In this document: positions 1-64,000 of the stretch, piece by piece | Layout of the letters: each line of letters starts with the position of its first letter | How positions within the stretch are numbered: the stretch's first letter is position 1 | Assembly: GCA_964597445.1 (NCBI GenBank) | Contig: CAZQXO010000004.1 | Location: 19,642 to 83,641 of the forward strand | Reading direction: 5' to 3' | DNA: 64,000 nucleotides | Origin: an uncultured Bifidobacteriaceae bacterium | Lineage (GTDB): Bacteria; Actinomycetota; Actinomycetes; S36-B12 | Made by a program: the position numbers and the translations under genes | Notes under the pieces: model-generated | Seen by the model: the letters and a program-made list of their open reading frames with translations, nothing else | What the model was told of the DNA's origin: nothing | Database searches by the model: none

Positions 1-727
1 ACTTGAAGAGCATGATCTCATCAGCGGCATGCTGCAGGGTGTTGAAGACGTAGTTGATCTCACCCTGTCCGGCAGTGCCGACCTCGTGATGCGAACGCTC
101 GACCTTCAGGCCGACCGACAGCAGCGTGGAGACCATGTCGTCGCGGATGTCGGCGAAGTGGTCGACCGGGGGAACGGGGAAGTAGCCACCCTTGTAGCGC
201 GTCTTGTAGCCGCGGTTGCCGCCCTCCTCGACGCGACCGGTGTTCCAAGCCCCCTCGATGGAGTCGATGTGGTAGTACGACTCGTGCTGGTTCGAATCGA
301 AGCGGATGTCGTCGAAGACGTAGAACTCGGCCTCAGGGCCGAAGTAGACCGTGTCGGCGATGCCCGTCGACTTGAGGTAGGCCTCCGCCTTCGCCGCGAC
401 ATTGCGGGGGTCGCGTGAGTACTCCTCGTTCGTGTACGGGTCCCGGATCGAGAAGTTCATGACCAGGGTCTTGGCCGGTCGGAACGGATCGATGAACGCC
501 GTCTTCGGGTCCGGGATGAGCTTCATGTCCGACTCGTGGATCGCCTGGAAGCCGCGGATCGACGACCCATCGAACATCAGGCCGTCATCGAACACGGCCT
601 GATTGAAGGATTCGACCGGCATGTTGAAGTGCTGCATGACGCCGGGGAGATCGATGAAGCGCACATCGACGAACTTGACGCCCTCGTCCTTGATGTACCG
701 CAGGACCTCATCTGAATTGCTGAACAT
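1..727 (-). CDS. glnA: Glutamine synthetase type I, N-terminal ~242 codons (3' end runs off the window start)
   Basis: Reverse-strand translation from ATG at 727 reads [41 protein letters not shown]...DGSSIRGFQ...[11 protein letters not shown], a classic GSI N-terminal half. It is absent from the ORF track only because it is truncated by the window edge. Confidence 0.95.
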
Positions 728-870
728 GACACCTCCTGCTCGCTCGAGCGAGCTCTTGTCGTGCGCCTCTCGGCGCTTCGCCTCGCGCGGGTGGGACCCG
801 CCGGATCGGCTGCGGATGCGGCCGATGCCCCGACGCTAGGAAAGGGCGGTATCTGGGGCGTATCCCTCTT

Positions 871-887
871 GTTTCGCTCGTGTTAAC
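871..887 (-). promoter_or_regulatory. Candidate GlnR box upstream of glnA
   Basis: The minus strand reads GTTAAC-ACGAGC-GAAAC, i.e. tTaAC-n6-GAAAC versus the actinobacterial GlnR half-site pattern gTnAC-n6-GaAAC. It lies about 145-160 nt upstream of the glnA ATG. By-eye motif match only. Confidence 0.3.
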
Positions 888-908
888 GGTCGCGGGTACC
901 GTGTCAGC

Positions 909-1307
909 GTGAGCGGCGCGGGGCAGATGGTGAACGGGGATCTCGGAGGCGAGCCGGGGGGCCTGACGAGGCGCGTGGCGGCCCTGATGGTCGACTGGCT
1001 GGCGTGCTACGCCGTCGCCATCGTCGTCGCCGGACCGGCCGGGTTCTCCTCGAACGGAACGGCCCTGGCGACCTTGGCCATCTTCTTCCTCGAGGTGACG
1101 CTGCTCACATGGCTCTCCGCGGCGTCCTTCGGCCAGCGCATCCTGCGGCTCACGGTCGTTCGTCTGGGGGGTGGCCGTCTCGGCCTCCTGCGCACAGCAG
1201 TGCGAACGCTCCTGATCTGCCTGGTCCTTCCCCCGCTCGTCATGGACTCCGACGGGCGTGGTCTCCAGGATCGCGCCGTGGGATCGATCGTCCTGCGTCG
1301 AGGCTGA
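909..1307 (+). CDS. RDD-family small membrane protein
   Basis: ORF track 909..1307. Hydrophobic multi-TM protein with an RDD-type pattern (RRVAALMVDW...FGQRILRL...LQDRAVGSIV). Occupies the Rv2219A position beside glnA. Confidence 0.7.
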   Translation: MSGAGQMVNGDLGGEPGGLTRRVAALMVDWLACYAVAIVVAGPAGFSSNGTALATLAIFFLEVTLLTWLSAASFGQRILRLTVVRLGGGRLGLLRTAVRTLLICLVLPPLVMDSDGRGLQDRAVGSIVLRRG

Positions 1308-1346
1308 CCGCCCCGCTACGCGCCTGTTCCCGGGGCGCTTCGCCCG

Positions 1347-2027
1347 CTACACGCCGCGCTGCCGCCGCACGGACCTCGTACTCGTCGGCATCGGCCCCTT
1401 CGGGATCGGCATCGACGATGCAGCGTTGCCCAGGGCGTCCAAGCGGCGACGCACCTCCGTGACCTCGCCACCGCGAAGGTTCCGCGGGAGCTTGCGGAGG
1501 GACTTCTGCAACTGCCTCAGCGATACCTGGTCCTCGCCCTGACCCACCTGGATCTCATAGATCGGCACCTCGGGCAGCCAGCGAGCCGTGCGCTTGCGCT
1601 CGTTGCCGAGCATCGGCCCGATCCGCGACGCAGGGCCCTCGCCGACGAGGATGACACCGGGCTTGCCCACCACGCGGCTGACCATGTCCTGGCTCTTGTT
1701 CACGGCCACGGCGGGCGTGACGAGCCAGTTGCCCCCACGCAGGGACTGGATGACGGCCACGGCCGCGCCGGGCTGGCCTTCGATCTGCGAGTACGCGGCA
1801 CTCATGGCGCGCTTGCTGAACCAGTACGTGGCGGCCAGGAGTCCCACGGGGAGGCCCAGCAGGATGCCGGTCGGCCAGTTGAGCCACAGCCCGACGGGAA
1901 CGGCGACGATCACGGCCGCCCCGAGGAAGAGGCCTCCGACCTCCAGGGGGAGGGCGCGGTAGACCTTCTGGGTCATGCGCCAGTTCTGGGCGAGGGAGGT
2001 GAACGTGGAGCGAATGCGGCCGGCCAT
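1347..2027 (-). CDS. DUF4191-family membrane protein (Rv2219-like)
   Basis: ORF 1347..2078 trimmed to ATG 2027 (MAGRIRSTF, AAGG about 9 nt upstream), because the longer form would overlap lipA. Two TM helices followed by a soluble domain. Conserved synteny after lipA. Confidence 0.75.
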   Translation of the reverse strand: MAGRIRSTFTSLAQNWRMTQKVYRALPLEVGGLFLGAAVIVAVPVGLWLNWPTGILLGLPVGLLAATYWFSKRAMSAAYSQIEGQPGAAVAVIQSLRGGNWLVTPAVAVNKSQDMVSRVVGKPGVILVGEGPASRIGPMLGNERKRTARWLPEVPIYEIQVGQGEDQVSLRQLQKSLRKLPRNLRGGEVTEVRRRLDALGNAASSMPIPKGPMPTSTRSVRRQRGV

Positions 2028-2058
2028 GGACGAAACCTTAGATGAGGGGGGTGCCTGA

Positions 2059-2991
2059 TCAGGCGGGCGTCTGGGCACGCGCCGCCATGGCCTGCTCGTA
2101 CAGGCGCCCGGCGCGGTAGCTCGATCGGACGAGGGGGCCGCTCATGACACCCGTGAAGCCCAGGTCCGTCGCGGTCTCGGCGAGGTCGACGAACTCCTCC
2201 GGGCGCACCCACCGCTCGACCGGATGGTGCCGGGGCGTGGGCCGCAGGTACTGAGTGATCGTGACCAGGTCGCAGCCCGCGGCCACGAGGTCGGCCAGGG
2301 CCTCGTGGACCTCCTCGATCGTCTCGCCCATGCCGAGGATCAGGTTGCTCTTGGTCACCAGCCCCGCCGCGCGGGCTTGGGTGATCACGTCCAGGCTGCG
2401 CTCGTAGGTGAACGCGGGGCGGATCCGCTTGAACAGCCGTGGCACAGTCTCGAGGTTGTGGGCCAGGACCTCCGGCTCGGCTGCGAACACCTGCCCGAGT
2501 AGATCCGGCTCTCCGCTGAAGTCCGGAATCAGGACCTCGACTCCGGTACCGGGGTTCAGGGCATGGATGTCGCGCACGGTCTGCGCATACAGCCACGCAC
2601 CCTGGTCGGGCAGGTCGTCACGAGCAACACCGGTGACCGTCGCGTAGCGCAGGCCCATCGTGCGCACGCTCTCAGCCACCCGGCGAGGCTCGTCGACGTC
2701 CAGCGGCGCCGGACGGCCCGTGTCGATCTGGCAGAAGTCGCACCGGCGCGTGCACTGCTCGCCACCGATCAGGAACGTGGCCTCACGGTCCTCCCAGCAC
2801 TCGTAGATGTTGGGGCAGCCGGCCTCCTGGCACACGGTATGGAGGCCCTCGGACTTCACCAGCGCGTGGATCTGCGAGTACTCCGGGCCGGTCTTCAGCT
2901 TCGTGCGGATCCACTCGGGCTTGCGCTCGATCGGCACCTCCGCATTGCGCGCCTCGATCCGCAGCAGCTTCCGGCCATCGGGGCTCACCAT
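2059..2991 (-). CDS. lipA: Lipoyl synthase
   Basis: ORF 2059..3288 trimmed to ATG 2991 ([31 protein letters not shown]). Radical-SAM motif CTRRCDFC plus the auxiliary-cluster motif CQEAGCPN. Confidence 0.95.
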
Positions 2992-3644
2992 GAGACCAGC
3001 CTCCCGAGATGCCCCTCCACGACCGGCAGGATCTCCTGCACCGTGACGTCGCGCCCCAGCTCCTTGCTCAAGGTCGTGACGGAAGCGTCGGTGATCCCGC
3101 ACGGGACGATGCGGTCGAACCACGACAGGTCGTTGTCGCAGTTCAGGGCGAATCCATGCATGGTGACACCCTCGGTCACTCGCACGCCGATCGCCGCGAT
3201 CTTGCGCTCGGGACCCCGTTCGTCGGCGTCCACCCACACTCCGCTGCGACCGCAGACCAGCTTCGTCGGCACGCCGAGCTCGGCGCACACGGCGACCAGC
3301 ATGGCCTCGATGCGCCGCACGTGATCGACCACCGCCATGCGATCCGGCAGGCGCAGGATCGGGTAGCCGACCAACTGCCCGGGTCCATGCCAGGTGATCT
3401 TCCCGCCCCGATCGACGTCGATCACGGGCGTGCCGTCCATGGGCCGCTCGAACGGCTCCGTCCGGCGACCCGCGGTGTAGACGGGAGGGTGCTCGAGCAG
3501 CAGCACGGTGTCGGGGGATCGACCCGCGACCACGTCCGCGTGGAGTTCCCGCTGGAGATCCCAGGCCCGCTGGTAGTCGACCGCATCTGCGCCGAATCCG
3601 ATGCGCTCCACTGCGACGGTGGGCAGAGCCGACGGCGGGGCCAT
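2985..3644 (-). CDS. lipB: Octanoyltransferase (lipoyl(octanoyl) transferase)
   Basis: ORF 2985..3992 trimmed to ATG 3644 ([17 protein letters not shown]). Motifs [25 protein letters not shown] and PCGI. Overlaps the lipA start by 7 nt. Confidence 0.93.
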
Positions 3645-3672
3645 GGGGCCAGTGTAGGTCGCAGGCACGGCA

Positions 3673-4938
3673 CTACCGCCTGGCGGTGAGGCGCAGGTGG
3701 GCGAGGGCGGCATCGGCGGCGCGCCGTCCACTGACCATGGCCCCCTGGATCGACGCGGTGTCGCGGTGGTCCCCGGCCACGATGAGGCCGTCCTCGAGGA
3801 CCACCGGCTTGCGGATATCGAGGGGGACCTCCATGGCCGGGAGTGCGTAGGCGATCGGGTAGGTGCCGACGAGGCCCCACCGTGCAGTGTCGACTCCGTA
3901 CATCTGCGCCAGGTGTCGGCGGACGGCGCGTTCGGTGTCAGAGTCGGCGTGACGGCCCAGGGCCGATGCCGACACCAGGGTGCGACCGCCACTCGCGTAG
4001 GACGGGGCCGCGTGGGTGAGCACCACCGTGTTGATCACCGGTCCGCGAGCTCGGCGTCCGTCGACGACGAGAACGGGTTCACCGTGCGTGAGCGCGCGGG
4101 GATCCGTGTCGGCGAGGTAGTACCACGTCGTGACGTCACGCCCGGTCGGGACGGAGAGCCCCGGAAGCAGGGAGGCCGCAGTTCGAGGGTCGGTGGCGAC
4201 GATCACTGCATCGGCCGTGACCTCGCCATGGTCGTGCCGCACCCGCCCCGCGCTGACCTGCTCGACCGGGATGCCCGTCGTGACAGTCCCGGCCGGCAGC
4301 CCGTCTCGCAGCTGCTCCGGGATGGCCTGCATGCCCTGGGCGGGGACGCTCGGCACCCCGCGCGTGAAGCTGGTGAGGACGAGGTCGAGAAAGCGTCGGG
4401 AGGTGGTGAGCCTGTCCTCGAGGAACACACCGGTGAGGAAGGGCCGGATCACGGTCTCGAGCAGTCGTGCGTCGACTCCTGCCGACAGCAGGGCCACGTC
4501 GCTCGGCATGTCCGTGCGCTCCGCACGACCGAGCGGACCGGCCTGAGCGGCGCGCCAGGCGTACAGGGCGAAGCGGAGCTTGCCCATGAGGGTGCCCGAT
4601 CGGGATGCGAGGGCATCGGTCGCCCAGGTCGGCTGGCGTCGCGGGTCCGCCAGGCGGGCAGGTCCGCGGTCGGTCAGCGCGATCAGGCCGGGAGTGAAGG
4701 GACGCAGGTCCAGCGCGTCATGATCGAGGACGCGGGCAGCCTCCGGGTAGGCCGGGTTGTACAGCTGGAAGCCGTGATCGAGCAGGAGCCCATCGATCCG
4801 ATCGGTTCGTACGCGGCCGCCGACGGACTCGTTCGCCTCGAGGACCGCGACGTCGATGCCCGCGGCCGCGAGCCTTCGTGCGGCGGCGAGGCCGGCGAGG
4901 CCGGCACCGACGATGACGACGTCGTGATGGGTCGTCAT
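3673..4938 (-). CDS. NAD(P)/FAD-dependent oxidoreductase (amine-oxidase / phytoene-desaturase-like), substrate unknown
   Basis: ORF 3673..5412 trimmed to ATG 4938 ([23 protein letters not shown]...[11 protein letters not shown]). Dinucleotide-binding fold at the N-terminus. Confidence 0.8.
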
Positions 4939-5834
4939 GACCCCTCGGCGAGCGCGGCGCGGATGGCCGACTCGATCGTGCGATCCGCGAAGGGGAAGCC
5001 GCGGGACTCGAGCACCTCGGGCATGACGCGCGAACTGCCCAGGACCTCGGTGGAGAACTCGCCCAGAACGGCCTTCAGGGCGAAGGCCGGTGCAGGAAGG
5101 ATGGTGGGGCGCCCTAGAACGCGGCCCATCGTGGCGGTGACCTCGGCGTTGGTCACGGGATCCGGGCCGGTGAGGTTGACGGGCCCGACGTAGGAGTCGT
5201 CCTCGACGAGAGCCTGCAGTGCGGTGACCTCGTCGCGCAGGGAGATCCAGGACCAGTACTGCCGGCCGTTGCCCAGCTTCCCGCCGAGCCCAGCCTTGAA
5301 CAGCGGGAACATGCGGGCCCACGCACCGCCCTTGCCCGACACGACCAGCCCGGTGCGGGGGTGGACGACGCGAATCCCCGCCGATGCCGCAGGCGCGGCG
5401 GCTGCCTCCCATGCGCGCACGACATCGGCGAGGAATCCGGTGCCTGCGGGAGCGGTCTCGTCGACCTTGCGGTCGCCGGTGTCGCCGTACCAGCCGATGG
5501 CCGACGCCGAGACGAGGACGCGTGGCTTGGGGTCGAGGGCGGTGATGGCGCGCACGATCGTGGCGGTGCCGTTCACCCGACTGTCGAGGATCTCCCGCTT
5601 GTAGTCATCCGTCCATCGATGATCGCCGACGCCGGCTCCGGCCAGATGAACGACAGCGTCAGTGCCGGCCAAGCGCACGAGGTCGACCGAGCCCGTCGTG
5701 GGATCCCACGAGATCTCATCCGCGGCCGAGGTCGGACGACGCACGAGGCGCACGACCTCATGACCTCCGGCCCGCAGGTGGGGCACGAGGGCCGAACCGA
5801 TGAGTCCTGACGCTCCAGTGACGGCGATCTTCAT
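4935..5834 (-). CDS. TIGR01777/YfcH-like SDR epimerase-family protein
   Basis: MKIAVTGASGLIGSAL Rossmann motif and a DUF1731-type C-terminal tail. 4-nt overlap with the downstream CDS. Occupies the Rv2216 position after the E2 gene. Confidence 0.85.
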   Translation of the reverse strand: MKIAVTGASGLIGSALVPHLRAGGHEVVRLVRRPTSAADEISWDPTTGSVDLVRLAGTDAVVHLAGAGVGDHRWTDDYKREILDSRVNGTATIVRAITALDPKPRVLVSASAIGWYGDTGDRKVDETAPAGTGFLADVVRAWEAAAAPAASAGIRVVHPRTGLVVSGKGGAWARMFPLFKAGLGGKLGNGRQYWSWISLRDEVTALQALVEDDSYVGPVNLTGPDPVTNAEVTATMGRVLGRPTILPAPAFALKAVLGEFSTEVLGSSRVMPEVLESRGFPFADRTIESAIRAALAEGS

Positions 5835-5900
5835 GACGCAAGCATCCCGCGGAGACAGCCGGAACGCACCTTCACGTGCGTCGACTCGCGCCCTGAGGGA

Positions 5901-7610
5901 TCAGAGTCCGAGCTCCGCCTCGAAGGAGGCGTCCTCCAGTCGGCTCTTGATCGCTCCCAGGAAGCGGGCGGCATCGGCACCATCGACGATCCGGTGGTCG
6001 TACGTCAGTGCGAGATAGACCATTGACCGGATGGCGATGACGTCCTGGCCCTCATCGGTGATCACGACCGGACGCTTGACCACCGCGCCCGTGCCGAGGA
6101 TGGCCACCTGAGGCTGGTTGATGATCGGAGTGTCGAAGAGCGCCCCGCGACTGCCCGTGTTCGTCACCGTGAAGGTTCCCCCGCTGAGCTCGTCCGGGGA
6201 CATCTTGTTGGTGCGTGTGCGTTCCGCAAGATCAGCGATGCGTCGCGCGAGCCCTGCGATGTTGAGATCGCCCGCATCACGAATGACGGGCACGAGAAGA
6301 CCGCGGTCGCTGTCGACGGCGATGCCGAGGTGCTCGCCCTCGTGGTACGTGATCGTGCCGTCGACCATGTTGACGGACGCGTTGACCTGCGGGAACTGCT
6401 TGAGAGCCTCGACGGCTGCCTTGCAGAAGAACGGGAGGAACGAGAGTCCCACGCCCTCGCGCGCGGCGAACTCCTTCTTCACGCGAGCGCGCAGCTGGGC
6501 GATTCGCGTCACGTCCACCTCGACCACGGTGGTGAGCTGGGCCGACACCTGCAGCGACTCGAGCATGCGCTCGGCGATCACCCTGCGCAGCCGGCTCATC
6601 TTCTCCGTGCGACCACGCAGCGCGCTGGGAGCCGGTGGGGTCGCGCTCGCAGGCACAGGCGCGGACACGGGCGCTGCCGGCGCAGCCGGGGCGGCAGGTG
6701 CAGGGGTGCTGACGCGGGCCTTCTGGTCGATGGCGGCCTGAAGGACGTCGGACTTGCGGATCCGACCGCCGATGCCGGTGCCCACGACCGTGGCCAGGTC
6801 GACCCCGTGCTGCGACGCGAGTCGGCGAACGAGCGGCGTGACGTAGGCGTCAGAGTTGTCTGCTGCCTCGGTGGCGGCTGCGGACGTAGCCACCACCGGC
6901 GCGGCGGGCGCGGGTGCCGTGGGCGGGGCTGGTGCTACCGCGGGTGCGGGCGGTGCTGCGGGCGCAGGCGCGCCCACGGCTCCGATCGAGCCGAGCACGG
7001 CACCCACGGCGACCGTGGAGTCCTCAGGGACGTCGATGGAGAGCAGGACGCCTGCGACGGGGGAGGGGATCTCGGTGTCGACCTTGTCGGTGGAGACCTC
7101 GAGCAGGGGCTCGTCGACGGCGACGGTGTCGCCGACGGACTTGAGCCACCGGGTGACGGTGCCCTCGGTGACGCTCTCGCCCAGGGCCGGCATCACGACG
7201 GGTGTGGCAGCACCGGAGGTGGGTGCCGGTGTCGGTGCAGGGGTCGGGGCCGGAGTCGGGGCCGGAGTCGGGGCCGGGGTGGCGACCGGAGCGGGGGCAG
7301 CGGGCGCAGCGGCCGGCGGCTCGGGTGTCGGGGCCGGCGCGGGTGCCTCCGGTGCAGGAGCCCCTGCCTCGCTGGCCTCGCCGATCGTGGCCAGGGCGGC
7401 ACCCACGGCGACGGTGGCGTCCTCAGGGACGTCGATGGAGAGCAGGACGCCTGCGACGGGGGAGGGGATCTCGGTGTCGACCTTGTCGGTGGAGACCTCG
7501 AGCAGGGGCTCGTCGACGGCGACGGTGTCGCCGACGGACTTGAGCCACCGGGTGACGGTGCCCTCGGTGACGCTCTCGCCGAGGGCGGGCATCGAGACGG
7601 TGACCGGCAT
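5901..7610 (-). CDS. sucB: Dihydrolipoamide acyl(succinyl)transferase E2 with two lipoyl domains
   Basis: ORF 5901..7670 trimmed to ATG 7610 ([24 protein letters not shown]). Two lipoyl domains ([14 protein letters not shown] twice), a peripheral subunit-binding domain ([17 protein letters not shown]) and the catalytic DHRIVDG motif. Confidence 0.95.
7001..7592. repeat. Intragenic direct repeat: two ~193-bp lipoyl-domain copies 399 bp apart (7001-7193 and 7400-7592), 161 bp perfectly identical
   Basis: Direct comparison shows 7021-7181 equals 7420-7580 base for base, with only 4 mismatches in the ~195-bp flanks. Confidence 0.95.
7231..7290. repeat. Imperfect 12-bp tandem repeat (5 units) encoding the (PAPT)n Ala/Pro linker of E2
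   Basis: Units are gtcggtgcaggg, gtcggggccgga (twice), gtcggggccggg and gtggcgaccgga. The minus-strand translation reads [20 protein letters not shown]. Confidence 0.85.
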
Positions 7611-7666
7611 GGATGGTGCTCCTTCGTTCGGTCGTCGACTCGCCTTGTGGGCTGCCGACGACATCC

Positions 7667-9034
7667 TCATGCGTGGGCGTGCAGGGGCTTTCCGGCGAGC
7701 GCGAGGTGTGCCTCGCCCATCGCCTCATTCTGGGTCGGATGCGCGTGGATCAGCGTCGCGACATCGTCGGGGTACGCCTCCCAGTTGACGATGAGCTGGG
7801 CCTCGCCGATCTGCTCGCCGACACGGGAGCCGACCATGTGCACTCCGATGATCGGGCCGTCGGTGAGCTGGACCAGCTTGATGAAGCCGGTGGTGGCGAG
7901 GATCTGGCTCTTGCCGTTTCCGCCGAGGTTGTACTCGTAGACGTTGACGTTGTTCCCGTGCTTCTCGCGGGCCTCCGCCTCGGTGAGACCGACGCTGGCG
8001 ACTTCGGGCTCGCAGTAGGTGACGCGCGGGATGTTGACATCGGCGATGACGGCGGGATTCATGCCCGCGATCTCCTCGGCAACGAAGATGCCGTGCTGGA
8101 AGCCTCGGTGGGCGAGCTGCAGGCCCGGGGTGATGTCGCCGACGGCGAAGATCCCCGGAACGTTCGTGCGCTGCCGTTCGTCGACGAGCACCCACCCGCG
8201 ATCCATCGCGACACCCTGCTCCTCGTAGCCCATCCCCGCGGTGTTCGGACCGCGACCGACCGCCACGAGCAGCAGGTCGGCATCGAGCTGCGTGCCGTCC
8301 TCGAGGGTGACGTGCACCCCGGCATCGTCCTGGGTGGCCGAGGCGAACCGGACTCCGAGTGAGAAGGCGATGCCCCGCTTGCGGTAGGCGCGCTCGAGCG
8401 CCTTGGAGCAGGCCTCGTCCTCGTTGGGAACGAGGTGCGGAAGACCCTCGACGATCGTGACGTCGGAGCCGAAGGACCTCCAGACGCTGGCGAACTCCAC
8501 GCCGATGACGCCACCGCCCAGGACGATGACCTTGGCCGGAACGTAGTCGAGGTTGAGGGCCTGATCGCTCGTCATGATGCGGCCGCTGATCTCCAGGCCC
8601 GGCAGGGTGCGCGCGTAGGAGCCGGTGGCGAGGACGATGTTCTCGCCGGTGTACTGCTCACCGTTGACAGTGACGGTCTTCGGCCCCGTGAGTCGCCCCT
8701 CGCCCTCGACGAAGGTGACGTTGCGGCTCTTCACGAGCCCCTGGAGGCCCTTGTAGAGGCGGCTCACCACCCCGTCGCGGTAGGCGTTCACCGCGGGCAT
8801 GTCGATGCCCTCGAAGCTGGCCCGCACACCGAAGGCCTCGCTCTCGCGCGTGCTGTCGGCGACCTCGGCCGCATGGAGGAGCGCCTTGGTGGGGATGCAT
8901 CCGCGATGGAGGCAGGTGCCCCCGAGCTTGTCCTTGTCGATGAGGATGACGGAGAGCCCGAGCTCAGCCGCACGCAAGGCACAGGCGTAGCCGCCGCTGC
9001 CGCCCCCGAGGATGACCAGATCTGCGTGCGCCAC
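7667..9034 (-). CDS. lpd: Dihydrolipoyl dehydrogenase (E3)
   Basis: ORF 7667..9082 trimmed to GTG 9034 ([16 protein letters not shown]). Redox-active [10 protein letters not shown] and C-terminal HAHPT motif. Confidence 0.93.
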
Positions 9035-9097
9035 TGTGGACCGCTCCCGTTCGTCGTGAAGGTTCGGCCACCATCCTTCCACCGTCCGGCACGGACG

Positions 9098-10591
9098 TCA
9101 GACGGACCCCTCTGCCATCTCGGCCGCCACCTGCACGAACGTCCGAACGGCAGCCCCGGTACCGCCCTTGGGCGTGTAGCCGTAGGCGCCCTTCTCGTTG
9201 AAGGCCGGCCCGGCGATGTCGAGGTGGACCCACGGCTGCCGGTCGGGGATGAACTCCTTCAGGAAGACGCCGGCGCTGAGCATCCCGCCCAGTCGGTCGC
9301 CGATGTTCGCGATGTCCGCGACGGGGGAGTCCAGGGAGGCTCGGAGGTCCGCAGGAAGCGGCATGGGCCACACCGACTCGCCGGCTGCCTCGGCGGACGC
9401 GCAGACGCGGGAGCGCGCCTCATCCGAGTTGCTCATCACGCCGGCGATGCGGGACCCGAGAGCGATGCGCTGCGCTCCTGTCAGGGTGGCGGCATCGATG
9501 ATCAGGTCGGGCTTCTCCTCGACCGCCATGCCGAGGGCGTCGCCGAGGATCAGGCGGCCCTCGGCGTCGGTGTTCAGCACCTCGACCGTGGTCCCATCGA
9601 ACATGGTGATGACGTCACCGGGGCGCTGGGCGGTGCCGCTCGGCATGTTCTCGGCCGTCGGCACCCAGCCGGTCACGCGGACCGGCAGTCCCAGTCGCGC
9701 GATGGCCTGCACGGCGCCGATCACGGCGGCCGCACCGGCCATGTCGGCCTTCATCTCGTCCATGCTGGCAGCCGGCTTGATGGAGATGCCTCCTGTGTCG
9801 AACGTGATGCCCTTGCCGACGAGGGCCAGATGTGCGGTCGCGCCGGACGGGGCGTACTCCAGCTTCACGAGCCTCGGAGCGTGCGCGGATCCCATGCCCA
9901 CCGCGAGGATGCCGCCGCAGCCGTCGCGCTGGAGGTCCGGCACGTCCCACACCGTGACGGTCACCGGAAGGTCCTCGACTGCCGAGACGGCAGCCTCCGC
10001 CAGCTCCTGGGGGTGCAGGGCCGAGGGCGGGGTGTTGACGAGATCGCGGGCGAGGAACACGCCGTCGACGATGACCTTGGTGTCCTTGATGGCCTGCTTC
10101 TGCTCCGGTGTGGGGGACTGCGGCAGAAGGACCGTGATTCCGCGCACGGGAGCGGGGCGTCCCTTCGCGGACTTGCCGCGGAACTCGGTGAAGTCATAGG
10201 CGGCGAGAAGTGCAGCCATCGACACTGCCACCAGCACCTCGTCGTCCTCGATCGGGAGGCTGATGCTGACGCGCTTGGTCCCGACCAGGGATCGGATGGC
10301 GGAACCGACCGCGCGCATGAGGGCCTCGTGGTCGAGGCTCCCGTCGCCCAGTCCGATGCCGACGATGATCGGCGCCGACACGCCTGCGCCGCCGGGGATG
10401 CGAACGAGGTCGCCGGACTTCCCCGTCGCTCCCACGGCCGCAAGGGCGTCGGCGATCCGGGTGCGCTGGGAGGCGCTCAATCCGGGACTGGCAACGCTCG
10501 GCTTACGGCCCTTGCCGGTGGTCACGCCGACGATCAGGGCATCGGTCGCATGGGAGTGGGGCAGGCTGCTGGCGAGAACGATCGTGGTCAT
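9098..10591 (-). CDS. pepA: Leucyl aminopeptidase (M17)
   Basis: 497-aa ORF with the M17 catalytic-domain motifs VGKGITFDTGG and NTDAEGRL. Confidence 0.93.
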   Translation of the reverse strand: MTTIVLASSLPHSHATDALIVGVTTGKGRKPSVASPGLSASQRTRIADALAAVGATGKSGDLVRIPGGAGVSAPIIVGIGLGDGSLDHEALMRAVGSAIRSLVGTKRVSISLPIEDDEVLVAVSMAALLAAYDFTEFRGKSAKGRPAPVRGITVLLPQSPTPEQKQAIKDTKVIVDGVFLARDLVNTPPSALHPQELAEAAVSAVEDLPVTVTVWDVPDLQRDGCGGILAVGMGSAHAPRLVKLEYAPSGATAHLALVGKGITFDTGGISIKPAASMDEMKADMAGAAAVIGAVQAIARLGLPVRVTGWVPTAENMPSGTAQRPGDVITMFDGTTVEVLNTDAEGRLILGDALGMAVEEKPDLIIDAATLTGAQRIALGSRIAGVMSNSDEARSRVCASAEAAGESVWPMPLPADLRASLDSPVADIANIGDRLGGMLSAGVFLKEFIPDRQPWVHLDIAGPAFNEKGAYGYTPKGGTGAAVRTFVQVAAEMAEGSV

Positions 10592-10662
10592 GGCGAAACC
10601 CTAGTCACCGTCGAGTCCTCGCGGGACTGCCGAGCAGGGTGCCCCGACGCTACGGTGGCGGC

Positions 10663-11781
10663 ATGAGCGACTCGGCGCTGCGACAGACACCGCTGCACGA
10701 TCGGCATATCGCCGCCGGCGCCAAGATGGCGGACTTCGGCGGGTGGTCCATGCCGATCGAGTACGACGGAACCGTCGCCGAGCACACCGCCGTGCGAAGC
10801 GCTGTGGGCATCTTCGACGTCTCGCACATGGGCAAGGTCACGGTGTCGGGCCCGGGGGCGGCGGCATGGCTCAACTCTGTGCTCGCCAATGACCTTGATC
10901 GGATCGGCGCGGGTCAAGCGCAGTACTCCATGCTGCTGAACGATGACGGTGGTGTCGTGGACGACCTCATCGTCTACCGGTGGGCCGATGACGATCTCCT
11001 GATCATCCCGAATGCGGCCAATGCGGCCAGCGTCCTCGAGGTACTGAGGGCCTGCGTCCCGTCCGACATCCAGATCGACGACCGTCACGAGGACGACGGG
11101 ATCATCGCCGTCCAGGGGCCGCGCAGTGCCGACGTGATGCGCGCCCTCGGCCTTCCTGCCGACCACGACTACATGGCGATGCAGCGCGCTGAGTTCGCCG
11201 GTGCCCCGATCGTGGTCTGCCGGACGGGCTACACCGGCGAGCATGGCTACGAGCTCGTCGCTCCACGCGAAGTCCTGGGCAACCTGTGGGACGCGCTCAT
11301 CCAGGCCGGTGCTGAGTTCGGGCTCGTTCCCGCGGGCCTCGGTGCGCGCGACACCCTGCGCACCGAGATGGGCTATCCCCTGCACGGCCAGGACATCAGC
11401 CCGACGATCTCGCCGGTGCAGGCCATGCTGGGCTGGGCCATCGGCTGGGATAAGCCGGCCTTCGCCGGATCCGATGCCCTCCGGGCCGAGCGGGAGAAGG
11501 GTCCTGCCAGGCGGCTGCGCGGGCTCCTCGCCCTCGAGCGCGGGATCCCCCGCCCCCACATGGTCGTGCACGCCCCCGGAACGACGGAGGAGCCCCTCGG
11601 AGGCGTCATCGTGGGTGAGGTGATGAGCGGCACGTTCTCGCCCACGATGAAGCAGGGCATCGCGCTTGCCCTGCTCGACTCCTCCATCGGGATCGATGAC
11701 GAGGTGGTCGTCGACCTGCGCGGCCGGGCCAGCAGGTTCCGCGTCGTGAAGCCGCCGTTCGTGCAGCCGTCGACCCGCTGA
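10663..11781 (+). CDS. gcvT: Glycine cleavage system aminomethyltransferase (T protein)
   Basis: ORF 10639..11781, likely starting at ATG 10663 (MSDSALRQTPLHDRHIAAGAKMADFGGWSMPIEY...FDVSHMGK). Confidence 0.93.
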   Translation: MSDSALRQTPLHDRHIAAGAKMADFGGWSMPIEYDGTVAEHTAVRSAVGIFDVSHMGKVTVSGPGAAAWLNSVLANDLDRIGAGQAQYSMLLNDDGGVVDDLIVYRWADDDLLIIPNAANAASVLEVLRACVPSDIQIDDRHEDDGIIAVQGPRSADVMRALGLPADHDYMAMQRAEFAGAPIVVCRTGYTGEHGYELVAPREVLGNLWDALIQAGAEFGLVPAGLGARDTLRTEMGYPLHGQDISPTISPVQAMLGWAIGWDKPAFAGSDALRAEREKGPARRLRGLLALERGIPRPHMVVHAPGTTEEPLGGVIVGEVMSGTFSPTMKQGIALALLDSSIGIDDEVVVDLRGRASRFRVVKPPFVQPSTR

Positions 11782-11797
11782 AGACCCGCTGAAGACC
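11773..11797. repeat. Perfect 11-bp tandem duplication (acccgctgaag x2.3) spanning the gcvT stop codon
   Basis: Read directly: acccgctgaag acccgctgaag acc. The TGA stop at 11779-11781 lies in copy 1. Confidence 0.9.
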
Positions 11798-11832
11798 TGC
11801 GACAGGGGGGTGTGCACGGCTAGCCTCACGTC

Positions 11833-12111
11833 ATGCCATCGGATGACGATCTTCGCCGTGCCGCTGAGAAGAGACTGCGAGCCAAAGCGACCTTCTGGCG
11901 CACGGCCCTGCTGTTCGTGATCATTTGGGCCGTGCTGGTCGTGGTGTGGGCTGTGACCGGCGCTGGTTCCTTCTGGCCGATGTGGGCCATCCTCGGAATG
12001 GGCATCGCGCTGGCGTTCATGGCTTGGGGCACCTTCCGACCAGCCAGCGGTCCGACGTCTGAGCAGATCGACGCGGAAGTCCGGCGCATGAAGGGCGACG
12101 GTCAGGGCTGA
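11833..12111 (+). CDS. 2TM-domain small membrane protein
   Basis: 92-aa ORF with charged termini flanking two hydrophobic helices (FWRTALLFVIIWAVLVVVWAV, FWPMWAILGMGIALAFMAW). Confidence 0.6.
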   Translation: MPSDDDLRRAAEKRLRAKATFWRTALLFVIIWAVLVVVWAVTGAGSFWPMWAILGMGIALAFMAWGTFRPASGPTSEQIDAEVRRMKGDGQG

Positions 12112-12869
12112 GTCTCAGCTGCGCCCGGCTCGATCAGGTCGAGCAGGGCGACGACCGTGCGGGCACCCCATCCGTCCTCGTCGGTGAGCCCCAGGGGAAG
12201 GCCCGGGGCCACGTCGATGCGCTCGCGGGCGGCCATCCGAGCCGGGTCCGTCGAGGTGGTCGCGGCTGTCCACCAGTGACGGGCCCGGTGAGCAAGGCGG
12301 TCCGCGACGAGGGCACCTGCCCACTCGTCCGTCCCATCCAGGAGGCAGGGGGTGCGGCGAGACGACGCGCCGATGAGCATGCCGGCCACGGCGGCGATGG
12401 GGGGCGTTCCCATGGCATCGAGCAGTGCGACGTGGTCGCCGAGGGACGACCGCTGCTCCGCCATGAGATCGCGGACCCCTGCGCACGCCGCCATCCACTC
12501 GACATCGGCCATGCCGGCCGGCTGATGGGTCACGGCCGACGCATCGCGCTTGGTCAGCAGGCCGATGATGCCCCGCGCCTCGAGGAGGTGTCTCTCACCC
12601 ACGCGCGGGACGAGCAGCGTGATCCCGGAGTCGATAGCCCGGTCGGCGTAGGTCAGGCCGAGGAGCAGCGCATCCACGGCGGATGACCCCGTCGCCTCGA
12701 CGACGATCTCCCGCGCCACCGGCCGCGCCTCCCCGGCTCGCTGCCTCCACCACACGTCGAGGTCACCGAGGGACCCGGTGAGGTGGGGTCGGGGGCGGTC
12801 CGGTTCGTCGGCGGGGGAGGTGATGCGGGCTATCGCCTCGCTCAGGGCCTCGGGAAGGGGTGCGCTCAT
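12102..12869 (-). CDS. Truncated, degenerate CobT-family (DMB phosphoribosyltransferase-like) paralog, function unknown
   Basis: By-eye alignment to the adjacent CobT. SLGDLDVWW aligns with ALGRLEDAAIW, ITLLVPRVGERHLL with ADILIAGDMGIGNTT, IAAVAGMLIGA with IAAMAGYLAQA, LLDGTDEWAGALVA with VLDGIVSCSAALLA, and LGLTDEDGWGARTVVALLDLI with LDLRLGEGTGALMALPLLSAA. It is about 100 aa shorter. Last gene of the riboswitch operon. Confidence 0.6.
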   Translation of the reverse strand: MSAPLPEALSEAIARITSPADEPDRPRPHLTGSLGDLDVWWRQRAGEARPVAREIVVEATGSSAVDALLLGLTYADRAIDSGITLLVPRVGERHLLEARGIIGLLTKRDASAVTHQPAGMADVEWMAACAGVRDLMAEQRSSLGDHVALLDAMGTPPIAAVAGMLIGASSRRTPCLLDGTDEWAGALVADRLAHRARHWWTAATTSTDPARMAARERIDVAPGLPLGLTDEDGWGARTVVALLDLIEPGAAETQP

Positions 12870-12905
12870 CCCTCACCCCTCGTGCTGGTCACGCGCCGAT
12901 GCCTA

Positions 12906-13679
12906 TCACGTCATGACCAGCAGGACGAGGACTCCGGCGGTGGCGAGCTCACCTGTCGCGCCCAGGGTGTCGCCGGTGATGCCGCCCAGGCGACGTCGCG
13001 CGATGATGCTGAGCGCGACGCCGGCCACCAGGCCACCGGCGATGCTGACGGCGGTGCCGAGGGCGGCCGCCGGGCCGTGGGCGCGTCCGACGGACCCCGC
13101 GAACAGCAGCGCCCATCCGAGCACCGTGAGCCACGCAGCCCACGAGGGCACGGCACCGGCCACTGTCGCCCCAAGCCCGTCCGGGCGCGCGGCGGGGAAG
13201 GCCGGCGTGCAGGAGACCGTCATGGCCACTCGGCCGATCACCACGGCGATCACCACGGCTCCGGCTCCGGCCCCGCGGTCGAGAAGGTCACCGAGGGCGA
13301 TCACCTGGAGCAGCAGGACGAGGACGAGCGTCACGACGCCGAAGGGTCCGATGTCGGAGCGTCGGGCGATCTCCAGGGCGTGGGCTGCGGGTCGACCGCT
13401 GCCGAGGGCGTCGGCGGTGTCCGCGAGTCCGTCCAGGTGCAGGGCGCGCGTGAGCCAGGCGAGCACGCTGACCGTCAGCGCGGCAGCGAGCAGGCCGGGC
13501 GTGGACGTGGCGTTGACGAGGACCTGGGCCAGCACGCCGACGATGACGGTGGGGACGAGCATCACCACGGGCCCCAGCAGCATCGCCGCGCGCGCCTGTC
13601 TCCGGCCGACTGAGGAGGGCGCGGGGACGGGGATCCGCGTGAAGGTGCCGATCGCCAGGCGCCAGCCGTCAGTGCTCAC
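12906..13679 (-). CDS. cobS: Adenosylcobinamide-GDP ribazoletransferase (cobalamin 5'-phosphate synthase)
   Basis: Polytopic membrane protein with the motifs AIGTFTRIPVP and HLDGLADTADALGS. Confidence 0.9.
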   Translation of the reverse strand: MSTDGWRLAIGTFTRIPVPAPSSVGRRQARAAMLLGPVVMLVPTVIVGVLAQVLVNATSTPGLLAAALTVSVLAWLTRALHLDGLADTADALGSGRPAAHALEIARRSDIGPFGVVTLVLVLLLQVIALGDLLDRGAGAGAVVIAVVIGRVAMTVSCTPAFPAARPDGLGATVAGAVPSWAAWLTVLGWALLFAGSVGRAHGPAAALGTAVSIAGGLVAGVALSIIARRRLGGITGDTLGATGELATAGVLVLLVMT

Positions 13680-14739
13680 GATCCGTCACCCCCGCGCTCG
13701 CGAAGGTCGCCATCTCCGCGAGGGTGGTCGCGGCCGCCGAGAGGAGCGGGAGAGCCATCAGCGCCCCGGTGCCCTCACCGAGTCGCAGGTCGAGGTCCAG
13801 GAGCGGGGCGAGTCCGAGGGAGGCCAGGGCGATGCGCGCGGCGGGCTCCGTGGACACGTGGCCGCCGATCATCCAGGCGCGCGCTCCGGGGCGTACGGCA
13901 TCGGCGAGGAGTGCGGCGCTGCAGGAGACGATTCCGTCGAGGACCATCGGCATGCCGCGCGCGGCTGCCTGGGCGAGGTACCCCGCCATGGCTGCGATGT
14001 CCGGAGACCCGACGGTGGCGACCAGGCGGAGGGGGTCGGCCACCCAGGGGCGTCCCCGCTCCATCGCGGTGGCCACAGCGCGTTGCTTTCGCAGGAGCAC
14101 CTCGTCCGTGACACCCGTGCCGCGGCCGGTGACGTCCTCGGCGGACCGGTCGGTCAGCAGGCCGATGAGGGTCGCTGCCACGGTGGTGTTGCCGATGCCC
14201 ATGTCGCCGGCGATCAGGATGTCGGCTCCCGCATCGATGGCCTCGTCGGCCAGGTCGCGTCCGAGGCTCACGGCGGTCTCGGTCTCCTGCGGACTCATGG
14301 CGTCCTCGCGGTCGATGGATCCACTGCCGCGGCGCACGCGGCGCGCGGCGATGAGCGGATCACTGTCGTCGAGGTAGTGCGCATCGGCGTCGACGCTGAC
14401 ATCGATGACGCGCATGCGGGCGCCGAACTGGCGGGCCAGCACGTTCGCGGCGGCACCGCCGGTCGCGAAGTTGGCGACCATCTGTGCCGTCACCTCGGGA
14501 GGGTAGGCGGAGGTGCCGGCTTGGCGTGCGATGCCGTGGTCCCCGGCGAAGATCACGAGGTGCGGGGATCGGAACGGATGGGGTGGGCATTGACCCTGCA
14601 CCGACGCCATCCAGATGGCGGCATCCTCGAGTCGTCCCAGAGCGCCCAGCGGCTTGGTCAGTTGCGCCTGGCGTGCTCGGGCCGCGTCGGCGGCTGCGGA
14701 GGACGGAGTCGGGAGCCCACCTGCAGGGTGCGCGCGCAC
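13669..14739 (-). CDS. cobT: Nicotinate-nucleotide--dimethylbenzimidazole phosphoribosyltransferase
   Basis: GTG start at 14739. Motifs KPLGALGRLE, FAGDHG, GDMGIGNTT and LGEGTGA. 11-nt overlap with the cobS start. Confidence 0.93.
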   Translation of the reverse strand: MRAHPAGGLPTPSSAAADAARARQAQLTKPLGALGRLEDAAIWMASVQGQCPPHPFRSPHLVIFAGDHGIARQAGTSAYPPEVTAQMVANFATGGAAANVLARQFGARMRVIDVSVDADAHYLDDSDPLIAARRVRRGSGSIDREDAMSPQETETAVSLGRDLADEAIDAGADILIAGDMGIGNTTVAATLIGLLTDRSAEDVTGRGTGVTDEVLLRKQRAVATAMERGRPWVADPLRLVATVGSPDIAAMAGYLAQAAARGMPMVLDGIVSCSAALLADAVRPGARAWMIGGHVSTEPAARIALASLGLAPLLDLDLRLGEGTGALMALPLLSAAATTLAEMATFASAGVTDREH

Positions 14740-14740
14740 G

Positions 14741-16117
14741 TCAGCATCCCTCGGTCAGGTCGAGGGTGCGGCCGGCGACGACCAGGAGCGTCCGGTCGCA
14801 GGCATCCGCCATGGCGATGTTGGCGATGCCGAGCAGGTCGCGGAAGAGACGGCCGCTCGGCGTGGCAGGCACGACGCCCATGCCCACCTCGTTCGAGACG
14901 ACGATGACGTCACGGGGATGCCGCGTGACCGCCGTGCAGAGGTCATCGATGCGCAGGCGGGCCTCGGACAGCACGGCATCCCTGTCCCCGGACTCCCAGC
15001 GGTGCCAGGCGTCGATGTCGTCGAGTTGAGCCGTGAGCCACAGGGCAAGGCAGTCGATCAGGCACGGCCCTTCGGTGTTGGACAGAACGGAGACAACGTC
15101 AGTGCTCTCCACGGTCACCCACGTGGCCTGTCGTCGTGAGCGGTGCGCGGCCACGCGAACCTCCCACTCCGGATCGTCGGGGCGCGTGCCACCGGTGGCC
15201 ACGTAGGTGACGTCGGCGTGTGTGGCGAGCAGGGACTCCGCCTGGCGTGACTTGCCGGATCGTGCGCCGCCGAGGAGAAGGGTGTGGTGCGGTGCAGTCC
15301 CGCTGGTGTCGATCGTCATGAAGTCCTCCGGAAGCTCGATGCCGATCGCTGCGAGTCGCGGCCGGAGTTCCTCGGTCGGCGGATTGTGGTGGCTGAGGTG
15401 CGTGGCGAGGACCCGTGTCGCGTCGTTGATCGATCCGTGCTGGCGCAGCGCGTCGATCTGCGTGGGCAGGGTCGCGAGATCCAGGTGACCGGTCCCGTGG
15501 TCGAGCGTGTCGCCGAAGGTCGCGTCGATGAGCACGACATCGTGGGCGACCGCCGGCAGGTCCAGGGAAGCGGGGTCGAACGGGCCGGTGTCCGTCGCGT
15601 AGAGAAGGGTTCTACCGTCGATCGCGGTGAGGGAGTAGAGCACGGCGTCGGCAGCGTGGATGTCGCCGTTGCCGTGGTCATGTCGAGCCGTCACCACGCG
15701 CATCTGGACGTCGCCCTGAGAGGTGGTCAGGGTGATCTCGTCTCCAGCGCGAACGACGTGCAGCCGGTCCTGGTCCTGCGGTGCGCACCATTCGCGGCAG
15801 AGGTCGATCGCGGACGCCGGACCCCAGACATGGAGAGGACGCGTCTCCTCGACCCAGGATCGCGTGAGCAGGAATGCCGGATGGAGGTGATCCGGATGCC
15901 CGTGGGTGATGAGCACATGCTCGACCCGCGTGAGATCCATGCTGGCCGGCACGTGTGGAGTCGTCGGGCCGCAGTCGATGAGGATGACGTCGTCGACGAG
16001 CGCCGCGCTGGGACGGCGCGCCCGTCCGGCGCGTCGCTCGGTCCCGCACGACCGGCATGAGCAGAAGGGGTTGGGCCAGCCATCCGCTGAGCCTGTGCCG
16101 AGGAGGGTCACGCGCAT
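14741..16117 (-). CDS. cobU: Fusion protein: N-terminal PhnP-like MBL-fold metallohydrolase plus C-terminal adenosylcobinamide kinase/guanylyltransferase
   Basis: ORF 14741..16162 trimmed to ATG 16117 (MRVTLLGTGSADGWPNPFCSCRSCG). The N-terminal part carries the HxHxDH motif ITHGHPDHL. The C-terminal ~185 aa carry the P-loop LLLGGARSGKS and the CobU/CobP-type motif VVSNEVGMGVVP. Confidence 0.85.
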   Translation of the reverse strand: MRVTLLGTGSADGWPNPFCSCRSCGTERRAGRARRPSAALVDDVILIDCGPTTPHVPASMDLTRVEHVLITHGHPDHLHPAFLLTRSWVEETRPLHVWGPASAIDLCREWCAPQDQDRLHVVRAGDEITLTTSQGDVQMRVVTARHDHGNGDIHAADAVLYSLTAIDGRTLLYATDTGPFDPASLDLPAVAHDVVLIDATFGDTLDHGTGHLDLATLPTQIDALRQHGSINDATRVLATHLSHHNPPTEELRPRLAAIGIELPEDFMTIDTSGTAPHHTLLLGGARSGKSRQAESLLATHADVTYVATGGTRPDDPEWEVRVAAHRSRRQATWVTVESTDVVSVLSNTEGPCLIDCLALWLTAQLDDIDAWHRWESGDRDAVLSEARLRIDDLCTAVTRHPRDVIVVSNEVGMGVVPATPSGRLFRDLLGIANIAMADACDRTLLVVAGRTLDLTEGC

Positions 16118-16118
16118 G

Positions 16119-16967
16119 TCAGGACCCGGAGGGTGGGGCGGCCACGAACTCCGGTCGGGCATGGAACGCGGCCTTGCGTGCCATCCGGCGCAGGGCGAGC
16201 AGGATCGGACGTCCCGCCACCCAGATCAGGACGACCGTGAGCAGCGCTCGAGGGATGTCGTAGCCGAGTGATGTCACGAGGGAGAAGCGGATCCACGAGA
16301 GAAGGTTCTCCGGCATCGTCGCGCCCGCGGTGAAGGCGAGCTGCTCGGGAAGGGAGTCGAGGAAGGGCCAGAACCACAGGTTCATGAGAAAGCCGTAGGC
16401 GATGCAGGCGACCGCGGCGTAGATCGACAGGGCGAGGATCTCGCGACGCCCCGACCACCGCGACGGCAGGAGCCCGGCCCCCAGGCCGACCCACGCCGCC
16501 GCGAGCATCTGGAAGGGCAGCCAGGGTCCGACGCCACCGGTGAGCAGGGCCGACGCGAACAGGCCGATCGCCCCGAGGGCGAAGCCGAACCCGGGTCCGA
16601 GAGCGCGGGCGCCGAGAATGAGGATCACCCAGATCGGCTCCAGGCCGGCCGTGCCGCCACCGAGCGGTCGCAGCGCGGCGATGACGGCGCTGAGCACTCC
16701 CAGCATGGCGATCGCCTTCGCATCCATGCCGCCGTCACTCATCTGGGCGAGCACGACGATGAGCAGGACGGGAACGATGAGGGCGAAGAGGAGTGGTGCA
16801 TCCGTGGCGTGCGCGACGGCTGCGGACCCGGGCGCCGCGACGAGGGGCCAGATGAAGGCGACGAGGCCGATGGCCGACGCGACGCCGATCGCGATGCGTG
16901 ACGCGGGACCGAGTCGCACCGCGTGCGTGGTCACGGGGGTGGTGGAGGCCGGCAGGAGTGCTGTCAT
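16119..16967 (-). CDS. Putative ECF-transporter substrate-capture (S) component, unusually large (about 8 TM)
   Basis: 282-aa polytopic membrane protein directly after EcfT and EcfA1A2 with 4-nt and 1-nt junctions. The S-component assignment rests on context only. Confidence 0.55.
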   Translation of the reverse strand: MTALLPASTTPVTTHAVRLGPASRIAIGVASAIGLVAFIWPLVAAPGSAAVAHATDAPLLFALIVPVLLIVVLAQMSDGGMDAKAIAMLGVLSAVIAALRPLGGGTAGLEPIWVILILGARALGPGFGFALGAIGLFASALLTGGVGPWLPFQMLAAAWVGLGAGLLPSRWSGRREILALSIYAAVACIAYGFLMNLWFWPFLDSLPEQLAFTAGATMPENLLSWIRFSLVTSLGYDIPRALLTVVLIWVAGRPILLALRRMARKAAFHARPEFVAAPPSGS

Positions 16968-18586
16968 CCGACAGCCTCGGAATCCTGCAGCGCGTCTGCC
17001 ACCTGTTGGACCGTCAGCCAGGAGCCCGGAGCCAGGATCTTCGCGACCTGCGGTGCGAACATCGGGGACGCCGTCACCACGTGCGATGTCGGGCCGTCGG
17101 CCACGACCTCGCCGTCCGCCAGGATGATGACCCGGTCAGCGATCTCCGCCACGAGTTCGACGTCATGCGTCGCCAGCACGATGGTGTGTCCTGCGTCCGC
17201 AAGGTCGGCGAGGATGCCCGCAAGGCGTGCCTTCGTCGGATAGTCCAGCCCACGGGTGGGCTCATCGAGCAGGAGGAGCGGCGGACGCGCTGCGAGGATG
17301 ATGCAGAGGACGAGCAGCAGCCGCTGCCCCTCGGACAGGTCCCGAGGGTGAGCGCTGTCGACGATGTCGGGTGCCATGAGCGCGAGGAGCGCGCGGGTGG
17401 TGCCGAGATCCGCGCCCGCGTCACGGTCGGAGATCCGGCACTCCTCCGCAATCGTGGTGGCCTCCAGCAGGTCTGCCGGCTCCTGCGGCACGAGCCCGAC
17501 GGAGTGGAGCAGGCTCGCGCCGGTGAGTTCCCGGGGATCGGCCTCGCCGATCCGGACGGTGCCCGACGGGCGCGGGCCGACCCCCACGAGCGCGTGGAGC
17601 AGAGTGGACTTTCCCGCACCGTTGCGGCCCATCAGCGCCACGATCTCACCGGGATGTGCGGTCACGGACACATGGGAGAGCGCAGTAGCAGAGCCGTAGC
17701 GAACACTGACGTCGTCAGTGGTGACGAGCGGTGGGGCGGCGTCACGCACCGCACGCAGTCGCGGCTGCTGGCCGACGAGAAGATCGCGCAGGGATCCCGC
17801 GGCGCGCCGCGCATCGCGAACGGACAGGGGGAGAGGCTGCCACCCGGCCAGTCGGGCCAGTTCGACGACGGGAGGAGCGATCGGTGCCGTGCGCATCATC
17901 TCCGCCGGTGGGCCGAACGAGACCGGTCGCCCGTCGCCGGGGACGAGCAGCACCTGGTCGGCGTACTGCACGACCCGCTCGAGTCGGTGCTCGGCCATGA
18001 CGACGGTCACGCCCAGGTCATGCACCAGTCGCTGCAGCGCCGCGAGGACTTCCTCCGCGGCACCGGGGTCGAGGGCAGAGGTGGGCTCATCGAGCACTAG
18101 GACCCGCGGATGTGCTGCCAGCACCGCGCCGATCGCGACCCGCTGCCGCTGGCCCCCGGAGAGGGTGCGCAGTGCGCGCTGCCGGATGTCGGCAAGTCCG
18201 AGCAGGTCGAGAGTCTCCTCCACCCGTCGACGCATGACGTCCGGAGCAAGGCCGAGGCACTCCATCCCGTAGGCGAGCTCGTCCTCGACGGTGTCGGTCA
18301 CGAAGCTGCTCATCGGGTCCTGAGGCACGACCCCGACCAGGTCGGCCAGCTCCCGAGGTGGGTGGCTCGCGGTGTCGCGTCCATCGACGGTGATGCGCCC
18401 GGTCAGTGTGCCGCCGGTGAAATGGGGCACGAGTCCGTTCATCGCGCGCAGGAGAGTCGTCTTGCCGCTGCCCGTGCGTCCGACGACGAGCACGAGCTCG
18501 CCCTCGGGAATCCGCAGGCTCACGTGATCGAGCGTGGGTCGGACCTGACCGGGGTAGGTGATGCTGACGTCGTCGAACACGATCAT
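16964..18586 (-). CDS. ECF/ABC transporter ATPase with duplicated ATP-binding domains (EcfA1-A2 fusion, CbiO-like)
   Basis: ORF 16964..18832 trimmed to ATG 18586 (MIVFDDVSITY). Walker A GRTGSGKTT and GRNGAGKST, with signature motifs LSGGQRQR and LSEGQRLL. Confidence 0.9.
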   Translation of the reverse strand: MIVFDDVSITYPGQVRPTLDHVSLRIPEGELVLVVGRTGSGKTTLLRAMNGLVPHFTGGTLTGRITVDGRDTASHPPRELADLVGVVPQDPMSSFVTDTVEDELAYGMECLGLAPDVMRRRVEETLDLLGLADIRQRALRTLSGGQRQRVAIGAVLAAHPRVLVLDEPTSALDPGAAEEVLAALQRLVHDLGVTVVMAEHRLERVVQYADQVLLVPGDGRPVSFGPPAEMMRTAPIAPPVVELARLAGWQPLPLSVRDARRAAGSLRDLLVGQQPRLRAVRDAAPPLVTTDDVSVRYGSATALSHVSVTAHPGEIVALMGRNGAGKSTLLHALVGVGPRPSGTVRIGEADPRELTGASLLHSVGLVPQEPADLLEATTIAEECRISDRDAGADLGTTRALLALMAPDIVDSAHPRDLSEGQRLLLVLCIILAARPPLLLLDEPTRGLDYPTKARLAGILADLADAGHTIVLATHDVELVAEIADRVIILADGEVVADGPTSHVVTASPMFAPQVAKILAPGSWLTVQQVADALQDSEAVG

Positions 18587-19704
18587 GCGACCACCTCCGC
18601 GCGTTCCCTCGTCGGCTGCGTCGTGACCCGGCTCGCGAGGGGAAGGGGAGGGGACGTCCAGGCGGGTGTGAGTGCGACACCGAGGGCCAGCACGGCGACC
18701 CACGGCAGAGTGGGCCAGGCGGGAGGATCGACGGTGGCGTCCATGCCCGGCACGCCCAGCCACCCCGCGGCCGCGAACGCTGCTGCGGTCACCGCGCCGG
18801 CCCCGGCGACTGCCCACTCGGGTGCCCGCCACGGATCCGGTCGGTAGCGGGTGCGCACGCGGGTTCGCCCGGCGCGCAGCACCGCGACCATCGTGGTCAG
18901 CGTCCCGAGGGCCATCATCGGCAGTCCGAGGTACGCGGGGGAGTCGGGGGAGACGAGGCCGAACACGCCGATGCAGGAGGCGACGAGGCCCGTCAGGAGC
19001 ATGAGCGACGTCGTGCGCCGCTCGCGCACGGTGATGTCACCGCGTCGTCCGTAGCCGCGGGAGTCCATGGCTGCGGCGAGTGTCACGGATCGCTCGAGGG
19101 CGCCCTCGAGGACGGGGATGGCCGAGCCTGCCAGCGCGCGCATTCCCGTGCTGCTGCGTCCTCGCAGTCGACGAGCGGTGCGGAGCCGTTCGACGTCGGC
19201 GACGAGCTGCGGGGTGAAGGTCAGGGCGACGACCACGCTGACGCCCAGCTCGTACAGGGCTGCGGGCACCGACTTGAGCAGTCGGGTCGGCGATGCGAGC
19301 GAGTTCGCTGCTCCGACGCACACGAGGATCGTGGCGAGGCGCAGTCCGTCGTAGAAGGCCATCAGGAGTGATTCCGCCGTGACGCTGCCCCCGAGACGGA
19401 TCCCGGCGAGCCACGCGGGCAGGTCGACCCCGGGAAGGTCCACAACCGTGGTGGTGCCGACCGATGCTCCGAAGATCACTTGGACTGCAACGCGAATGAC
19501 GATGACGACGAGGCCGAGCTTGAGGAAGAAGCCGAACGAGCGACCCCAGGGCTCCTGCGGTCGTCGGGCCTGGACGACGAGGGCCGCGACCCCGATGAGG
19601 AGGACGAGGAGCAACGGGTTGGTCGTGCGGCTGGCAGCCGCGGCCATGCCCAGTGCCCAGACCCACCAGGCGCCCGGGTGCAGCCATCGAGCATCGCGGG
19701 TCAT
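18583..19704 (-). CDS. ECF transporter transmembrane (T) component (CbiQ/EcfT family) with extra C-terminal TM extension
   Basis: ORF 18583..19728, likely starting at ATG 19704 (MTRDARWLHPGAWW, ATGA overlap with the upstream stop). CbiQ-like core including ARRLRG/ALERS-type coupling helices, then about 100 extra residues with 2 TM helices. Confidence 0.8.
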   Translation of the reverse strand: MTRDARWLHPGAWWVWALGMAAAASRTTNPLLLVLLIGVAALVVQARRPQEPWGRSFGFFLKLGLVVIVIRVAVQVIFGASVGTTTVVDLPGVDLPAWLAGIRLGGSVTAESLLMAFYDGLRLATILVCVGAANSLASPTRLLKSVPAALYELGVSVVVALTFTPQLVADVERLRTARRLRGRSSTGMRALAGSAIPVLEGALERSVTLAAAMDSRGYGRRGDITVRERRTTSLMLLTGLVASCIGVFGLVSPDSPAYLGLPMMALGTLTTMVAVLRAGRTRVRTRYRPDPWRAPEWAVAGAGAVTAAAFAAAGWLGVPGMDATVDPPAWPTLPWVAVLALGVALTPAWTSPPLPLASRVTTQPTRERAEVVA

Positions 19705-20450
19705 GAGCGCCTCCGGCGACGGAGCCACACGTACTGGAGCGCGCCGATGGCGAGCACGAGGATCACGGCCAGTGACGCGACGGGGGATCCGGTCGACCCG
19801 GACACCTCACCCTCGGGTGCCTCGCCGCCGGTGCCGGCATTGAGAGCCGAGCCCGGGGTGTCGAGCAGGAGCCCGGGGGTGAGCGCATCGTCGGGTCCTG
19901 CGGCGGCCGCCGCGACGTCGGCGTCGTCGAGGATCGGTGCGCATTCTCGGGCGGGGTAGCCGCCCAGGCCGCACACGAGTCCGTTGTCCGTCCGCACCTC
20001 GAGGACGCTCCGGAGGACGTCGTAGGCGGTCGCGTCCGCTTCCGTCACGATGCACTCCGCACGCTGGTCGATCGGCGTCTCGCCGTCGGGGGCGATTCCC
20101 GGCGTGCCCGGGTCGATGATCAGGGCGATCCGCTTGGTGCCGTCGGTGGCTGCTACGCCACTGCACACGTCGGCGAAGTCGGGAGGCATGGACGGAGCGG
20201 CCTCTGCCGCACCCGAATCCGAGCTGATGGCGAAGCTCCAGCCCTCGACCGATCCGTCCTCGGGGACGGCCGTGGCGGGACCCTGCGTGGCGAAGGTCCA
20301 GTCCGTCTCTTCCGGACCGGCCTGCCAGTACGTCCAGAAGCGATACGCGGACGCCTCGGCGGGAGCGGCGAGGGCGGTCGCGAACGCACCGAGCAGCAGG
20401 ACCGACATGGCCGGCCCCGCTGCTCGGTGACTCACGCGCGTCCTCGCCAT
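19701..20450 (-). CDS. Exported, C-terminally membrane-anchored protein (SCO2322-family-like), function unknown
   Basis: Signal peptide (MSVLLLGAFATALAAPAEASA), a Trp/Tyr-rich module (YRFWTYWQAGPEETDWTFA...VEGWSFAI), a 4-Cys module, a low-complexity linker, a TM helix and an RRRRRS tail. The family name is from memory of annotations and was not searched. Confidence 0.6.
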   Translation of the reverse strand: MARTRVSHRAAGPAMSVLLLGAFATALAAPAEASAYRFWTYWQAGPEETDWTFATQGPATAVPEDGSVEGWSFAISSDSGAAEAAPSMPPDFADVCSGVAATDGTKRIALIIDPGTPGIAPDGETPIDQRAECIVTEADATAYDVLRSVLEVRTDNGLVCGLGGYPARECAPILDDADVAAAAAGPDDALTPGLLLDTPGSALNAGTGGEAPEGEVSGSTGSPVASLAVILVLAIGALQYVWLRRRRRS

Positions 20451-20454
20451 CGGA

Positions 20455-21510
20455 CTAGCGGCGCATCGAGGAGGACAGGGTCGTGACGAGGTTGACCCCG
20501 CCGAACGACGTGGGCCTCGCTCCGGTCGCCTCGGCGACCATCAGCAGCAGCCCTGCTGCCCCGGGGCTCCCGGACGCGTAGGTGCCCGCGTTGGCCTTCA
20601 GTGCCGCTGTTCCGCGTGCGATCGCAGCGCGACCCTCGCGGGCGAGGCTCAGGCCGAGGACGGCGTAGGCCGTCGAGGCGTAGTCCGGGCCGCCCATGGA
20701 TGAGTCCAGCACTCCTGACCTCGACAGGTTCGAGGCGAGGTAGCTGATCCCCTTCGCTCGAGCAGTGTTCGCGCAGGCCGCAGAGGCACCCGCGGCAGGC
20801 TGGCGGGTGACCGGCAGGGAGCCCGTGATCCCGAGGACGCCCTGCGACGTCGCGAGGCCGTCGGGCCGGCTGCCCGGCTGGTAGGCGAAGCCGCCGCCGC
20901 TGGCGCAGGAGGAGGCGGTGCTGCCCAGGAAGCGCATGGCCTCGCGGTAGGGCGACGATCCGAGATTGCCACCCCACGTGTTCGCGGCCGCGAGGGCGAG
21001 TCCGGTGGAGTTCGCGTCGGAGGCTCCCCCGGGGAAGTACGGCCAGCCGCCATCGGCGTTCTGCTGCTGACGGATCCATCGCCCCGCTGCCTCGGCGGCA
21101 TCCACGACCCTCGAGAGCTGTGCCGGCTTCAGGGTGATCCTGCTGTCATCGAGGGCCATGAGGGCCATCAGTGCCATGGCCGTGCTGTTGGTGTCGGGTC
21201 CGGTGTAGGTGGCGGGGTCCGGGGACGCGCACGGCTCCGACGTGGTGGGTCGGTAGTCCTCGAAGGATCCATCGGCGCACTGCTGGCGCAGCAGCCAGGA
21301 GACGGCGGCCGCAGGAGGGGTGATCTCGTGTGCGGTCAGGCCCAGGAGGCCGAGAGACTGGCGGAAGACCCCGTCGTATGTGGGGTCCGACGCCCCGTAG
21401 AGGCCGGCGTCGGGCGTGGCGGCCGCAGCCGTGCCGACTCCGGTGGACAGGGCTGCCGTGGCGCTGATGAGGGCGACGGCGGCGCGCCGGCGCACCAAGG
21501 TGCGAAGCAT
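20455..21510 (-). CDS. Exported prenyltransferase/squalene-oxidase-repeat (alpha-alpha toroid) protein
   Basis: RR-containing signal peptide (MLRTLVRRRAAVALISATAALSTGVGTAAAA). Repeats LRQQCADGSFEDY, IRQQQNADGGWPYFPG and ASGGGFAYQPG. First gene after the B12 riboswitch. Confidence 0.75.
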   Translation of the reverse strand: MLRTLVRRRAAVALISATAALSTGVGTAAAATPDAGLYGASDPTYDGVFRQSLGLLGLTAHEITPPAAAVSWLLRQQCADGSFEDYRPTTSEPCASPDPATYTGPDTNSTAMALMALMALDDSRITLKPAQLSRVVDAAEAAGRWIRQQQNADGGWPYFPGGASDANSTGLALAAANTWGGNLGSSPYREAMRFLGSTASSCASGGGFAYQPGSRPDGLATSQGVLGITGSLPVTRQPAAGASAACANTARAKGISYLASNLSRSGVLDSSMGGPDYASTAYAVLGLSLAREGRAAIARGTAALKANAGTYASGSPGAAGLLLMVAEATGARPTSFGGVNLVTTLSSSMRR

Positions 21511-21555
21511 GGGTGCCTTTCAGGTGAGCGGTGCCGGATCAGGGGGCACGCATCC

Positions 21556-21592
21556 TGAAAAGCGCGATCCCCGCAGCGCGGGCGCTGCGGGG
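21556..21592 (-). terminator. Intrinsic terminator forming the riboswitch expression platform
   Basis: The minus strand reads CCCCGCAGCGC-GG-GCGCTGCGGGG followed by ATCGCGCTTTTCAGG. It lies 45 nt upstream of the ATG at 21510, which has GAAAGG as SD. Confidence 0.7.
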
Positions 21593-21800
21593 AGCATGGG
21601 TCAGGACCCGAGCTCCCGTCCCGTTACCTCGACGGATGGAGCCGCTCGCGTTCGCCAGGTGCTCCGACTCTCCCCGGTTCAGGGCTGGGCCCTGACGTGG
21701 GAACACGGTTGCGGGACAGCGCCGGATTCGCACCGGACTTCCCCTGGACGTCGAACGAGTGGTGTTCAGTTGTGGGGGCATCCGACCACGGGGCGCATAC
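21556..21800 (-). promoter_or_regulatory. Cobalamin (B12) riboswitch, aptamer plus terminator
   Basis: The minus strand contains CAGGGGAAGTCCGGTGCGAATCCGGCGCTGTCCCGCAACCGTG, matching the conserved GGGAA..GGTG..AA.TCC..GCTG.CCCGCAAC.GT core. A B12-box-like GAGTCGGAGCACCTGGC sits at 21654-21671. The 5' boundary is approximate. Confidence 0.85.
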
Positions 21801-21830
21801 CCGTGTCAAAGGTTTCGGGCATCGGGTGCG

Positions 21831-22037
21831 TCACCCCTCGGGATGGAGTCCCATGGGGCCGTAGACCTCCCGCTGCTCCTCGAGGAGCACGACCTGATGC
21901 ACCCCGGAGTCGAGGAGGTCCCTCCAGCTCTCGCCGATCCACGTCTCGGCGTCGGACTGCGAGGGGAAGGACTGAGAGCAGCCGGATCCCACCGGCGACC
22001 CGTCCGATGCCTCGAGGCGCCAGAACCACTGGCTCAT
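21831..22037 (-). CDS. Small conserved hypothetical protein (68 aa)
   Basis: MSQWFWRLEASDGSPVG...WIGESWRDLLDSGVHQVVLLEE. High GC3, and a 4-nt overlap with the stop of the upstream DUF3043 gene suggests translational coupling. Confidence 0.5.
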   Translation of the reverse strand: MSQWFWRLEASDGSPVGSGCSQSFPSQSDAETWIGESWRDLLDSGVHQVVLLEEQREVYGPMGLHPEG

Positions 22038-22639
22038 CGTCGTTCGACCGGTGCGCCGCCGCGCTTGACCTTGGGCGGCGGGATGCGAAGTCGGCGCAGC
22101 TGGAGCGTGCGCAGGATGGCGTAGAGGGTGATGCCCTTGCGCTCGGCCTTGTCGGGGAACTGCTTGGCGGCTCGACGGTTCAGCGTCACCAGCAGGATGA
22201 CGGTGTCGATCACGATCAGCGCGGTGAACGCGAAGAAGGCCAACGAGACGAAGGACTGCACGGCCGGGTTCTGGACGAATCCGAGCACGAGCACGGCGAT
22301 CGCGACGAAGATGAAGAACTCGGCGATCGTGAACCGCGAGTCGACGAAGTCCCGTGTGAAGGCTTTGGCGGGACCTTGGTCGCGCGGCGGAAGGTAGCGA
22401 TCGTCACCCGCCATCATGGCCGCGCGGGCCTTCGCGCGCTCGGCCCGATCCCGCTCACGAGCGGCCTTCTTGGCGGCCCGGGGGTCCTTGGGGATCTTCA
22501 GCTGCTGCTTGCGGGCTGCCTCAGCCTCCTTGCGGGACGGCGTCGGGCGGCCCTTCGGCGCACGCGGGTCCTCCAGGGAGGTGTCGTCCGCATTCGACGG
22601 GACGTCATCGGGGGCGGGGGGCTTCTGGCGTCCGAACAT
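22034..22639 (-). CDS. DUF3043-family membrane protein (Rv2206-like)
   Basis: Lys/Arg-rich N-terminal region, then two TM helices (FTIAEFFIFVAIAVLVLGF, SLAFFAFTALIVIDTVILLV). Synteny matches Rv2206. Confidence 0.8.
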   Translation of the reverse strand: MFGRQKPPAPDDVPSNADDTSLEDPRAPKGRPTPSRKEAEAARKQQLKIPKDPRAAKKAARERDRAERAKARAAMMAGDDRYLPPRDQGPAKAFTRDFVDSRFTIAEFFIFVAIAVLVLGFVQNPAVQSFVSLAFFAFTALIVIDTVILLVTLNRRAAKQFPDKAERKGITLYAILRTLQLRRLRIPPPKVKRGGAPVERR

Positions 22640-22713
22640 GATGCTCGAGCCTAATGGGAATCCCGGGCAGAGGTTAGGCTGGTGTCACCGTCCTCGAGGA
22701 AAGGTCTTCCGCC

Positions 22714-23442
22714 ATGGGTCTGTGGCAGCGCTTCACCCTGATCTTCAAGTCCAAGGCGAACAAGGCGCTCGATCGCGCCGAGGACCCCCGCGAGACTCTG
22801 GACTACTCGTACGAGAAGCAGCTCGAGCTGCTCCAGAAGGTGCGTCGTGGAGTGGCGGATGTCGCCACGAGCCGCAAGCGGCTCGAACTGCAGATCCAGG
22901 GCCTCGCCCAGCAGGAGGGCAAGCTGGAGCAGCAGGCCAAGGCGGCGCTGGCGGGTGGACGGGAGGATCTCGCCCGGGAGGCCCTGACCCGTCGCAGTGG
23001 GCTGCACACGCAGATCGCCGACCTGCAGGCCCAGCTGGCGACGCTCCAGGAGCAGGAGGAGAAGTTGACGGTCGCGGCGCAGCAGCTCCAGTCCAAGGTG
23101 GAGGCCTTCCGCACCAAGAAGGAGACCATCAAGGCGACCTACTCGGCGGCGGAGGCCCAGGCGAAGATCGGCGAGGCTGTCGCGGGCATCTCCAGCGAGC
23201 TCGGTGATGTCGGCCTCGCGGTGCAGCGCGCTGAGGACAAGACAGCTCAGATGCAGGCTCGCGCCGGGGCGATCGACGAGCTCGTGGCCAGCGGGGCGCT
23301 GACGGACGTGACCTCCATGGGCAAGGACGACATCACCGTGGAGCTCGAGCGCATGGCGAGCGAGAACGACGTGAACGCCCAGCTCGAGGCGATGAAGCGC
23401 GAACTCGAGTCCGGTGGCGGCACGCCACAGATCACGCAGTAG
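22714..23442 (+). CDS. pspA: PspA/IM30-family protein (phage-shock protein A-like)
   Basis: MGLWQRFTLIFKSKANKALDRAEDPRETLDYSYEKQLELLQKVRRGVADV followed by a long coiled coil, the typical PspA/Vipp1 N-terminus. Confidence 0.9.
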   Translation: MGLWQRFTLIFKSKANKALDRAEDPRETLDYSYEKQLELLQKVRRGVADVATSRKRLELQIQGLAQQEGKLEQQAKAALAGGREDLAREALTRRSGLHTQIADLQAQLATLQEQEEKLTVAAQQLQSKVEAFRTKKETIKATYSAAEAQAKIGEAVAGISSELGDVGLAVQRAEDKTAQMQARAGAIDELVASGALTDVTSMGKDDITVELERMASENDVNAQLEAMKRELESGGGTPQITQ

Positions 23443-23459
23443 GTCGGTGGGCTGAGCTC

Positions 23460-24362
23460 ATGCGTGCGACCCGCTACGGGACGGATAGGGGACTCTCCGC
23501 CCGCATGATGGGCACCCTGTTCGGCATCGGCCTGCTGTACGTGATCCTCGCGGCGCTGTTGCTGGCGCTGGGCTTCAACGCGTTCTTCGTCCTCGCCCTG
23601 AGCGGCGGTCTCCTGTTCGCCCAGTGGTGGTTCTCCGACTCTCTGGCGATGTCCGCGATGCGGGCTGTCGTGGTCACGCCGGAGCAGGCACCGCAGCTTC
23701 ATGCCCTCGTCGATCGAGTGTGCGCGATGGCCGACATGGAGAAGCCCCGCATCGGCATCGCCGAGAGTGATGTGCCGAATGCCTTCGCGACGGGACGCAC
23801 CCCGAGTCGGTCGGTCATCGTCGTGACGACGGGTCTCCTGCGCCGACTGGATCAGGAGGAGCTCGAGGGGGTCCTCGCCCATGAGCTGTCGCACGTCGCG
23901 CACCGCGACGTCACGGTCATGACGGTGGCCTCCTTCACCGCGATCCTCGCCGGCTTCATGGCGCGGAGTGTGATGTGGTCGAGCATGGGACGCAATCGCG
24001 ACCAGAACACGGCGCTGCTCTTCCTCGTCGTGATGGTGGTGAGCGTCCTCGTCTACTTCATCTCCTTCATCCTCATGCGCGCCCTATCGAGGTATCGAGA
24101 GCTGGGTGCGGATCGTGGCGCGGCCCTGCTGACCGGACGGCCCTCGGCCCTGGCGCGGGCGCTGCAGAAGATCTCCGGTGACATGGCGGCGATCCCGACC
24201 CGGGATCTTCGCCAGATGGAGCCCGTGAGCGCGTTCGCCTTCGCCCCCGCGCTGGTGAAGGGGGGAGGCTTCAGCCTCGAGTCGATCATGGCCACCCACC
24301 CTTCGCTGGACAAGCGGCTCGCGCAGCTCGCCCGGATCTCGGCCGAGCTCGGCGAGCGGTAG
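23460..24362 (+). CDS. htpX: M48-family zinc metalloprotease HtpX
   Basis: HELSHVAHRD (HExxH) motif, 4 TM segments and the C-terminal HPSLDKRL motif. Starts 17 nt after the pspA stop. Confidence 0.92.
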   Translation: MRATRYGTDRGLSARMMGTLFGIGLLYVILAALLLALGFNAFFVLALSGGLLFAQWWFSDSLAMSAMRAVVVTPEQAPQLHALVDRVCAMADMEKPRIGIAESDVPNAFATGRTPSRSVIVVTTGLLRRLDQEELEGVLAHELSHVAHRDVTVMTVASFTAILAGFMARSVMWSSMGRNRDQNTALLFLVVMVVSVLVYFISFILMRALSRYRELGADRGAALLTGRPSALARALQKISGDMAAIPTRDLRQMEPVSAFAFAPALVKGGGFSLESIMATHPSLDKRLAQLARISAELGER

Positions 24363-24368
24363 GCGCGC

Positions 24369-24938
24369 ATGGGATTCTTCGACGCCGTCCTGGGCCGACG
24401 CCGGGCGGCCAAGCCGGACCTCGATGCCCTCTTCGCCCTCCCTCAGGCGGCGATCTCCCTGCAGGTGAGTCTCGACATGGAGCCGACCGGTCGGGGATCT
24501 GTCGCCTTCCGGGCTCCGGAGGGTCGCGCGTTCGCCGACGTCGAGGCGGAGGCGCGTGCGCTGCTGGACGCCGATGCCGGCCCTCCGGTCGAGGTCAGCC
24601 GGGACGGCTTCGGGTACACGTGGATCGTCGTCAGCACCCAGCCGGCCGACCTGCCCACGGTCGTGACGGATCTTCATGCGGTCAACACGTCCCTGGCGGA
24701 TGCCGGGTTCGGCCCGCAACTGCTCTGCTCCCAGGCGTCCTTCCGCGGTCCGTCGGGCGAGGAGCTGGCCCTCGTCTACCTGTACAAGCGCGGGACGTTC
24801 TACCCCTTCGCTCCGCTGCCGGGCGAGCAGCGCGACACCATGCTGGAACTCCGCGTCCGGGACCTGCTGGCGGGTGAGCTGCCGCTCGAGCCCGATCTCT
24901 CCCGATGGTTCGCCATCTGGGGTGCGCCCGGCCTCTGA
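24369..24938 (+). CDS. Conserved hypothetical protein co-operonic with pspA-htpX (PspA-associated)
   Basis: 189-aa soluble ORF starting 6 nt after the htpX stop. High GC3. I recognise no catalytic motif. Confidence 0.6.
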   Translation: MGFFDAVLGRRRAAKPDLDALFALPQAAISLQVSLDMEPTGRGSVAFRAPEGRAFADVEAEARALLDADAGPPVEVSRDGFGYTWIVVSTQPADLPTVVTDLHAVNTSLADAGFGPQLLCSQASFRGPSGEELALVYLYKRGTFYPFAPLPGEQRDTMLELRVRDLLAGELPLEPDLSRWFAIWGAPGL

Positions 24939-24958
24939 CGCCCGGGCAGGGGTGGCCG

Positions 24959-26149
24959 TCAGTCGCGAGCTGCGGTGGTTCCGGGAAGAGCGAGCATGCG
25001 ATCGAGCGCGACCTTCGCCCAGTGAGCAGTCTCCGGGTCGACGGTGATGCGGTTGGGAACCGCTCCCTCCACCAAGGACTCGAGGGCCCACACGAGGTGC
25101 GGCAGGTCGATCCGGTTCATCGTCGAGCAGTAGCAGACGGTCCGGTCCAGATAGACGATCTCCTTGTCGGGATGCTGCAGGGCGAGGCGCTTCACGAGAT
25201 TGAGCTCCGTGCCCACGGCCCACGCCGACCCCGGCTCCGCCTGCGCGATCGTCGCGATGATCTTCTCGGTCGATCCCACGACATCGGCCTTCTCGACGAC
25301 GTCGAACGAGCACTCGGGATGGACGATGACGGAGATGCCCGGAACGCGCTCCCGCACCTCGTCCACGCAGTCCGGGGTGAAGCGACCATGGACGGAGCAG
25401 TGGCCGCGCCACAGGATCATGCGCGCGCGGCGGATCTGCTCGTCGCTGAGCCCGCCTCGCGGCTTGAGCGGATTGAAGACGACGCAGTCCTCGAGGCTCA
25501 TGCCGAGGTCGCGGACAGCGGTGTTGCGGCCGAGGTGCTGGTCGGGCAGGAACAGCACTTTCTCCCCTCGCTCGAACGCCCAGGCCAGGCTGCGCTCCGC
25601 GTTGCTCGAGGTGCAGACGGCGCCACCGTGGCGTCCGGTGAAGGCCTTGATCGCCGCGGTCGAGTTCATGTATGTGATCGGGACGGTGGTGTCGGCCACG
25701 CCGACGTCCTCGAGGACCGCCCAGCAGTCCTCGACCTGGGAGATCGAGGCCATGTCGGCCATCGAGCAGCCCGCCGCGAGATCGGGAAGCACCACCTGCT
25801 GGTGCTCGGCGGTGAGGATGTCGGCGCTCTCCGCCATGAAGTGCACGCCCTCGAAGACGATGAACTCCGCCTCGGGGTGCGCGGCCGCCTGCTGTGCCAG
25901 CTTGAAGGAGTCCCCGGTGACGTCGGCGAAGGCGATGACCTCATCACGCTGGTAGTGGTGACCGAGGATGAACACCCGGTCACCGAGGGCCTCCTTGGCA
26001 CGACGTGCGCGCTCGACGAGGTCCGGGTCCGAGGGAGCGGGGAGGTCCCCCGGGCACACGACCCCGGCCTCGGTGTCCGGATCCGAGCCATGCCCCAGCA
26101 GCAGGAGCGCCAGTGGGGTCGGCTCGGGCTCGGTGAAGGAGGTCGCCAT
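24959..26149 (-). CDS. nadA: Quinolinate synthase
   Basis: ORF 24959..26179 trimmed to ATG 26149 (MATSFTEP). Motifs ILGHHYQRDEV, FIVFEGVHFMAESA, CSMADMA and CYCSTMNRI. Confidence 0.92.
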   Translation of the reverse strand: MATSFTEPEPTPLALLLLGHGSDPDTEAGVVCPGDLPAPSDPDLVERARRAKEALGDRVFILGHHYQRDEVIAFADVTGDSFKLAQQAAAHPEAEFIVFEGVHFMAESADILTAEHQQVVLPDLAAGCSMADMASISQVEDCWAVLEDVGVADTTVPITYMNSTAAIKAFTGRHGGAVCTSSNAERSLAWAFERGEKVLFLPDQHLGRNTAVRDLGMSLEDCVVFNPLKPRGGLSDEQIRRARMILWRGHCSVHGRFTPDCVDEVRERVPGISVIVHPECSFDVVEKADVVGSTEKIIATIAQAEPGSAWAVGTELNLVKRLALQHPDKEIVYLDRTVCYCSTMNRIDLPHLVWALESLVEGAVPNRITVDPETAHWAKVALDRMLALPGTTAARD

Positions 26150-26287
26150 GCCCTCAGTTTCCCATGGCGCAGCCAGCATGCTCGCGCGCGCTCCTCAGGC
26201 ATGTGACAATCTGGGAATACGTCTCTTCGCCTCAGCGTTGGCGCGAGGGCGACGTCCGCATCAGGAATCGATCCGAGAGGCATCACC

Positions 26288-26647
26288 ATGTCGGCTGACA
26301 CCACCCTTGACGCACCCGTGACGGACGGCATCGTCCTGACGGAAGGCGCGGCCACGAAGGTCAAGGCGCTGCTCGACAGCGAGGGCCGCGACGACCTGGC
26401 CCTGCGCATCGCTGTCCAGCCGGGAGGCTGCTCCGGCCTTCGGTACCAGCTCTTCTTCGACGACCGCTCCCTGGACGGTGACGTGGTTCGTGACTTCGAC
26501 GGCGTCGCCGTGGTCACCGACCGCATGAGCGCCCCGTACCTGTCCGGCGCCACGATCGACTTCGTCGACACGATCGAGAAGCAGGGCTTCACGATCGACA
26601 ACCCGAATGCGACCGGCTCCTGCGCCTGCGGGGACTCCTTCCACTGA
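26288..26647 (+). CDS. erpA: A-type iron-sulfur cluster insertion/carrier protein (HesB/ErpA family, Rv2204c-like)
   Basis: GGCSGLRYQLFFD and a C-terminal GSCACGDSFH. Confidence 0.93.
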   Translation: MSADTTLDAPVTDGIVLTEGAATKVKALLDSEGRDDLALRIAVQPGGCSGLRYQLFFDDRSLDGDVVRDFDGVAVVTDRMSAPYLSGATIDFVDTIEKQGFTIDNPNATGSCACGDSFH

Positions 26648-26661
26648 TCCGCGTGACCCCC

Positions 26662-26693
26662 GAACGGCCGCCCGCCCTCGCGGGCGGCCGTTC
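26662..26693 (+). terminator. Stem-loop terminator after erpA
   Basis: GAACGGCCGCCCGC-cctc-GCGGGCGGCCGTTC, a 14-bp perfect stem located 15 nt after the stop. No clear U-tract. Confidence 0.6.
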
Positions 26694-26736
26694 GTGCTTC
26701 CCCGAGCGATCCCGGCGCCCGGTAGGGTCCTGACCC

Positions 26737-27723
26737 GTGGCCGTTCTCATCACCGGGTCCATCGCGACCGATCACCTCATGACCTTTCCCGGGCGCTTCA
26801 CCGACTCGCTCGTCGCTGACAAGCTCGACAAGGTCTCCCTGTCCTTCCTCGTGGAGGAGCTCGAGGTTCGTCGCGGGGGCGTGGCACCCAACATCGCGTT
26901 CGGAATGGGCTGCCTCGGCCTCCGCCCGGTTCTCGTGGGTGCCGTCGGCCCGGACTTCGCGGACTACGAGTCCTGGCTGCAGCGCCACAACGTCGACACC
27001 TCGGGGGTGCGCATGTCGGACTCGCGGCACACCGCCCGCTTCGTCTGCACCACGGACAGCGAGCAGAACCAGATCGCGTCCTTCTACCCGGGGGCGATGT
27101 CCGAGGCCCGCAACATCGAGTTGCGGCCCGTGGTCGATCGGGTGGGCAAGGCGGACGTGGTGCTGATCGGCGCCAATGACCCGGAAGCGATGCTGCGGCA
27201 CACCGAGGAATGCCGTTTCCGTGGCTATCCGTTTGCGGCGGACCCCTCCCAGCAGCTTGCCCGGATGACGGGGGAGGAGATCGTCCCGCTGATCGAGGGG
27301 GCGCGCTACCTGTTCACCAATGAGTACGAGTCGGCACTGATCCAGCAGAAGACCGGATGGACGGATGCCGACCTCACTGCCCTGGTCGACGTGCGCATCA
27401 CCACGCTGGGAGCGCAGGGTGCGCGCGTCCAGCGTCGGGGGGACGGCGCCGTCACGGTGCCGGTCGCCGAGGAGGATCGCAAGGCGGATCCCACGGGCGT
27501 GGGTGACGCCTTCCGGGCCGGCTACCTGAGCGGCCAGGCCTGGGGGCTCAGCGACGAGCGATCGGCCCAGCTCGGAGCCCTGCTGGCCACCTACGTGATC
27601 GAGACGATCGGCACGCAGGAGTACGAGCTGGCCCGCGTGCACTTCCTCGAGCGCATGGCGCGCACCTATGGGGATGAGGCGGCGGCCGAGGTGGAGCCGC
27701 ATGTGGTGTGCCCGCGCCCGTAG
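26737..27723 (+). CDS. adoK: Adenosine kinase (PfkB/ribokinase family, Rv2202c-like)
   Basis: GTG start. ITGSIATDHLM.FPGRF, QIASFYPGAMSEARNI, FAADPSQQLAR and DPTGVGDAFRAG closely track the mycobacterial AdoK sequence as I recall it. Confidence 0.88.
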   Translation: MAVLITGSIATDHLMTFPGRFTDSLVADKLDKVSLSFLVEELEVRRGGVAPNIAFGMGCLGLRPVLVGAVGPDFADYESWLQRHNVDTSGVRMSDSRHTARFVCTTDSEQNQIASFYPGAMSEARNIELRPVVDRVGKADVVLIGANDPEAMLRHTEECRFRGYPFAADPSQQLARMTGEEIVPLIEGARYLFTNEYESALIQQKTGWTDADLTALVDVRITTLGAQGARVQRRGDGAVTVPVAEEDRKADPTGVGDAFRAGYLSGQAWGLSDERSAQLGALLATYVIETIGTQEYELARVHFLERMARTYGDEAAAEVEPHVVCPRP

Positions 27724-27732
27724 TGGTGGCCG

Positions 27733-28476
27733 GTGACCATGCCGATCGACCCGGGGCCGTGCGCCTGGCAGCTCCCGGATCCGGCGCAGGCCCCTGACGG
27801 GGAGGACGTCGTCGCCGTCGGGGCGGATCTCGATCCCTCGACCGTTCTCGCGGCCTACCGTCAGGGCCTCTTTCCGATGCATCTCGCGTCCGGGGAGCTG
27901 GGCTGGTGGTCGCCGGATCCGAGGGGTGTTCTGCCGCTCGACGGCATGCGGGTGACGCGATCCCTGCGAGCCTCCCTCCGACGATTCGAGTACACCGTCG
28001 ATGGCGCGTTCGTCGAAGTCATGGAGGCATGCCGCGAGGGCCGGGCGGACGGCGCGTGGATCACGGATGACTTCCTCGCGACGTACACGCAGTTGCATGC
28101 GCTGGGGTGGGCGCACTCGGTCGAGGTGTGGTCCGATGACAGGCTCGTCGGAGGCCTCTACGGCATCGAGGTGGGCGGGCTCTTCGCGGGGGAGTCCATG
28201 TTCCACCGCGTTCGGGATGCCTCGAAGGCGGCGCTGGCGGTGCTCGTGGAGCGGCTTGCGGCGGGACCGCGTCCCGATGCCCGGCTGCTGGACGTGCAGT
28301 GGCGCACGGACCACCTGGCGACCTTGGGGGTGACCGAGCTCCGGCGTGCGCGCTACCTCGAACGGCTCGAGGCGGCGCTCGTCCTGCCGGCCGTCCTCGG
28401 TTCCTCGGGACGGGTCACGGCAGGGCGGAGCGCGCCTCGGCCAGAGCCTCCGGCAGCGCGTTCAGGAATCCGGTGA
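27733..28476 (+). CDS. aat: Leucyl/phenylalanyl-tRNA--protein transferase
   Basis: AYRQGLFPM, GWWSPDPRGVLPLD, GWAHSVEVW, LVGGLYG and GGLFAGESMFH are characteristic Aat motifs. The 3' tail overlaps the convergent gene by 62 bp. Confidence 0.85.
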   Translation: MTMPIDPGPCAWQLPDPAQAPDGEDVVAVGADLDPSTVLAAYRQGLFPMHLASGELGWWSPDPRGVLPLDGMRVTRSLRASLRRFEYTVDGAFVEVMEACREGRADGAWITDDFLATYTQLHALGWAHSVEVWSDDRLVGGLYGIEVGGLFAGESMFHRVRDASKAALAVLVERLAAGPRPDARLLDVQWRTDHLATLGVTELRRARYLERLEAALVLPAVLGSSGRVTAGRSAPRPEPPAARSGIR

Positions 28477-29560
28477 CGGTCTCCTCCGTGCAGCCGAAGG
28501 GGAGGGACACGCGCAGGGAGGCCTCGGCGGGAATGCCCATCGCGGCCAGCACCTGGCTCGGCAGTCGGGAGTCCGCTGTGCAGGCCGAGCCGCTCGCGAT
28601 GCTGTAGCCGCGGCGTCCGAGACCTTCCACCACGGCCTCGCCGGTGACACCCGTGCAGGTGAAGGTGACGATGTGGGGCAGGCGATCCCGGGGATGGCCG
28701 ACGACGCGGATGCCATCGGCGATCGTGGGCAGTGTCGCGCGGAGCATGTCGGTGAGGGTGAACGCGCGTGCCGCGTCCTCCTCGGCCCAGGGGAGCAGGT
28801 CCTCGAGGGCCAGAGCGGCGGCTGCCGCACCCGGGATGTCGGGGAAGCCGCCGACCCACCCCCGGTCCGGGTTCTCGTCCGGTCGCCACGAGACCCCGGA
28901 GCGCACCACGAGGAGGCCGACCCCGGCCGGGCCGCCCCAGTCACGCGCGGATGCGGCAAGGACGTCCCAGTCGCTGCCGAGGGGCCCCCGACCGACAGCC
29001 TGCACGGCGTGAACGAGAAGCGGGACGCCCGCTGCCCGAGCGAGCCGATGGACCTCGGACAGCGGCTGCCGGGTGCCCACCTCGGGATTGGCGGCCTGGA
29101 CGGCCAGAACGGCCGGGTCGCGATCCAGCGCCCGCTCGACATCGTCGAGGCGCACCCTGCCCGTGTCCTCGACGGGGACCACGAGGAGATCGGGATCCAG
29201 GCTCCGGGCCGGACTCAGGACAGCCATGCTCTCGACAGCCGACGCGGCGATGGCCCCTCGTCGGCCGCGGCCCGCGAGACCGGTGAGGGCTGTGGCCACC
29301 GCAGTCGGCCCGGAGGAGGTCCAGTGCACCTCGTCGCGCGGCACGCCGAGCGCGCGCGCGATGCCCTCGCGTGCGGCGTCGAGGACCAGCCCGGCCCGTC
29401 GACCCTCATGATGCAGCCGCGCGGGGTCGCTCCACGCCTGCTCTGCTGCTGCCAGCCAGGCCCGGCGCGTCCTGTCGGAGGTGGGCTGGCCGCCCACGGC
29501 ATCGAGGTAGCCGGGCGGTGGCACCGGGCGCTGATCCGCCGGCGTCACAGGGGTGTTCAT
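28415..29560 (-). CDS. Class-V aminotransferase-fold, cysteine-desulfurase-like protein with apparently degenerate PLP site
   Basis: NifS/IscS-like throughout, including the Cys loop IASGSACTADSRLPSQVLAAMG. Where the PLP-lysine motif SGHKxYGPKG is expected it reads SARDWGGPAG, and HVDATQ reads LVHAVQ. By-eye alignment. Confidence 0.8.
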   Translation of the reverse strand: MNTPVTPADQRPVPPPGYLDAVGGQPTSDRTRRAWLAAAEQAWSDPARLHHEGRRAGLVLDAAREGIARALGVPRDEVHWTSSGPTAVATALTGLAGRGRRGAIAASAVESMAVLSPARSLDPDLLVVPVEDTGRVRLDDVERALDRDPAVLAVQAANPEVGTRQPLSEVHRLARAAGVPLLVHAVQAVGRGPLGSDWDVLAASARDWGGPAGVGLLVVRSGVSWRPDENPDRGWVGGFPDIPGAAAAALALEDLLPWAEEDAARAFTLTDMLRATLPTIADGIRVVGHPRDRLPHIVTFTCTGVTGEAVVEGLGRRGYSIASGSACTADSRLPSQVLAAMGIPAEASLRVSLPFGCTEETVTGFLNALPEALAEARSALP

Positions 29561-29682
29561 GGCTCCACGGTAGTGACCGAAATCGCCTCGGTGAGGACCC
29601 CGTCACACTGAGCGGGCCCGGACAGCCGGGTGACTGAAGGTGCGCTAGTCTGCCGAACATCCACTCGTGAGAAAGGTGTGCT

Positions 29683-30561
29683 GTGCGGCAGTCGAGCCAC
29701 GCGGTCTCCCCCGAGGACGCTCTCCGGGGAACGTCGCGACAGCAGGGCAGGGCGAGCAGGCGCCGACGGGCGCTGATGCTGAGCGCAGGGGCCGCGGCAG
29801 CGGCGGTCGTCCTCTCGGGCTGCACCCTCAACGAGATCGCCTACTTCGATCTCCCGGAGCCGGTGACCAAGGAGGGCCTGATCACCCAGAACCTCTGGCA
29901 GGGGTCCTGGATCGCGGCCTGGGCCGTCGGCATCTTCACGTGGGCGCTCATGCTGTGGGCCGCGTTCGCCTATCGACGCAAGCACAAGGACGAGACGCCC
30001 GAGCAGACCCAGTACAACCTCCCGATCGAGCTCCTGTACACGATCGTGCCGCTCATCATGGTCCTCGGCCTGTTCTTCTTCACGGCTCGCGACCAGACGG
30101 AGATCCTGACCGTCAGCAACGACCAGGACGAGACGGTCGAGGTCGTGGGCTTCCGCTGGAACTGGGCCTTCAACTACATCGATCAGGACGCCTACGCGGT
30201 CGGCACCCCGGATCTTCCCGCAGAGTTGGTCCTGCCGGTGGGGGAGAAGATCCGCTTCGAGCTGGTGTCGCCGGACGTCATCCACTCCTTCTGGGTCATC
30301 GACTTCCTGTTCAAGATGGACGTGATCCCGGGCAAGCGCAACGTCTTCGAGCTCACGCCGGACAAGGTCGGCACCTACGCCGGCAAGTGCGCCGAGTTGT
30401 GCGGCACCGACCACGCCCGCATGCTCTTCAACGTGCGTGTCGTGGAGCGGGCCGAGTACGACCAGTACATCGCCGATCTCAAGACCCGAGGTCAGGGCGG
30501 GCTGTTCGACACTGGAATGAGCAACGATGAGGGCAAGATCCCGGATGAGAGAGTGCTATGA
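29683..30561 (+). CDS. ctaC: Cytochrome c oxidase (aa3) subunit II
   Basis: GTG start with GAAAGG SD. Lipobox LSGC, two TM helices, and CuA ligands VIHSFWV and [12 protein letters not shown]. Confidence 0.95.
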
Positions 30562-32282
30562 CAATCCTCAGTGATCCCCCGGTCTCGTCACCCGAGTCCA
30601 CCCCGGTCGATCGGAAGGAGGCTCGCAAGCGCTCGTGGGGCTCCGCGGCGGTCAACTGGGTGACCTCGACCGATCACAAGCTGATCGGCTACCTCTACCT
30701 CATCACCGCGACCTTCTGGTTCTTCCTGGCGGGGATCATGGCCCTCGCCATCCGTGCGGAGCTGGCCGTCCCGGGCATGCAGTTCATCTCCCTCGAGCAG
30801 TACAACCAGCTCTTCACCATGCACGGCACGATCATGCTGTTCCTGTTCGCAACACCCCTGTTCGTGGGCTTCGGCAACGTGATCATGCCCCTGCAGATCG
30901 GTGCCCCGGACGTCGCCTTCCCGCGCTTGAACATGCTGGGCTACTGGCTCTTCTTCTTCGGCGGACTCACGGTGGCCCTGGGCTTCCTGACGCCCGGTGG
31001 TGCAGCGGCGTTCGGCTGGTTCGCCTACGCCCCGCTGAGCAACGCGGTCTACTCCCCGGAGGTGGGAGCGGACCTCTGGTACCTCGGGCTGGCCATGGGT
31101 GGCCTGGGCACGATTCTGGGTGCTGTCAACTTCGTGACCACGATCTTCACGATGCGGGCGCCCGGCATGACGATGTTCCGGATGCCGATCTTCACGTGGA
31201 CGGTCCTGGTCACGAGCATCCTCGTGCTGCTCGCCTTCCCCGTCCTCGCGGCGGCGCTCTCGATGGCCTTCATCGACCGCGAGTACGGTTCCCTCGTCTT
31301 CGCGGCGGAGAACGGCGGTGCCATTCTCTGGCAGCACCTGTTCTGGTTCTTCGGACATCCCGAGGTGTACATCCTTGCCCTGCCGTTCTTCGGCATCGCG
31401 AGCGAGATCATCCCGGTGTTCTCGCGCAAGCCGATCTTCGGATACAAGGGCCTGATCTTCGCGACCCTCGCGATCGGCGCCCTGTCGATGGGCGTGTGGG
31501 CGCACCACCTCTACGTCACAGGCTCGGTGTACCTGCCTTACTTCGCCATCATGACGATGCTGATCGCCGTGCCCACCGGCGTGAAGTTCTTCAACTGGAT
31601 CGGCACGATGTGGCGCGGTTCCATCGTCTTCGACACCCCCATGCTCTGGACGATGGGCTTCATGGTCACCTTCCTCTTCGGCGGTCTGACCGGCATCATC
31701 CTGTCGGCGCCTCCGCTGGACTTCCATGTGTCCGACAGCTACTTCGTGGTGGCGCACTTCCACTACACGGTCTTCGGCACGGTGGTCTTCCTGTTCTTCG
31801 CCGGCCTGTACTTCTGGTGGCCGAAGATGACCGGCAAGATGCTCAACGAGCGCTTGGGCAAGATCCACTTCTGGATGCTCTTCATCGGCTTCCAGGTGAC
31901 CTTCCTCGTCCAGCACTGGCTGGGCGTGCAGGGCATGCCGCGTCGCTACGGCGACTACCTCCCGGCCGACGACTTCGAGCTGCTCAATCAGGTCTCGACC
32001 TTCGGTGCCGCCCTGCTGGGCGTCTCGACCCTGTTCTTCATCTGGAACGTGATCTCGACGTGGCGCACGGCCCCGAAGGTCACCGTCGATGATCCCTGGG
32101 GTTGGGGCGGCTCGCTCGAGTGGGCGACCTCCTGCCCGCCCCCGCGGCACAACTTCGTGTCGCTGCCCCGGATCCGCTCCGAGCGTCCTGCCTTCGACCT
32201 GCATCACCCCGAGCTGGCAGCTCCGGGTGCCCACCCGGTGACGACGTCGTCGTCGCGTCCGGTGGGAGGAGGTCAGGCATGA
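30558..32282 (+). CDS. ctaD: Cytochrome c oxidase subunit I
   Basis: 574 aa, 12 TM helices, motifs [11 protein letters not shown] and HHLYVTG/HFHY. ATGA overlap with ctaC. Confidence 0.97.
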
Positions 32283-32674
32283 AGATCGAAGGCTGGGTCT
32301 TCGCCCTGGGGGCGGTCTTCTTCGTCCCGCTCGCGGCGATCTACTGGTTCCTCTCCCGGGACCCGGTCGGCACGACGGCGCTCGCCCTCTCCGGGGGTCT
32401 GGCCCTCATCGTCGGCTTCTACATTCTGTACTCGTCCAAGCGGGTCTACCCGCGGCCGGAGGATCGGCTGGATGGCGAGATCGACGAGGCGGACCCCGAG
32501 TACGGCTTCTTCAGCCCGCACTCGTGGTGGCCGCTCTTCGTGGGCCTCGGTGCCTTCATCATCGCTCTGGGCCTGATCTTCGCGGTCTGGGTGATCGTGC
32601 TGGGTCTGGCCGCCCTCCTGCTCGCCATCATCGGCTGGCTGTTCGAGTACTACCGCGGAGAGTTCGCCCGGTAG
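32279..32674 (+). CDS. ctaF: Cytochrome c oxidase subunit IV (actinobacterial CtaF)
   Basis: ORF 32102..32674 trimmed to ATG 32279 ([15 protein letters not shown]), overlapping the ctaD stop. 4-TM small subunit with the typical [13 protein letters not shown] motif. Confidence 0.85.
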
Positions 32675-32689
32675 CCAACGCTGCTCGTG

Positions 32690-32728
32690 GATCGGAGCCC
32701 CCCGCCCTTCGGTCGGGGGGCTCCGATC
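32690..32728 (+). terminator. Stem-loop terminator after ctaF
   Basis: GATCGGAGCCCCCCG-cccttcggt-CGGGGGGCTCCGATC, a 15-bp perfect stem located 16 nt after the stop. Confidence 0.7.
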
Positions 32729-32994
32729 ATGTTCGGGAGGGGTAGGCGCCTGCCACCCCGGGAATCGGGCCCCAGGCCCTCTCAGAGGCGTCCACGTGCA
32801 TCCGAGGATCCCCGCCTGCCCGAACCCCTGGCGACACGCTCCTGGCGGCGTCAGAAGGTCTCCAGGGCGGCTCTAGTCCGTGAGCAGGTCATGGGCGCCG
32901 ACTGCTGTTCCACGGCAGGCTCAGGAGCCCGCCATGATGGCCCCTCCTGGCGGGACCGGCCTGCCTGGTCGGGCGTCCTCCGTGACCCCCCAGG

Positions 32995-33039
32995 GGACTC
33001 CCCAGCGGACTCCCCAGCGGACTCCCCAGCGGACCCCCC
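32995..33039. repeat. 12-bp tandem repeat (ggactccccagc, about 3.5 copies) in a non-coding gap
   Basis: Read directly at 32995-33030, with a partial fourth unit. It is followed by the complementary ggggagtc, so a hairpin is possible. Confidence 0.9.
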
Positions 33040-33256
33040 CGGGGGAGTCGCGGCGCTACCCGTGAGGGACGGCGAAGGGGCGGAGCCATCCCGTGCAGCC
33101 TGGCGAAAGCAGTGGCGCCTGAGGACATCGCCCCCGGGCCGCTCGGGACCGCCGAGGACGAGCGACAGGGGGCCCTGGGCGGGCCCAGGAGCAGCGCCAT
33201 GCCCAACCCGTCCCCGGGATCCCCCAGGGCCGGTCCCTCACCTGTGGATCCTGCGG

Positions 33257-33865
33257 CTAGCCGGCAGTGCCGTCCGGCTCCCACGTGTACTCGATCTGGC
33301 GTGCCGTGCGCTGGGCGAGGTCCCGGCCGAAGAGCCGATCGACCACGTGCAGGGCTCCGGCGATGCCGGAAGACAGGCCGGCCGCCGTGACGATCGGGCC
33401 GCTGTCGACCCACCGGACACCGACTCGTGCTCCGTCCGGACCGAGGCGAACCGCAAGGCCGTCCACGTCCTCGTGGTGGGTCGTCCAGGCTCGTCCCTCC
33501 AGCAGGCCGGCGGCGGCCAGCAGGAAGGCGCCCGTGCACACGCTCATCGTGATCGTCGCGGTGGCGCTCAGCCGGGCGACCTGCGCGAGCAGCTCGGCGT
33601 CGTCGGTCAGGGCTGCGGTGTCGACAGCCCCGGGGACGATGAGCAGGTCAGTGGCCTTCAGGTCTGCCAGGGCGTCGGTCGCGATGAGCCCCAAACCGCC
33701 GTAGGCGTGCACCTCGCCGGCCTGCCTCGCCGCGACGACGATGCTCAGGTCTGCGGGTCGCCCGTCGCGAGCCAGCAGCCGGGATGCGGTCAGGAGGACC
33801 TCGTAGGGCCCGCCGGCGTCGAGCAGGTCCATGCCATCGAAGGCGACGAGGGTGCAGGTGGTCAT
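33257..33865 (-). CDS. DJ-1/PfpI-family protein
   Basis: LLIVPG and a nucleophile elbow SVCTGAFLLAAAGLL, about 200 aa. Confidence 0.85.
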   Translation of the reverse strand: MTTCTLVAFDGMDLLDAGGPYEVLLTASRLLARDGRPADLSIVVAARQAGEVHAYGGLGLIATDALADLKATDLLIVPGAVDTAALTDDAELLAQVARLSATATITMSVCTGAFLLAAAGLLEGRAWTTHHEDVDGLAVRLGPDGARVGVRWVDSGPIVTAAGLSSGIAGALHVVDRLFGRDLAQRTARQIEYTWEPDGTAG

Positions 33866-33894
33866 GGCCCCAGCATGGCGTGCCGGACGGATCC

Positions 33895-33942
33895 GGTTAT
33901 GTCGAGGGCCCCGGTCGTCAGACCGGGGCCCTCGACATAACC
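33895..33942 (-). terminator. Long perfect hairpin terminating the ctaE-qcrCAB operon
   Basis: GGTTATGTCGAGGGCCCCGGTC-gtca-GACCGGGGCCCTCGACATAACC, a 22-bp perfect stem located 11 nt after the qcrB stop. Confidence 0.75.
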
Positions 33943-33952
33943 AGGGATCGAC

Positions 33953-35695
33953 CTAGGAGCGCTGCTCCGCCTCGAGCTGCTCGGCGTTGGTCTTGGGCAT
34001 GCCCGGGTGGTGAAGGACGCCGCCGTGCGCGTTGTAGATGACGTCGCTGTCCTCGTACTCATGCAGGGGCGCCTCGATGGCGGCCTGCTCGGCAGCGTGG
34101 TGCTGGCCGGCCTCGATCTCGGCCGCAGACGGCTTGGGCACGTTGACGCCGTAGAAGAACTCGCTGAGGCGGTGCCGCAGCATCTGCGCGCGGTAGTGCT
34201 TGTTGCGCACGCCGTCCGCATCGGCCTTGGCCGGTGCCGGCAGCGGCACGTAGTCGTGCTTGGCCGTGATGACCGCCAGCTCCTTCTCGTTGAGGGGCTG
34301 GTGCACCTCGATGAACTCGCCGTGCGGGAGCCGCAGCACGCGACCGGACTCGTAGCCGTGGAGCAGCTTCTCGCGATCCTTGCGCTGCAGGCCGAGGCAC
34401 GTGCGGCGGGTGATCACGAAGACGATCGGCGGCACGACGATCAGGGCGATTCGCAGGAACCAGATGATCGAGTTGATCGACAGGTCGAAGGCGACCGCGA
34501 TGATGTCGTTCGCGCCGCCCACCCAGAGGAGGACGTAGAACGAGATCGCCATCATGCCGAAGGCGGTGCGGGTGGGCGCGTTGCGCGGGCGGTCGAGCAG
34601 GTTGTGCTCGCGCTTGTCGCCGGTGACCCAGGCCTCGATGAAGGGGTAGAGCGCCAGGACCGTGAAGATGATTCCGGGCACCACCAGCGCCGGGATGAAG
34701 ATGTTCCAGGAGATCGTGTATCCGAAGATGACGGTCTCCCAGTTCGGCATGACCCGCAGGGCGCCATCGAGGAAGCCGATGTACCAGTCCGGCTGGGACC
34801 CCGCCGAGACTTGGTCCGGCATGTAGGGGCCGAAGATCCAGATCGGGTTGATCGTGACGAGGCCGCCGACGAGGGCGATGATGCCGAAGACCACGAAGAA
34901 GAAGCCACCGGCCTTCGCCATGTACACGGGAAGGAGGGGGTAGCCCACGACGTTGTCGTTCGTGCGGCCCGGGCCGGGGAACTGGGTGTGCTTCTGGGTC
35001 CAAACGAGCATGAGGTGGACCGTCACGAGCGCCAGGATCAAGCCGGGTATCAGCAGGATGTGCACGCCGTAGAGCCGGGAGATGAACTCTGTGCCCGGGA
35101 ATTCACCGTCGAAGAGCAGGAAGGCGGCCCAGGTGCCTACGACAGGAACGGCTTGGACGATGCCTCGGGCGATCTGCAATCCGGTGCCGGAGAGCAGGTC
35201 GTCCGGGAGGGAGTAGCCGGAGAAGCCCGCGAGCAGGCCCAGGGTGGTCAGAGCCACGCCGATCAGCCAGTTGAACTCGCGGGGCTTGCGGAAGGCGCCG
35301 GTGAAGAACACGCGGAACATGTGCACAGCCATGGCCGCGATGAAGATCAGGGCGGACCAGTGGTGCATCTGACGCAAGAGAAGGCCGCCGCGCACGTCGA
35401 ACGAGATGTGGAGAGCCGACTCGTAGGCCTCGGTCATGTGCAGGCCCTTGAGCGGCACGTAGCTGCCGTCGTAGATGACCTCGGCCATCGAGGGCTTGAA
35501 CCACAGCGTCAGGAAGGTGCCGGTCAGCAGGACGACGATGAAGCTGTAGAGCGCGATCTCGCCGAGCATGAACGACCAGTGGTCGGGGAACACCTTGCCC
35601 AGGTTGCGAGAGAGGAACTTGTTGCTGCCGACGCGCTGGTCGACGTAGGTCGCCGACGCGCCTCCAGCCTTCTCCACGGGGCTGGTCGTGGTCAT
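33953..35695 (-). CDS. qcrB: Cytochrome bc1 complex cytochrome b subunit
   Basis: 580 aa, multi-TM, haem-ligand histidines in the QMHHWSA and VHILLIP contexts, and a long actinobacterial C-terminal extension. Confidence 0.95.
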   Translation of the reverse strand: MTTTSPVEKAGGASATYVDQRVGSNKFLSRNLGKVFPDHWSFMLGEIALYSFIVVLLTGTFLTLWFKPSMAEVIYDGSYVPLKGLHMTEAYESALHISFDVRGGLLLRQMHHWSALIFIAAMAVHMFRVFFTGAFRKPREFNWLIGVALTTLGLLAGFSGYSLPDDLLSGTGLQIARGIVQAVPVVGTWAAFLLFDGEFPGTEFISRLYGVHILLIPGLILALVTVHLMLVWTQKHTQFPGPGRTNDNVVGYPLLPVYMAKAGGFFFVVFGIIALVGGLVTINPIWIFGPYMPDQVSAGSQPDWYIGFLDGALRVMPNWETVIFGYTISWNIFIPALVVPGIIFTVLALYPFIEAWVTGDKREHNLLDRPRNAPTRTAFGMMAISFYVLLWVGGANDIIAVAFDLSINSIIWFLRIALIVVPPIVFVITRRTCLGLQRKDREKLLHGYESGRVLRLPHGEFIEVHQPLNEKELAVITAKHDYVPLPAPAKADADGVRNKHYRAQMLRHRLSEFFYGVNVPKPSAAEIEAGQHHAAEQAAIEAPLHEYEDSDVIYNAHGGVLHHPGMPKTNAEQLEAEQRS

Positions 35696-36834
35696 CCGCG
35701 CTCCCAGAAACTCGGTCCGACAGGTTCTTGGAAATCAGAAAGGGCTACCAGATAGCCTTCCTCATCCACGCCGATCGGCAACTGCGGCATGCGACGCGCT
35801 GCCGGGCCGAACACGACGTTCCCGCTGTCGGCCAGGTCGAAGGTCGACTGGTGGCACGGGCACAGCAGATGGTGAGTGCGCTGCTCGTACAGCGCGATAG
35901 GGCAGCCCACGTGGGTGCAGATCTTCGAGTAGGCGAGGATGCCCTCGACGTCCCAGCCCTCGCCCTGCTGCGAGCGGATCTGATCGGGCTCCATGCGCAC
36001 GAGGATGATCGCGGCCTTGCCGCGGGCGTTCAGGTTGCCCTCCTCGTGCTCGACCTCGGGGAGGGTCGCAGGGATGGCGGAGATCAGGCCGCCGACCGGG
36101 AGATCCTCGGGTCGGATCGGGCGGGAGACGACGCTGTCCTCTGACGCGACGACATCACCGGCCATCTCCCCGCCGCTGTCCTCGCCTCCGTACTCGCCCT
36201 GGTATGTGCCGTCGGAGATGATCCGCGTGCCCTGGGCCCAGATGGTCGTGGAGAGCAGCTCCGTGGGGGACTTGCCCTCCGTGAACTCGGTGGGCGTCCA
36301 GAGGTCGCGCAGCATCACGATGAGCGGGATGGGGAACAGCACGAGAGCCCCGATGAGCGTGCGGCGGATCAACGGGAAACGGGCGAAGCCGGACTCCTCC
36401 TTGCCGCGCTCGTAGTTGGCCTCGGCCTCGAGGGTGGCGCGCTTGGGGGAGGACATCGTGTGACGCTGCTGCACGACCTCGACATCGGGCATGAGCTTCT
36501 TGGCCCACTGGATGGCGCCTGTGCCGACGAGGAGGATCGCCATGCCCATCGTGAAGCCCAGGGCGACGTTGCTCGCGCCCACGGATCCGAGGACCGGGAT
36601 GTAGACGATGGCGTTGGGATCGATCGTCACGTAGGCGACGACGAAGAGCACGACGAAGACCATCGATAGGACGAACATCGTCGCGACCTGGCGCTCCGCG
36701 CGGCGAGCAGCCTTGGGGTCGGTATCGGTGGCCCGCGGCTTGTGCGGGATGTCGGCCACGGGGGAGTAGCCCAGGCGAGCAGGCGCCTTCTCGTGGCCGC
36801 CGGCGGAGTCCTGATGAGGCGTGAGGTCGTTCAT
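35692..36834 (-). CDS. qcrA: Cytochrome bc1 complex Rieske iron-sulfur subunit
   Basis: ORF 35692..37443 trimmed to ATG 36834 (MNDLTPHQDS, overlapping the qcrC stop). Rieske motifs CTHVGCP and CPCHQS. Confidence 0.93.
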   Translation of the reverse strand: MNDLTPHQDSAGGHEKAPARLGYSPVADIPHKPRATDTDPKAARRAERQVATMFVLSMVFVVLFVVAYVTIDPNAIVYIPVLGSVGASNVALGFTMGMAILLVGTGAIQWAKKLMPDVEVVQQRHTMSSPKRATLEAEANYERGKEESGFARFPLIRRTLIGALVLFPIPLIVMLRDLWTPTEFTEGKSPTELLSTTIWAQGTRIISDGTYQGEYGGEDSGGEMAGDVVASEDSVVSRPIRPEDLPVGGLISAIPATLPEVEHEEGNLNARGKAAIILVRMEPDQIRSQQGEGWDVEGILAYSKICTHVGCPIALYEQRTHHLLCPCHQSTFDLADSGNVVFGPAARRMPQLPIGVDEEGYLVALSDFQEPVGPSFWERG

Positions 36835-37628
36835 CGCGACTTGATTCCGATCCAGACGGCCGCGGCGATGAGGGCCGCGAAGACTCCAACAACGAGGAAG
36901 ACACCCTCCGTGACGGGTCCGAAGCGCCCGAGATTCAGGCCGCCCTGGCTCGGGGCGTCCTGAAGGTCGACGATGTAGGCGATGATCGCCTGCTTGTCGC
37001 CGGTGGGGAGCTGCGAGTCCGCGAAGATCGGCATGTTCTGGGGCCCGGTCAGCATGGCCTCGTAGATGACCTGGGGCGTGGACTGCATCAGGTTCGGGGC
37101 GTACTTGCCCTGCGTCAGGGCTCCGCCCTGGCCTGCGGCCTGATGGCACTGAGCGCAGTTGATGCGGAAGAGCTGCCCACCGAAGGCGACGTCGGCGTCC
37201 GCGTAGTCGAGCTGCTGGGCGGTCGGAATGGCCGGCCCGGGCGCGAGGGAGGCGATGTAGGCCGACATGGCCGCGATGTCCTCGTCCGAGTAGATGTTCT
37301 TCTTGGCCGGGGCCTGGGCGCCGGGTGCGGCCAGCGGCATGCGGCCGGTGGAGACCTGGAAGTGGACGCCGGCAGCGCCGACCCCGATCAGGGTCGGTCC
37401 CACGCTGGTTCCCTGAGCCTGCAGGCCGTGGCAGGACGAGCATCCTTCGAGATAGAGCTGCTTGCCCTTCTCGACCTGGGTCTCGCTGCCCACGGCCATG
37501 GTGGCCTCCGCCGGCTGGACATTGCCGAGGGCGGCGTAGCCGCCGCCGACAACAGCCAGGGCGCCGATCAACAACGCGGATGCCACGAGCGGGCTGCGCC
37601 GCCGGGCGGCCAGGAACTTCACTGTCAC
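36831..37628 (-). CDS. qcrC: Cytochrome bc1 complex dihaem cytochrome c subunit
   Basis: Two CxxCH motifs (CSSCH, CAQCH) and a C-terminal TM anchor. Confidence 0.93.
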   Translation of the reverse strand: MTVKFLAARRRSPLVASALLIGALAVVGGGYAALGNVQPAEATMAVGSETQVEKGKQLYLEGCSSCHGLQAQGTSVGPTLIGVGAAGVHFQVSTGRMPLAAPGAQAPAKKNIYSDEDIAAMSAYIASLAPGPAIPTAQQLDYADADVAFGGQLFRINCAQCHQAAGQGGALTQGKYAPNLMQSTPQVIYEAMLTGPQNMPIFADSQLPTGDKQAIIAYIVDLQDAPSQGGLNLGRFGPVTEGVFLVVGVFAALIAAAVWIGIKSR

Positions 37629-37701
37629 CGAACCTCTCTGCCGGATCGTGTCGTGCTCGTCGTGCCAGTCGTGCTCGGAGTCCAGGGGCGGGCCCCGAGG
37701 C

Positions 37702-38367
37702 TCACCTGAGGACGTAGATCATGAAGAACAGGGCGATCCAGACCACGTCGACGAAGTGCCAGTAGTACGAGGTCACGATCGCGCGTGTCGCCTGGTCGTG
37801 GCTGAAGCGTTTGACGACGTACGTCGTCGCCAGGACGAACAGGAAGGCGATCAGGCCGCCGAGGACGTGGAGGCCGTGGAAGCCCGTCGTCAGGTAGAAG
37901 GCCGTGCCGTAGGCGTCGCTCGACAGGGTCAGACCCTTGTGGACGAGTTCGACGTACTCCGTGACCTGGCCGGCGATGAAGACCGCGCCCATGACAAAGG
38001 TGATGATGAACCAGCGCCGCAGCCCCTTGACGTCCCCGCGCTCGGCGGCGAACACGCCGAGCTGGCAGGTCACCGAGGACAGAACGAGAATCGTCGTGTT
38101 GATGCTGGCGAACGGGATGTTGAGGAGTTCCGTCTGCGTCGCCCATACATCGGGGTTGACGGCTCGGAGCGTGAAGTACATCGCGAACAGGGCCGCGAAG
38201 AACATGAGCTCGCTGGAGAGCCACACGATCGTCCCGATCGCCACCATGTTGGGGCGGTTGGCCGGGGCGTGGGCGTATGCCTGAGGGATCTGTGTTGCTT
38301 GGGCCACAAGGGGAGTCTGGCAGATGGGCATGCCCTCCGCTCCCGGACCCCCCGAGGGATCGGTCAC
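37702..38367 (-). CDS. ctaE: Cytochrome c oxidase subunit III
   Basis: [25 protein letters not shown] and the HGLHV motif. The start is uncertain (38367, or ATG 38331). Confidence 0.9.
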
Positions 38368-38405
38368 ATTCGCCCCGAGATGCTGCCCCGACTAGAGTGA
38401 GGGCC

Positions 38406-38936
38406 GTGCACAGCGCTGACGAGAGAGCCGAAGCGGCCGCGGCTGAGGCCCGGATCCGAGCCTTCGAGGCCTCCGCGAATACGGCTCTGGAGCTCGAGGG
38501 CGACACCCATGGTGAGGGCCATGAGTCCGACCCGGAGCCGACCGTGCGGGTCCTCGTCTACAGCGACGACCGCATCGTCCGCCGTCAGGTGATGACCGCT
38601 CTGGGCCGACGCCCGGCGGCCGATCTCCCGGCCCTGGAGTACGTCGAGGTCGCCACCCCGGCCATGGCCATCTCCATCGTCGATGCCGGCGGCCTGGACC
38701 TGCTGATCCTCGACGGCGAGGCTGTCCCGGTCGGGGGCATGGGCCTGTGTCGCCAGTTGAAGGACGAGATCTACCACTGCCCTCCCATCCTCCTGCTCGT
38801 CGGGCGCCCCCAGGACGCATGGCTGGCCACGTGGTCGCGCGCGGACGGCGTCACGTCCCACCCGCTGGATGCCATCGCGCTCGCCCGTTCGGTGACGACC
38901 CTCCTGCGGGCTCGCCAGACCGTCGCGACCTCCTGA
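38406..38936 (+). CDS. Orphan receiver-like (CheY-fold) protein with atypical active site
   Basis: ORF 38277..38936 trimmed to GTG 38406 (GAGGG SD). RVLVYSDD, then LLILDGE (candidate phospho-Asp), then LLLVG (no Thr/Ser), then SHPLD where KP is expected. No output domain. Confidence 0.6.
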   Translation: MHSADERAEAAAAEARIRAFEASANTALELEGDTHGEGHESDPEPTVRVLVYSDDRIVRRQVMTALGRRPAADLPALEYVEVATPAMAISIVDAGGLDLLILDGEAVPVGGMGLCRQLKDEIYHCPPILLLVGRPQDAWLATWSRADGVTSHPLDAIALARSVTTLLRARQTVATS

Positions 38937-38964
38937 CCGCCCGCCCTCCCGGCCGATCGATCCC

Positions 38965-40062
38965 GTGGACGTGCTCTCGTGGCCTGAGATCCTCGGGTCG
39001 CTGTCTCGCGGGCGGAATCTGACTCCGGACCAGGCCCGCTGGGCGATGGACCAGATGCTCACCGGACAGGCGACTGCCGCCCAGTTCGGCGCCTTCGTGC
39101 TGGGCCTCCGAGCCAAGGGTGAGACGGGTGCGGAGGTCGAGGCGCTCGTCGAGGCCATGCTGGGGCAGGCCCGGCTCCTCGACTTCGGCCCGGAGGGTGC
39201 CCCCGCGTCGCTCGACATCGTCGGGACGGGTGGCGATCACGCGCACACGGTGAACATCTCCACCATGGCGGCGCTGGTGTGCGCTGCGGCCGGGGCGCCG
39301 CTCGTCAAGCATGGCAACCGTGCGGCGTCGTCGTCGACGGGAACCGCCGACGTGCTCGAGCAGCTCGAGGTGGTCATCGACCTCGAGCCCGAGCAGGTCG
39401 TGGCCAGCGTGCGGGAGGCAGGCATCGGGTTCTGCTTCGCCCAGGTGCACCATCCGGCCCTGCGGCATGTGGGGCCGTGGCGCCGGGAGCTCGGTGTGCC
39501 CACGGTGTTCAACATCCTCGGCCCCCTGACGAATCCGGGTGCCGCGCCCGCGGCCCTGATCGGTTGCGCGAACGAGGCGCTCGCTCCGGTCATGGCCGAC
39601 GTTCTGCATCGCCGCGGGGTGCGTGCCCTGGTCGTCCGCGGTGAGGATGGACTCGACGAGATCTCGCTGGCTGCGCCGACCCGGGTCTGGGATGCGACGG
39701 GAGACGAGGTGGTGGAGACGTGGCTGGATGCGTCGGATCTGGGATTCGCGCGTCGCGAGCCGAGCCTGCTGACCGGCGGCGACAGCGCCCGCAACGCCGC
39801 CCTGCTGGTCGCAGCCCTGGGCGCGGACGCGCCTGAGGCGTCAGATGCCGACCGCATCGACGCCATCCGGGATGCCGTCGCCGTGAATGCTGCGGCCGCC
39901 CTCGCTGCGCATGCCGCCCTGGACCCCGGGATGCGAACGTCGGCCAACCTTGTCGAGCGGGTGCGGGAGCAGGTGCCGCGAGTTCGCACGGTGCTGTCCG
40001 AGGGAACGGCGCTCGCCGCGCTGCGCAGGTGGGCCGAGGTGACCCGGGGCCTGACGGGTTGA
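38965..40062 (+). CDS. trpD: Anthranilate phosphoribosyltransferase
   Basis: GTG start. Motifs DIVGTGGD, HGNRAASS and GPLTNP. Confidence 0.93.
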   Translation: MDVLSWPEILGSLSRGRNLTPDQARWAMDQMLTGQATAAQFGAFVLGLRAKGETGAEVEALVEAMLGQARLLDFGPEGAPASLDIVGTGGDHAHTVNISTMAALVCAAAGAPLVKHGNRAASSSTGTADVLEQLEVVIDLEPEQVVASVREAGIGFCFAQVHHPALRHVGPWRRELGVPTVFNILGPLTNPGAAPAALIGCANEALAPVMADVLHRRGVRALVVRGEDGLDEISLAAPTRVWDATGDEVVETWLDASDLGFARREPSLLTGGDSARNAALLVAALGADAPEASDADRIDAIRDAVAVNAAAALAAHAALDPGMRTSANLVERVREQVPRVRTVLSEGTALAALRRWAEVTRGLTG

Positions 40063-40080
40063 GGGTGCGGTCGTGGAGCG

Positions 40081-41901
40081 TCAGGCGGAGCGGATCCGCG
40101 TGACGGAGGTGACCCGGGGCCCCTCAGGTCGGGACCCACGCCCCTGCTCCGCTCGCAGGTGCGGCGGCAGCGCCGGGGTCGCGTGCTTGCGGCGTTCGCG
40201 CAGGTCCGCAGCCTCGCGGCCGCCGGCATGACAGGGCAGCGCGAGTGCGGTTGTCGTGCGGACGAGGCGGACGGATCCGGACTCGAGCCACCGCAGGATC
40301 TCGATGGCCTCCTCGGTGAGGCCGGCCGGTGCCGGAGACGTGGCGGGGTCGACATGGTCGGCCTGTGCGACGAGGGCGTCGACTCGGGCACGGGGATCGG
40401 ACCCCGCAGCCGCGTGTCCCGCGGCTGCCAGGTGACCGTGGCGGATCACATGGATGTCCCAGCCGAGGTCGTCGGTCGGCTCAGCTGCGACGAGCAGCGG
40501 CTCACGCGCCAGCATGGCCATGCGGTGCGTGCGATGGCTCGCGCGGCACACGGCGTCGAGACGCTCGCGCCACTGGGCCGCCTCCTCGAACCGCTGGTCG
40601 TCGGCCAGCCGGGACATCCGGTCGCGTACGGCTGCGATGACGGTGCGCAGGTCTCCGGACATGGCTGCACGCAGGCCGTCGACGCGTGACCCGTATCCGG
40701 CCGCATCATGACCGGAGGCGCAGGGAGCCAGGCATCGACCCAACTCGGCGAGCGAGCACCCCGGGGTGGACGTCGTCGGTGTCCGGGGCAGGCGCGGTGT
40801 GCAGGTGCGCACGGGATACGCGAGCAGCAGGGCCTCGATCGCGGCCTCGGCCGACGCGCGCGCGGTGAACGGCCCCAGGTAGCGGGCGCCCGCCGGCTCA
40901 TCATCGGCCACGGTGCGCACGACGGACAGTCGCGGTGCCGGCTCGACGGTGAGCTTGACCCACGACTGGCGATCCGGGCGCCGCGATCGGCGGTTGTAGC
41001 GGGGCTGACGCTCGGCGATGAGACGCAGTTCGCGCACGCGGGCCTCGAGCGGGGTGGCGCACACGATGGGCGTGACGCGCGTGGCGATGCCCACCATCTC
41101 GGCCATGCGCCGGCGCTGCTCCGACGCCGTGAAGTACGAGCGCACGCGGGTGCGGATGTTGCGGGAGGTCCCGACATAGAGCGAGGCTCCCTGGGCGTCC
41201 TCGAACACGTAGACGCCCGGGGCGCTGGGGAGACCGTCGGCGAGATGGCGCTTCGCCCGCTGCGTCGGGGTGACGCGGGATGTGAACTCCTGCAGATCCT
41301 CGACGGTCGCGACGCCGAAGCCGGAGACGCGTTCGAGGAGACCGTGGAGGACGTCGACGGTCGCGCGTGCGTCATCGAGGGCGCGGTGCGTGGGCGTCAC
41401 CGTGGCGCGGAAGTAGGCGGCCAGTGTGCCGAGCTTGCAGTTGCGCACCTCGCCACGATGCAGCGCCACGCGCGCGAGGCGTGCGGTGTCGATGATGCGC
41501 ACGCGCGGCCACGGAAGGGAGAGGCGGGCGCATCCTCCCTTGAGGAATCCCACGTCGTACGGGGCGTTGTGCGCGACGAGCACGCCATCGCCGAGGAACT
41601 CGAGGAAGGACGGGAGGACGCCGGACAGTCGAGGCGCATTCGCGACGGCGGCATCGGTGATGCCGGTGAGTGCGGCGACGAACGGAGGAATGGGAACACC
41701 GGGATTCACCAGCGTCGCGAACTCGCCGAGCACCTGACCGCCGCGCACGGCCACGGCACCGATCTCGGTGATGCCCGCGTCCGCGGGAGAGCCCCCGGTG
41801 GTCTCGAGGTCGACGATGACGAAGGTCACGTCGGAGAGCGGTGTTCCGAGGTCATCGAGACTGGTCTGCACGCTCGGCGGCGGACCGGTCAGGGACGTCA
41901 T
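40081..41901 (-). CDS. DEDD (DnaQ-like) 3'-5' exonuclease fused to a GIY-YIG/UvrC-like domain (Rv2191-like)
   Basis: ORF 40081..43107 trimmed to ATG 41901 (MTSLTGPPPS). Exo motifs VIVDLETTG, HNAPYD and HRALDDA, followed by GVYVFED...LYVGTSRNIRTRVRSYF. Confidence 0.88.
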   Translation of the reverse strand: MTSLTGPPPSVQTSLDDLGTPLSDVTFVIVDLETTGGSPADAGITEIGAVAVRGGQVLGEFATLVNPGVPIPPFVAALTGITDAAVANAPRLSGVLPSFLEFLGDGVLVAHNAPYDVGFLKGGCARLSLPWPRVRIIDTARLARVALHRGEVRNCKLGTLAAYFRATVTPTHRALDDARATVDVLHGLLERVSGFGVATVEDLQEFTSRVTPTQRAKRHLADGLPSAPGVYVFEDAQGASLYVGTSRNIRTRVRSYFTASEQRRRMAEMVGIATRVTPIVCATPLEARVRELRLIAERQPRYNRRSRRPDRQSWVKLTVEPAPRLSVVRTVADDEPAGARYLGPFTARASAEAAIEALLLAYPVRTCTPRLPRTPTTSTPGCSLAELGRCLAPCASGHDAAGYGSRVDGLRAAMSGDLRTVIAAVRDRMSRLADDQRFEEAAQWRERLDAVCRASHRTHRMAMLAREPLLVAAEPTDDLGWDIHVIRHGHLAAAGHAAAGSDPRARVDALVAQADHVDPATSPAPAGLTEEAIEILRWLESGSVRLVRTTTALALPCHAGGREAADLRERRKHATPALPPHLRAEQGRGSRPEGPRVTSVTRIRSA

Positions 41902-41956
41902 GATCCCGACCGTAGGCGCACCGTGTGACAGGGCGTGGCATCGGTAGGCTCGTGGC

Positions 41957-42235
41957 GTGGCCGATTCCCCTGTGATCCCCGACGAGCGCTCGCGCTGGCG
42001 ATGCGCGCACTGCGGCAACCTCACGCGCTTCGATGTGGTGCGGTCCTCCCGGGTCCGCGAGTTCTGGCACCTCGACATGGCCGGTGTGCCTGTGGTCGAG
42101 GAGACAGAGGTGCTGGCGGAGACCATCGAGAGCGTGACGTGCCGGTGGTGCGGTTCCGCGGATCGGGTCGAGGTGGTGGCGCGGCCGGAGTTCGGCGGGC
42201 CGGCGGACGAGGGGCCGGGTGACGGAGGCCCGTGA
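41957..42235 (+). CDS. Small zinc-ribbon protein (two CxxC pairs)
   Basis: GTG start. CAHCG and CRWCG pairs, high GC3, divergent from the nuclease gene. Confidence 0.6.
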   Translation: MADSPVIPDERSRWRCAHCGNLTRFDVVRSSRVREFWHLDMAGVPVVEETEVLAETIESVTCRWCGSADRVEVVARPEFGGPADEGPGDGGP

Positions 42236-42296
42236 CGGGGTGCGAGGGGCCGGGTGACGGAGGCCCGTGACGGGGTGCGAGGGGCCGGGTGACGGG
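42209..42296. repeat. Perfect 35-bp tandem duplication (2.5 copies) spanning the stop of one gene and the start of the next
   Basis: gaggggccgggtgacggaggcccgtgacggggtgc occurs at 42209-42243 and identically at 42244-42278, with a 17-nt partial third copy. Confidence 0.95.
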
Positions 42297-43143
42297 GGTC
42301 CCTGACCTTCAGGCGGACGTCGACCGGGTTCTGCTCCAGTGCCCGGGGGTGGCGTGGTCCGTGCAGGTCCGGCATCGGGGCGAGATCGTCGTGGACATCG
42401 ACTCCGGGCGCGTGCGCCCCACGGCCAGCATGGGCAAGGTCGTCGTCCTGTGGGCGGCGGCTCAGGCGCTCGTCTCGGGAGAGCGGGCCGCGGACGAGCC
42501 CGTGACGGTCCGGCCCGGGGATCTCGTGGCGGATTCCGGGCTCTGGCAGCACCTCACGGAACGGACCCTGAGCTGGACCTCCGCCTGCGTCCTGGTCGGA
42601 GCGGTCAGCGACAACACGGCGGCGAACGTTCTGATCCGCGAGCTGGGGCTCGATCGGCTCAGGAGGGTGTCGGAGGACCTCGGTGTCCCGGAGACCCGGC
42701 AGGTCGACGTGCTGCGCGATCGTCGGGGACCGCAGCATCCGGCCGCGCCGTCGTGGTCCCGCGCGCGGGATCTCGCGGACCTCATGGACCGACTGGCCCG
42801 GGCCGACGACGACGCGCCTGTCGAGACGCTGGTGCGCGGCTGGCTGGCGCTCGGCGCGGACCTCTCGATGGTGGCATCCGCCTTCGATCTCGATCCTCTC
42901 GCCCACGATCGGCTTCCGGGCGGGGGCTTCCTGTTTCACAAGACGGGGACGGACGCCGGGATCCGCGCGGACGCCGGCGCCGTCGGGCGCTCGGGCGAGC
43001 GATGGTCCTATGGGGTGCTCGCCACGTGGGATCCGCAGGACGGGTCCCGGGTCCCTGCGGTGCTCGCGGCCATGCGCGGGATCGGCCGGGCCGTCGCTCA
43101 GCGGCATCCGCTGTCAGACCCCCCGCCTAGCGTCGAAGCATGA
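42289..43143 (+). CDS. Class-A beta-lactamase-like serine hydrolase
   Basis: SxxK (SMGK), SDN (VSDNTAAN) and KTG (HKTGTD) motifs in the canonical order. The GTG start lies inside the tandem repeat, so the start is uncertain. Confidence 0.75.
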   Translation: MTGVPDLQADVDRVLLQCPGVAWSVQVRHRGEIVVDIDSGRVRPTASMGKVVVLWAAAQALVSGERAADEPVTVRPGDLVADSGLWQHLTERTLSWTSACVLVGAVSDNTAANVLIRELGLDRLRRVSEDLGVPETRQVDVLRDRRGPQHPAAPSWSRARDLADLMDRLARADDDAPVETLVRGWLALGADLSMVASAFDLDPLAHDRLPGGGFLFHKTGTDAGIRADAGAVGRSGERWSYGVLATWDPQDGSRVPAVLAAMRGIGRAVAQRHPLSDPPPSVEA

Positions 43144-43337
43144 TCATCGACTGTGGAACCTGCTCGGTCGCCGGTGCTGCCTGTGACGACTGCGTCGTGA
43201 CCGTCCTGCTCGGGGTTCCGGACGTGCCGGCGCGCTCCACCGACCTGCCTGACGACCATGCTGCCGCCCTCGCCGTCCTGGCGGACTCCGGCCTGGTGCC
43301 CCCGCTGCGCCTCGTGCGGGATGTCCGCGCCAGTTGA
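43140..43337 (+). CDS. Four-cysteine miniprotein (65 aa), hypothetical
   Basis: MIIDCGTCSVAGAACDDCVV (CxxC-x6-CxxC). ATGA overlap with the upstream stop. High GC3. Confidence 0.5.
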   Translation: MIIDCGTCSVAGAACDDCVVTVLLGVPDVPARSTDLPDDHAAALAVLADSGLVPPLRLVRDVRAS

Positions 43338-43506
43338 TCGCGGGGGATTCCGAGGAGACATCCGTTAATCGGACGAATATGGGCCTCTGTCACCGTTCTG
43401 TTATGTTGCGAAAGACCTGAGGTCGCCTAGGCGGCCGCTCGGGCCTGCACAGCAGGAGCCCATCGACGAAGCGTGGTCTCGGCCACGCCCCGCCTGAGGA
43501 GGCGAT

Positions 43507-44583
43507 GTGCGCACGACTCGTCCGCAGTGGGTCCGTCGGACCGCCGTGATCTCGCTCTCCGCCCTCATGCTCGTCACCGGAGCCGTCCTCGCCCCGCCCG
43601 CCACCGCCGCGCCCCGCGACCTCCAGCAGGTCCGAGACCAGGTGCGCACCCTCCAGGCCCGCGCCGAGGCTGCGACGGAGCGCTACAACAAGGCGCGCAA
43701 CGAGCTCAATGACGTCCAGGCCACTCTCGAGGGCCTGAAGAAGAAGGTCCGTCGCGAGCGTGCCGAACTGCAGACCATCCTCAGCTCGGTCGATGACCTC
43801 GCGCGGTCGGCCTACACCAGCGGGGGCATCGACACCTCGCTGCAGGTCCTCCTGGCCGAGGACCCCACCGAGTTCCTCGCTCAGGCGGCGGCTCTGGACC
43901 AGGTGGCGAAGTCGCAGGCCTCCTCGCTGCGTCGCACGCAGACGGCACGCCTCCGACTCGCGCAGAGCGAGGCCGCAGTCATCGACAAGGAAGCCATCGC
44001 CCGGGGCTACCGCAACGAGATGTCGGCGGCGAAGAAGGAGGCGGACGACCGTCTCAGTGAGGCCGAGTCCGTCCTGGCCAACCTCGAGGCATCCGAGCGC
44101 CGGCGTCTCGCGGCCATCGCCGCCCAGGAGCGGCGTGCCTCGCTCGCGGCCGCCAGTGCTGCCCGCTCGTTCCTCAGCGGCTCGTCGACCGCCGGCGGCG
44201 GTGTGCCGCCGGTCAGCGGCCGCGCCGCTGCCGCCGTGCAGTACGCCCTGTCCAAGGTCGGCAACCGCTACGTGGCGGCCACGGCAGGCCCGAGCACCTT
44301 CGACTGCTCGGGCCTGACCATGACGGCCTGGCGACAGGCGGGCATCTCCCTGCCGCACTACTCGTACTCCCAGTGGAACAGCACGCGTCGCATCCCGCTG
44401 AGCGAGGCCCGTCCCGGAGACCTCGTGTTCTACTTCGGCGGCAACGTCCACCACGTGGGGATGTACATCGGCAACGGCAAGATGGTGCATGCGGCCAACC
44501 CGGGCGACGGAGTCCGCATCGACGCCGTGCTCGGTCCTTGGTACAACCGCTACTTCAGCGGTGTCGGTCGCGTGATCGGCTGA
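43507..44583 (+). CDS. NlpC/P60 (C40) peptidoglycan endopeptidase with N-terminal coiled coil (RipA-like)
   Basis: GTG start with GAGGAGG SD. Signal peptide and coiled coil. Catalytic FDCSGL and HHVGMYIG. Confidence 0.9.
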   Translation: MRTTRPQWVRRTAVISLSALMLVTGAVLAPPATAAPRDLQQVRDQVRTLQARAEAATERYNKARNELNDVQATLEGLKKKVRRERAELQTILSSVDDLARSAYTSGGIDTSLQVLLAEDPTEFLAQAAALDQVAKSQASSLRRTQTARLRLAQSEAAVIDKEAIARGYRNEMSAAKKEADDRLSEAESVLANLEASERRRLAAIAAQERRASLAAASAARSFLSGSSTAGGGVPPVSGRAAAAVQYALSKVGNRYVAATAGPSTFDCSGLTMTAWRQAGISLPHYSYSQWNSTRRIPLSEARPGDLVFYFGGNVHHVGMYIGNGKMVHAANPGDGVRIDAVLGPWYNRYFSGVGRVIG

Positions 44584-44602
44584 TCCTCACCGCACATTCG
44601 TC

Positions 44603-44649
44603 ACACGTGAAGCCCGTCACGGCCTAGCCGTGACGGGCTTCACGTGTGA
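44603..44649. terminator. Bidirectional terminator hairpin between convergent genes
   Basis: CACACGTGAAGCCCGTCACGGC-cta-GCCGTGACGGGCTTCACGTGTG, a 22-bp perfect stem. Confidence 0.8.
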
Positions 44650-44656
44650 CACTGCC

Positions 44657-46450
44657 TCAGGCGTAGAGACGCTCGACGTCGTCGGCGAACTCCTCCATCA
44701 CGACGGAGCGCTTGAGCTTCAGGGACGGCGTGATCTGGCCGCCCTCCTCGGTCCAATCGACGGGGAGGATCGCGAACTTCTTGATCGCCTCGGCGTGCGA
44801 CACGGCCTTGTTCGCCTCGTCGATCGCCGACTGGATCGCGGCGTTCAGATCCGGGTCGTTGACCATGTCGGCCACCGTGACGTCGCCCTTGTTGTTCTGC
44901 GCGACCCACGCGGGGAAGGACTCCGGGTCGATCGTCACGAGAGCCGCGATGAACGGCTTGGCGTCACCCACGACCATGCACTGGCTCACGAGCCAGTTGG
45001 CACGGAGGCGATCCTCGAGGACGGCCGGGGCGACGTTCTTGCCCGCGGCCGTGACGATGATCTCCTTCTTGCGTCCGGTGATGGTGACGAAGCCGTCGTC
45101 GTCGATCTCGCCGATGTCACCGGAGTGGAACCAGCCGTCCGGCTCCAGGGCCTCCGCCGTCGCCGTCGGGTTGTTCCAGTAGCCCACGAAGATCTGCCCG
45201 CCACCGAGCAGGATCTCTCCGTCCTCGGCGATCTTGACCTTGGCACCGGGGACGGGTTGACCGACCGACCCGATGCGCAGCGCGCTGGGACGGTTCACGG
45301 TGCTGGCGGCCGACGTCTCCGTCAGGCCGTAGCCCTCGAGGATCGTGACGCCGATGCCCCGGAAGAAGTGGCCGAGTCGGGCACCCAGGGGGGCTCCACC
45401 CGAGACCGCCCACTGCATCCGCCCACCCATGGCATGCCGCAGCTTGACGTAGACGAGCTTGTCGAACAGGGCGTGCTTGAGCTTGAGCATGAGCCCCGGG
45501 CCCCCGTGGTCGAGGGACTCGCTGTACTGGATGGCGACGTTCGCCGCAGTGTCGAAGATGTGCCCCTTGCCGGCAGCCTGCGCCTTCTGCTGAGCTGAGT
45601 TGTACACCTTCTCGAACACGCGAGGCACCGCGAGGAGGAAGGTCGGCTGGAAGGACGCGAGCCCGGGAAGCAGCTGCTTGATGTCCGCGGCATGGCCGAG
45701 GCGGGCGCCGGCGCGCACGCAGCCCAGCTGGATCACGCGGCCGAACACGTGGGCGATGGGCAGGAACAGCAGGGTGGAGGAGTTCGGGGCCAGGAAGACA
45801 TCCGGGAGGCCGAAGACCACCTGATCGATCTCGAACATGAAGTTGCCGTGCGTGAGCATGCAGCCCTTGGGACGCCCCGTGGTGCCTGACGTGTAGATGA
45901 TCGTGGCGAGGGAGTCCGGGTTCAGCGTCTGGCGCCGAGCCTCGAGCTGCTCGTCGCTGACGCTGTGTCCCTCGCGAGCGAGCTCCTCGAGCGCCCCGTC
46001 CTCAAAGACCCAGGCGCGCGTGCACGTCGGGATCTGGTCGGCCACCTCGTCGTACGTCTTGCGGTTCTTCTCGCTCTCGAGGAACACGGCCACGGAGCCC
46101 GAGTCGCTCAGCATCCACTGGATCTGCTCGGCGGAGGAGGTCTCGTACACCGGGACGCTCACGCATCCGGCGTACCAGATGGCGAAGTCCACGACGGTCC
46201 ACTCGTAGCGGGTCCGGCTCATGACGCCAATGCGCTCACCGGCCTCGACCCCGTTGGCGATGATGCCCTTCGCGACGGCCCGAACCTGGTCGAGGAACTC
46301 CTGGGAGGTGACACCCACCCAGGCATCGCCTCGGGGGACCGAGAAGGCCACGTGGCCAGGGTCCTTGGCGGCGTTCTCGACGATGTGGTCGACGACGCTT
46401 CCGGTCGTTGCGGACGGCTTGGCCTGGGGCACGGAGTATTCGGTTCTCAT
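44657..46450 (-). CDS. fadD: Long-chain fatty acid--CoA ligase (FadD15-like AMP-forming ligase)
   Basis: ORF 44657..46837 trimmed to ATG 46450 (MRTEYSVPQ). AMP-binding motifs IIYTSGTTGRPKG, GYGLTE and GDIGEID. Confidence 0.9.
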   Translation of the reverse strand: MRTEYSVPQAKPSATTGSVVDHIVENAAKDPGHVAFSVPRGDAWVGVTSQEFLDQVRAVAKGIIANGVEAGERIGVMSRTRYEWTVVDFAIWYAGCVSVPVYETSSAEQIQWMLSDSGSVAVFLESEKNRKTYDEVADQIPTCTRAWVFEDGALEELAREGHSVSDEQLEARRQTLNPDSLATIIYTSGTTGRPKGCMLTHGNFMFEIDQVVFGLPDVFLAPNSSTLLFLPIAHVFGRVIQLGCVRAGARLGHAADIKQLLPGLASFQPTFLLAVPRVFEKVYNSAQQKAQAAGKGHIFDTAANVAIQYSESLDHGGPGLMLKLKHALFDKLVYVKLRHAMGGRMQWAVSGGAPLGARLGHFFRGIGVTILEGYGLTETSAASTVNRPSALRIGSVGQPVPGAKVKIAEDGEILLGGGQIFVGYWNNPTATAEALEPDGWFHSGDIGEIDDDGFVTITGRKKEIIVTAAGKNVAPAVLEDRLRANWLVSQCMVVGDAKPFIAALVTIDPESFPAWVAQNNKGDVTVADMVNDPDLNAAIQSAIDEANKAVSHAEAIKKFAILPVDWTEEGGQITPSLKLKRSVVMEEFADDVERLYA

Positions 46451-46510
46451 GTCGACACCGTAGATCAGCCTCCGGATGTTGGCACGCGATTCGCATGGCA
46501 TTCTGGCGGG

Positions 46511-46912
46511 GTGCGCACGGTCGTGGTGGTGGACGAGAGTCTGGTCGCCGTCCCCCCGGCCGCCCTGCTGTCCCTCCTGGGGGACCCCGCTCGCTGGCCC
46601 GGGTGGTGGCCGGGGAGCCGGGCGACTCTCGTGCGCACGCGCGACGGCCTGCAGTGGTCCCTCGTGGGTGCCCTCGTCGGGACGTCGTCCGTGACCGTCG
46701 TTCCCGACTCCACCGGCGCTCAGGTGCGCTACCGACTCGAGGCTGATCCCGCTCAGCCCGGCTCCTCGGACACCCCCCGTCGGCTCCCGGACTCGCCTCA
46801 TGGGCGGCGGGAGGTCGACGCGCTCGTCCAGCGGCACCGGGTGGCGTGGAAGCGGGCCGTCTTCTCGTTCGTGGCCGAGTACGAGGCCTCCGTCACCGGG
46901 CGCCGGTACTGA
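46511..46912 (+). CDS. SRPBCC/polyketide-cyclase-like small protein (Rv2186c-like), tentative
   Basis: GTG 46511 within ORF 45965..46912 (VRTVVVVDESLVAVPPAALLSLLGDPARWPGWWPG). Assigned from position and pattern only. Confidence 0.5.
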   Translation: MRTVVVVDESLVAVPPAALLSLLGDPARWPGWWPGSRATLVRTRDGLQWSLVGALVGTSSVTVVPDSTGAQVRYRLEADPAQPGSSDTPRRLPDSPHGRREVDALVQRHRVAWKRAVFSFVAEYEASVTGRRY

Positions 46913-46917
46913 GCCTC

Positions 46918-47706
46918 ATGCGCGTTCATGTGGTCAGCGACGTCCATGGTGCAGCGCGGGAGCTCGCGGCGGCAGCAGCGGGGGCGGACGCCTTCGTCTG
47001 CCTGGGCGATCTCATCTGCTTCCTCGACTACCACGATCCGAGCCGGGGGATCTTCGCGGACCTGTTCGGCGAGGAGCACGCCCGGCGCTACATCGAGCTG
47101 CGTACGGCCAACCGGTTCACGGAAGCTCGGGAGCTGAGCGCGCGGGCGTGGGAGTCGCTCGGGGTCACGGGCCAGGAGGGCCGCTTCGGCGTCATGGAGG
47201 CCATGGTGCGCGTGCAGTACGAGGAGCTGTTCGATGCGATGCCCGCTCCGGCACTGCTCACGTTCGGCAACGTCGACCTTCCTGCCCTGTGGCCGGAGTT
47301 CGTCCGGGACGGGCATCGGGTGCTCGACGGTGAGGTCATCGAGGTGGACGGCATGCGGTGGGGCTTCGTGGGGGGAGGCCTCGTGAGCCCCATGCGAACA
47401 CCGTTCGAGATCACACCGGACGAGTACGCGGAGAAGCTCGACCGCCTCGGCCCCGTCGACGTCCTCTTCACGCACATCCCCCCAGCCGTGCCCGAGCTCG
47501 TCTACGACGTGGAGGCGCGTCGCTTCGAGGTGGGCAGCGCGGCCCTTCTCGAGTACGTGCGCACCTGGCAGCCGAGATTCCACCTCTTCGGTCACATCCA
47601 CCAGCCCCTCGCCGCCAGGCGACGCATCGGCCGAACGGAGTGCATCAACGTCGGCCACTTCGCGGGTTCGGGTCAGCCCTACGTCCTCGACCTCGTCGAC
47701 GCGTGA
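46918..47706 (+). CDS. Metallophosphoesterase
   Basis: ORF 46846..47706 trimmed to ATG 46918 (MRVHVVSDVHG). Motifs CLGD, FGNVD and GHIH. Confidence 0.8.
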   Translation: MRVHVVSDVHGAARELAAAAAGADAFVCLGDLICFLDYHDPSRGIFADLFGEEHARRYIELRTANRFTEARELSARAWESLGVTGQEGRFGVMEAMVRVQYEELFDAMPAPALLTFGNVDLPALWPEFVRDGHRVLDGEVIEVDGMRWGFVGGGLVSPMRTPFEITPDEYAEKLDRLGPVDVLFTHIPPAVPELVYDVEARRFEVGSAALLEYVRTWQPRFHLFGHIHQPLAARRRIGRTECINVGHFAGSGQPYVLDLVDA

Positions 47707-47730
47707 ACCGCACGGAGTAGCCTTCGCGTC

Positions 47731-48174
47731 ATGGCCGACCAGACTCAGTCCAGCATCGTCATCGACGCACCTGCCGATCGCATCATGGCCGTGATCGCCG
47801 ACCTCCCCGCGTACCCGCAGTGGAGCGATGGCATCGCGTCGGTGACCGTGCTCTCCGTCTACGAGGACGACAACCGACCGGCCGACGCCAGGTTTGTGCT
47901 GGATTCTGGGGCCATCAAGGACACCTACGAGCTGGAGTACGACTGGGACGACAATGCTCGTGTCTCCTGGACGCTGACCAAGGGCGACATGCTGACGGCC
48001 ATGGACGGCACGTACGAGCTCTCGGAGAACGGCGACGGCACCACGACCGTGCACTATCGCCTCTCAGTCGACGTCAAGATCCCGATGATCGGCATGATCA
48101 AGCGCAAGGCCGAGAAGGTCATCGTCGACACGGCCCTCAAGGGACTCAAGAAGCGCGTAGAAGCCGGCTCCTGA
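47731..48174 (+). CDS. SRPBCC-family (cyclase/dehydrase-like) protein (Rv2185c-like)
   Basis: 147 aa. SIVIDAPADRIMAVIADLPAYPQWSDGI is a typical START/SRPBCC N-terminus. Confidence 0.75.
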   Translation: MADQTQSSIVIDAPADRIMAVIADLPAYPQWSDGIASVTVLSVYEDDNRPADARFVLDSGAIKDTYELEYDWDDNARVSWTLTKGDMLTAMDGTYELSENGDGTTTVHYRLSVDVKIPMIGMIKRKAEKVIVDTALKGLKKRVEAGS

Positions 48175-48182
48175 GGTCTCTC

Positions 48183-49283
48183 GTGAGCGACTCCGCGCGC
48201 GTCCTCGTGTTCGCCGGTGACGGCGGAGCTGGGACCACGACCTTCGCCCGCCGGACGGCGGACGAGATGCGGGATCTGGGGCTCTCCGTCGAGGAGGTGG
48301 ATGCCTCCGGCGAAGTCCTGGGTGAGCTGAGCGCTGACCTCGTATCCGACCTCCAGCGCACCATTGGCCTGCTGTGGCGCGAGGCTGGTGCCGACCCGAT
48401 GCTGGTGGAGGAGTGGAGCGGTCTCGCGGGCCTGCGCCTTGTCGAGGCGTGGCAGGCCATCGCATCTGCTCGACGCACCGCGGACGTCGTCGTCGTCGAC
48501 GCCGGCTCCCTGGCGCGGCTGCGTGACCTGGCCGCCACGCCCGGGACGCTCCTGCGCCTGATTGATGCGGCCATGACCCCGCGCAGTGCCATGTGGCGCT
48601 CGTCCTCAGGTGACGCCGACCTGTTCGAGTCGCTCTCGACCGCACGGCTGGCGGCACGGGACTGGTGTGCCGTCCTGCAGGGCCCGCGCACGTCCGCCCG
48701 GCTCCTCGCCCGACCGGACGGTGCGACGATCCCGAGGGTCCTGCGCACGCGCGATCAGGTGACCATCATGGGCATGCTGGTCGACGGCATCATCGTCGGC
48801 CAGGTGCCGGCCAAGAAGGATCGTCGACGGCGTCCCGAGCGGCAGCGGGCCCTCGCAGCGCGGAACGAGTACCGGGAGCGGGCGCCCGGGATGCCCGTGT
48901 GGCACTCGACCAGCCGCATCACGATGGCTCCTCGAGGTGCGCGTGCCGTCGATGTCCTGATCGACCCGCGACTCTCCACACCCCGGGCGAGCACGTTCGT
49001 GGTGGAGGAGAACGGTGACGGCTTCACGCTCCTGGTGCCTCTGCGCGATGTCGCGGGGGAGGTGCGCGTGGGAGTTCAGGGCGCATCCCTCGTGCTTGCC
49101 CTCGACGGGGTGAATGCCTGGCATGAGCTGCCATCGGTGCTGGCCCGGTGCGACGCCGTCCGCGTCCAGTACGTCGATCACGGGTATGTGGTGCGCTGGG
49201 AGCCCGTCCGCGACCTTTGGAGTGCCTCGCTCGTCGACGGGCACGCCGCCGGTGGCGATCTCGACGCGGGAGGGAACGCATGA
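48183..49283 (+). CDS. ArsA/GET3-like P-loop NTPase homolog with degenerate Walker A (Rv2184c-like)
   Basis: ORF 47820..49283 trimmed to GTG 48183. It reads VLVFAGDGGAGTTTFA where ArsA-type proteins have GKGGVGKTT. The C-terminal beta-rich domain is HSP20/CS-like by pattern. Confidence 0.7.
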   Translation: MSDSARVLVFAGDGGAGTTTFARRTADEMRDLGLSVEEVDASGEVLGELSADLVSDLQRTIGLLWREAGADPMLVEEWSGLAGLRLVEAWQAIASARRTADVVVVDAGSLARLRDLAATPGTLLRLIDAAMTPRSAMWRSSSGDADLFESLSTARLAARDWCAVLQGPRTSARLLARPDGATIPRVLRTRDQVTIMGMLVDGIIVGQVPAKKDRRRRPERQRALAARNEYRERAPGMPVWHSTSRITMAPRGARAVDVLIDPRLSTPRASTFVVEENGDGFTLLVPLRDVAGEVRVGVQGASLVLALDGVNAWHELPSVLARCDAVRVQYVDHGYVVRWEPVRDLWSASLVDGHAAGGDLDAGGNA

Positions 49284-49660
49284 CGGATCGGCCGGATCTG
49301 CCCTGGTGGTACTCGGGGGAGGGCGACGCTCACCGGGGCGCGCCGGACGACGACGGTGCGACGCCGCACCAGGCGCCGGACGCAGGGTCCCGTGGAGGCA
49401 TGGACTGGATGGGGATGCTCTCCGGTGCGGCACGCATGGTCGACTGGGCGGCGTCCGCTGTGGTCGAGCCGCACGGAGACCACCGTGATCCCGCTCAGCA
49501 CCCGGACTGCATGATCTGCCGAACGCTGGTCCTCCTGCAGGACCGCACCGGCATGACCGCGCCCACCAGTGGGTCGCCCGTTCCGGCTGACCCACGTGCG
49601 GAGGCCCAGCCGATCCGCTGGATTCCCGTGGTGGACGGACCCCTCCCACCGCGCGGCTAG
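49280..49660 (+). CDS. Conserved actinobacterial hypothetical protein (DUF5304-like)
   Basis: ATG 49280 overlaps the upstream stop (ATGA). Contains HPDCMICRTL. The family name is from memory. Confidence 0.55.
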   Translation: MTDRPDLPWWYSGEGDAHRGAPDDDGATPHQAPDAGSRGGMDWMGMLSGAARMVDWAASAVVEPHGDHRDPAQHPDCMICRTLVLLQDRTGMTAPTSGSPVPADPRAEAQPIRWIPVVDGPLPPRG

Positions 49661-49670
49661 GCTTCCCCGC

Positions 49671-50627
49671 ATGGGTCTGTCGATCGGAGTCGATGTCGGC
49701 GGCACCAAGATCCTTGCCGGTGCTGTGGCCGAGGACGGCCGAATCCAGGCCACCGCCCGGCGGCCCACTCCCCGTCACGATGCCGAGGCCGTGCTGGAGC
49801 AGGTGGCTGACGTCGTCGCCGAGTTGCGCGATGGAGCGGACGAGACGATCGACGGGGTGGGTGTCGGTATCGCGGGTGTCGTTGACGCCGAGCGCTCGCG
49901 CGTGTACTTCGCCCCGAATCTGCGGTGGTCGCAGGTGCCGGCTCGGGCCCTCCTCGAGGCTTCCACGGGCCTCCCCGTCGTCGTGGAGAACGACGGCAAC
50001 ATCGCCGCGTGGGGTGAGTACCGCTTCGGTGCGGGACGCGGGACTTCGGACATGGTGCTCGTCACCGTCGGCACAGGTATCGGTGGGGGCATCGTCATCG
50101 ACGGTCGCCTCTTCCGCGGCGCCCATGGCGCTGCCGGCGAGATCGGGCACATCAATGCTGTCCCCGACGGCCGGGCCTGCGGCTGCGGGCGCGGTGGGTG
50201 CTGGGAGCAGTACGCCAGCGGAAACGCCCTCGTGCGCGAGGCACGGGAGCTCGCGGCGGAGCGACGCTCCGAGGCCGGACTCCTCCTGTCTCTGGGGGAT
50301 GGCACCCCCGAGGGAGTTCAGGGACCTGAGGTGACTCAGGCGGCTCTGGCAGGGGACCCCATCGCCATGGAGGCCTTCGCTCGGGTGGGCACCTGGCTCG
50401 GGCGGGGATTGGCCGACCTCGCTGCGGTGCTCGACCCTGAAGTGTTCGTCATCGGTGGGGGAGTGTCGGAGTCCGGCGACCTGCTGCTCGCCAGCGCACG
50501 ATCGACACTCAACGACAAGCTCATCGGCCAGCAGAACCGCCCGGCGCCGCTGGTGCGGGCTGCGGAGCTGGCCAACAGTGCGGGCATCGTGGGGGCTGCC
50601 GATCTGGTGCGGCAGCCCGGCGGGTAG
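49671..50627 (+). CDS. glk: ROK-family glucokinase
   Basis: ORF 49569..50627 trimmed to ATG 49671 (MGLSIGVDVGGTKI). Motifs ENDGNIAAWGE, GTGIGGG and the zinc motif CGCGRGGCWE. Confidence 0.9.
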   Translation: MGLSIGVDVGGTKILAGAVAEDGRIQATARRPTPRHDAEAVLEQVADVVAELRDGADETIDGVGVGIAGVVDAERSRVYFAPNLRWSQVPARALLEASTGLPVVVENDGNIAAWGEYRFGAGRGTSDMVLVTVGTGIGGGIVIDGRLFRGAHGAAGEIGHINAVPDGRACGCGRGGCWEQYASGNALVREARELAAERRSEAGLLLSLGDGTPEGVQGPEVTQAALAGDPIAMEAFARVGTWLGRGLADLAAVLDPEVFVIGGGVSESGDLLLASARSTLNDKLIGQQNRPAPLVRAAELANSAGIVGAADLVRQPGG

Positions 50628-50687
50628 CGCAGTGGAGCGCCGCGTGAAGCGCCGCGTAGCGAGGTGATGATCGACCGTGGGGTCAGG

Positions 50688-51122
50688 TCAGACGATCGCG
50701 CCGTTGTTGCCGTCGTCCTCGCGCTCCTTCATCCGCGCGACGAGCGTGACGAAGCCGGCGATCGTGGCCGCGATGCCGAGCCCGGTGAGCCAGCCGTCCC
50801 ACGCGAGGACCCGGGTGCCCACGATGACGATGGGGCCACCGATCACCGCGGCCCAGGCGAAGCGTCCTGCGGTGTCCGTGGGGCGCCTGATCGGGGGAGG
50901 GTGCGGGGGCTCGTAGCCCTCCTCGTCATCGGGTTCGAGCAGTTCGTCGTGATCGGCCAGGGGATCGGGATGATCGCCCGTCGCTGACAGGGGCGGGAGA
51001 GATCGCTCCCTCGGGAAGTCCGGGCCCAGGTCGACCTGGCCGCTGAGGTCGGCGACGATGGCATCCCATGCGCGCTCCTCATGCTCGGGCAGGCGGCCCT
51101 CGCGCGGCTCCGGTGAGCTCAT
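50688..51122 (-). CDS. Hypothetical membrane protein (acidic Pro-rich N-terminal half, two C-terminal TM helices)
   Basis: 144-aa ORF with a 4-nt overlap with the upstream hydrolase gene stop. High GC3. Confidence 0.55.
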   Translation of the reverse strand: MSSPEPREGRLPEHEERAWDAIVADLSGQVDLGPDFPRERSLPPLSATGDHPDPLADHDELLEPDDEEGYEPPHPPPIRRPTDTAGRFAWAAVIGGPIVIVGTRVLAWDGWLTGLGIAATIAGFVTLVARMKEREDDGNNGAIV

Positions 51123-51865
51123 GAGGTGAGGCGCCGGACGAAGTCGATGCTGTCGCGCACGATGATCTCCGCGTCGTGATCGAGCGTGGCGACGTGGTAC
51201 GAGTCAGCCAGCACGACCTCCGTGGCATCGGTGGATGACACGTGGGCGAGGATGTGCGCTGCATTCGATGCCTCGACGACGTGATCGACGGCACTGCGGA
51301 AGAGCAGGAGCGGATTCGTGACTCTCGGCAGGTTCTCCTTGACGTCGCGCCACATCTGCGACAGCGAGTGGGCGGCCTTGAGGGGGATGCGGTCGTAGGC
51401 CCCTTCGTCCTGGCCCGGCTTGGCGATGTCGTTCGATATGCCAGGGAAGCCGCCGATGACGTGCTGGAGGATCGGGAGCAGGAATCGATCGGGGCGCTCG
51501 GTGTGGACGGCCGGGTTCACGAGCACGATCCCGCGAATGGCATCGCCGTGCTGCTCTGCGAGACGCAGGGTCAGGGACCCTCCCATCGACAGGCCCATGA
51601 CGAAGACGGCATCGCACGTCGACTGGAGCACGCGAAGAGCGCGCTCGGACTCGTGGTACCAGTCCTGCCATGTGGTCAGGTTCATGTCCTGCCAGCGCGT
51701 GCCGTGGCCGGGAAGCAGCGGGACGGACACGCTCCACCCCTGCTCGACCAGCGCGCGACCCCAGGGGGTCATGGACTTCGGCGACCCGGTGAATCCGTGC
51801 AGGAGCAGCACTCCTGTGCGGTCACCGGCATGGCTCCACGGTTCGGCGCCGGGCATCAGGGCCAT
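51119..51865 (-). CDS. Alpha/beta hydrolase (carboxylesterase / monoacylglycerol-lipase-like)
   Basis: ORF 51119..52156 trimmed to ATG 51865 (MALMPGAEPW). LLHGFTG, GLSMGG (GxSxG) and a C-terminal catalytic His context. Confidence 0.85.
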   Translation of the reverse strand: MALMPGAEPWSHAGDRTGVLLLHGFTGSPKSMTPWGRALVEQGWSVSVPLLPGHGTRWQDMNLTTWQDWYHESERALRVLQSTCDAVFVMGLSMGGSLTLRLAEQHGDAIRGIVLVNPAVHTERPDRFLLPILQHVIGGFPGISNDIAKPGQDEGAYDRIPLKAAHSLSQMWRDVKENLPRVTNPLLLFRSAVDHVVEASNAAHILAHVSSTDATEVVLADSYHVATLDHDAEIIVRDSIDFVRRLTS

Positions 51866-51980
51866 GGGGTACTCCTCGCCGTGCTCTTCTCGCCACCCGG
51901 CACCACGACGTGTCGTGAGCAGGAGAGGGGACGCCGCCCCGGCGCCGCCACTAGTCTGCCACCTGAGGAGGACGACGTCG

Positions 51981-52727
51981 GTGCTGTACTGGGTCCTGAA
52001 GCACGTGCTGGTCGGGCCATGGCTGCGCGTGCTCTTCCGTCCCTGGGTCGAGGGACTGGAACATGTTCCCCCGAAGGGTGCGGCGATCTTCGCCTCGAAC
52101 CACCTGTCCTTCTCCGACTCGTTCTTCCTTCCCCTGGTCGTTCCCCGGCACATCACCTTTCTCGCGAAGAGCGACTACTTCACCGGACGCGGCATCAAGG
52201 GCCGTCTGACCAAGTGGTTCTTCGCCGGAGTCGGGCAGGTGCCGGTGGATCGCTCAGGTGGGCGCGCGTCCGAGGCGGCCATGCGCACGGGTCTCCGGAT
52301 TCTGGGGGAGGGTCATCTTCTCGGCATCTACCCGGAGGGCACGCGGTCGCCGAACGGCACGCTCTACCGCGGCAAGACGGGCGTAGCCCGCATGGCGATG
52401 GAGGCTCACGTGCCGGTGCTGCCCGTCGCGATGATCAACACCTACGAGATCCAGCCGCCGGGGCAGGTGCGCCCGAGCCTGCGTCGCGTCGGCGTGCGGA
52501 TCGGGGCACCACTCGACTTCTCCCGCTACGAGGGGCTGGAGAACGATCGGTTCGTGCTGCGGTCGGTGACCGACGAGGTCATGTACGAGCTGATGTCCCT
52601 CTCGGGCCAGGAGTACGTCGACATGTACGCGACTCGGGCGAAGGAGCTGATCGCCGAGGGCGAGCCGGCCGATTCCCGGTCCATGCTGCCCGTTGCCTCG
52701 GGTGAGGGTTTGGGAGGCGACGCCTAG
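51981..52727 (+). CDS. plsC: 1-acyl-sn-glycerol-3-phosphate acyltransferase
   Basis: GTG 51981 with GAGGAGG SD inside ORF 51420..52727. Motifs NHLSFSD (HxxxxD) and IYPEGTRS. Confidence 0.88.
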   Translation: MLYWVLKHVLVGPWLRVLFRPWVEGLEHVPPKGAAIFASNHLSFSDSFFLPLVVPRHITFLAKSDYFTGRGIKGRLTKWFFAGVGQVPVDRSGGRASEAAMRTGLRILGEGHLLGIYPEGTRSPNGTLYRGKTGVARMAMEAHVPVLPVAMINTYEIQPPGQVRPSLRRVGVRIGAPLDFSRYEGLENDRFVLRSVTDEVMYELMSLSGQEYVDMYATRAKELIAEGEPADSRSMLPVASGEGLGGDA

Positions 52728-53719
52728 GTTGCCGTGGACTCCGAGGCGCTGAGGCGCTTGTCGAGTGGGGCGAGGATCGTCTCCAGCACGATGGCCAGCA
52801 CGACCGCCAGGAGGGTGAATCCCAGGCGCTCGATCGCGGTCTCGGTGATGGAGGTGCGCACGCCCTCGAGCAGCACGACAGCAGGGGTGAGGAGGCTGAC
52901 GTACTGCCAGTACGGTCGGGTCGTCGCGTAGCGCAGCGTCAGCGATGCCACCGCTGCGGCGAATCCCAGCACGTACAGGGCGGCGGGGTAGTCCCCGAGG
53001 ATCAGGTAGAGCACCATGGCAATGACGAACCCGGCGACGGTCCCGTAGGCCCGCTGGAGCGTTTTGGCACGAGCATCCCGGACGTACGGCTCGAGGATCA
53101 GCAGGAAGGTCATCGCGAACCAGCCGCCTCCGTGCTGCCAGTCGAAGGCCACCACGACGTACATGGCCGCGGACAGGACGACGCCCAGGGTGATGGCGTA
53201 GACGCGCACCCGCCTCCAGGACAGCGGGGTCGCGGGATCATGCGATGCGCGTGGCCTCAGGCGGCGGATGAGGAGGCCGGCCAGTGCACCCCAGAGCGCT
53301 GATCCACCTGCGAGGAGTCCGGCGAGCAGCCAGCCGGGCATGCCCTCGTCCGGCAGCTGAGGGGGAGTGGCGATCAGGAAGATCACGCTGATGGGGGCCA
53401 GGACGACCATGCCCGACGCATTCACCCGGGAGGCGAGGCCGGCACCGACGCCCAGCACTCCGACGACGAGAGCAGCGAGCCACGGTGTCGTGGCGGCGGG
53501 AACAGCCAGTGCGCTGGCGACGCCCACGGCCACGATGGTCGCGATGGTGATCGATCGGGGCGCGAGGAGTGCGGGGATCATCGCGGCCAGAGCGGCGAGG
53601 GTCGTGATGCTCGCCAGGCCGGAGAGGCCGAACGCGGCCAGGGCGAGTCCGGGGATGAAGGCCAAGCCGAGCGTCACGGAGAATCCGAGTACGACCTTCG
53701 TCGCGGCCTGGAGTCTCAT
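52724..53719 (-). CDS. FUSC/aromatic-acid-exporter-like integral membrane protein
   Basis: About 10 TM segments. Start taken at MRLQAATKVVLGF. 4-nt overlaps at both ends. Confidence 0.65.
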   Translation of the reverse strand: MRLQAATKVVLGFSVTLGLAFIPGLALAAFGLSGLASITTLAALAAMIPALLAPRSITIATIVAVGVASALAVPAATTPWLAALVVGVLGVGAGLASRVNASGMVVLAPISVIFLIATPPQLPDEGMPGWLLAGLLAGGSALWGALAGLLIRRLRPRASHDPATPLSWRRVRVYAITLGVVLSAAMYVVVAFDWQHGGGWFAMTFLLILEPYVRDARAKTLQRAYGTVAGFVIAMVLYLILGDYPAALYVLGFAAAVASLTLRYATTRPYWQYVSLLTPAVVLLEGVRTSITETAIERLGFTLLAVVLAIVLETILAPLDKRLSASESTAT

Positions 53720-55197
53720 GTCACCCACCCTCGGCTGCGCTGAACCGCCGCGCGCCAGCGGCTACGCGAGGTCGGATTGACGGATCGCGGGGAGAACGTT
53801 CCGGAGGACTGGCGCGTGTGGGCAAGTTCATCGACGCTGGTCCACACACCGGCACCCAGCCCGGCGAGGAACGCCGCACCGAGTCCTGTGGTCTGCAGTT
53901 CCGCCGATCGATCGACCGTGAGTCCCACGGCATCAGCCTGAAGCTGGCAGAGGAGGGAGTTCGCCGCAGCGCCGCCGTCGATCGCGAGGCGATCGAGGGC
54001 CACGGCGGCATCCCGGGCCATGAGGTCCACGATGTCGCTCACCTCGAAGGCGATCGCCTCCAGCGTGGCTCGGGCGATGTGTGCTCGCGTGGTGCCGCGC
54101 GTGATCCCGATGATGAGTCCGCGTGCGGACGGGTCCCACTCGGGAGCGCCAAGACCGGTCAGAGCCGGCACGAAGACGATGCCGCCGGAGTCGGGAACAC
54201 TCGCGGCCAGTGGCTCGATCTCCTCGGCGCTCTCGAGGATGCCGAGGCCGTCGCGCAGCCACTGGACGGCCGCTCCGGTGACGAAGACCGACCCCTCGAG
54301 GGCGAAGTCCCGTCGGCCATCGGGATGGCCCAGCGCCACAGTCGTCAGCAGGCCGTGGTCGGATCGGCGGGCGACCTGCCCTGTGTGGACGAGGAGGAAG
54401 GATCCGGTGCCGTAGGTGCACTTGGCCGCTCCCGCGTGGAACCCGGCCTGGCCGACGAGTGCCGCCTGCTGGTCGCCGGCGAGGCCGGTGATCGGCAGGT
54501 CCAGACCGAGGAAGGCGGTTGGCTCGGTGCGCGCGAGGGAACCGTAGGAGGGGACGATCTCGGGGAGCGCATCGCGGGGCACCGAGAAGATCGAGCACAA
54601 CTCCTCGTTCCAGTCGCCGCTGTCGAGGTCGTAGAGCAGGGTGCGAGAGGCGTTCGTGGGGTCGGTGATGTGGGCGAGTCCGCGCGACATGCGGGCGATG
54701 AGATACGAGTCGACGGTCCCGATCGCCGTGCGTCCGGAGCTCACCCCTGCCCAGATGTGCTCCTCGTGCGCCGCGATCCACGCGAGCTTCGTGCCGGAGA
54801 AGTAGGGGTCGAGGCGCAGGCCAGTCCGACGGTGGATCTCGGGCTCGTGCCCGGCGCGCACGAGCTCGGCGCACAGGGCCGCCGTGCGTCGGTCCTGCCA
54901 GACGATGGCACGCCGAGCCGCACCCAGCGTCTCGCGATCCCACAGGCACACGGTCTCGCGCTGGTTCGTCAGGCCCACGGCGACGAGGTCGCTGGTGGCG
55001 CCGTGCTGGTGGAGGGCCGTACGCGTCGCGGTCAGGGTGGCGCGCCAGATCTCCCCGAGGTCGTGCTCGACCCAGCCGTCGTCCGGGTAGTGCTGCGGGA
55101 ACTCCGCATAGCCACGGGCGACGACCCGACCCCGGTCGTCGACGACGAGGGCGGTGACGCCGGTGGTCCCGGCATCGATCGCCAACAGACAGGGCAT
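53716..55197 (-). CDS. glpK: Glycerol kinase
   Basis: ORF 53716..55347 trimmed to ATG 55197 (MPCLLAIDAGTTG). Motifs TNQRET, GDQQAAL, YGTGSF and IDGGAA. Confidence 0.95.
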   Translation of the reverse strand: MPCLLAIDAGTTGVTALVVDDRGRVVARGYAEFPQHYPDDGWVEHDLGEIWRATLTATRTALHQHGATSDLVAVGLTNQRETVCLWDRETLGAARRAIVWQDRRTAALCAELVRAGHEPEIHRRTGLRLDPYFSGTKLAWIAAHEEHIWAGVSSGRTAIGTVDSYLIARMSRGLAHITDPTNASRTLLYDLDSGDWNEELCSIFSVPRDALPEIVPSYGSLARTEPTAFLGLDLPITGLAGDQQAALVGQAGFHAGAAKCTYGTGSFLLVHTGQVARRSDHGLLTTVALGHPDGRRDFALEGSVFVTGAAVQWLRDGLGILESAEEIEPLAASVPDSGGIVFVPALTGLGAPEWDPSARGLIIGITRGTTRAHIARATLEAIAFEVSDIVDLMARDAAVALDRLAIDGGAAANSLLCQLQADAVGLTVDRSAELQTTGLGAAFLAGLGAGVWTSVDELAHTRQSSGTFSPRSVNPTSRSRWRAAVQRSRGWVT

Positions 55198-55352
55198 GGC
55201 GAGCACCCTAGTTGCATGACAGCGCTTGCACGCGGGTCTAAGGTGGGGGCGCCGGGAGGCTCCCGGCCTGCCTGGGGCGGACGCCGTACCACGGCAATCC
55301 GCCATCGGGACGCGAGGGGCCACACGCCCCAGTCGAGAGGAGTGCATGACCC

Positions 55353-56378
55353 ATGCGCGTGGGAGTTCTCACCGGTGGCGGCGACTGCCCGGGACTCAAT
55401 GCGGTCATCCGTGGCGTCGTCCGGCGCGGAGTCCAGGAGTACGGATTCGACTTCGTCGGGTTCCGTGACGGCTGGAAGGGTCCCCTCGAGGGACTGACGA
55501 TGGAGCTCGGCATCCCCCAGGTTCGCGGCATCCTCCCGCGCGGCGGAACGATCCTGGGTTCCTCGCGGACCAACCCCGTCAAGATCGACGGAGGCATCGA
55601 GCGCATCGAGGAGAACCTGAAGGCGCTGGGGATCGATGCCCTCGTGGCGATCGGTGGAGAGGACACCCTGGGCGTCGCGACGACCCTCACCGAGCACGGG
55701 TTCCACGTGGTCGGTGTGCCGAAGACGATCGACAACGACCTGAGCGCCACCGACTACACCTTCGGCTTCGACACCGCGGTCCAGATCGCCACGGAGGCCA
55801 TCGATCGGCTCCACACGACGGCGGAGTCCCACCATCGCATCCTCATCTGCGAGGTCATGGGCCGGCACGCGGGCTGGATCGCGCTGCACTCGGGCATGGC
55901 CGGAGGAGCGAACGCGATCCTCATTCCCGAGGTCGAGTTCGACCTCGACGAGGTCGTCGGCTGGGTCGAGTCTCGTTTCCGTGCGAGCTACGCGCCGATC
56001 ATCGTGGTGGCCGAGGGAGCGCAGCCCAAGGGTGGTCAGATGGTGACGAAGGACGCCACACTCGATGCGTTCGGCCACGTGAAGCTGTCGGGCATCGGCG
56101 ACTGGCTTGCCCAGCAGGTCGAGGAGCGGACGGGCCATGAGGCACGCACGACGGTCCTGGGTCACATCCAGCGCGGTGGAACCCCCACGTCCTTCGATCG
56201 GGTCCTGGCCACGCGGTTCGGCCTCAACGCCATCGCCGCGGTGAAGGACGGTGCCTGGGGAACGATGGTGGCCCTTCAGGGGACCGACATCGTGCGTGTG
56301 CCGCTGCAGGCCGCGACAGGAACGCTGAAGACGGTGCCAGTGGCGCGCTACGAGGAGGCCAAGGCCTTCTTCGGCTAG
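55353..56378 (+). CDS. pfkA: 6-phosphofructokinase (ATP- or PPi-dependent; not resolved by eye)
   Basis: MRVGVLTGGGDCPGLNAVIRG, IGGEDT, PKTIDND and MGRHAG. Confidence 0.93.
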   Translation: MRVGVLTGGGDCPGLNAVIRGVVRRGVQEYGFDFVGFRDGWKGPLEGLTMELGIPQVRGILPRGGTILGSSRTNPVKIDGGIERIEENLKALGIDALVAIGGEDTLGVATTLTEHGFHVVGVPKTIDNDLSATDYTFGFDTAVQIATEAIDRLHTTAESHHRILICEVMGRHAGWIALHSGMAGGANAILIPEVEFDLDEVVGWVESRFRASYAPIIVVAEGAQPKGGQMVTKDATLDAFGHVKLSGIGDWLAQQVEERTGHEARTTVLGHIQRGGTPTSFDRVLATRFGLNAIAAVKDGAWGTMVALQGTDIVRVPLQAATGTLKTVPVARYEEAKAFFG

Positions 56379-56396
56379 GCCGACAGCGAAAGTGCA

Positions 56397-56435
56397 GGTA
56401 AGGCACGCGACGACCCGTTCGTCGCGTGCCTTACC
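56397..56435 (+). terminator. Stem-loop terminator after pfk
   Basis: GGTAAGGCACGCGACGA-cccgt-TCGTCGCGTGCCTTACC, a 17-bp perfect stem. Confidence 0.75.
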
Positions 56436-56444
56436 CTTGGGGGC

Positions 56445-57773
56445 ATGCCTGACACCCTGAGTTGGCCCGACCTGCCCGCGGCCCAGCAGCCGCCGTGGCC
56501 GGATCCGGTGGCCCTGGGCACCGTGACCGACGAGCTGGCGACGCTTCCCCCGCTCGTCTTCGCGGGTGAGTGCGACCAGTTGACCGAGCGCCTGGCTGAT
56601 GCGGCTCTCGGCAAGGCCTTCGTGCTCATGGGCGGAGACTGCGCGGAGACCTTCGAGGCGAACAACGCGGACTCGATCCGAGCGCGGCTCAAGACCGTGC
56701 TGCAGATGTCGGTGATCCTGACCTACGCCGCGTCACTTCCGGTGGTCAAGGTCGGCCGGGTCGCAGGTCAGTACTTCAAGCCCCGATCGAAGCTCACCGA
56801 GACCCGTGAGGGTGTCGAGCTGACGTCGTACTTCGGCGATGCCGTCAATGCCCTGGCGTTCGATGAGGCCAGCCGCACCCCGGACCCGACGCGACTCCTG
56901 CGGACCTACCACGCATCGTCGGCTGCGTTGAACCTCGTGCGCGCCTTCACGCAGGGGGGCTATGCGGACCTGCGCCAGGTGCATGCCTGGAACCAGGACT
57001 TCGTGCGTGACTCCGTCGCCGGCCAGCGCTACGAAGCTGTTGCCCAGGACATCGACCGGGCCCTCGCGTTCATGCGGGCTATCGGTGCAGACGCCGATGC
57101 GCTCCAGCGCGTCGAGTTCTACGCCGCGCATGAGGCGCTGTCGATCCACTACGAGCGCGCCTTGACGCGCATCGACTCGCGCACGGGCCTGCCCTATGAC
57201 GTCTCGGGTCACTTCCTGTGGATCGGCGAGCGCACGCGGCAGCTGGACGGTGCGCACATCCACTTCGCATCGACCATTCGCAACCCCATCGGCGTGAAGA
57301 TCGGGCCGACGGCATCCCCGGACGACGTCGCACACATGTGCGAGGTGCTCAATCCCGACCGGGTGCCGGGACGCCTGACCCTGATCTCCCGCATGGGAGC
57401 CGACAAGGTCCGCGACGTTCTGCCGAGCATCGTTCAGAAGGTCGACGCCAGTGGGGTCCCTGTCGTGTGGGTCTGCGATCCCATGCACGGCAACACCCGC
57501 GAGGCGGCGACAGGTCACAAGACCCGGCTGTTCGACGATGTGGTGTCGGAGGTCCAGGGATTCTTCGAGGTGCATCGCAACCTCGGCACGATCCCGGGCG
57601 GCATCCATGTCGAGCTCACCGGTGACGACGTCACCGAGTGCGTCGGTGGCACCGGGGGCGTTCTGGAGGGCAACCTCGGCGACCGCTACGAGACCGCCTG
57701 CGATCCGCGGCTGAACCGTGAGCAGAGCCTGGAGCTCGCTTTCCTCGTCGCTGACATGCTGATGCTCCGGTAG
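56445..57773 (+). CDS. aroG: Class II 3-deoxy-7-phosphoheptulonate (DAHP) synthase
   Basis: 442 aa. Motifs GDCAE, KPRS, IGERTRQ and WVCDPMHGN are typical type II DAHPS. Confidence 0.95.
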   Translation: MPDTLSWPDLPAAQQPPWPDPVALGTVTDELATLPPLVFAGECDQLTERLADAALGKAFVLMGGDCAETFEANNADSIRARLKTVLQMSVILTYAASLPVVKVGRVAGQYFKPRSKLTETREGVELTSYFGDAVNALAFDEASRTPDPTRLLRTYHASSAALNLVRAFTQGGYADLRQVHAWNQDFVRDSVAGQRYEAVAQDIDRALAFMRAIGADADALQRVEFYAAHEALSIHYERALTRIDSRTGLPYDVSGHFLWIGERTRQLDGAHIHFASTIRNPIGVKIGPTASPDDVAHMCEVLNPDRVPGRLTLISRMGADKVRDVLPSIVQKVDASGVPVVWVCDPMHGNTREAATGHKTRLFDDVVSEVQGFFEVHRNLGTIPGGIHVELTGDDVTECVGGTGGVLEGNLGDRYETACDPRLNREQSLELAFLVADMLMLR

Positions 57774-57778
57774 ATCGC

Positions 57779-58312
57779 ATGGCGCACGCGGTCGGGACCC
57801 TTCTGGCGGCCTCGTACCGAACACCGGGTGGTCGCCTCATCGTGGTCGTGGACCCGCAGGCGAGCGGGGATCTCGGTCCGTCCGAGTACGGGGCTGTGGT
57901 GGCGGGAACCTTCCGGGACCTTGCTGACGCCGCGGAGCGCCTGCCCTCCTCCGTGCGCATCCGGCCGCGTAGCCCCGTCCCGGCAATTGCCGACGTTCTC
58001 GCGCGTTATGCGGACGGAGATCTCGGCGCGCTGGAGGAGGTGTCGGTGACCCAGCCCGGAGGACCCTTCCAGCAGCGGGCATGGCAGGCCATGAGGTCGA
58101 TCCGGGCGGGCAGCGTCGACTCCTATGCCGGGCTGGCGCGCAGGGCCGGTGCTCCTCGCGCGGCACGGGCAGCCGGCACCGCCTGCTCATCGAATCTCGT
58201 GGCGCCCTTCGTGCCCTGTCACCGGGTGGTGGCCTCGAGCGGCATCGGCGGCTACGGGTACGGCATCGAGGTGAAGGTCGCCCTGCTGGAGCACGAAGGC
58301 GTACTGCTCTGA
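57779..58312 (+). CDS. ogt: Methylated-DNA--protein-cysteine methyltransferase
   Basis: C-terminal domain with the PCHRVV active site and FQQRAWQAM. Confidence 0.85.
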   Translation: MAHAVGTLLAASYRTPGGRLIVVVDPQASGDLGPSEYGAVVAGTFRDLADAAERLPSSVRIRPRSPVPAIADVLARYADGDLGALEEVSVTQPGGPFQQRAWQAMRSIRAGSVDSYAGLARRAGAPRAARAAGTACSSNLVAPFVPCHRVVASSGIGGYGYGIEVKVALLEHEGVLL

Positions 58313-58339
58313 CCGCAGGACCGTCCCGCACGAGCCGGG

Positions 58340-59515
58340 TCAGACGATGTTGATCTCCCCGCGCATGCGTCCGGCAGCGAAGCGTCCGGCGTCGAAGCCC
58401 GAGACGTCGATCGAGGCCGGTCGACCGAGGTGGAGGTCACGCATGACCTCCCCGACGGCCGGGCTCTGCAGGAATCCGTGACCGGAGAATCCGCAGGCGT
58501 AGAGGAACCGAGAGACGGAGGGGGACTCCCCGAGCAGGGCGTTGTGGTCTGGCGTCACCTCGTACATGCCGACCCAGCGATGGGCGATGCCGAGGTCCAG
58601 CAACTCGGGTGCGCGCTGCTCCATGGCGGCCATGAGCTGGGGGAGCCACGCCTCGCTGTACTCCCAGCGGAAGCCCGGCTCCTCGTCCCGATACGACATG
58701 CCCAGGAGGATGGCGGGTCCCTCGCGGTGGAAGTAGAAGGTCGTCGCAGCGTCGATGGTCATGGGGGTGGCGTGGGTGACCCGCTCGGCCAGATCCGGTC
58801 GCAGGGGCTCGGTGATGACGATCTGCCGCCGCAGGGGCTGCACCGGCAGATCAACGCCGGCCATGGCGCCGATGTTCGCCGACCAGGCGCCGGCGGCGCA
58901 GATGACCGTCCCAGTGGCGACACGGCCATGATCCGTCTGCACACCGGTCACGTCGCCGTCGGCGATGTCGATTCCCGTCACCGTCACGTGCGTGCGCACG
59001 GTGGCACCCAGGCGCCGAGCACCGGTCGCGTAGCCGAGAACCACGGACTCGGGAGTGCAGTAGCCGTCGCGCGGATGGAAGCTCGCGGCGAGCACATCAC
59101 TCATGTCGACGGTCGGGTTCAGGGCGGCCGCCTCGTGTGGCGTCAGCATCCGGGTCGGCACGCCCATGGAGTTCTGTAGGCGCACGGACTCCTCGTAGGT
59201 CGCCACCTGGGCCTCGTCGGTGAGCAGGAACAGGTATCCGGGCTGGCGCAGATCGATCTCCTGCCCGGGTCGATGGGTGAAGCCCTCGAACGCCGCGAGG
59301 CTGCGGCTCCCGAGCGCGATGTTGACCGGATCGGAGAACTGCGCGCGCACTCCGCCGGCTGCTCGGCACGTCGACCCACTGCCGAGATCGGACTTCTCCA
59401 GGAGGAGGACGTCCGGAACTCCGGCCTCCGCGAGGTGGAAGGCGATGCTCGTGCCCATCGCGCCGCCGCCGATGATGACGACGGACGCCGAGGTGGGCAG
59501 CGGGTCAGCGGCCAC
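58340..59515 (-). CDS. FAD-dependent oxidoreductase (sarcosine/pipecolate/D-amino-acid oxidase family)
   Basis: VVIIGGGAMGTSIAFHLA Rossmann motif. DAO-family length and pattern. Confidence 0.85.
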   Translation of the reverse strand: MAADPLPTSASVVIIGGGAMGTSIAFHLAEAGVPDVLLLEKSDLGSGSTCRAAGGVRAQFSDPVNIALGSRSLAAFEGFTHRPGQEIDLRQPGYLFLLTDEAQVATYEESVRLQNSMGVPTRMLTPHEAAALNPTVDMSDVLAASFHPRDGYCTPESVVLGYATGARRLGATVRTHVTVTGIDIADGDVTGVQTDHGRVATGTVICAAGAWSANIGAMAGVDLPVQPLRRQIVITEPLRPDLAERVTHATPMTIDAATTFYFHREGPAILLGMSYRDEEPGFRWEYSEAWLPQLMAAMEQRAPELLDLGIAHRWVGMYEVTPDHNALLGESPSVSRFLYACGFSGHGFLQSPAVGEVMRDLHLGRPASIDVSGFDAGRFAAGRMRGEINIV

Positions 59516-60098
59516 GGCCGAGATCCGTGATCTTGTGGGGCGCTCCGCTGCGGTCGTAGGTGACCCATTCGCCGACCTGACGCCCCGCCGCTTGGCCGAT
59601 GCCGAAGTGCCCGGACCGCAGGAGCGAGCCGTCGCGGCGGAACCACTGCCAGGCGCCGGTCATCCCGCCGTTGCGAAGGCGTCCGCGTGACTTCGGAAAG
59701 CCGTTGTCGTAGTACTCGCGGAACTCTCCGGAGGCCTTCGGGTACGAGGCGTTGATCTCCTCGATGCGCAGGCGCAGGATCCTTCTGAGGAGGGCGGCAG
59801 GGAAGGGTCGGTCCCGATCGAAGTGAATGGTGCCCTTGGTGACCTCGTGATCCGTCAGGGCGCTGCCCAGGGTTGCCGCCACGGACCCGGAGTGCGGGAA
59901 CAGGCTGTTGTGCTGGGTGAAGCCCGTGACGCTCACGATGGTGGGACCGCTCTCGTCACCGGCTCGGAACGTCGGCATGCCCCAGGCGAGGACCTCCACG
60001 GCGCCCGGCAGTGCCGAGCGAACGGTCCCCACGGTGCGCTCGAGGGCCGTGCGCTGCGCTCCCTCGAACTCCCGGAGGTGATCGTCGACCAGCGTCAC
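59505..60098 (-). CDS. DUF1801 (YdhG-like) domain fused to MORN-variant (YwqK-like) repeats
   Basis: The N-terminal 120 aa match the DUF1801 pattern (AWGMPTF...KGTIHF). The C-terminal 70 aa have GxW/YY-nG repeats (EFREYYDNGFPKSRGRLRNGGMTGAWQWFRRDGSL...GEWVTYDRSG). Confidence 0.65.
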   Translation of the reverse strand: MTLVDDHLREFEGAQRTALERTVGTVRSALPGAVEVLAWGMPTFRAGDESGPTIVSVTGFTQHNSLFPHSGSVAATLGSALTDHEVTKGTIHFDRDRPFPAALLRRILRLRIEEINASYPKASGEFREYYDNGFPKSRGRLRNGGMTGAWQWFRRDGSLLRSGHFGIGQAAGRQVGEWVTYDRSGAPHKITDLGRGR

Positions 60099-61627
60099 TC
60101 GAAGCTCACTCCCTGCGCGAGGGGAAGGTCGTGGGAGTAGTTGATCGTGTTGGTCGCACGGCGCATGTACCCGCGCCAGGCGTCCGATCCCGACTCCCGA
60201 CCCCCGCCGGTGGTCTTCTCTCCGCCGAAGGCGCCGCCGATCTCCGCACCGGAGGTGCCGATGTTCACGTTGACGATGCCGCAGTCGGACCCGGCGGCGG
60301 ACATGAAGATCTCGGCCTCCCGCTGATCCAGCGTGAAGATGCTGGACGACAGACCCTGGGGGACCCCGTTCTGCAGGGCGATCGCCTCATCGAGGGTGTC
60401 GTAGGCCATCACGTACAGGATCGGCGCGAACGTCTCGCGTCGGACGACGTCGGCCTGGTCGGGCATCCGAACAAGAGCTGGCCGCACGTAGTAGCCGTCA
60501 GGGCAGCCCGCGACGTCGACCCGGTCGCCACCGACGACGACGGTGCCCCCCGAAGCGACGGCCTCGTCGATCGCGGCCTGCATCCGCGCGTAGGAGCCGG
60601 CATCGACGAGCGGGCCGACCAGCACGTCATCGGTGAGGGGATTGCCGACGCGCAGCCGGGCATAGACCTCGGCCACTCGCCGAACGAGGTCATCCACGAT
60701 CGAGGAGTGCGCGATGACGCGGCGCAGGCTGGTGCAGCGCTGGCCGGCCGTGCCGGCAGCGGCGAACACGATGCCTCGGACGGCGAGATCGAGGTCCGCT
60801 GAGGGCGTCACGATCGCTGCGTTGTTGCCGCCCAGCTCGAGAATCGCGTGACCGAACCGGGCGGCGACTCGCGGACCCACCTCCGCTCCCATGCGCTCGG
60901 AGCCCGTGGCGCTGATCACGGCGGCCAGGGGGTGATCCACGAGTGCCTGTCCGGCATCCCGATCGGAGAGCGCCAGCACATGCGTGCCGTCCGGGGCATC
61001 GGCGTCCTGCAGGACGCGGTCGAGGAGCGCGCTGCAGGCCAGAGCCGTGAGGGGAGTGCGCTCGGATGGCTTCCAGACGACGGTGTTCCCGCAGACGAGA
61101 GCGAGCGTCGTGTTCCAGGCCCAGACCGCGACCGGGAAGTTGAACGCCGAGATGACGCCGACGACACCGCGTGGGTGCCACGTCTCCATGAGCCGGTGCC
61201 CCGGGCGCTCGGATGGCATGGTGCGCCCCTCGAGCTGCCGGGAGATGCCGAGGGCGAAGTCGCAGATGTCGATCATCTCCTGGACCTCACCGAGAGCCTC
61301 GCTGCGGATCTTGCCGACCTCGAGCTGCACCAGGTCCGCCAGGTCCTCCTTGTGCTCCTCGAGCAGGCGACCGAAGGCCTTGATGACCTGGCCCCGCACC
61401 GGAGCCGGGATGCTGCGCCATGTGAGGTAGGCGCCGTGTGCGCGCGTGACCGCGGCATCCATGCCGGCTGCATCCATGGCGGGGACGCTCAGGATCTCCG
61501 AGCCGTCGACGGGGGAGCGGGAGATCAGCGCGACGCTGCCGACGAGCTGATCCAGAGGGACGCCACAGGACTCCAGGGCGCGTCGGGCACGGACAGTGAG
61601 CTCGGAGGACTCAGAGGGGTCGGTCAT
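60095..61627 (-). CDS. Aldehyde dehydrogenase, ALDH7/piperideine-6-carboxylate dehydrogenase-like
   Basis: Catalytic ELGGNNA and GQRCTS. The C-terminal GAEIGGAFGGEKTTGGGRESGSDAW is typical of the antiquitin-like subfamily. Confidence 0.9.
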   Translation of the reverse strand: MTDPSESSELTVRARRALESCGVPLDQLVGSVALISRSPVDGSEILSVPAMDAAGMDAAVTRAHGAYLTWRSIPAPVRGQVIKAFGRLLEEHKEDLADLVQLEVGKIRSEALGEVQEMIDICDFALGISRQLEGRTMPSERPGHRLMETWHPRGVVGVISAFNFPVAVWAWNTTLALVCGNTVVWKPSERTPLTALACSALLDRVLQDADAPDGTHVLALSDRDAGQALVDHPLAAVISATGSERMGAEVGPRVAARFGHAILELGGNNAAIVTPSADLDLAVRGIVFAAAGTAGQRCTSLRRVIAHSSIVDDLVRRVAEVYARLRVGNPLTDDVLVGPLVDAGSYARMQAAIDEAVASGGTVVVGGDRVDVAGCPDGYYVRPALVRMPDQADVVRRETFAPILYVMAYDTLDEAIALQNGVPQGLSSSIFTLDQREAEIFMSAAGSDCGIVNVNIGTSGAEIGGAFGGEKTTGGGRESGSDAWRGYMRRATNTINYSHDLPLAQGVSFE

Positions 61628-61695
61628 GGCCCCAGTCTGCCGGTCCGGGTGGGGCGAGGTGCGCCGGATCCTCCCGCCTCGCGCGGCGACCGGAG

Positions 61696-63609
<1,914 letters not shown>

Positions 63610-63619
63610 TCTTGCGAGT

Positions 63620-64000
63620 CTAGGTAGAGGGTCCGTGGCCACCGGGTTGCCACGCCAGCCTTGCCAGCACGCTCGCCACACGATCCTCGACCGATCCCGT
63701 GACGTGCAGCACATCGACCGCTCGCAGGAGGCTGGAGCCCTCGACGAGCTCCCTGATCACCTCGTCGGCAGCCCGCCGCTGATCGGGTCCGTCCCGCTGG
63801 TCGCCGTCCGGCTGCCAGGGGATGTCGGGCGCGCACCACACCAGCAGGTCGTAGTCGTGGGCGTGCCGGAGATCGTCATCGAGGAGGTGTCGGTCACCGA
63901 AGTACACGATGCTGTAGACGGCGGTCATCAGGGGCGCCGGATCCACCACCACCCAGGGGTGTCGGCACGACTGCGCCACGCTCGCCTCCCGTGCACGCTG
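63620..64000 (-). CDS. AAA/NadR-type nucleoside-kinase-like ATPase, C-terminal part (5' end beyond the window)
   Basis: The frame stays open to the window edge upstream of the GTG at 63979. VVVDPAPLMTAVYSIVYFG...YDLLVWCAPDIPWQPDGDQRDG resembles the ribosylnicotinamide-kinase domain of NadR. Confidence 0.5.
   Translation of the reverse strand, partial: QRAREASVAQSCRHPWVVVDPAPLMTAVYSIVYFGDRHLLDDDLRHAHDYDLLVWCAPDIPWQPDGDQRDGPDQRRAADEVIRELVEGSSLLRAVDVLHVTGSVEDRVASVLARLAWQPGGHGPST

Follow-up and report, generated by a model that had tools for sequence, protein, structure and literature searches.

Does a single cobalamin riboswitch followed by nine minus-strand genes (P1 to P9 in gene order, Table 1) constitute a self-contained module for the capture, import and remodelling of incomplete corrinoids, as the original prediction proposed for this locus? 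The window considered here is the whole 64-kb stretch of DNA analysed, and it was compared with homologous loci in other genomes. The most probable explanation, to which we assign a probability of roughly 75%, would be a cobalamin-repressed operon joining a CbrTUV-type (group I, dedicated-module) ECF corrinoid importer to nucleotide-loop assembly enzymes. The idea of one self-contained module needs revision: a single riboswitch heads the genes, but the locus is built from two units of different age, and the riboswitch/surface/ECF cassette widely stands alone.

Table 1. Features of the riboswitch-headed operon, in window coordinates.
Feature	Position	Strand	Basis
Cobalamin-clan riboswitch aptamer	21648..21762	(-)	RF01689 match 21649-21757, own covariance model, covariation
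Riboswitch 3' extension and expression platform	21511..21647	(-)	sequence read, fold z-score, 9-leader alignment
GAGCGG box, invariant	21642-21647	(-)	alignment of 9 leaders
10-bp GC hairpin	21569-21592, UUUU 21558-21561	(-)	sequence read
ACCGCUC box, invariant, complementary to GAGCGG	21526-21532	(-)	alignment of 9 leaders
SD AAAGG	21516-21520	(-)	sequence read
P1, secreted alpha/alpha-toroid protein, SCO2321-like, 351 aa	20455..21510	(-)	PF00432, PF13249, NF053823
P2, SCO2322-family protein, 249 aa	19701..20450	(-)	NF040672, PF28005
P3, EcfT, 373 aa, ~130-aa C-terminal extension	18583..19704	(-)	PF02361, 35.6 bits
P4, fused duplicated ECF ATPase EcfA-A', 540 aa	16964..18586	(-)	two PF00005 domains, 190 bits
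P5, ECF S component, putative distant CbrT relative, 282 aa	16119..16967	(-)	PF12822, 37.1 bits vs 30.7
P6, PhnP-like MBL (residues 1-~275) fused to CobU (residues ~278-458)	14741..16117	(-)	PF12706 68 bits, PF02283 161.7 bits
P7, CobT, NaMN:base phosphoribosyltransferase, 356 aa	13669..14739	(-)	TIGR03160, 396 bits vs 319
P8, CobS, cobamide-5'-phosphate synthase, 257 aa, polytopic	12906..13679	(-)	PF02654, 143 bits
P9, truncated, catalytically degenerate CobT paralogue, 255 aa	12102..12869	(-)	PF02277, profile positions 132-312 only

The nine predicted coding sequences and their junctions agree exactly with the called ORFs. The first ATG, at 21510, lies 45 nt from the end of the leader hairpin region, the junctions that follow are +4, -4, -4, -4, +1, +1, -11 and +36 nt, and the 3' end of P9 shares 10 nt with a convergent 2TM gene. 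A scan from 11.5 to 22.5 kb detected nothing resembling a promoter or terminator, and no junction exceeds 36 nt. The data support one cobalamin riboswitch and intergenic gaps that, coding sequence apart, leave no room for internal promoters or terminators. Pfam and NCBIfam searches bore out each of the nine family assignments, with the qualification that the toroid protein P1 falls under the SCO2321 equivalog cut-off of NF053823 (218 vs 300 bits). The same searches over the called ORFs of the 64 kb, five of which have no family match, detected no corrin-ring synthesis genes, as had been stated before, and no CobC-type phosphatase or B12-dependent enzyme; CbiZ is absent from the operon and was not detected in the window. 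Literature searches found no described role for four of the parts, i.e. both surface proteins, the MBL domain and the CobT paralogue, also in line with the earlier claim.

Concerning the leader, a cmscan of the whole window at Rfam gathering thresholds, with the best match per clan shown, gave a single hit, AdoCbl-II (clan CL00101; 40.4 bits vs a cut-off of 36.5, E=3.4e-6). The expected cobalamin riboswitch is borne out at the level of the clan, the best match within it being RF01689 and not RF00174. With its own covariance model (R1) the aptamer scores 99.9 bits, and an alignment of 50 distinct homologous leaders shows pairing in 96.7% of cells and compensatory changes at 7 pairs, with none of 500 shuffles attaining the observed value. 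The expression platform has a fold z-score of -3.07, and in nine aligned leaders both boxes are invariant and the GC hairpin is present in six. This hairpin had been taken for a terminator; its 10 bp are there, but it is followed only by UUUU, 7 nt downstream, the consensus terminator scan made no call, and three of the nine related leaders lack it. Under low intracellular cobalamin the leader would permit transcription and translation, and the switch probably releases the ACCGCUC box near the SD either from the GAGCGG box or for pairing with it, a terminator hairpin possibly contributing in some lineages.

The riboswitch, the toroid protein where present, the SCO2322 protein, EcfT, EcfAA' and the S component form a conserved and widespread actinobacterial unit. 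An SCO2322 relative is encoded in at least 571 species genomes, and 75 of 80 loci have one cobalamin riboswitch, on the coding strand, immediately before the first gene of the cassette, the other five being cut off upstream. P2-P3-P4-P5 occur together in 60/60 loci with enough downstream sequence. Streptomyces are B12 producers and carry the five-gene module alone, without the CobU/T/S tail; that they retain it in this form counts against the preferred reading. The streamlined freshwater Nanopelagicales/Planktophila also keep the cassette, in loci without a CobU or CobS tail, and this favours the preferred reading, as such auxotrophs would profit only from taking up a finished cofactor.

The fused duplicated ATPase and the dedicated T component of the importer presumably correspond to the "CbrU/CbrV" description. 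P3 aligns over residues 56-242 with solved EcfTs, which have 265-280 aa, and shows additional hydrophobic segments at 231-316, while P4 matches TIGR04520 and TIGR04521 at about 288 bits. The profile of P5, built from 50 homologues, hits only one of the solved chains, 6FNP_A (CbrT), in a weak match over 120 residues (E=1.7e-4), which supports the earlier assignment of the transporter as an ECF corrinoid importer and suggests that the P5 family is distantly homologous to CbrT. The complex solved in 6FNP, ECF-CbrT of Lactobacillus delbrueckii, transports both Cbl and Cbi (Santos et al. 2018, PMC5997447). For ECF B12 importers that have a module of their own, CbrTUV, there was already a prediction beyond Firmicutes (Rodionov 2009, cited in PMC8123684 and PMC5997447); the predicted CbrTUV systems are also cited in PMC6593275. 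What is shared is an ECF-type ABC importer in a B12-related context that combines an S component with EcfT and a pair of ATPase domains. There are also differences: P5 is 100 aa longer than CbrT, the EcfT extension is found here, the module is dedicated (group I) instead of shared (group II), a riboswitch heads the operon, and P1 and P2 are encoded in it, whereas the characterised complex consists of CbrT and the ECF module (EcfT, two ATPases) only.

An importer for something other than a corrinoid, such as cobalt or a lower-ligand precursor (DMB or alpha-ribazole, CblT-like) that P1 and P2 would serve as well, is in our judgement highly improbable. Cobalt and lower-ligand transporters are also found under B12 riboswitches (PMC8123684), the operon includes CobT, and sequence alone does not tell the specificity of an S component. 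Against this stand the CbrT match of P5, which gave no significant Pfam match to CbiM or CbiN, and the presence of the cassette in loci devoid of any loop-assembly genes, in which bringing in cobalt or DMB would do nothing for the B12 supply. On the preferred reading, the ECF complex (P3-P5) would bring in cobalamin, cobinamide or other cobamides.

Both surface proteins are exported. P1 has a signal peptide and no membrane anchor; its AF2 model (pLDDT 89.9) gives a generic toroid match in Foldseek (TM about 0.5), the only fold relatives being terpene cyclases, prenyltransferase beta subunits and complement TED domains. P2 (155 bits against NF040672, cut-off 85; AF2 pLDDT 83.8) consists of a signal peptide, a ~140-aa aromatic-rich Cys4 domain, a linker and, at the C terminus, a TM anchor with RRRR behind it, and its fold search against the PDB gave no match (best E 0.38). 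Cysteines invariant in both families, C96, C133, C160 and C170 in P2, suggest disulfide bonds. These proteins might instead be envelope components with an unrelated job, e.g. an isoprenoid- or glycan-binding toroid or an envelope-remodelling pair, that happen to share a B12-regulated transcript. The fold relatives of P1, the lack of recognisable relatives of P2 and the presence of P1 in only 49 of 74 loci (absent from 25) would fit such a role, which we nevertheless regard as quite unlikely: the full ECF set follows P2 in every locus long enough, and the first ECF genes do in nearly all shorter ones; P2 overlaps ecfT by 4 nt here and lies behind the riboswitch everywhere; none of the 49 P1 homologues has the DxDD motif of the cyclases or the thioester motif CGEQ; and export together with the probable disulfides also speaks against it. 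In the preferred reading, exported P1 and membrane-tethered P2 would act as extracellular accessory factors for corrinoid capture or hand-over to the S component, and it counts against this reading that P1 is dispensable in a third of lineages.

Eukaryotic transcobalamin combines an alpha domain, an alpha/alpha barrel (alpha6/alpha6), with a beta domain. A transcobalamin-like origin of the P1/P2 pair is not supported, since no member matches Pfam Cobalamin_bind or DUF4430, and neither protein resembles known B12 binders in Pfam or Foldseek, the latter returning generic toroids for P1 and nothing for P2. The likeness to BtuG/BtuH of Bacteroides (PMC8941943), BtuF and transcobalamin would thus be conceptual, i.e. 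extracytoplasmic protein(s) whose genes accompany those of a B12 importer downstream of a B12 riboswitch, with no sequence or fold match to any of them and no solved relative for P2.

The CobU, CobT and CobS of the operon are, as judged from their profiles and motifs, genuine family members. In P6 the motifs CSCRSC (residue 19), HGHPDH (residue 72) and GGARSGKS, the P-loop (residue 283), do not vary among 28 homologues, P7 carries GIGNT and GEGTGA, and P8 falls just under the TIGR00317 cut-off (102 vs 110 bits). CobU would convert cobinamide to Cbi-GDP, CobT would make alpha-ribazole-5'-P and CobS would join both. This resembles CobU-CobT-CobS(-CobC) loop assembly and cobinamide salvage in Salmonella enterica, from which the operon differs in having no CobC-type histidine phosphatase, an N-terminal PhnP-like MBL domain on CobU, an extra degenerate CobT paralogue, and the loop genes in one operon with an importer. 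The MBL domain has PhnP as nearest solved relative (E=1.8e-12), other near phosphodiesterases being RNase Z and Apyc1, and its invariant metal ligands and CxCxxC motif indicate an intact PhnP-type phosphodiesterase fold.

CbiR of Akkermansia muciniphila cuts the cobamide phosphoribosyl bond to give Cbi-P, a substrate of the CobU guanylyltransferase (Mok et al. 2020, PMC7733943), a step that would suit a domain of phosphodiesterase fold attached to CobU. The analogy is functional only: CbiR is a member of the AP endonuclease 2 superfamily and CbiZ an amidohydrolase, whereas the P6 domain has the MBL fold. The proposed remodelling of incomplete corrinoids is plausible and would fit the PhnP-like MBL::CobU fusion. 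Most speculatively, the MBL domain may cut the nucleotide loop of unsuitable imported cobamides, i.e. CbiR chemistry on a different fold, the resulting cobinamide-phosphate being fed to the fused guanylyltransferase; equally speculatively, it may replace the missing CobC-type final phosphatase.

P9 belongs to a distinct conserved family whose members have about 250 aa; 22 representatives reach E<1e-30. Relative to CobT it has lost about 80 aa, with PRVGxR in place of GIGNT and Asp in place of the catalytic Glu, features kept in 7 orthologues. Its best solved match is ArsA of ArsAB from Sporomusa ovata (PDB 4HDK), a heterodimer of CobT homologues that likewise represents two CobT-family genes per cobamide locus. 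ArsA and ArsB are full length (348 and 350 aa), whereas the roughly 80 aa that P9 lacks belong to the base-binding lobe, and the GIGNT loop and the catalytic Glu are also missing. Its candidate role as a non-catalytic, CobT-derived partner subunit is again among the most speculative steps.

It should be noted that the CobU/T/S tail is lineage-specific and sits in a DUF3043 ... gcvT-pepA-lpd-sucB neighbourhood common to several lineages, the one in which cobT-cobS are located in M. tuberculosis. Because lineages share this neighbourhood, co-transcription could be a historical accident and not functional design, which counts against the preferred reading. The cassette could have landed by chance upstream of a resident cobU-cobT-cobS engaged in ordinary de novo or late-step B12 synthesis, with no salvage-and-remodel logic. 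That it stands alone in Streptomyces, and likewise in 38 of the 54 loci whose downstream sequence is long enough, would agree with such a juxtaposition, as would the Nanopelagicales-like loci, where only a CobT-like gene lies downstream of the cassette at the tail position. We consider it unlikely, since the P5-to-P6 junction is only +1 nt, corrin-ring genes are not nearby, and placing the tail under riboswitch control is functional integration in itself. Furthermore, the MBL::CobU fusion and P9 are confined to this operon context in every inspected case, and at least 13 loci retain the joined arrangement, with MBL::CobU identity as low as about 54%. The nine-gene order (eight where P9 is absent) recurs in independent genomes with a similar housekeeping neighbourhood and proteins about 50-60% identical, and such recurrence in diverged genomes is far beyond chance.

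The operon lies in actinobacterial DNA of about 70% G+C and is composed of nine minus-strand ORFs with junctions of +4, -4, -4, -4, +1, +1, -11 and +36 nt; boundaries and junctions coincide exactly with those of the original prediction, whose family assignments for the nine products, P1 to P9, are also borne out by Pfam and NCBIfam (see Table). At the distal end, the last 10 nt of the P9 gene are shared with a convergent 2TM gene, next to which is gcvT; on the other side, the leader is preceded by the gene for a DUF3043 protein and by a short conserved ORF that ends at 21831. This 68-aa ORF follows the DUF3043 gene directly, with an ATGA stop/start overlap, matches no Pfam family, occupies the same position in three homologous loci (L082, L083 and L085, 45-61% identity) and shows invariant residues W4, W6, F24, P25, W33 and W38 as well as a YGPM motif. 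The remaining genes of the window include the housekeeping genes glnA, sucB, lpd, pepA, gcvT, pspA, nadA, ctaCDE, qcrCB and trpD, a region in which cobT-cobS sit in M. tuberculosis. CobC, CbiZ and CbiR are not encoded in the operon, nor were they detected elsewhere in the window.

Table. Position and assignment of the features described (window positions, unless a homologous locus L is named).
Feature	Position (strand)	Assignment or content	Basis
Nine-ORF operon	12102-21510 (-)	P1 to P9	
P1		Prenyltrans/SQHop toroid, SCO2321-like	Pfam/NCBIfam
P2		SCO2322 family	Pfam/NCBIfam
P2 C-terminus	19701-19800 (-)	G-[ST]-P-x-A-[ST], hydrophobic helix, RRRR	
P3		EcfT (CbiQ family)	Pfam/NCBIfam
EcfT C-terminal extension	18583-18980 (-)	residues ~243-373, three hydrophobic segments	
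P4		fused double ABC ATPase, ECF type	Pfam/NCBIfam
P5		ECF S component	PF12822
P6		Lactamase_B_2 fused to CobU	Pfam/NCBIfam
P7		CobT	above its equivalog cut-off
P8		CobS	Pfam/NCBIfam
P9		partial DBI_PRT match	profile positions 132-312 only
Riboswitch	21649-21757 (-)	RF01689 AdoCbl-II, clan CL00101	40.4 bits vs gathering threshold 36.5, E=3.4e-6
Hexamer	21804-21809 (-)	TTGACA	
68-aa ORF	21831-22037 (-)		
Weak covariance-model match	8773-8874 (+)	inside lpd (dihydrolipoyl dehydrogenase)	17.9 bits, E=0.003
1008-aa protein	40081-43107 (-)	C-terminal ~600 aa, PRK07883	
Pfam-less ORF	2563-3324 (+)		
Pfam-less ORF	3697-5193 (+)		
Pfam-less ORF	35993-36415 (+)	expected place of qcrA	
Pfam-less ORF	38277-38936 (+)		
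Pfam-less ORF	50688-51122 (-)		
ECF gene fragments	L082 12542-15372	127, 257, 94 and 110 aa	
P9-family gene	L003 14238-15026	directly after S component	
CobT-GcvT ORF	L017 4580-7000	806 aa	
CobT-GcvT ORF	L022 7466-9886	806 aa	

The predicted cobalamin riboswitch upstream of the operon was recovered above the gathering threshold, and a cobalamin-clan riboswitch is the sole match at such thresholds when the whole window is scanned with Rfam. Homologous leaders of seven diverse loci all match RF01482, RF01689 or RF00174, and a covariance model built from these Rfam hits was run on 80 loci. In 75 of them it finds exactly one riboswitch, which shares the strand of the cassette and directly precedes its first gene; the remaining five are truncated upstream, and in five loci fetched later the riboswitch is likewise present. 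Across 50 distinct sequences and the 14 core pairs modelled, 96.7% of the cells of the aptamer core can pair, vs 85.2% in shuffles and at most 69.5% in slid controls, and among the 50 distinct leaders double changes occur at 7 pairs; the core helices are supported by covariation. The same model also gives a weak second match on the plus strand, within the lpd coding sequence; Rfam is silent there, and the match is probably due to chance.

Regarding the expression platform, related loci show no variation in the extension 3' of the aptamer, and the ACCGCUC box that adjoins the Shine-Dalgarno sequence, likewise invariant, is complementary to an invariant GAGCGG located just past the aptamer. We suspect that sequestration of the Shine-Dalgarno sequence would contribute to leader control, the platform being predicted from these elements. 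The terminator that had been proposed stands in part: the leader does contain a GC hairpin of 10 bp, with UUUU 7 nt further on, and this hairpin varies with compensation, but it is missing in three of nine aligned leaders and is not called by a consensus terminator scan. A consensus promoter and terminator scan of the operon region found nothing, and the TTGACA hexamer upstream has no matching -10 element.

A scan with the SCO2322 alignment, taking one genome per species, shows that a relative of P2 is encoded in at least 571 genomes, and the locus points to a riboswitch-controlled ECF importer in as many species. P2 served as bait for all of the 80 loci, which originate from Streptomyces, Terrabacter, Nanopelagicales/Planktophila and numerous MAGs of actinobacteria. 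According to tBLASTN with the nine window proteins, the order P2-EcfT-EcfAA'-S is present in all 60 P2-baited loci with enough downstream sequence, and P1 is found directly upstream in 49 of 74, being absent from acI/Planktophila and Terrabacter-type loci. This synteny and the riboswitch found upstream across the fetched loci establish that the riboswitch, the SCO2322 protein and the ECF module, with or without the toroid, form an old and widespread actinobacterial unit. Of the nine families whose co-occurrence the original prediction had proposed to survey, P2 and the ECF families occur together behind the riboswitch in these loci, and P1 and the CobU/T/S tail are present in part of the lineages.

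L082 to L085 share the nine-gene order and have similar surroundings (L084 having eight genes, without P9), with MBL::CobU proteins that are 54-61% identical to that of the window; the order recurs in L001, L002, L006, L007 and L036, and four loci lack P9. Other forms of the tail exist: Nanopelagicales-like loci have only a CobT-like gene at this position, which in two MAGs is degenerate and joined to GcvT; CobS is retained in Terrabacter-type loci; and in Streptomyces the five-gene cassette stands at another place. These alternative tails, together with the stand-alone Streptomyces cassette, argue that the operon is really an ancient importer cassette, joined by predicted transcription to resident loop-assembly genes in one actinobacterial clade. 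The riboswitch, ECF and CobU/T/S parts of the capture, import and remodelling module originally proposed are thus retained, but as an ancient cassette plus a resident tail and not as one module. It should be noted that L082, although its nine genes are otherwise syntenic, has its ECF genes called as short fragments, which suggests either that assembly errors have introduced frameshifts or that the importer is decaying in this genome.

The transporter genes are encoded together with 4-nt overlaps, as in group I (dedicated module) ECF systems. EcfT matches PF02361 (35.6 vs a cut-off of 25) and the S component PF12822 (37.1 vs 30.7), while the ATPase has two PF00005 domains and scores about 288 bits, under the TIGR04520 and TIGR04521 equivalog cut-offs (315 and 330). 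Searching the PDB with P5 as a single sequence detected no solved relative. A profile of 50 P5 orthologues, run against 177,635 PDB sequences, matches only 6FNP chain A (E=1.7e-4 over 120 residues), a specific but weak match, with no further solved chain of any kind at E<=10. We infer this chain, of 182 residues and labelled 'Membrane protein', to be the CbrT of L. delbrueckii ECF-CbrT, which binds and transports cobalamin and cobinamide (PMC5997447); dedicated-module ECF systems for B12 (cbrUVT) had been predicted earlier by comparative genomics (PMC8123684, PMC6593275). The weak CbrT match, the universal riboswitch control and the retention of the transporter in streamlined loci without CobU or CobS make corrinoid import the best-supported function, with a predicted substrate.

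Compared with ECF-CbrT, the S component of the window is 100 aa longer, EcfT has a C-terminal extension of about 130 aa bearing extra hydrophobic segments, and two exported proteins are encoded alongside. EcfT reaches 373 aa in the window and 452 aa in the Streptomyces locus L081, vs 265-280 aa in solved EcfTs; its extension, which has no solved counterpart, could be a docking site for an anchored partner protein.

Of the two exported proteins, P1 scores 218 bits with NF053823, vs an equivalog cut-off of 300, covering profile positions 8-352 of 405, and lacks the C-terminal membrane anchor that its Streptomyces homologues possess; it belongs to an anchorless subfamily related to the SCO2321 family membrane protein, below equivalog level. 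The exact protein has no record in the contig index. It displays a signal peptide and four invariant cysteines, and its predicted model (pLDDT 89.9) is one alpha/alpha toroid of about 320 aa, whose Foldseek neighbours are generic (TM about 0.5): drimenyl-diphosphate synthase, squalene-hopene cyclase, prenyltransferase beta subunits and complement TED domains. A role as terpene cyclase, prenyltransferase or thioester protein was rejected, as P1 is exported and single-domain, and neither the DxDD (cyclase) nor the CGEQ (thioester) motif occurs in any of 49 homologues.

P2 is a clear member of the SCO2322 family (NF040672, 155 bits vs a cut-off of 85; PF28005 recorded on all 61 homologues), to which no function is assigned. 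It consists of a signal peptide, an aromatic-rich domain of about 140 residues with four invariant cysteines, a low-complexity linker, a C-terminal TM helix and RRRR. The domain is modelled confidently (pLDDT >90), and Foldseek finds no structural match to it in the PDB (best E 0.38). Its C-terminus resembles a protein-sorting signal and could be a processed anchor instead of a plain TM helix; the LPXTG anchor Pfam model is weakly matched by 4 of 58 homologues (best E 0.006).

The invariable linkage of these proteins to the ECF genes, the riboswitch upstream, the 4-nt overlap of the P2 gene and ecfT and the export of both suggest that P1 and P2 would act as putative capture or hand-over accessories of the importer. 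A split transcobalamin, in which P1 would provide the alpha6/alpha6 barrel and P2 the beta domain (DUF4430), finds no support as far as homology is concerned: PF01122 and PF14478 have no match at E<=1 among the 107 sequences of the P1 (49) and P2 (58) alignments, and transcobalamin-like folds are absent from the top 50 Foldseek PDB matches for P1 and from the 18 for P2. That the two proteins might bind their ligand in an analogous, sandwich-like manner is pure speculation.

In P6, the CobU part aligns to the full-length PF02283 profile (161.7 bits) and carries the invariant P-loop GGARSGKS, which identifies it as CobU; with NF004469 it scores 147 bits, under the cut-off of 161. The best 120 protein clusters (51-96% identity) contain MBL and CobU domains together, with an annotation as CobU only, which makes the fusion common (at least 120 clusters). 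An HxHxDH metal motif, further His/Asp ligands, an N-terminal CxCxxC and the CobU P-loop are invariant in 28 diverse members; in PhnP the CxCxxC motif is a structural Zn site. Closest among solved structures to the MBL part are three phosphodiesterases, PhnP (3G1P, E=1.8e-12), RNase Z and Apyc1. The domain is PhnP-like but not PhnP, since it scores far under the TIGR03307 equivalog cut-off (42 vs 272 bits).

Two functions can be considered for this domain. As a putative stand-in for the missing CobC phosphatase, the less favoured alternative, it would supply that enzyme's step. Slightly favoured, by analogy, is a CbiR-like nucleotide-loop phosphodiesterase that would supply the guanylyltransferase fused to it with Cbi-P, since the members of the fold family are diesterases and fused proteins usually catalyse successive steps; CbiR chemistry (PMC7733943) serves here as the model for cobamide nucleotide-loop cleavage. 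If the CbiR-like reading is true, the MBL domain, yielding cobinamide-phosphate, would add to the known cobamide-remodelling enzymes a third kind, of new structure.

P7 has the GIGNT loop and the catalytic Glu of CobT (TIGR03160, 396 bits vs a cut-off of 319), and P8, with multiple hydrophobic segments, matches PF02654 at 143 bits, as expected for CobS, and falls slightly under the TIGR00317 cut-off (102 vs 110 bits). P9 reaches only 69.5 bits with TIGR03160, vs 319, and is not a CobT by this measure; among solved structures it best matches ArsA, from the CobT-like heterodimer ArsAB. Both P9 and its seven orthologues (44-69% identity, in seven loci) lack about 80 residues of the base-binding lobe and have PRVGxR in place of GIGNT and Asp in place of the catalytic Glu, so that an active CobT was rejected. 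A pseudogene is equally ruled out, as P9 belongs to a conserved family of proteins of about 250 aa that has invariant residues of its own; an exhaustive search gives 22 representatives at E<1e-30. A non-catalytic partner is a reasonable guess, and only a guess.

Two further arrangements concern these CobT-like proteins. In L003 a P9-family gene follows the S component directly, in an operon without CobU, CobT and CobS, which hints at a role tied to the importer or to corrinoid rather than to CobT. In L017 and L022, two Nanopelagicales-like MAGs, the ECF cassette is followed by an ORF in which a degenerate CobT, with GPGSQT in place of GIGNT and Asp instead of the catalytic Glu, is in frame with the glycine-cleavage T protein GcvT; an assembly artefact is unlikely, since 706 aa of the two copies align without gaps, at 85% identity.

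Taken jointly, that the SCO2322 protein, aided by the toroid where present, would form a hitherto unrecognised class of surface corrinoid-capture proteins feeding the ECF transporter, and that MBL::CobU would be the third remodelling enzyme, is a tentative proposal, to which we give a probability of roughly 0.3. Such a capture role, if true, would go against the rule that no extracytoplasmic binding protein takes part in import by ECF systems.

Known biology accounts for the core of the system, namely B12 riboswitch, ECF corrinoid importer and CobU/T/S. In agreement with the claim that four components had no described role, the literature searched gave no description of the SCO2322-type partner, which is obligatory, of the toroid protein, of the fusion of a PhnP-like MBL domain to CobU or of the degenerate CobT family; an earlier mention elsewhere is possible. 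Little is understood of how Gram-positive Actinomycetota obtain B12 where its environmental concentrations are very low, and a review reports no ECF-type B12 system known in mycobacteria (PMC12713380). The phylum includes Streptomyces and the most abundant freshwater bacterioplankton (Nanopelagicales/acI), and in the P2-baited loci the importer always comes with one extracytoplasmic partner of unmatched fold and often with a second, so that a new mechanism of B12 capture has concrete candidates in the exported proteins. Both MBL::CobU and the degenerate CobT family, in turn, are relevant to the CobC step that is missing or to the remodelling of cobamides in uncultured Actinomycetota, and hence to modelling how vitamins are cross-fed in lakes and soils.

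A final point concerns other ORFs of the window. The C-terminal part of the 1008-aa protein matches the DEDD exonuclease/GIY-YIG (UvrC-like) family, and about 400 N-terminal residues are left unmatched by the best NCBIfam models. Five ORFs show coding-like GC3 and no Pfam match at E<=1e-5, and some of them may be miscalled frames.

Follow-up and report, generated by a model that had tools for sequence, protein, structure and literature searches.

An exported SCO2322-family protein as a candidate extracytoplasmic accessory of a B12-regulated ECF transporter in Actinomycetota

To our knowledge, the textbook view of ECF transporters is that they import their substrates without extracytoplasmic binding proteins. 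In the metal-ion systems CbiMNQO and NikMNQO, an extra membrane-attached component that is encoded with the ECF genes, CbiN or NikN, is needed for substrate loading; these are small proteins with two transmembrane (TM) segments and a short loop. Known corrinoid-binding modules include BtuF, BtuG, BtuH and the transcobalamin (TC), intrinsic factor (IF) and haptocorrin (HC) proteins. The TC beta domain belongs to the DUF4430 family, in which the order of elements is beta-beta-alpha-beta-beta-beta-beta. We know of no extracytoplasmic accessory protein that CbrT requires to function. ECF-CbrT of Lactobacillus delbrueckii is a characterized ECF-type importer of B12 and cobinamide (PMC5997447). In L. 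sakei, the Lsa1836-1840 locus encodes an ECF module together with exported TC alpha-like (Lsa1840) and beta-like (Lsa1839) proteins (bioRxiv 10.1101/864751), and B12 binders combining a toroid with an SLBB domain were predicted in Gram-positive bacteria in 2007 (PMC1796856). A split TC-like pair beside an ECF transporter is thus not new in kind, as it has already been proposed for L. sakei (10.1101/864751). Finally, acI bacteria, reported to be the most abundant Actinobacteria in fresh water, do not synthesize B12 and depend on its import; the ECF module that they encode behind Cbl/AdoCbl riboswitches has been proposed as a B12 transporter in a paper that does not discuss the SCO2322 gene (PMC5301498).

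The window, i.e., the whole stretch of 64,000 nucleotides analyzed here, carries a tightly coupled minus-strand operon headed by an AdoCbl riboswitch. Behind it come, in this order, the genes for a toroid protein, an SCO2322-family protein, EcfT, a fused EcfA-A' ATPase, an ECF S component, an MBL-CobU fusion, CobT and CobS. The features are as follows:

21649..21757, minus strand: AdoCbl-II (cobalamin) riboswitch aptamer (Rfam RF01689)
21569..21592, minus strand: perfect 10-bp GC-rich hairpin, CCCCGCAGCG-CCCG-CGCTGCGGGG (read directly from the sequence, by eye)
20455..21510, minus strand: exported alpha/alpha-toroid protein of 351 aa, without C-terminal membrane anchor (Pfam, NCBIfam, AF2)
19701..20450, minus strand: SCO2322-family protein of 249 aa (NCBIfam SCO2322_fam, NF040672; PF28005)
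18583..19704, minus strand: EcfT, CbiQ family (Pfam CbiQ 1e-08, residues 23-228)
16964..18586, minus strand: fused EcfA-A' ATPase with two ABC domains (ABC_tran twice, 5e-56; TIGR04520 and TIGR04521, ~1e-85)
16119..16967, minus strand: ECF S component, the substrate-specific subunit (Pfam ECF_trnsprt 4e-09)
14741..16117, minus strand: MBL-fold domain fused to CobU (Pfam CobU 1.6e-47, Lactamase_B_2 1.2e-18)
13669..14739, minus strand: CobT, DMB phosphoribosyltransferase (Pfam DBI_PRT 6e-123)
12906..13679, minus strand: CobS, cobalamin-5'-phosphate synthase (Pfam CobS 1.5e-41)
12102..12869, minus strand: second, partial DBI_PRT-like ORF (DBI_PRT 1.7e-26, profile positions 132-312 only)

The initial annotation had singled out the two exported proteins, and their ORFs were recovered on the minus strand at 21510..20455 (351 aa) and 20450..19701 (249 aa). 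The translations contain the motifs that it had listed. The 351-aa protein has QQCADGSFEDY, QQQNADGGWPYFPG and SGGGFAYQPG; the 249-aa protein has YRFWTYWQ, DWTFA and VEGWSFAI together with four Cys, a hydrophobic helix at the C-terminal end and an RRRRRS tail. Each protein bears an export signal. A covariance-model search detected a cobalamin riboswitch (Rfam clan CL00101) at 21757..21649, on the same strand as the toroid gene and 139 nt upstream of it, confirming that this gene is the first behind a B12 riboswitch. The RF01689 match spans the full model (1-81) and scores 40.4 bits against a gathering score of 36.5 (E 3.4e-06). The leader hairpin, with a TTTT 7 nt past it, is possibly a terminator-type expression platform with a regulatory role; consensus terminator and promoter scans of the leader made no call, including at this hairpin.

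The pair is more than a two-gene unit, as the junctions show. A 4-nt spacer separates the toroid and SCO2322 genes, and the ECF junctions downstream, read directly, are ATGA overlaps that couple the pair translationally to the ECF genes, beyond which the operon continues into CobU, CobT and CobS. The ATG of ecfT overlaps the SCO2322 stop codon (longest ORF from 19728), the probable ATG of EcfA-A' overlaps the ecfT stop codon (longest ORF from 18832), and that of ecfS overlaps the ecfA stop codon. MBL-CobU starts 1 nt past the ecfS stop codon (longest ORF from 16162). From its position, the partial DBI_PRT-like ORF may end the operon.

As T, A/A' ATPases and S are encoded together, the transporter is of the dedicated (group I) ECF type. 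Like ECF-CbrT it would be an ECF-type ABC importer for corrinoids; it differs from ECF-CbrT in that its S component has no detectable similarity to any PDB chain in sequence searches and its EcfT carries a C-terminal extension of ~150 aa. Because the S component has no characterized relative, it is the riboswitch and the Cob genes that point to its substrate. The nucleotide-loop enzymes CobU, CobT and CobS come after the ECF genes, and the CobU portion of the fusion is an adenosylcobinamide kinase/guanylyltransferase. The operon would thus serve B12-riboswitch-repressed corrinoid uptake and salvage, built on a dedicated ECF transporter.

We next consider how this arrangement is distributed. 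A one-genome-per-species collection yielded at least 571 matching stretches, and the best 80, all from Actinomycetota, were surveyed. SCO2322-ecfT-ecfAA-ecfS synteny was found in 78 of the 79 assessable loci among these 80. A cobalamin-clan riboswitch (RF01482, RF01689 or RF00174) heads 26 of the 29 related loci scanned, from Streptomyces, Nanopelagicales, Terrabacter and Micrococcales. As the riboswitch is this frequent and the ECF genes are this regularly adjacent, homologs in the loci scanned do not generally occur without B12 riboswitches, and the tie to corrinoid uptake made in the initial annotation holds, the more so with CobU, CobT and CobS downstream in the window. The corrinoid link of the unit is strong.

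It is very unlikely that the substrate is instead cobalt, heme or another tetrapyrrole, with the accessories serving that substrate. Cobalt transporters are also found under B12 riboswitches, and a role in heme uptake was reported for the TC-like/ECF system of L. sakei (10.1101/864751). Here, however, the S component is a generic ECF_trnsprt protein, the operon genes scanned gave no CbiM or CbiN match, and cobinamide-salvage genes are part of the operon. Moreover, B12-regulated cobalt import would be of no use to acI bacteria, as they are unable to synthesize B12 (PMC5301498).

The acI (Planktophila/Nanopelagicus) module shows the same order of riboswitch, SCO2322, ecfT, ecfAA and ecfS (loci L026, L029, L040 and others), and because of this identity it and the window operon probably belong to the same transporter family. 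The acI form differs from that of the window in having no toroid gene, no SCO2322 membrane anchor and a short EcfT. The latter two features go together, with EcfT of ~258 aa beside the anchorless SCO2322 of acI and of 365-390 aa beside anchored SCO2322 elsewhere. All acI-lineage loci scanned have SCO2322 and lack the toroid gene. More broadly, among the best 80 of at least 571 stretches, no toroid gene adjoins SCO2322 in 26 of 77 loci, the acI lineage included. In eight toroid-less loci (L025, L026, L029, L040, L049, L057, L063 and L066) the riboswitch directly precedes SCO2322, and where a toroid gene is carried in the scanned loci it lies directly behind the B12 riboswitch. In one locus, L050, riboswitch, toroid and SCO2322 form a stand-alone pair of genes with their switch, away from ECF genes.

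The toroid protein exceeds the gathering score of two Pfam families, Prenyltrans (2.2e-08) and SQHop_cyclase_N (3.4e-06). Against NCBIfam SCO2321_fam (NF053823) it reaches 218.4 bits, below the cut-off of 300, over profile positions 8-352 of 405, and, unlike the Streptomyces SCO2321-family members, it has no C-terminal TM helix; by sequence, it is a related subfamily rather than an equivalog. AF2 confidently predicted a toroid (pLDDT 89.5, pTM 0.87), in agreement with the alpha/alpha fold assigned initially. Its Foldseek neighbors are SHC, drimenyl-PP synthase, FTase beta and C4 TED (E 1e-5 to 1e-3), with TM-scores of only ~0.5 at most and of only 0.29 when normalized to the target. The toroid thus resembles terpene cyclases, prenyltransferases and complement TED domains, and not transcobalamin specifically.

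These family matches and top structural neighbors, terpene cyclases and prenyltransferase beta subunits, are what would be expected if the protein were an active cyclase or prenyltransferase of isoprenoids, or a different toroid-fold enzyme at the cell surface, that sits in the operon by chance. We find this extremely unlikely. The DxDD site of SHC reads D-T-N-S (PDVDDTA in SHC aligned to PDTNSTA), so that the cyclase acid is missing; all 53 homologs have Asn108, followed by Ser, Ala or Gln. Class II cyclases consist of two fused toroids (beta-gamma domains) of ~600 aa in total and lie in the cytoplasm or at the membrane face, whereas a single toroid of ~320 aa follows the signal peptide here. 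Protein prenyltransferase beta subunits have Zn2+ ligands (Asp/Cys/His) and pair with an alpha subunit; the export signal argues against a cytosolic prenyltransferase role, and no prenyltransferase alpha-subunit gene was found among the operon genes (ORF list and Pfam). The structural similarity is limited, and the gene lies directly behind a B12 riboswitch wherever it is carried in the scanned loci. The toroid is therefore likely non-enzymatic. A Tat signal is possible, as an N-terminal RR is present in 30 of 53 homologs (RR-x-hydrophobic-hydrophobic in 20 of 53).

The SCO2322-family protein matches NF040672 with 155.2 bits (cut-off 85) over profile positions 1-140 of 144, and PF28005 is found in the precomputed annotation of all 61 relatives. 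It consists of a signal peptide, an ectodomain of ~140 aa (residues 35-175), a disordered linker, a C-terminal TM helix and an Arg tail. The ectodomain is conserved, rich in Trp and Tyr, and contains four Cys. W39, W51, C96, C133, C160 and C170 are invariant in the family alignment, and the invariant or near-invariant aromatic residues are Y36, W39, Y41, W42, W51, W71, F73 and Y165. The ectodomain is probably disulfide stabilized, and the alignment shows neither a conserved His nor a free Cys that could serve as a cobalt ligand. Although the AF2 core has a pLDDT above 95, Foldseek found no match for the model in the PDB (best E 0.5), and a PDB profile search was empty. The literature yielded nothing relevant on SCO2320-SCO2325 and no paper on an SCO2322-type ECF accessory. 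One 730-aa toroid-SCO2322 fusion (P0442) is probably a frameshift or gene-call artifact, because an internal SCO2322 signal peptide is retained past an Arg-rich stretch; the best 150 representatives contained no further fusions.

The initial annotation had proposed a split transcobalamin. Like TC, IF and HC (PF01122 plus PF14478; 2bb5, 2pmv, 4kki), the window pair combines an alpha6/alpha6 toroid with a small beta-rich module, and both are extracellular and linked to B12 uptake. In contrast, TC, IF and HC are single chains, whereas here the two parts are encoded by separate genes, match none of the TC sequence families and include a fold, that of SCO2322, that Foldseek does not recognize. The proposal is supported in part: the fold class of the toroid fits, but no TC specificity of the toroid and no relation of SCO2322 to TC beta/DUF4430 were detected. 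The toroid did not match Pfam Cobalamin_bind (PF01122), transcobalamin was absent from its Foldseek top 50, and hhalign against a profile of human, mouse and bovine TC gave a probability of just 5%.

For SCO2322 we considered a circular permutation, i.e., a DUF4430 domain with its last hairpin at the front. Moving the N-terminal hairpin (residues 35-76) to the C-terminal end gives the predicted order beta-beta-alpha-beta-beta-beta-beta, and the YWQ...GPA..P.DG.VEGW stretch lines up with FWQ...GIADYRPKDGETIE of TC over 70-74 columns. The family alignment was permuted accordingly. Neither 59 native nor 35 permuted members matched Pfam DUF4430 (PF14478) or Cobalamin_bind, and the permuted alignment found nothing among PDB profiles. 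Foldseek returned no TC beta domain, though stand-alone TC-beta chains are present in the PDB (5no0 and related entries). Using hhalign, SCO2322 against TC beta or bacterial DUF4430 gave P of ~0.05-0.15, in what is a weak test, as the positive control, bacterial DUF4430 against TC beta (true homologs), reached only 57% probability. With the same weak control, hhalign runs at 36 cut points gave permuted alignments that spanned up to 74 columns with a score of ~16.5 (P ~0.046), the same as the native one, and none of these alignments was significant.

A true split transcobalamin, with the toroid as a TC alpha homolog and SCO2322 as a divergent, possibly circularly permuted SLBB/DUF4430 beta-grasp domain jointly clamping the corrinoid, is thus quite unlikely. 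It has precedents in the separate exported TC-alpha-like and TC-beta-like proteins beside the L. sakei ECF genes (10.1101/864751) and in the toroid-plus-SLBB binders of Gram-positive bacteria (PMC1796856). The absence of the toroid beside SCO2322 in 26 of the 77 loci, including those of B12-importing acI bacteria, rules out an obligatory two-part clamp. Separately, we noted in Blautia a DUF4430 gene followed by that of a 171-aa protein without family match, with no riboswitch upstream.

The system shares with Lsa1836-1840 an ECF module (S, A-A', T), two exported accessories of which one is an alpha/alpha toroid, and a proposed role in extracellular tetrapyrrole capture for the S component. Unlike the small L. 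sakei partner, which matches TC/haptocorrin beta by HHpred, SCO2322 looks unrelated; heme was claimed there, whereas corrinoids are suggested here by the riboswitch together with CobU, CobT and CobS; and L. sakei belongs to the Firmicutes, whereas our loci are from Actinomycetota, with an optional toroid.

SCO2322 is probably an outside helper of the B12-regulated ECF transporter. Our preferred reading, of modest confidence, is that it serves an ECF corrinoid importer as an extracytoplasmic accessory, with the toroid as an optional second one. SCO2322 would be the constant accessory, its ectodomain tethered by the C-terminal helix and made in step with EcfT. It would most likely capture cobalamin or cobinamide, where such corrinoids are scarce, on the outside of the cell, or dock on the S/T components for loading. 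ECF transporters normally have no substrate-capture protein, and SCO2322 would in effect supply one. The toroid may be a catalytically dead binding module that assists certain lineages and is not needed by the rest. Because SCO2322 resembles no known corrinoid binder, it is genomic context that suggests corrinoid binding; we also infer hand-over to the S component and contact between toroid and SCO2322.

Alternatively, SCO2322 might be a structural or gating ECF subunit, as CbiN is in CbiMNQO, which does not capture free corrinoid, the toroid being a separate surface binder. Such a role would cover assembly, stability or S-component loading, and would fit the SCO2322/ecfT start/stop overlap, the near-universal ecfT synteny and the covariation of EcfT length with the SCO2322 anchor. 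The anchorless acI form, moreover, must dock somewhere to remain at the cell: having no membrane anchor, a binder of this kind would escape after secretion if it did not dock on the transporter, and this form is as compatible with a structural or gating function as with capture. However, an aromatic-rich ectodomain of 140 aa is big for a mere assembly factor, and differs from CbiN and NikN in being folded and followed by a single C-terminal TM helix; the L050 pair is also encoded apart from ECF genes. We thus regard this alternative as unlikely, if less so than a split transcobalamin.

More tentatively, the SCO2322 domain may represent a new fold that binds corrinoids, captures substrate for an ECF transporter and is key to B12 acquisition in Streptomyces and acI; a sharper version of this reading makes it a circularly permuted relative of the TC beta domain. 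In any case, a conserved exported partner with a predicted fold unmatched among solved structures accompanies a B12-regulated ECF transporter in at least 571 matching stretches of the one-genome-per-species collection, and thus in hundreds of species of actinobacteria. The SCO2322 family forms 433 clusters (50% identity, E <= 1e-30). These findings give the uncharacterized families NF040672/PF28005 and NF053823 a concrete candidate role. If SCO2322 binds corrinoids, it would add a new module to the short list of corrinoid binders and explain how Gram-positive actinobacteria, among them antibiotic-producing Streptomyces and B12-auxotrophic acI plankton, could capture scarce B12.

The two genes at the head of the transcription unit, encoding an exported alpha/alpha-toroid protein (hereafter the toroid) and a membrane-tethered protein of the SCO2322 family, are not free-standing but belong to an operon of ten genes for corrinoid uptake and salvage. 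All motifs quoted for the two proteins in the initial annotation were found in the translations, confirming its description of the pair. The features are as follows.

Features of the operon and its leader (window positions)
21757..21649, minus strand: AdoCbl-II riboswitch, upstream of the operon genes
21592..21569, minus strand: perfect 10-bp, GC-rich hairpin between aptamer and first start codon; TTTT begins 7 nt downstream
21510..20455, minus strand: toroid, 351-aa protein with prenyltransferase/squalene-cyclase repeats
20450..19701, minus strand: SCO2322-family protein, 249 aa
19704..18583, minus strand: EcfT, CbiQ family
18586..16964, minus strand: EcfA-A', fused double ABC ATPase
16967..16119, minus strand: ECF S component
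16117..14741, minus strand: MBL-fold/CobU fusion
14739..13669, minus strand: CobT
13679..12906, minus strand: CobS
12869..12102, minus strand: second DBI_PRT-like ORF, partial

A B12 riboswitch precedes two exported proteins, a complete dedicated ECF transporter and enzymes leading from cobinamide to cobalamin, and the operon very probably serves corrinoid import and salvage. The toroid and SCO2322 genes lie 4 nt apart, ATGA start/stop overlaps join SCO2322 to ecfT, ecfT to ecfA and ecfA to ecfS, and a 1-nt spacer precedes the MBL-CobU start. The leader hairpin, which was not called by a consensus terminator scan, may be the expression platform of the riboswitch.

The MBL half of the fusion that directly follows the S component is PhnP/RNase Z-like, and the same fusion occurs in ten SCO2322 loci of other genomes (L001, L002, L005-L007, L010, L013, L015, L036 and L059). 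Alongside CobU, CobT and CobS the operon has no gene for a CobC-type phosphatase, a gap that the MBL half might fill; this is an idea only. The ORF after CobS matches the CobT profile over its C-terminal 60% only and may be a truncated paralogue or a putative accessory protein. A neighbourhood comprising a NadA-like gene, DUF3043 and the B12 ECF operon is common to the window (22034-22639 and 24959-26179, both minus strand) and an acI (Nanopelagicaceae) genome (L026, 3933-5665), a hint that the window derives from a related lineage of actinomycetes.

To follow the SCO2322 family across genomes, we scanned one genome per species, which gave at least 571 matching stretches, and kept the best 80 loci. 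Apart from a few MAG contigs labelled otherwise, these are labelled Actinomycetota, and they include Streptomyces, Terrabacter, Micrococcales and Nanopelagicales, among them Planktophila and Nanopelagicus (acI). A representative library of 1.84 billion proteins contains 433 clusters of the family at E <= 1e-30. Among these best 80 of at least 571 stretches, the order SCO2322-ecfT-ecfAA-ecfS is kept in 78 of the 79 loci with downstream sequence. Of 77 assessable loci, 51 have the toroid gene directly upstream of SCO2322 and 26 lack it; in loci without it, the riboswitch immediately precedes SCO2322 (L025, L026, L029, L040, L049, L057, L063 and L066). Of the two proteins, SCO2322 is the constant partner of the transporter; the toroid is optional. 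In 26 of 29 loci scanned, the operon begins with a cobalamin-clan riboswitch that scores above the Rfam gathering threshold, so the link of these homologues to B12 riboswitches in the initial annotation was not refuted.

The sole exception to synteny, L050 (5539-7764), carries a riboswitch, a toroid gene and SCO2322 as a stand-alone pair, the single instance in the 80 loci; the next gene, on the opposite strand, encodes a PfkB-like kinase, and no ECF genes adjoin. An apparent toroid::SCO2322 fusion in the library (P0442, 730 aa) is probably not real: it retains an SCO2322 signal peptide internally, behind an Arg-rich stretch, which points to a frameshift or a merged gene call.

Four architectures of SCO2322 loci
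Streptomyces type: anchored toroid of ~405-428 aa, anchored SCO2322, EcfT of ~370 aa
Window type: anchorless toroid of ~350 aa, anchored SCO2322, EcfT of ~380 aa, MBL-CobU often downstream
acI type: no toroid, anchorless SCO2322 of ~180 aa, EcfT of ~258 aa
Terrabacter and others: no toroid, anchored SCO2322

The length of EcfT tracks the presence of the SCO2322 anchor, as seen when L026, L029, L040, L043, L056, L060, L063, L070, L071 and L074 were set against the rest: EcfT has ~258 residues beside anchorless (acI) SCO2322 and 365-390 beside anchored forms, the longer version having an extra C-terminal membrane segment. This covariation might reflect contact of EcfT with SCO2322.

The AlphaFold2 model of the toroid, built from a 53-sequence alignment, is a confident alpha/alpha toroid (pLDDT 89.5, pTM 0.87) preceded by a disordered 31-residue signal region. 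Its Foldseek neighbours in the PDB, at E 1e-5 to 1e-3 and TM-scores of ~0.5, are squalene-hopene cyclase, drimenyl-diphosphate synthase, farnesyl- and geranylgeranyl-transferase beta subunits and complement C4 TED domains. The DxDD acid motif of squalene-hopene cyclase aligns with D-T-N-S, whose Asn is invariant in 53 of 53 homologues; this toroid, which carries an export signal, therefore no longer has the class II cyclase acid. An RR pair in 30 of the 53 homologues makes Tat export possible. Against the NCBIfam "SCO2321 family membrane protein" profile the toroid scored 218 bits, below the cut-off of 300, and the match ends at position 352 of 405; the C-terminal membrane anchor of Streptomyces members is absent from the window protein.

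The 249-aa protein scored above the NCBIfam SCO2322_fam cut-off, and precomputed annotations of its relatives record Pfam PF28005. Its model has a confident core (pLDDT above 95, residues ~35-175) of six main strands with short helices, after which come a disordered linker and a helix at the C-terminus. The family alignment has invariant W39, W51, C96, C133, C160 and C170, and near-invariant Y36, R37, Y41, W42, D65, W71, F73, K106, R107 and Y165. Immediately before the TM helix and Arg tail at the C-terminal end (19701-19790, minus strand), a G-[ST]-P-[VL]-A-[TS] motif recurs among close relatives, and a few members weakly match LPXTG, PEP-CTERM or MYXO-CTERM sorting-signal models. As the motif fades among distant members, a sorting signal there is doubtful.

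The initial annotation had raised the possibility that the pair forms a split corrinoid receptor resembling transcobalamin (TC), with the toroid as alpha and SCO2322 as beta part. The alpha/alpha fold of the toroid stood, but a specific likeness to TC did not: its profile reached 5% probability against a TC alignment, and no TC, intrinsic factor or haptocorrin chain was among its best 50 PDB Foldseek matches. The beta-type partner found no backing. Pfam DUF4430 matched neither the SCO2322 protein nor any of 59 relatives at a threshold as loose as E 10; Foldseek gave no PDB match to the model (best E 0.5), and searching the PDB by sequence and by profile brought up chance antibody matches only.

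The N-terminal motif of SCO2322, YRYWTYWQ...GPA..P.DGSVEGW.F, does look like the DUF4430 C-terminal motif (FWQ...GIADYRPKDGETIE in TC), and moving the first hairpin to the C-terminal end would give the strand and helix order of DUF4430. We thus compared permuted sequences and a permuted alignment with Pfam and the PDB, and used hhalign at 36 cut points against profiles of the TC beta domain and bacterial DUF4430. Neither Pfam DUF4430 nor the PDB yielded a match to the permuted order. Permutation extended the alignment to 74 columns, nearly the whole beta domain, at a score (~16.5, P ~0.046) equal to the native one; a control that paired two true subfamilies of DUF4430 gave no more than 57% probability, so this test has little power. 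SCO2322 has no detectable homology to the TC beta domain, a permuted beta-grasp is a conjecture, and a literal split transcobalamin made of toroid and SCO2322 is quite unlikely. In Blautia (Lachnospiraceae; L081, 7001-7942), a DUF4430 gene (3u7z-like) is followed by one for a 171-aa protein without a family match. No riboswitch was found upstream; hence not all DUF4430 genes lie in B12-regulated operons.

The SLBB beta-grasp of transcobalamin was defined by Burroughs and colleagues, who predicted B12 binding for Gram-positive surface proteins in which SLBB is joined to an alpha/alpha toroid (PMC1796856). In an L. sakei ECF operon described by Verplaetse and colleagues, separate genes encode exported TC-beta-like and TC-alpha-like proteins, proposed to scavenge haem for the S component (10.1101/864751). 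Kang and colleagues reported acI genomes without B12 synthesis, in which an ECF module behind Cbl/AdoCbl riboswitches is a putative B12 transporter (PMC5301498); our acI-lineage loci have the same layout. Our search of the literature on SCO2320-SCO2325 and the SCO2322 family found nothing relevant.

We slightly favour a role of SCO2322 as a putative ligand-handling accessory; a structural or gating role resembling that of CbiN, the main alternative, appears unlikely. On that favoured reading, the operon would be expressed when B12 is scarce, and membrane-held SCO2322, made in step with EcfT, would capture corrinoid outside the cell or dock on the S and T components for loading. The toroid, where present, would offer a second binding surface; in Streptomyces its own anchor would hold it in place, and in the window type presumably contact with a protein. 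The S component and ECF module would then bring the corrinoid in, to be completed or remodelled by CobU, CobT and CobS.

The concept of an ECF tetrapyrrole importer aided by an exported toroid and an exported small-domain protein is already known, and the finding is therefore not categorically new. What is new is that the constant putative helper belongs to a different, uncharacterised family with a predicted fold without a PDB neighbour, that it is conserved phylum-wide together with the B12 riboswitch, and that it persists alone, without the toroid, in B12-auxotrophic acI bacteria. These features make SCO2322 a good target for experiments.
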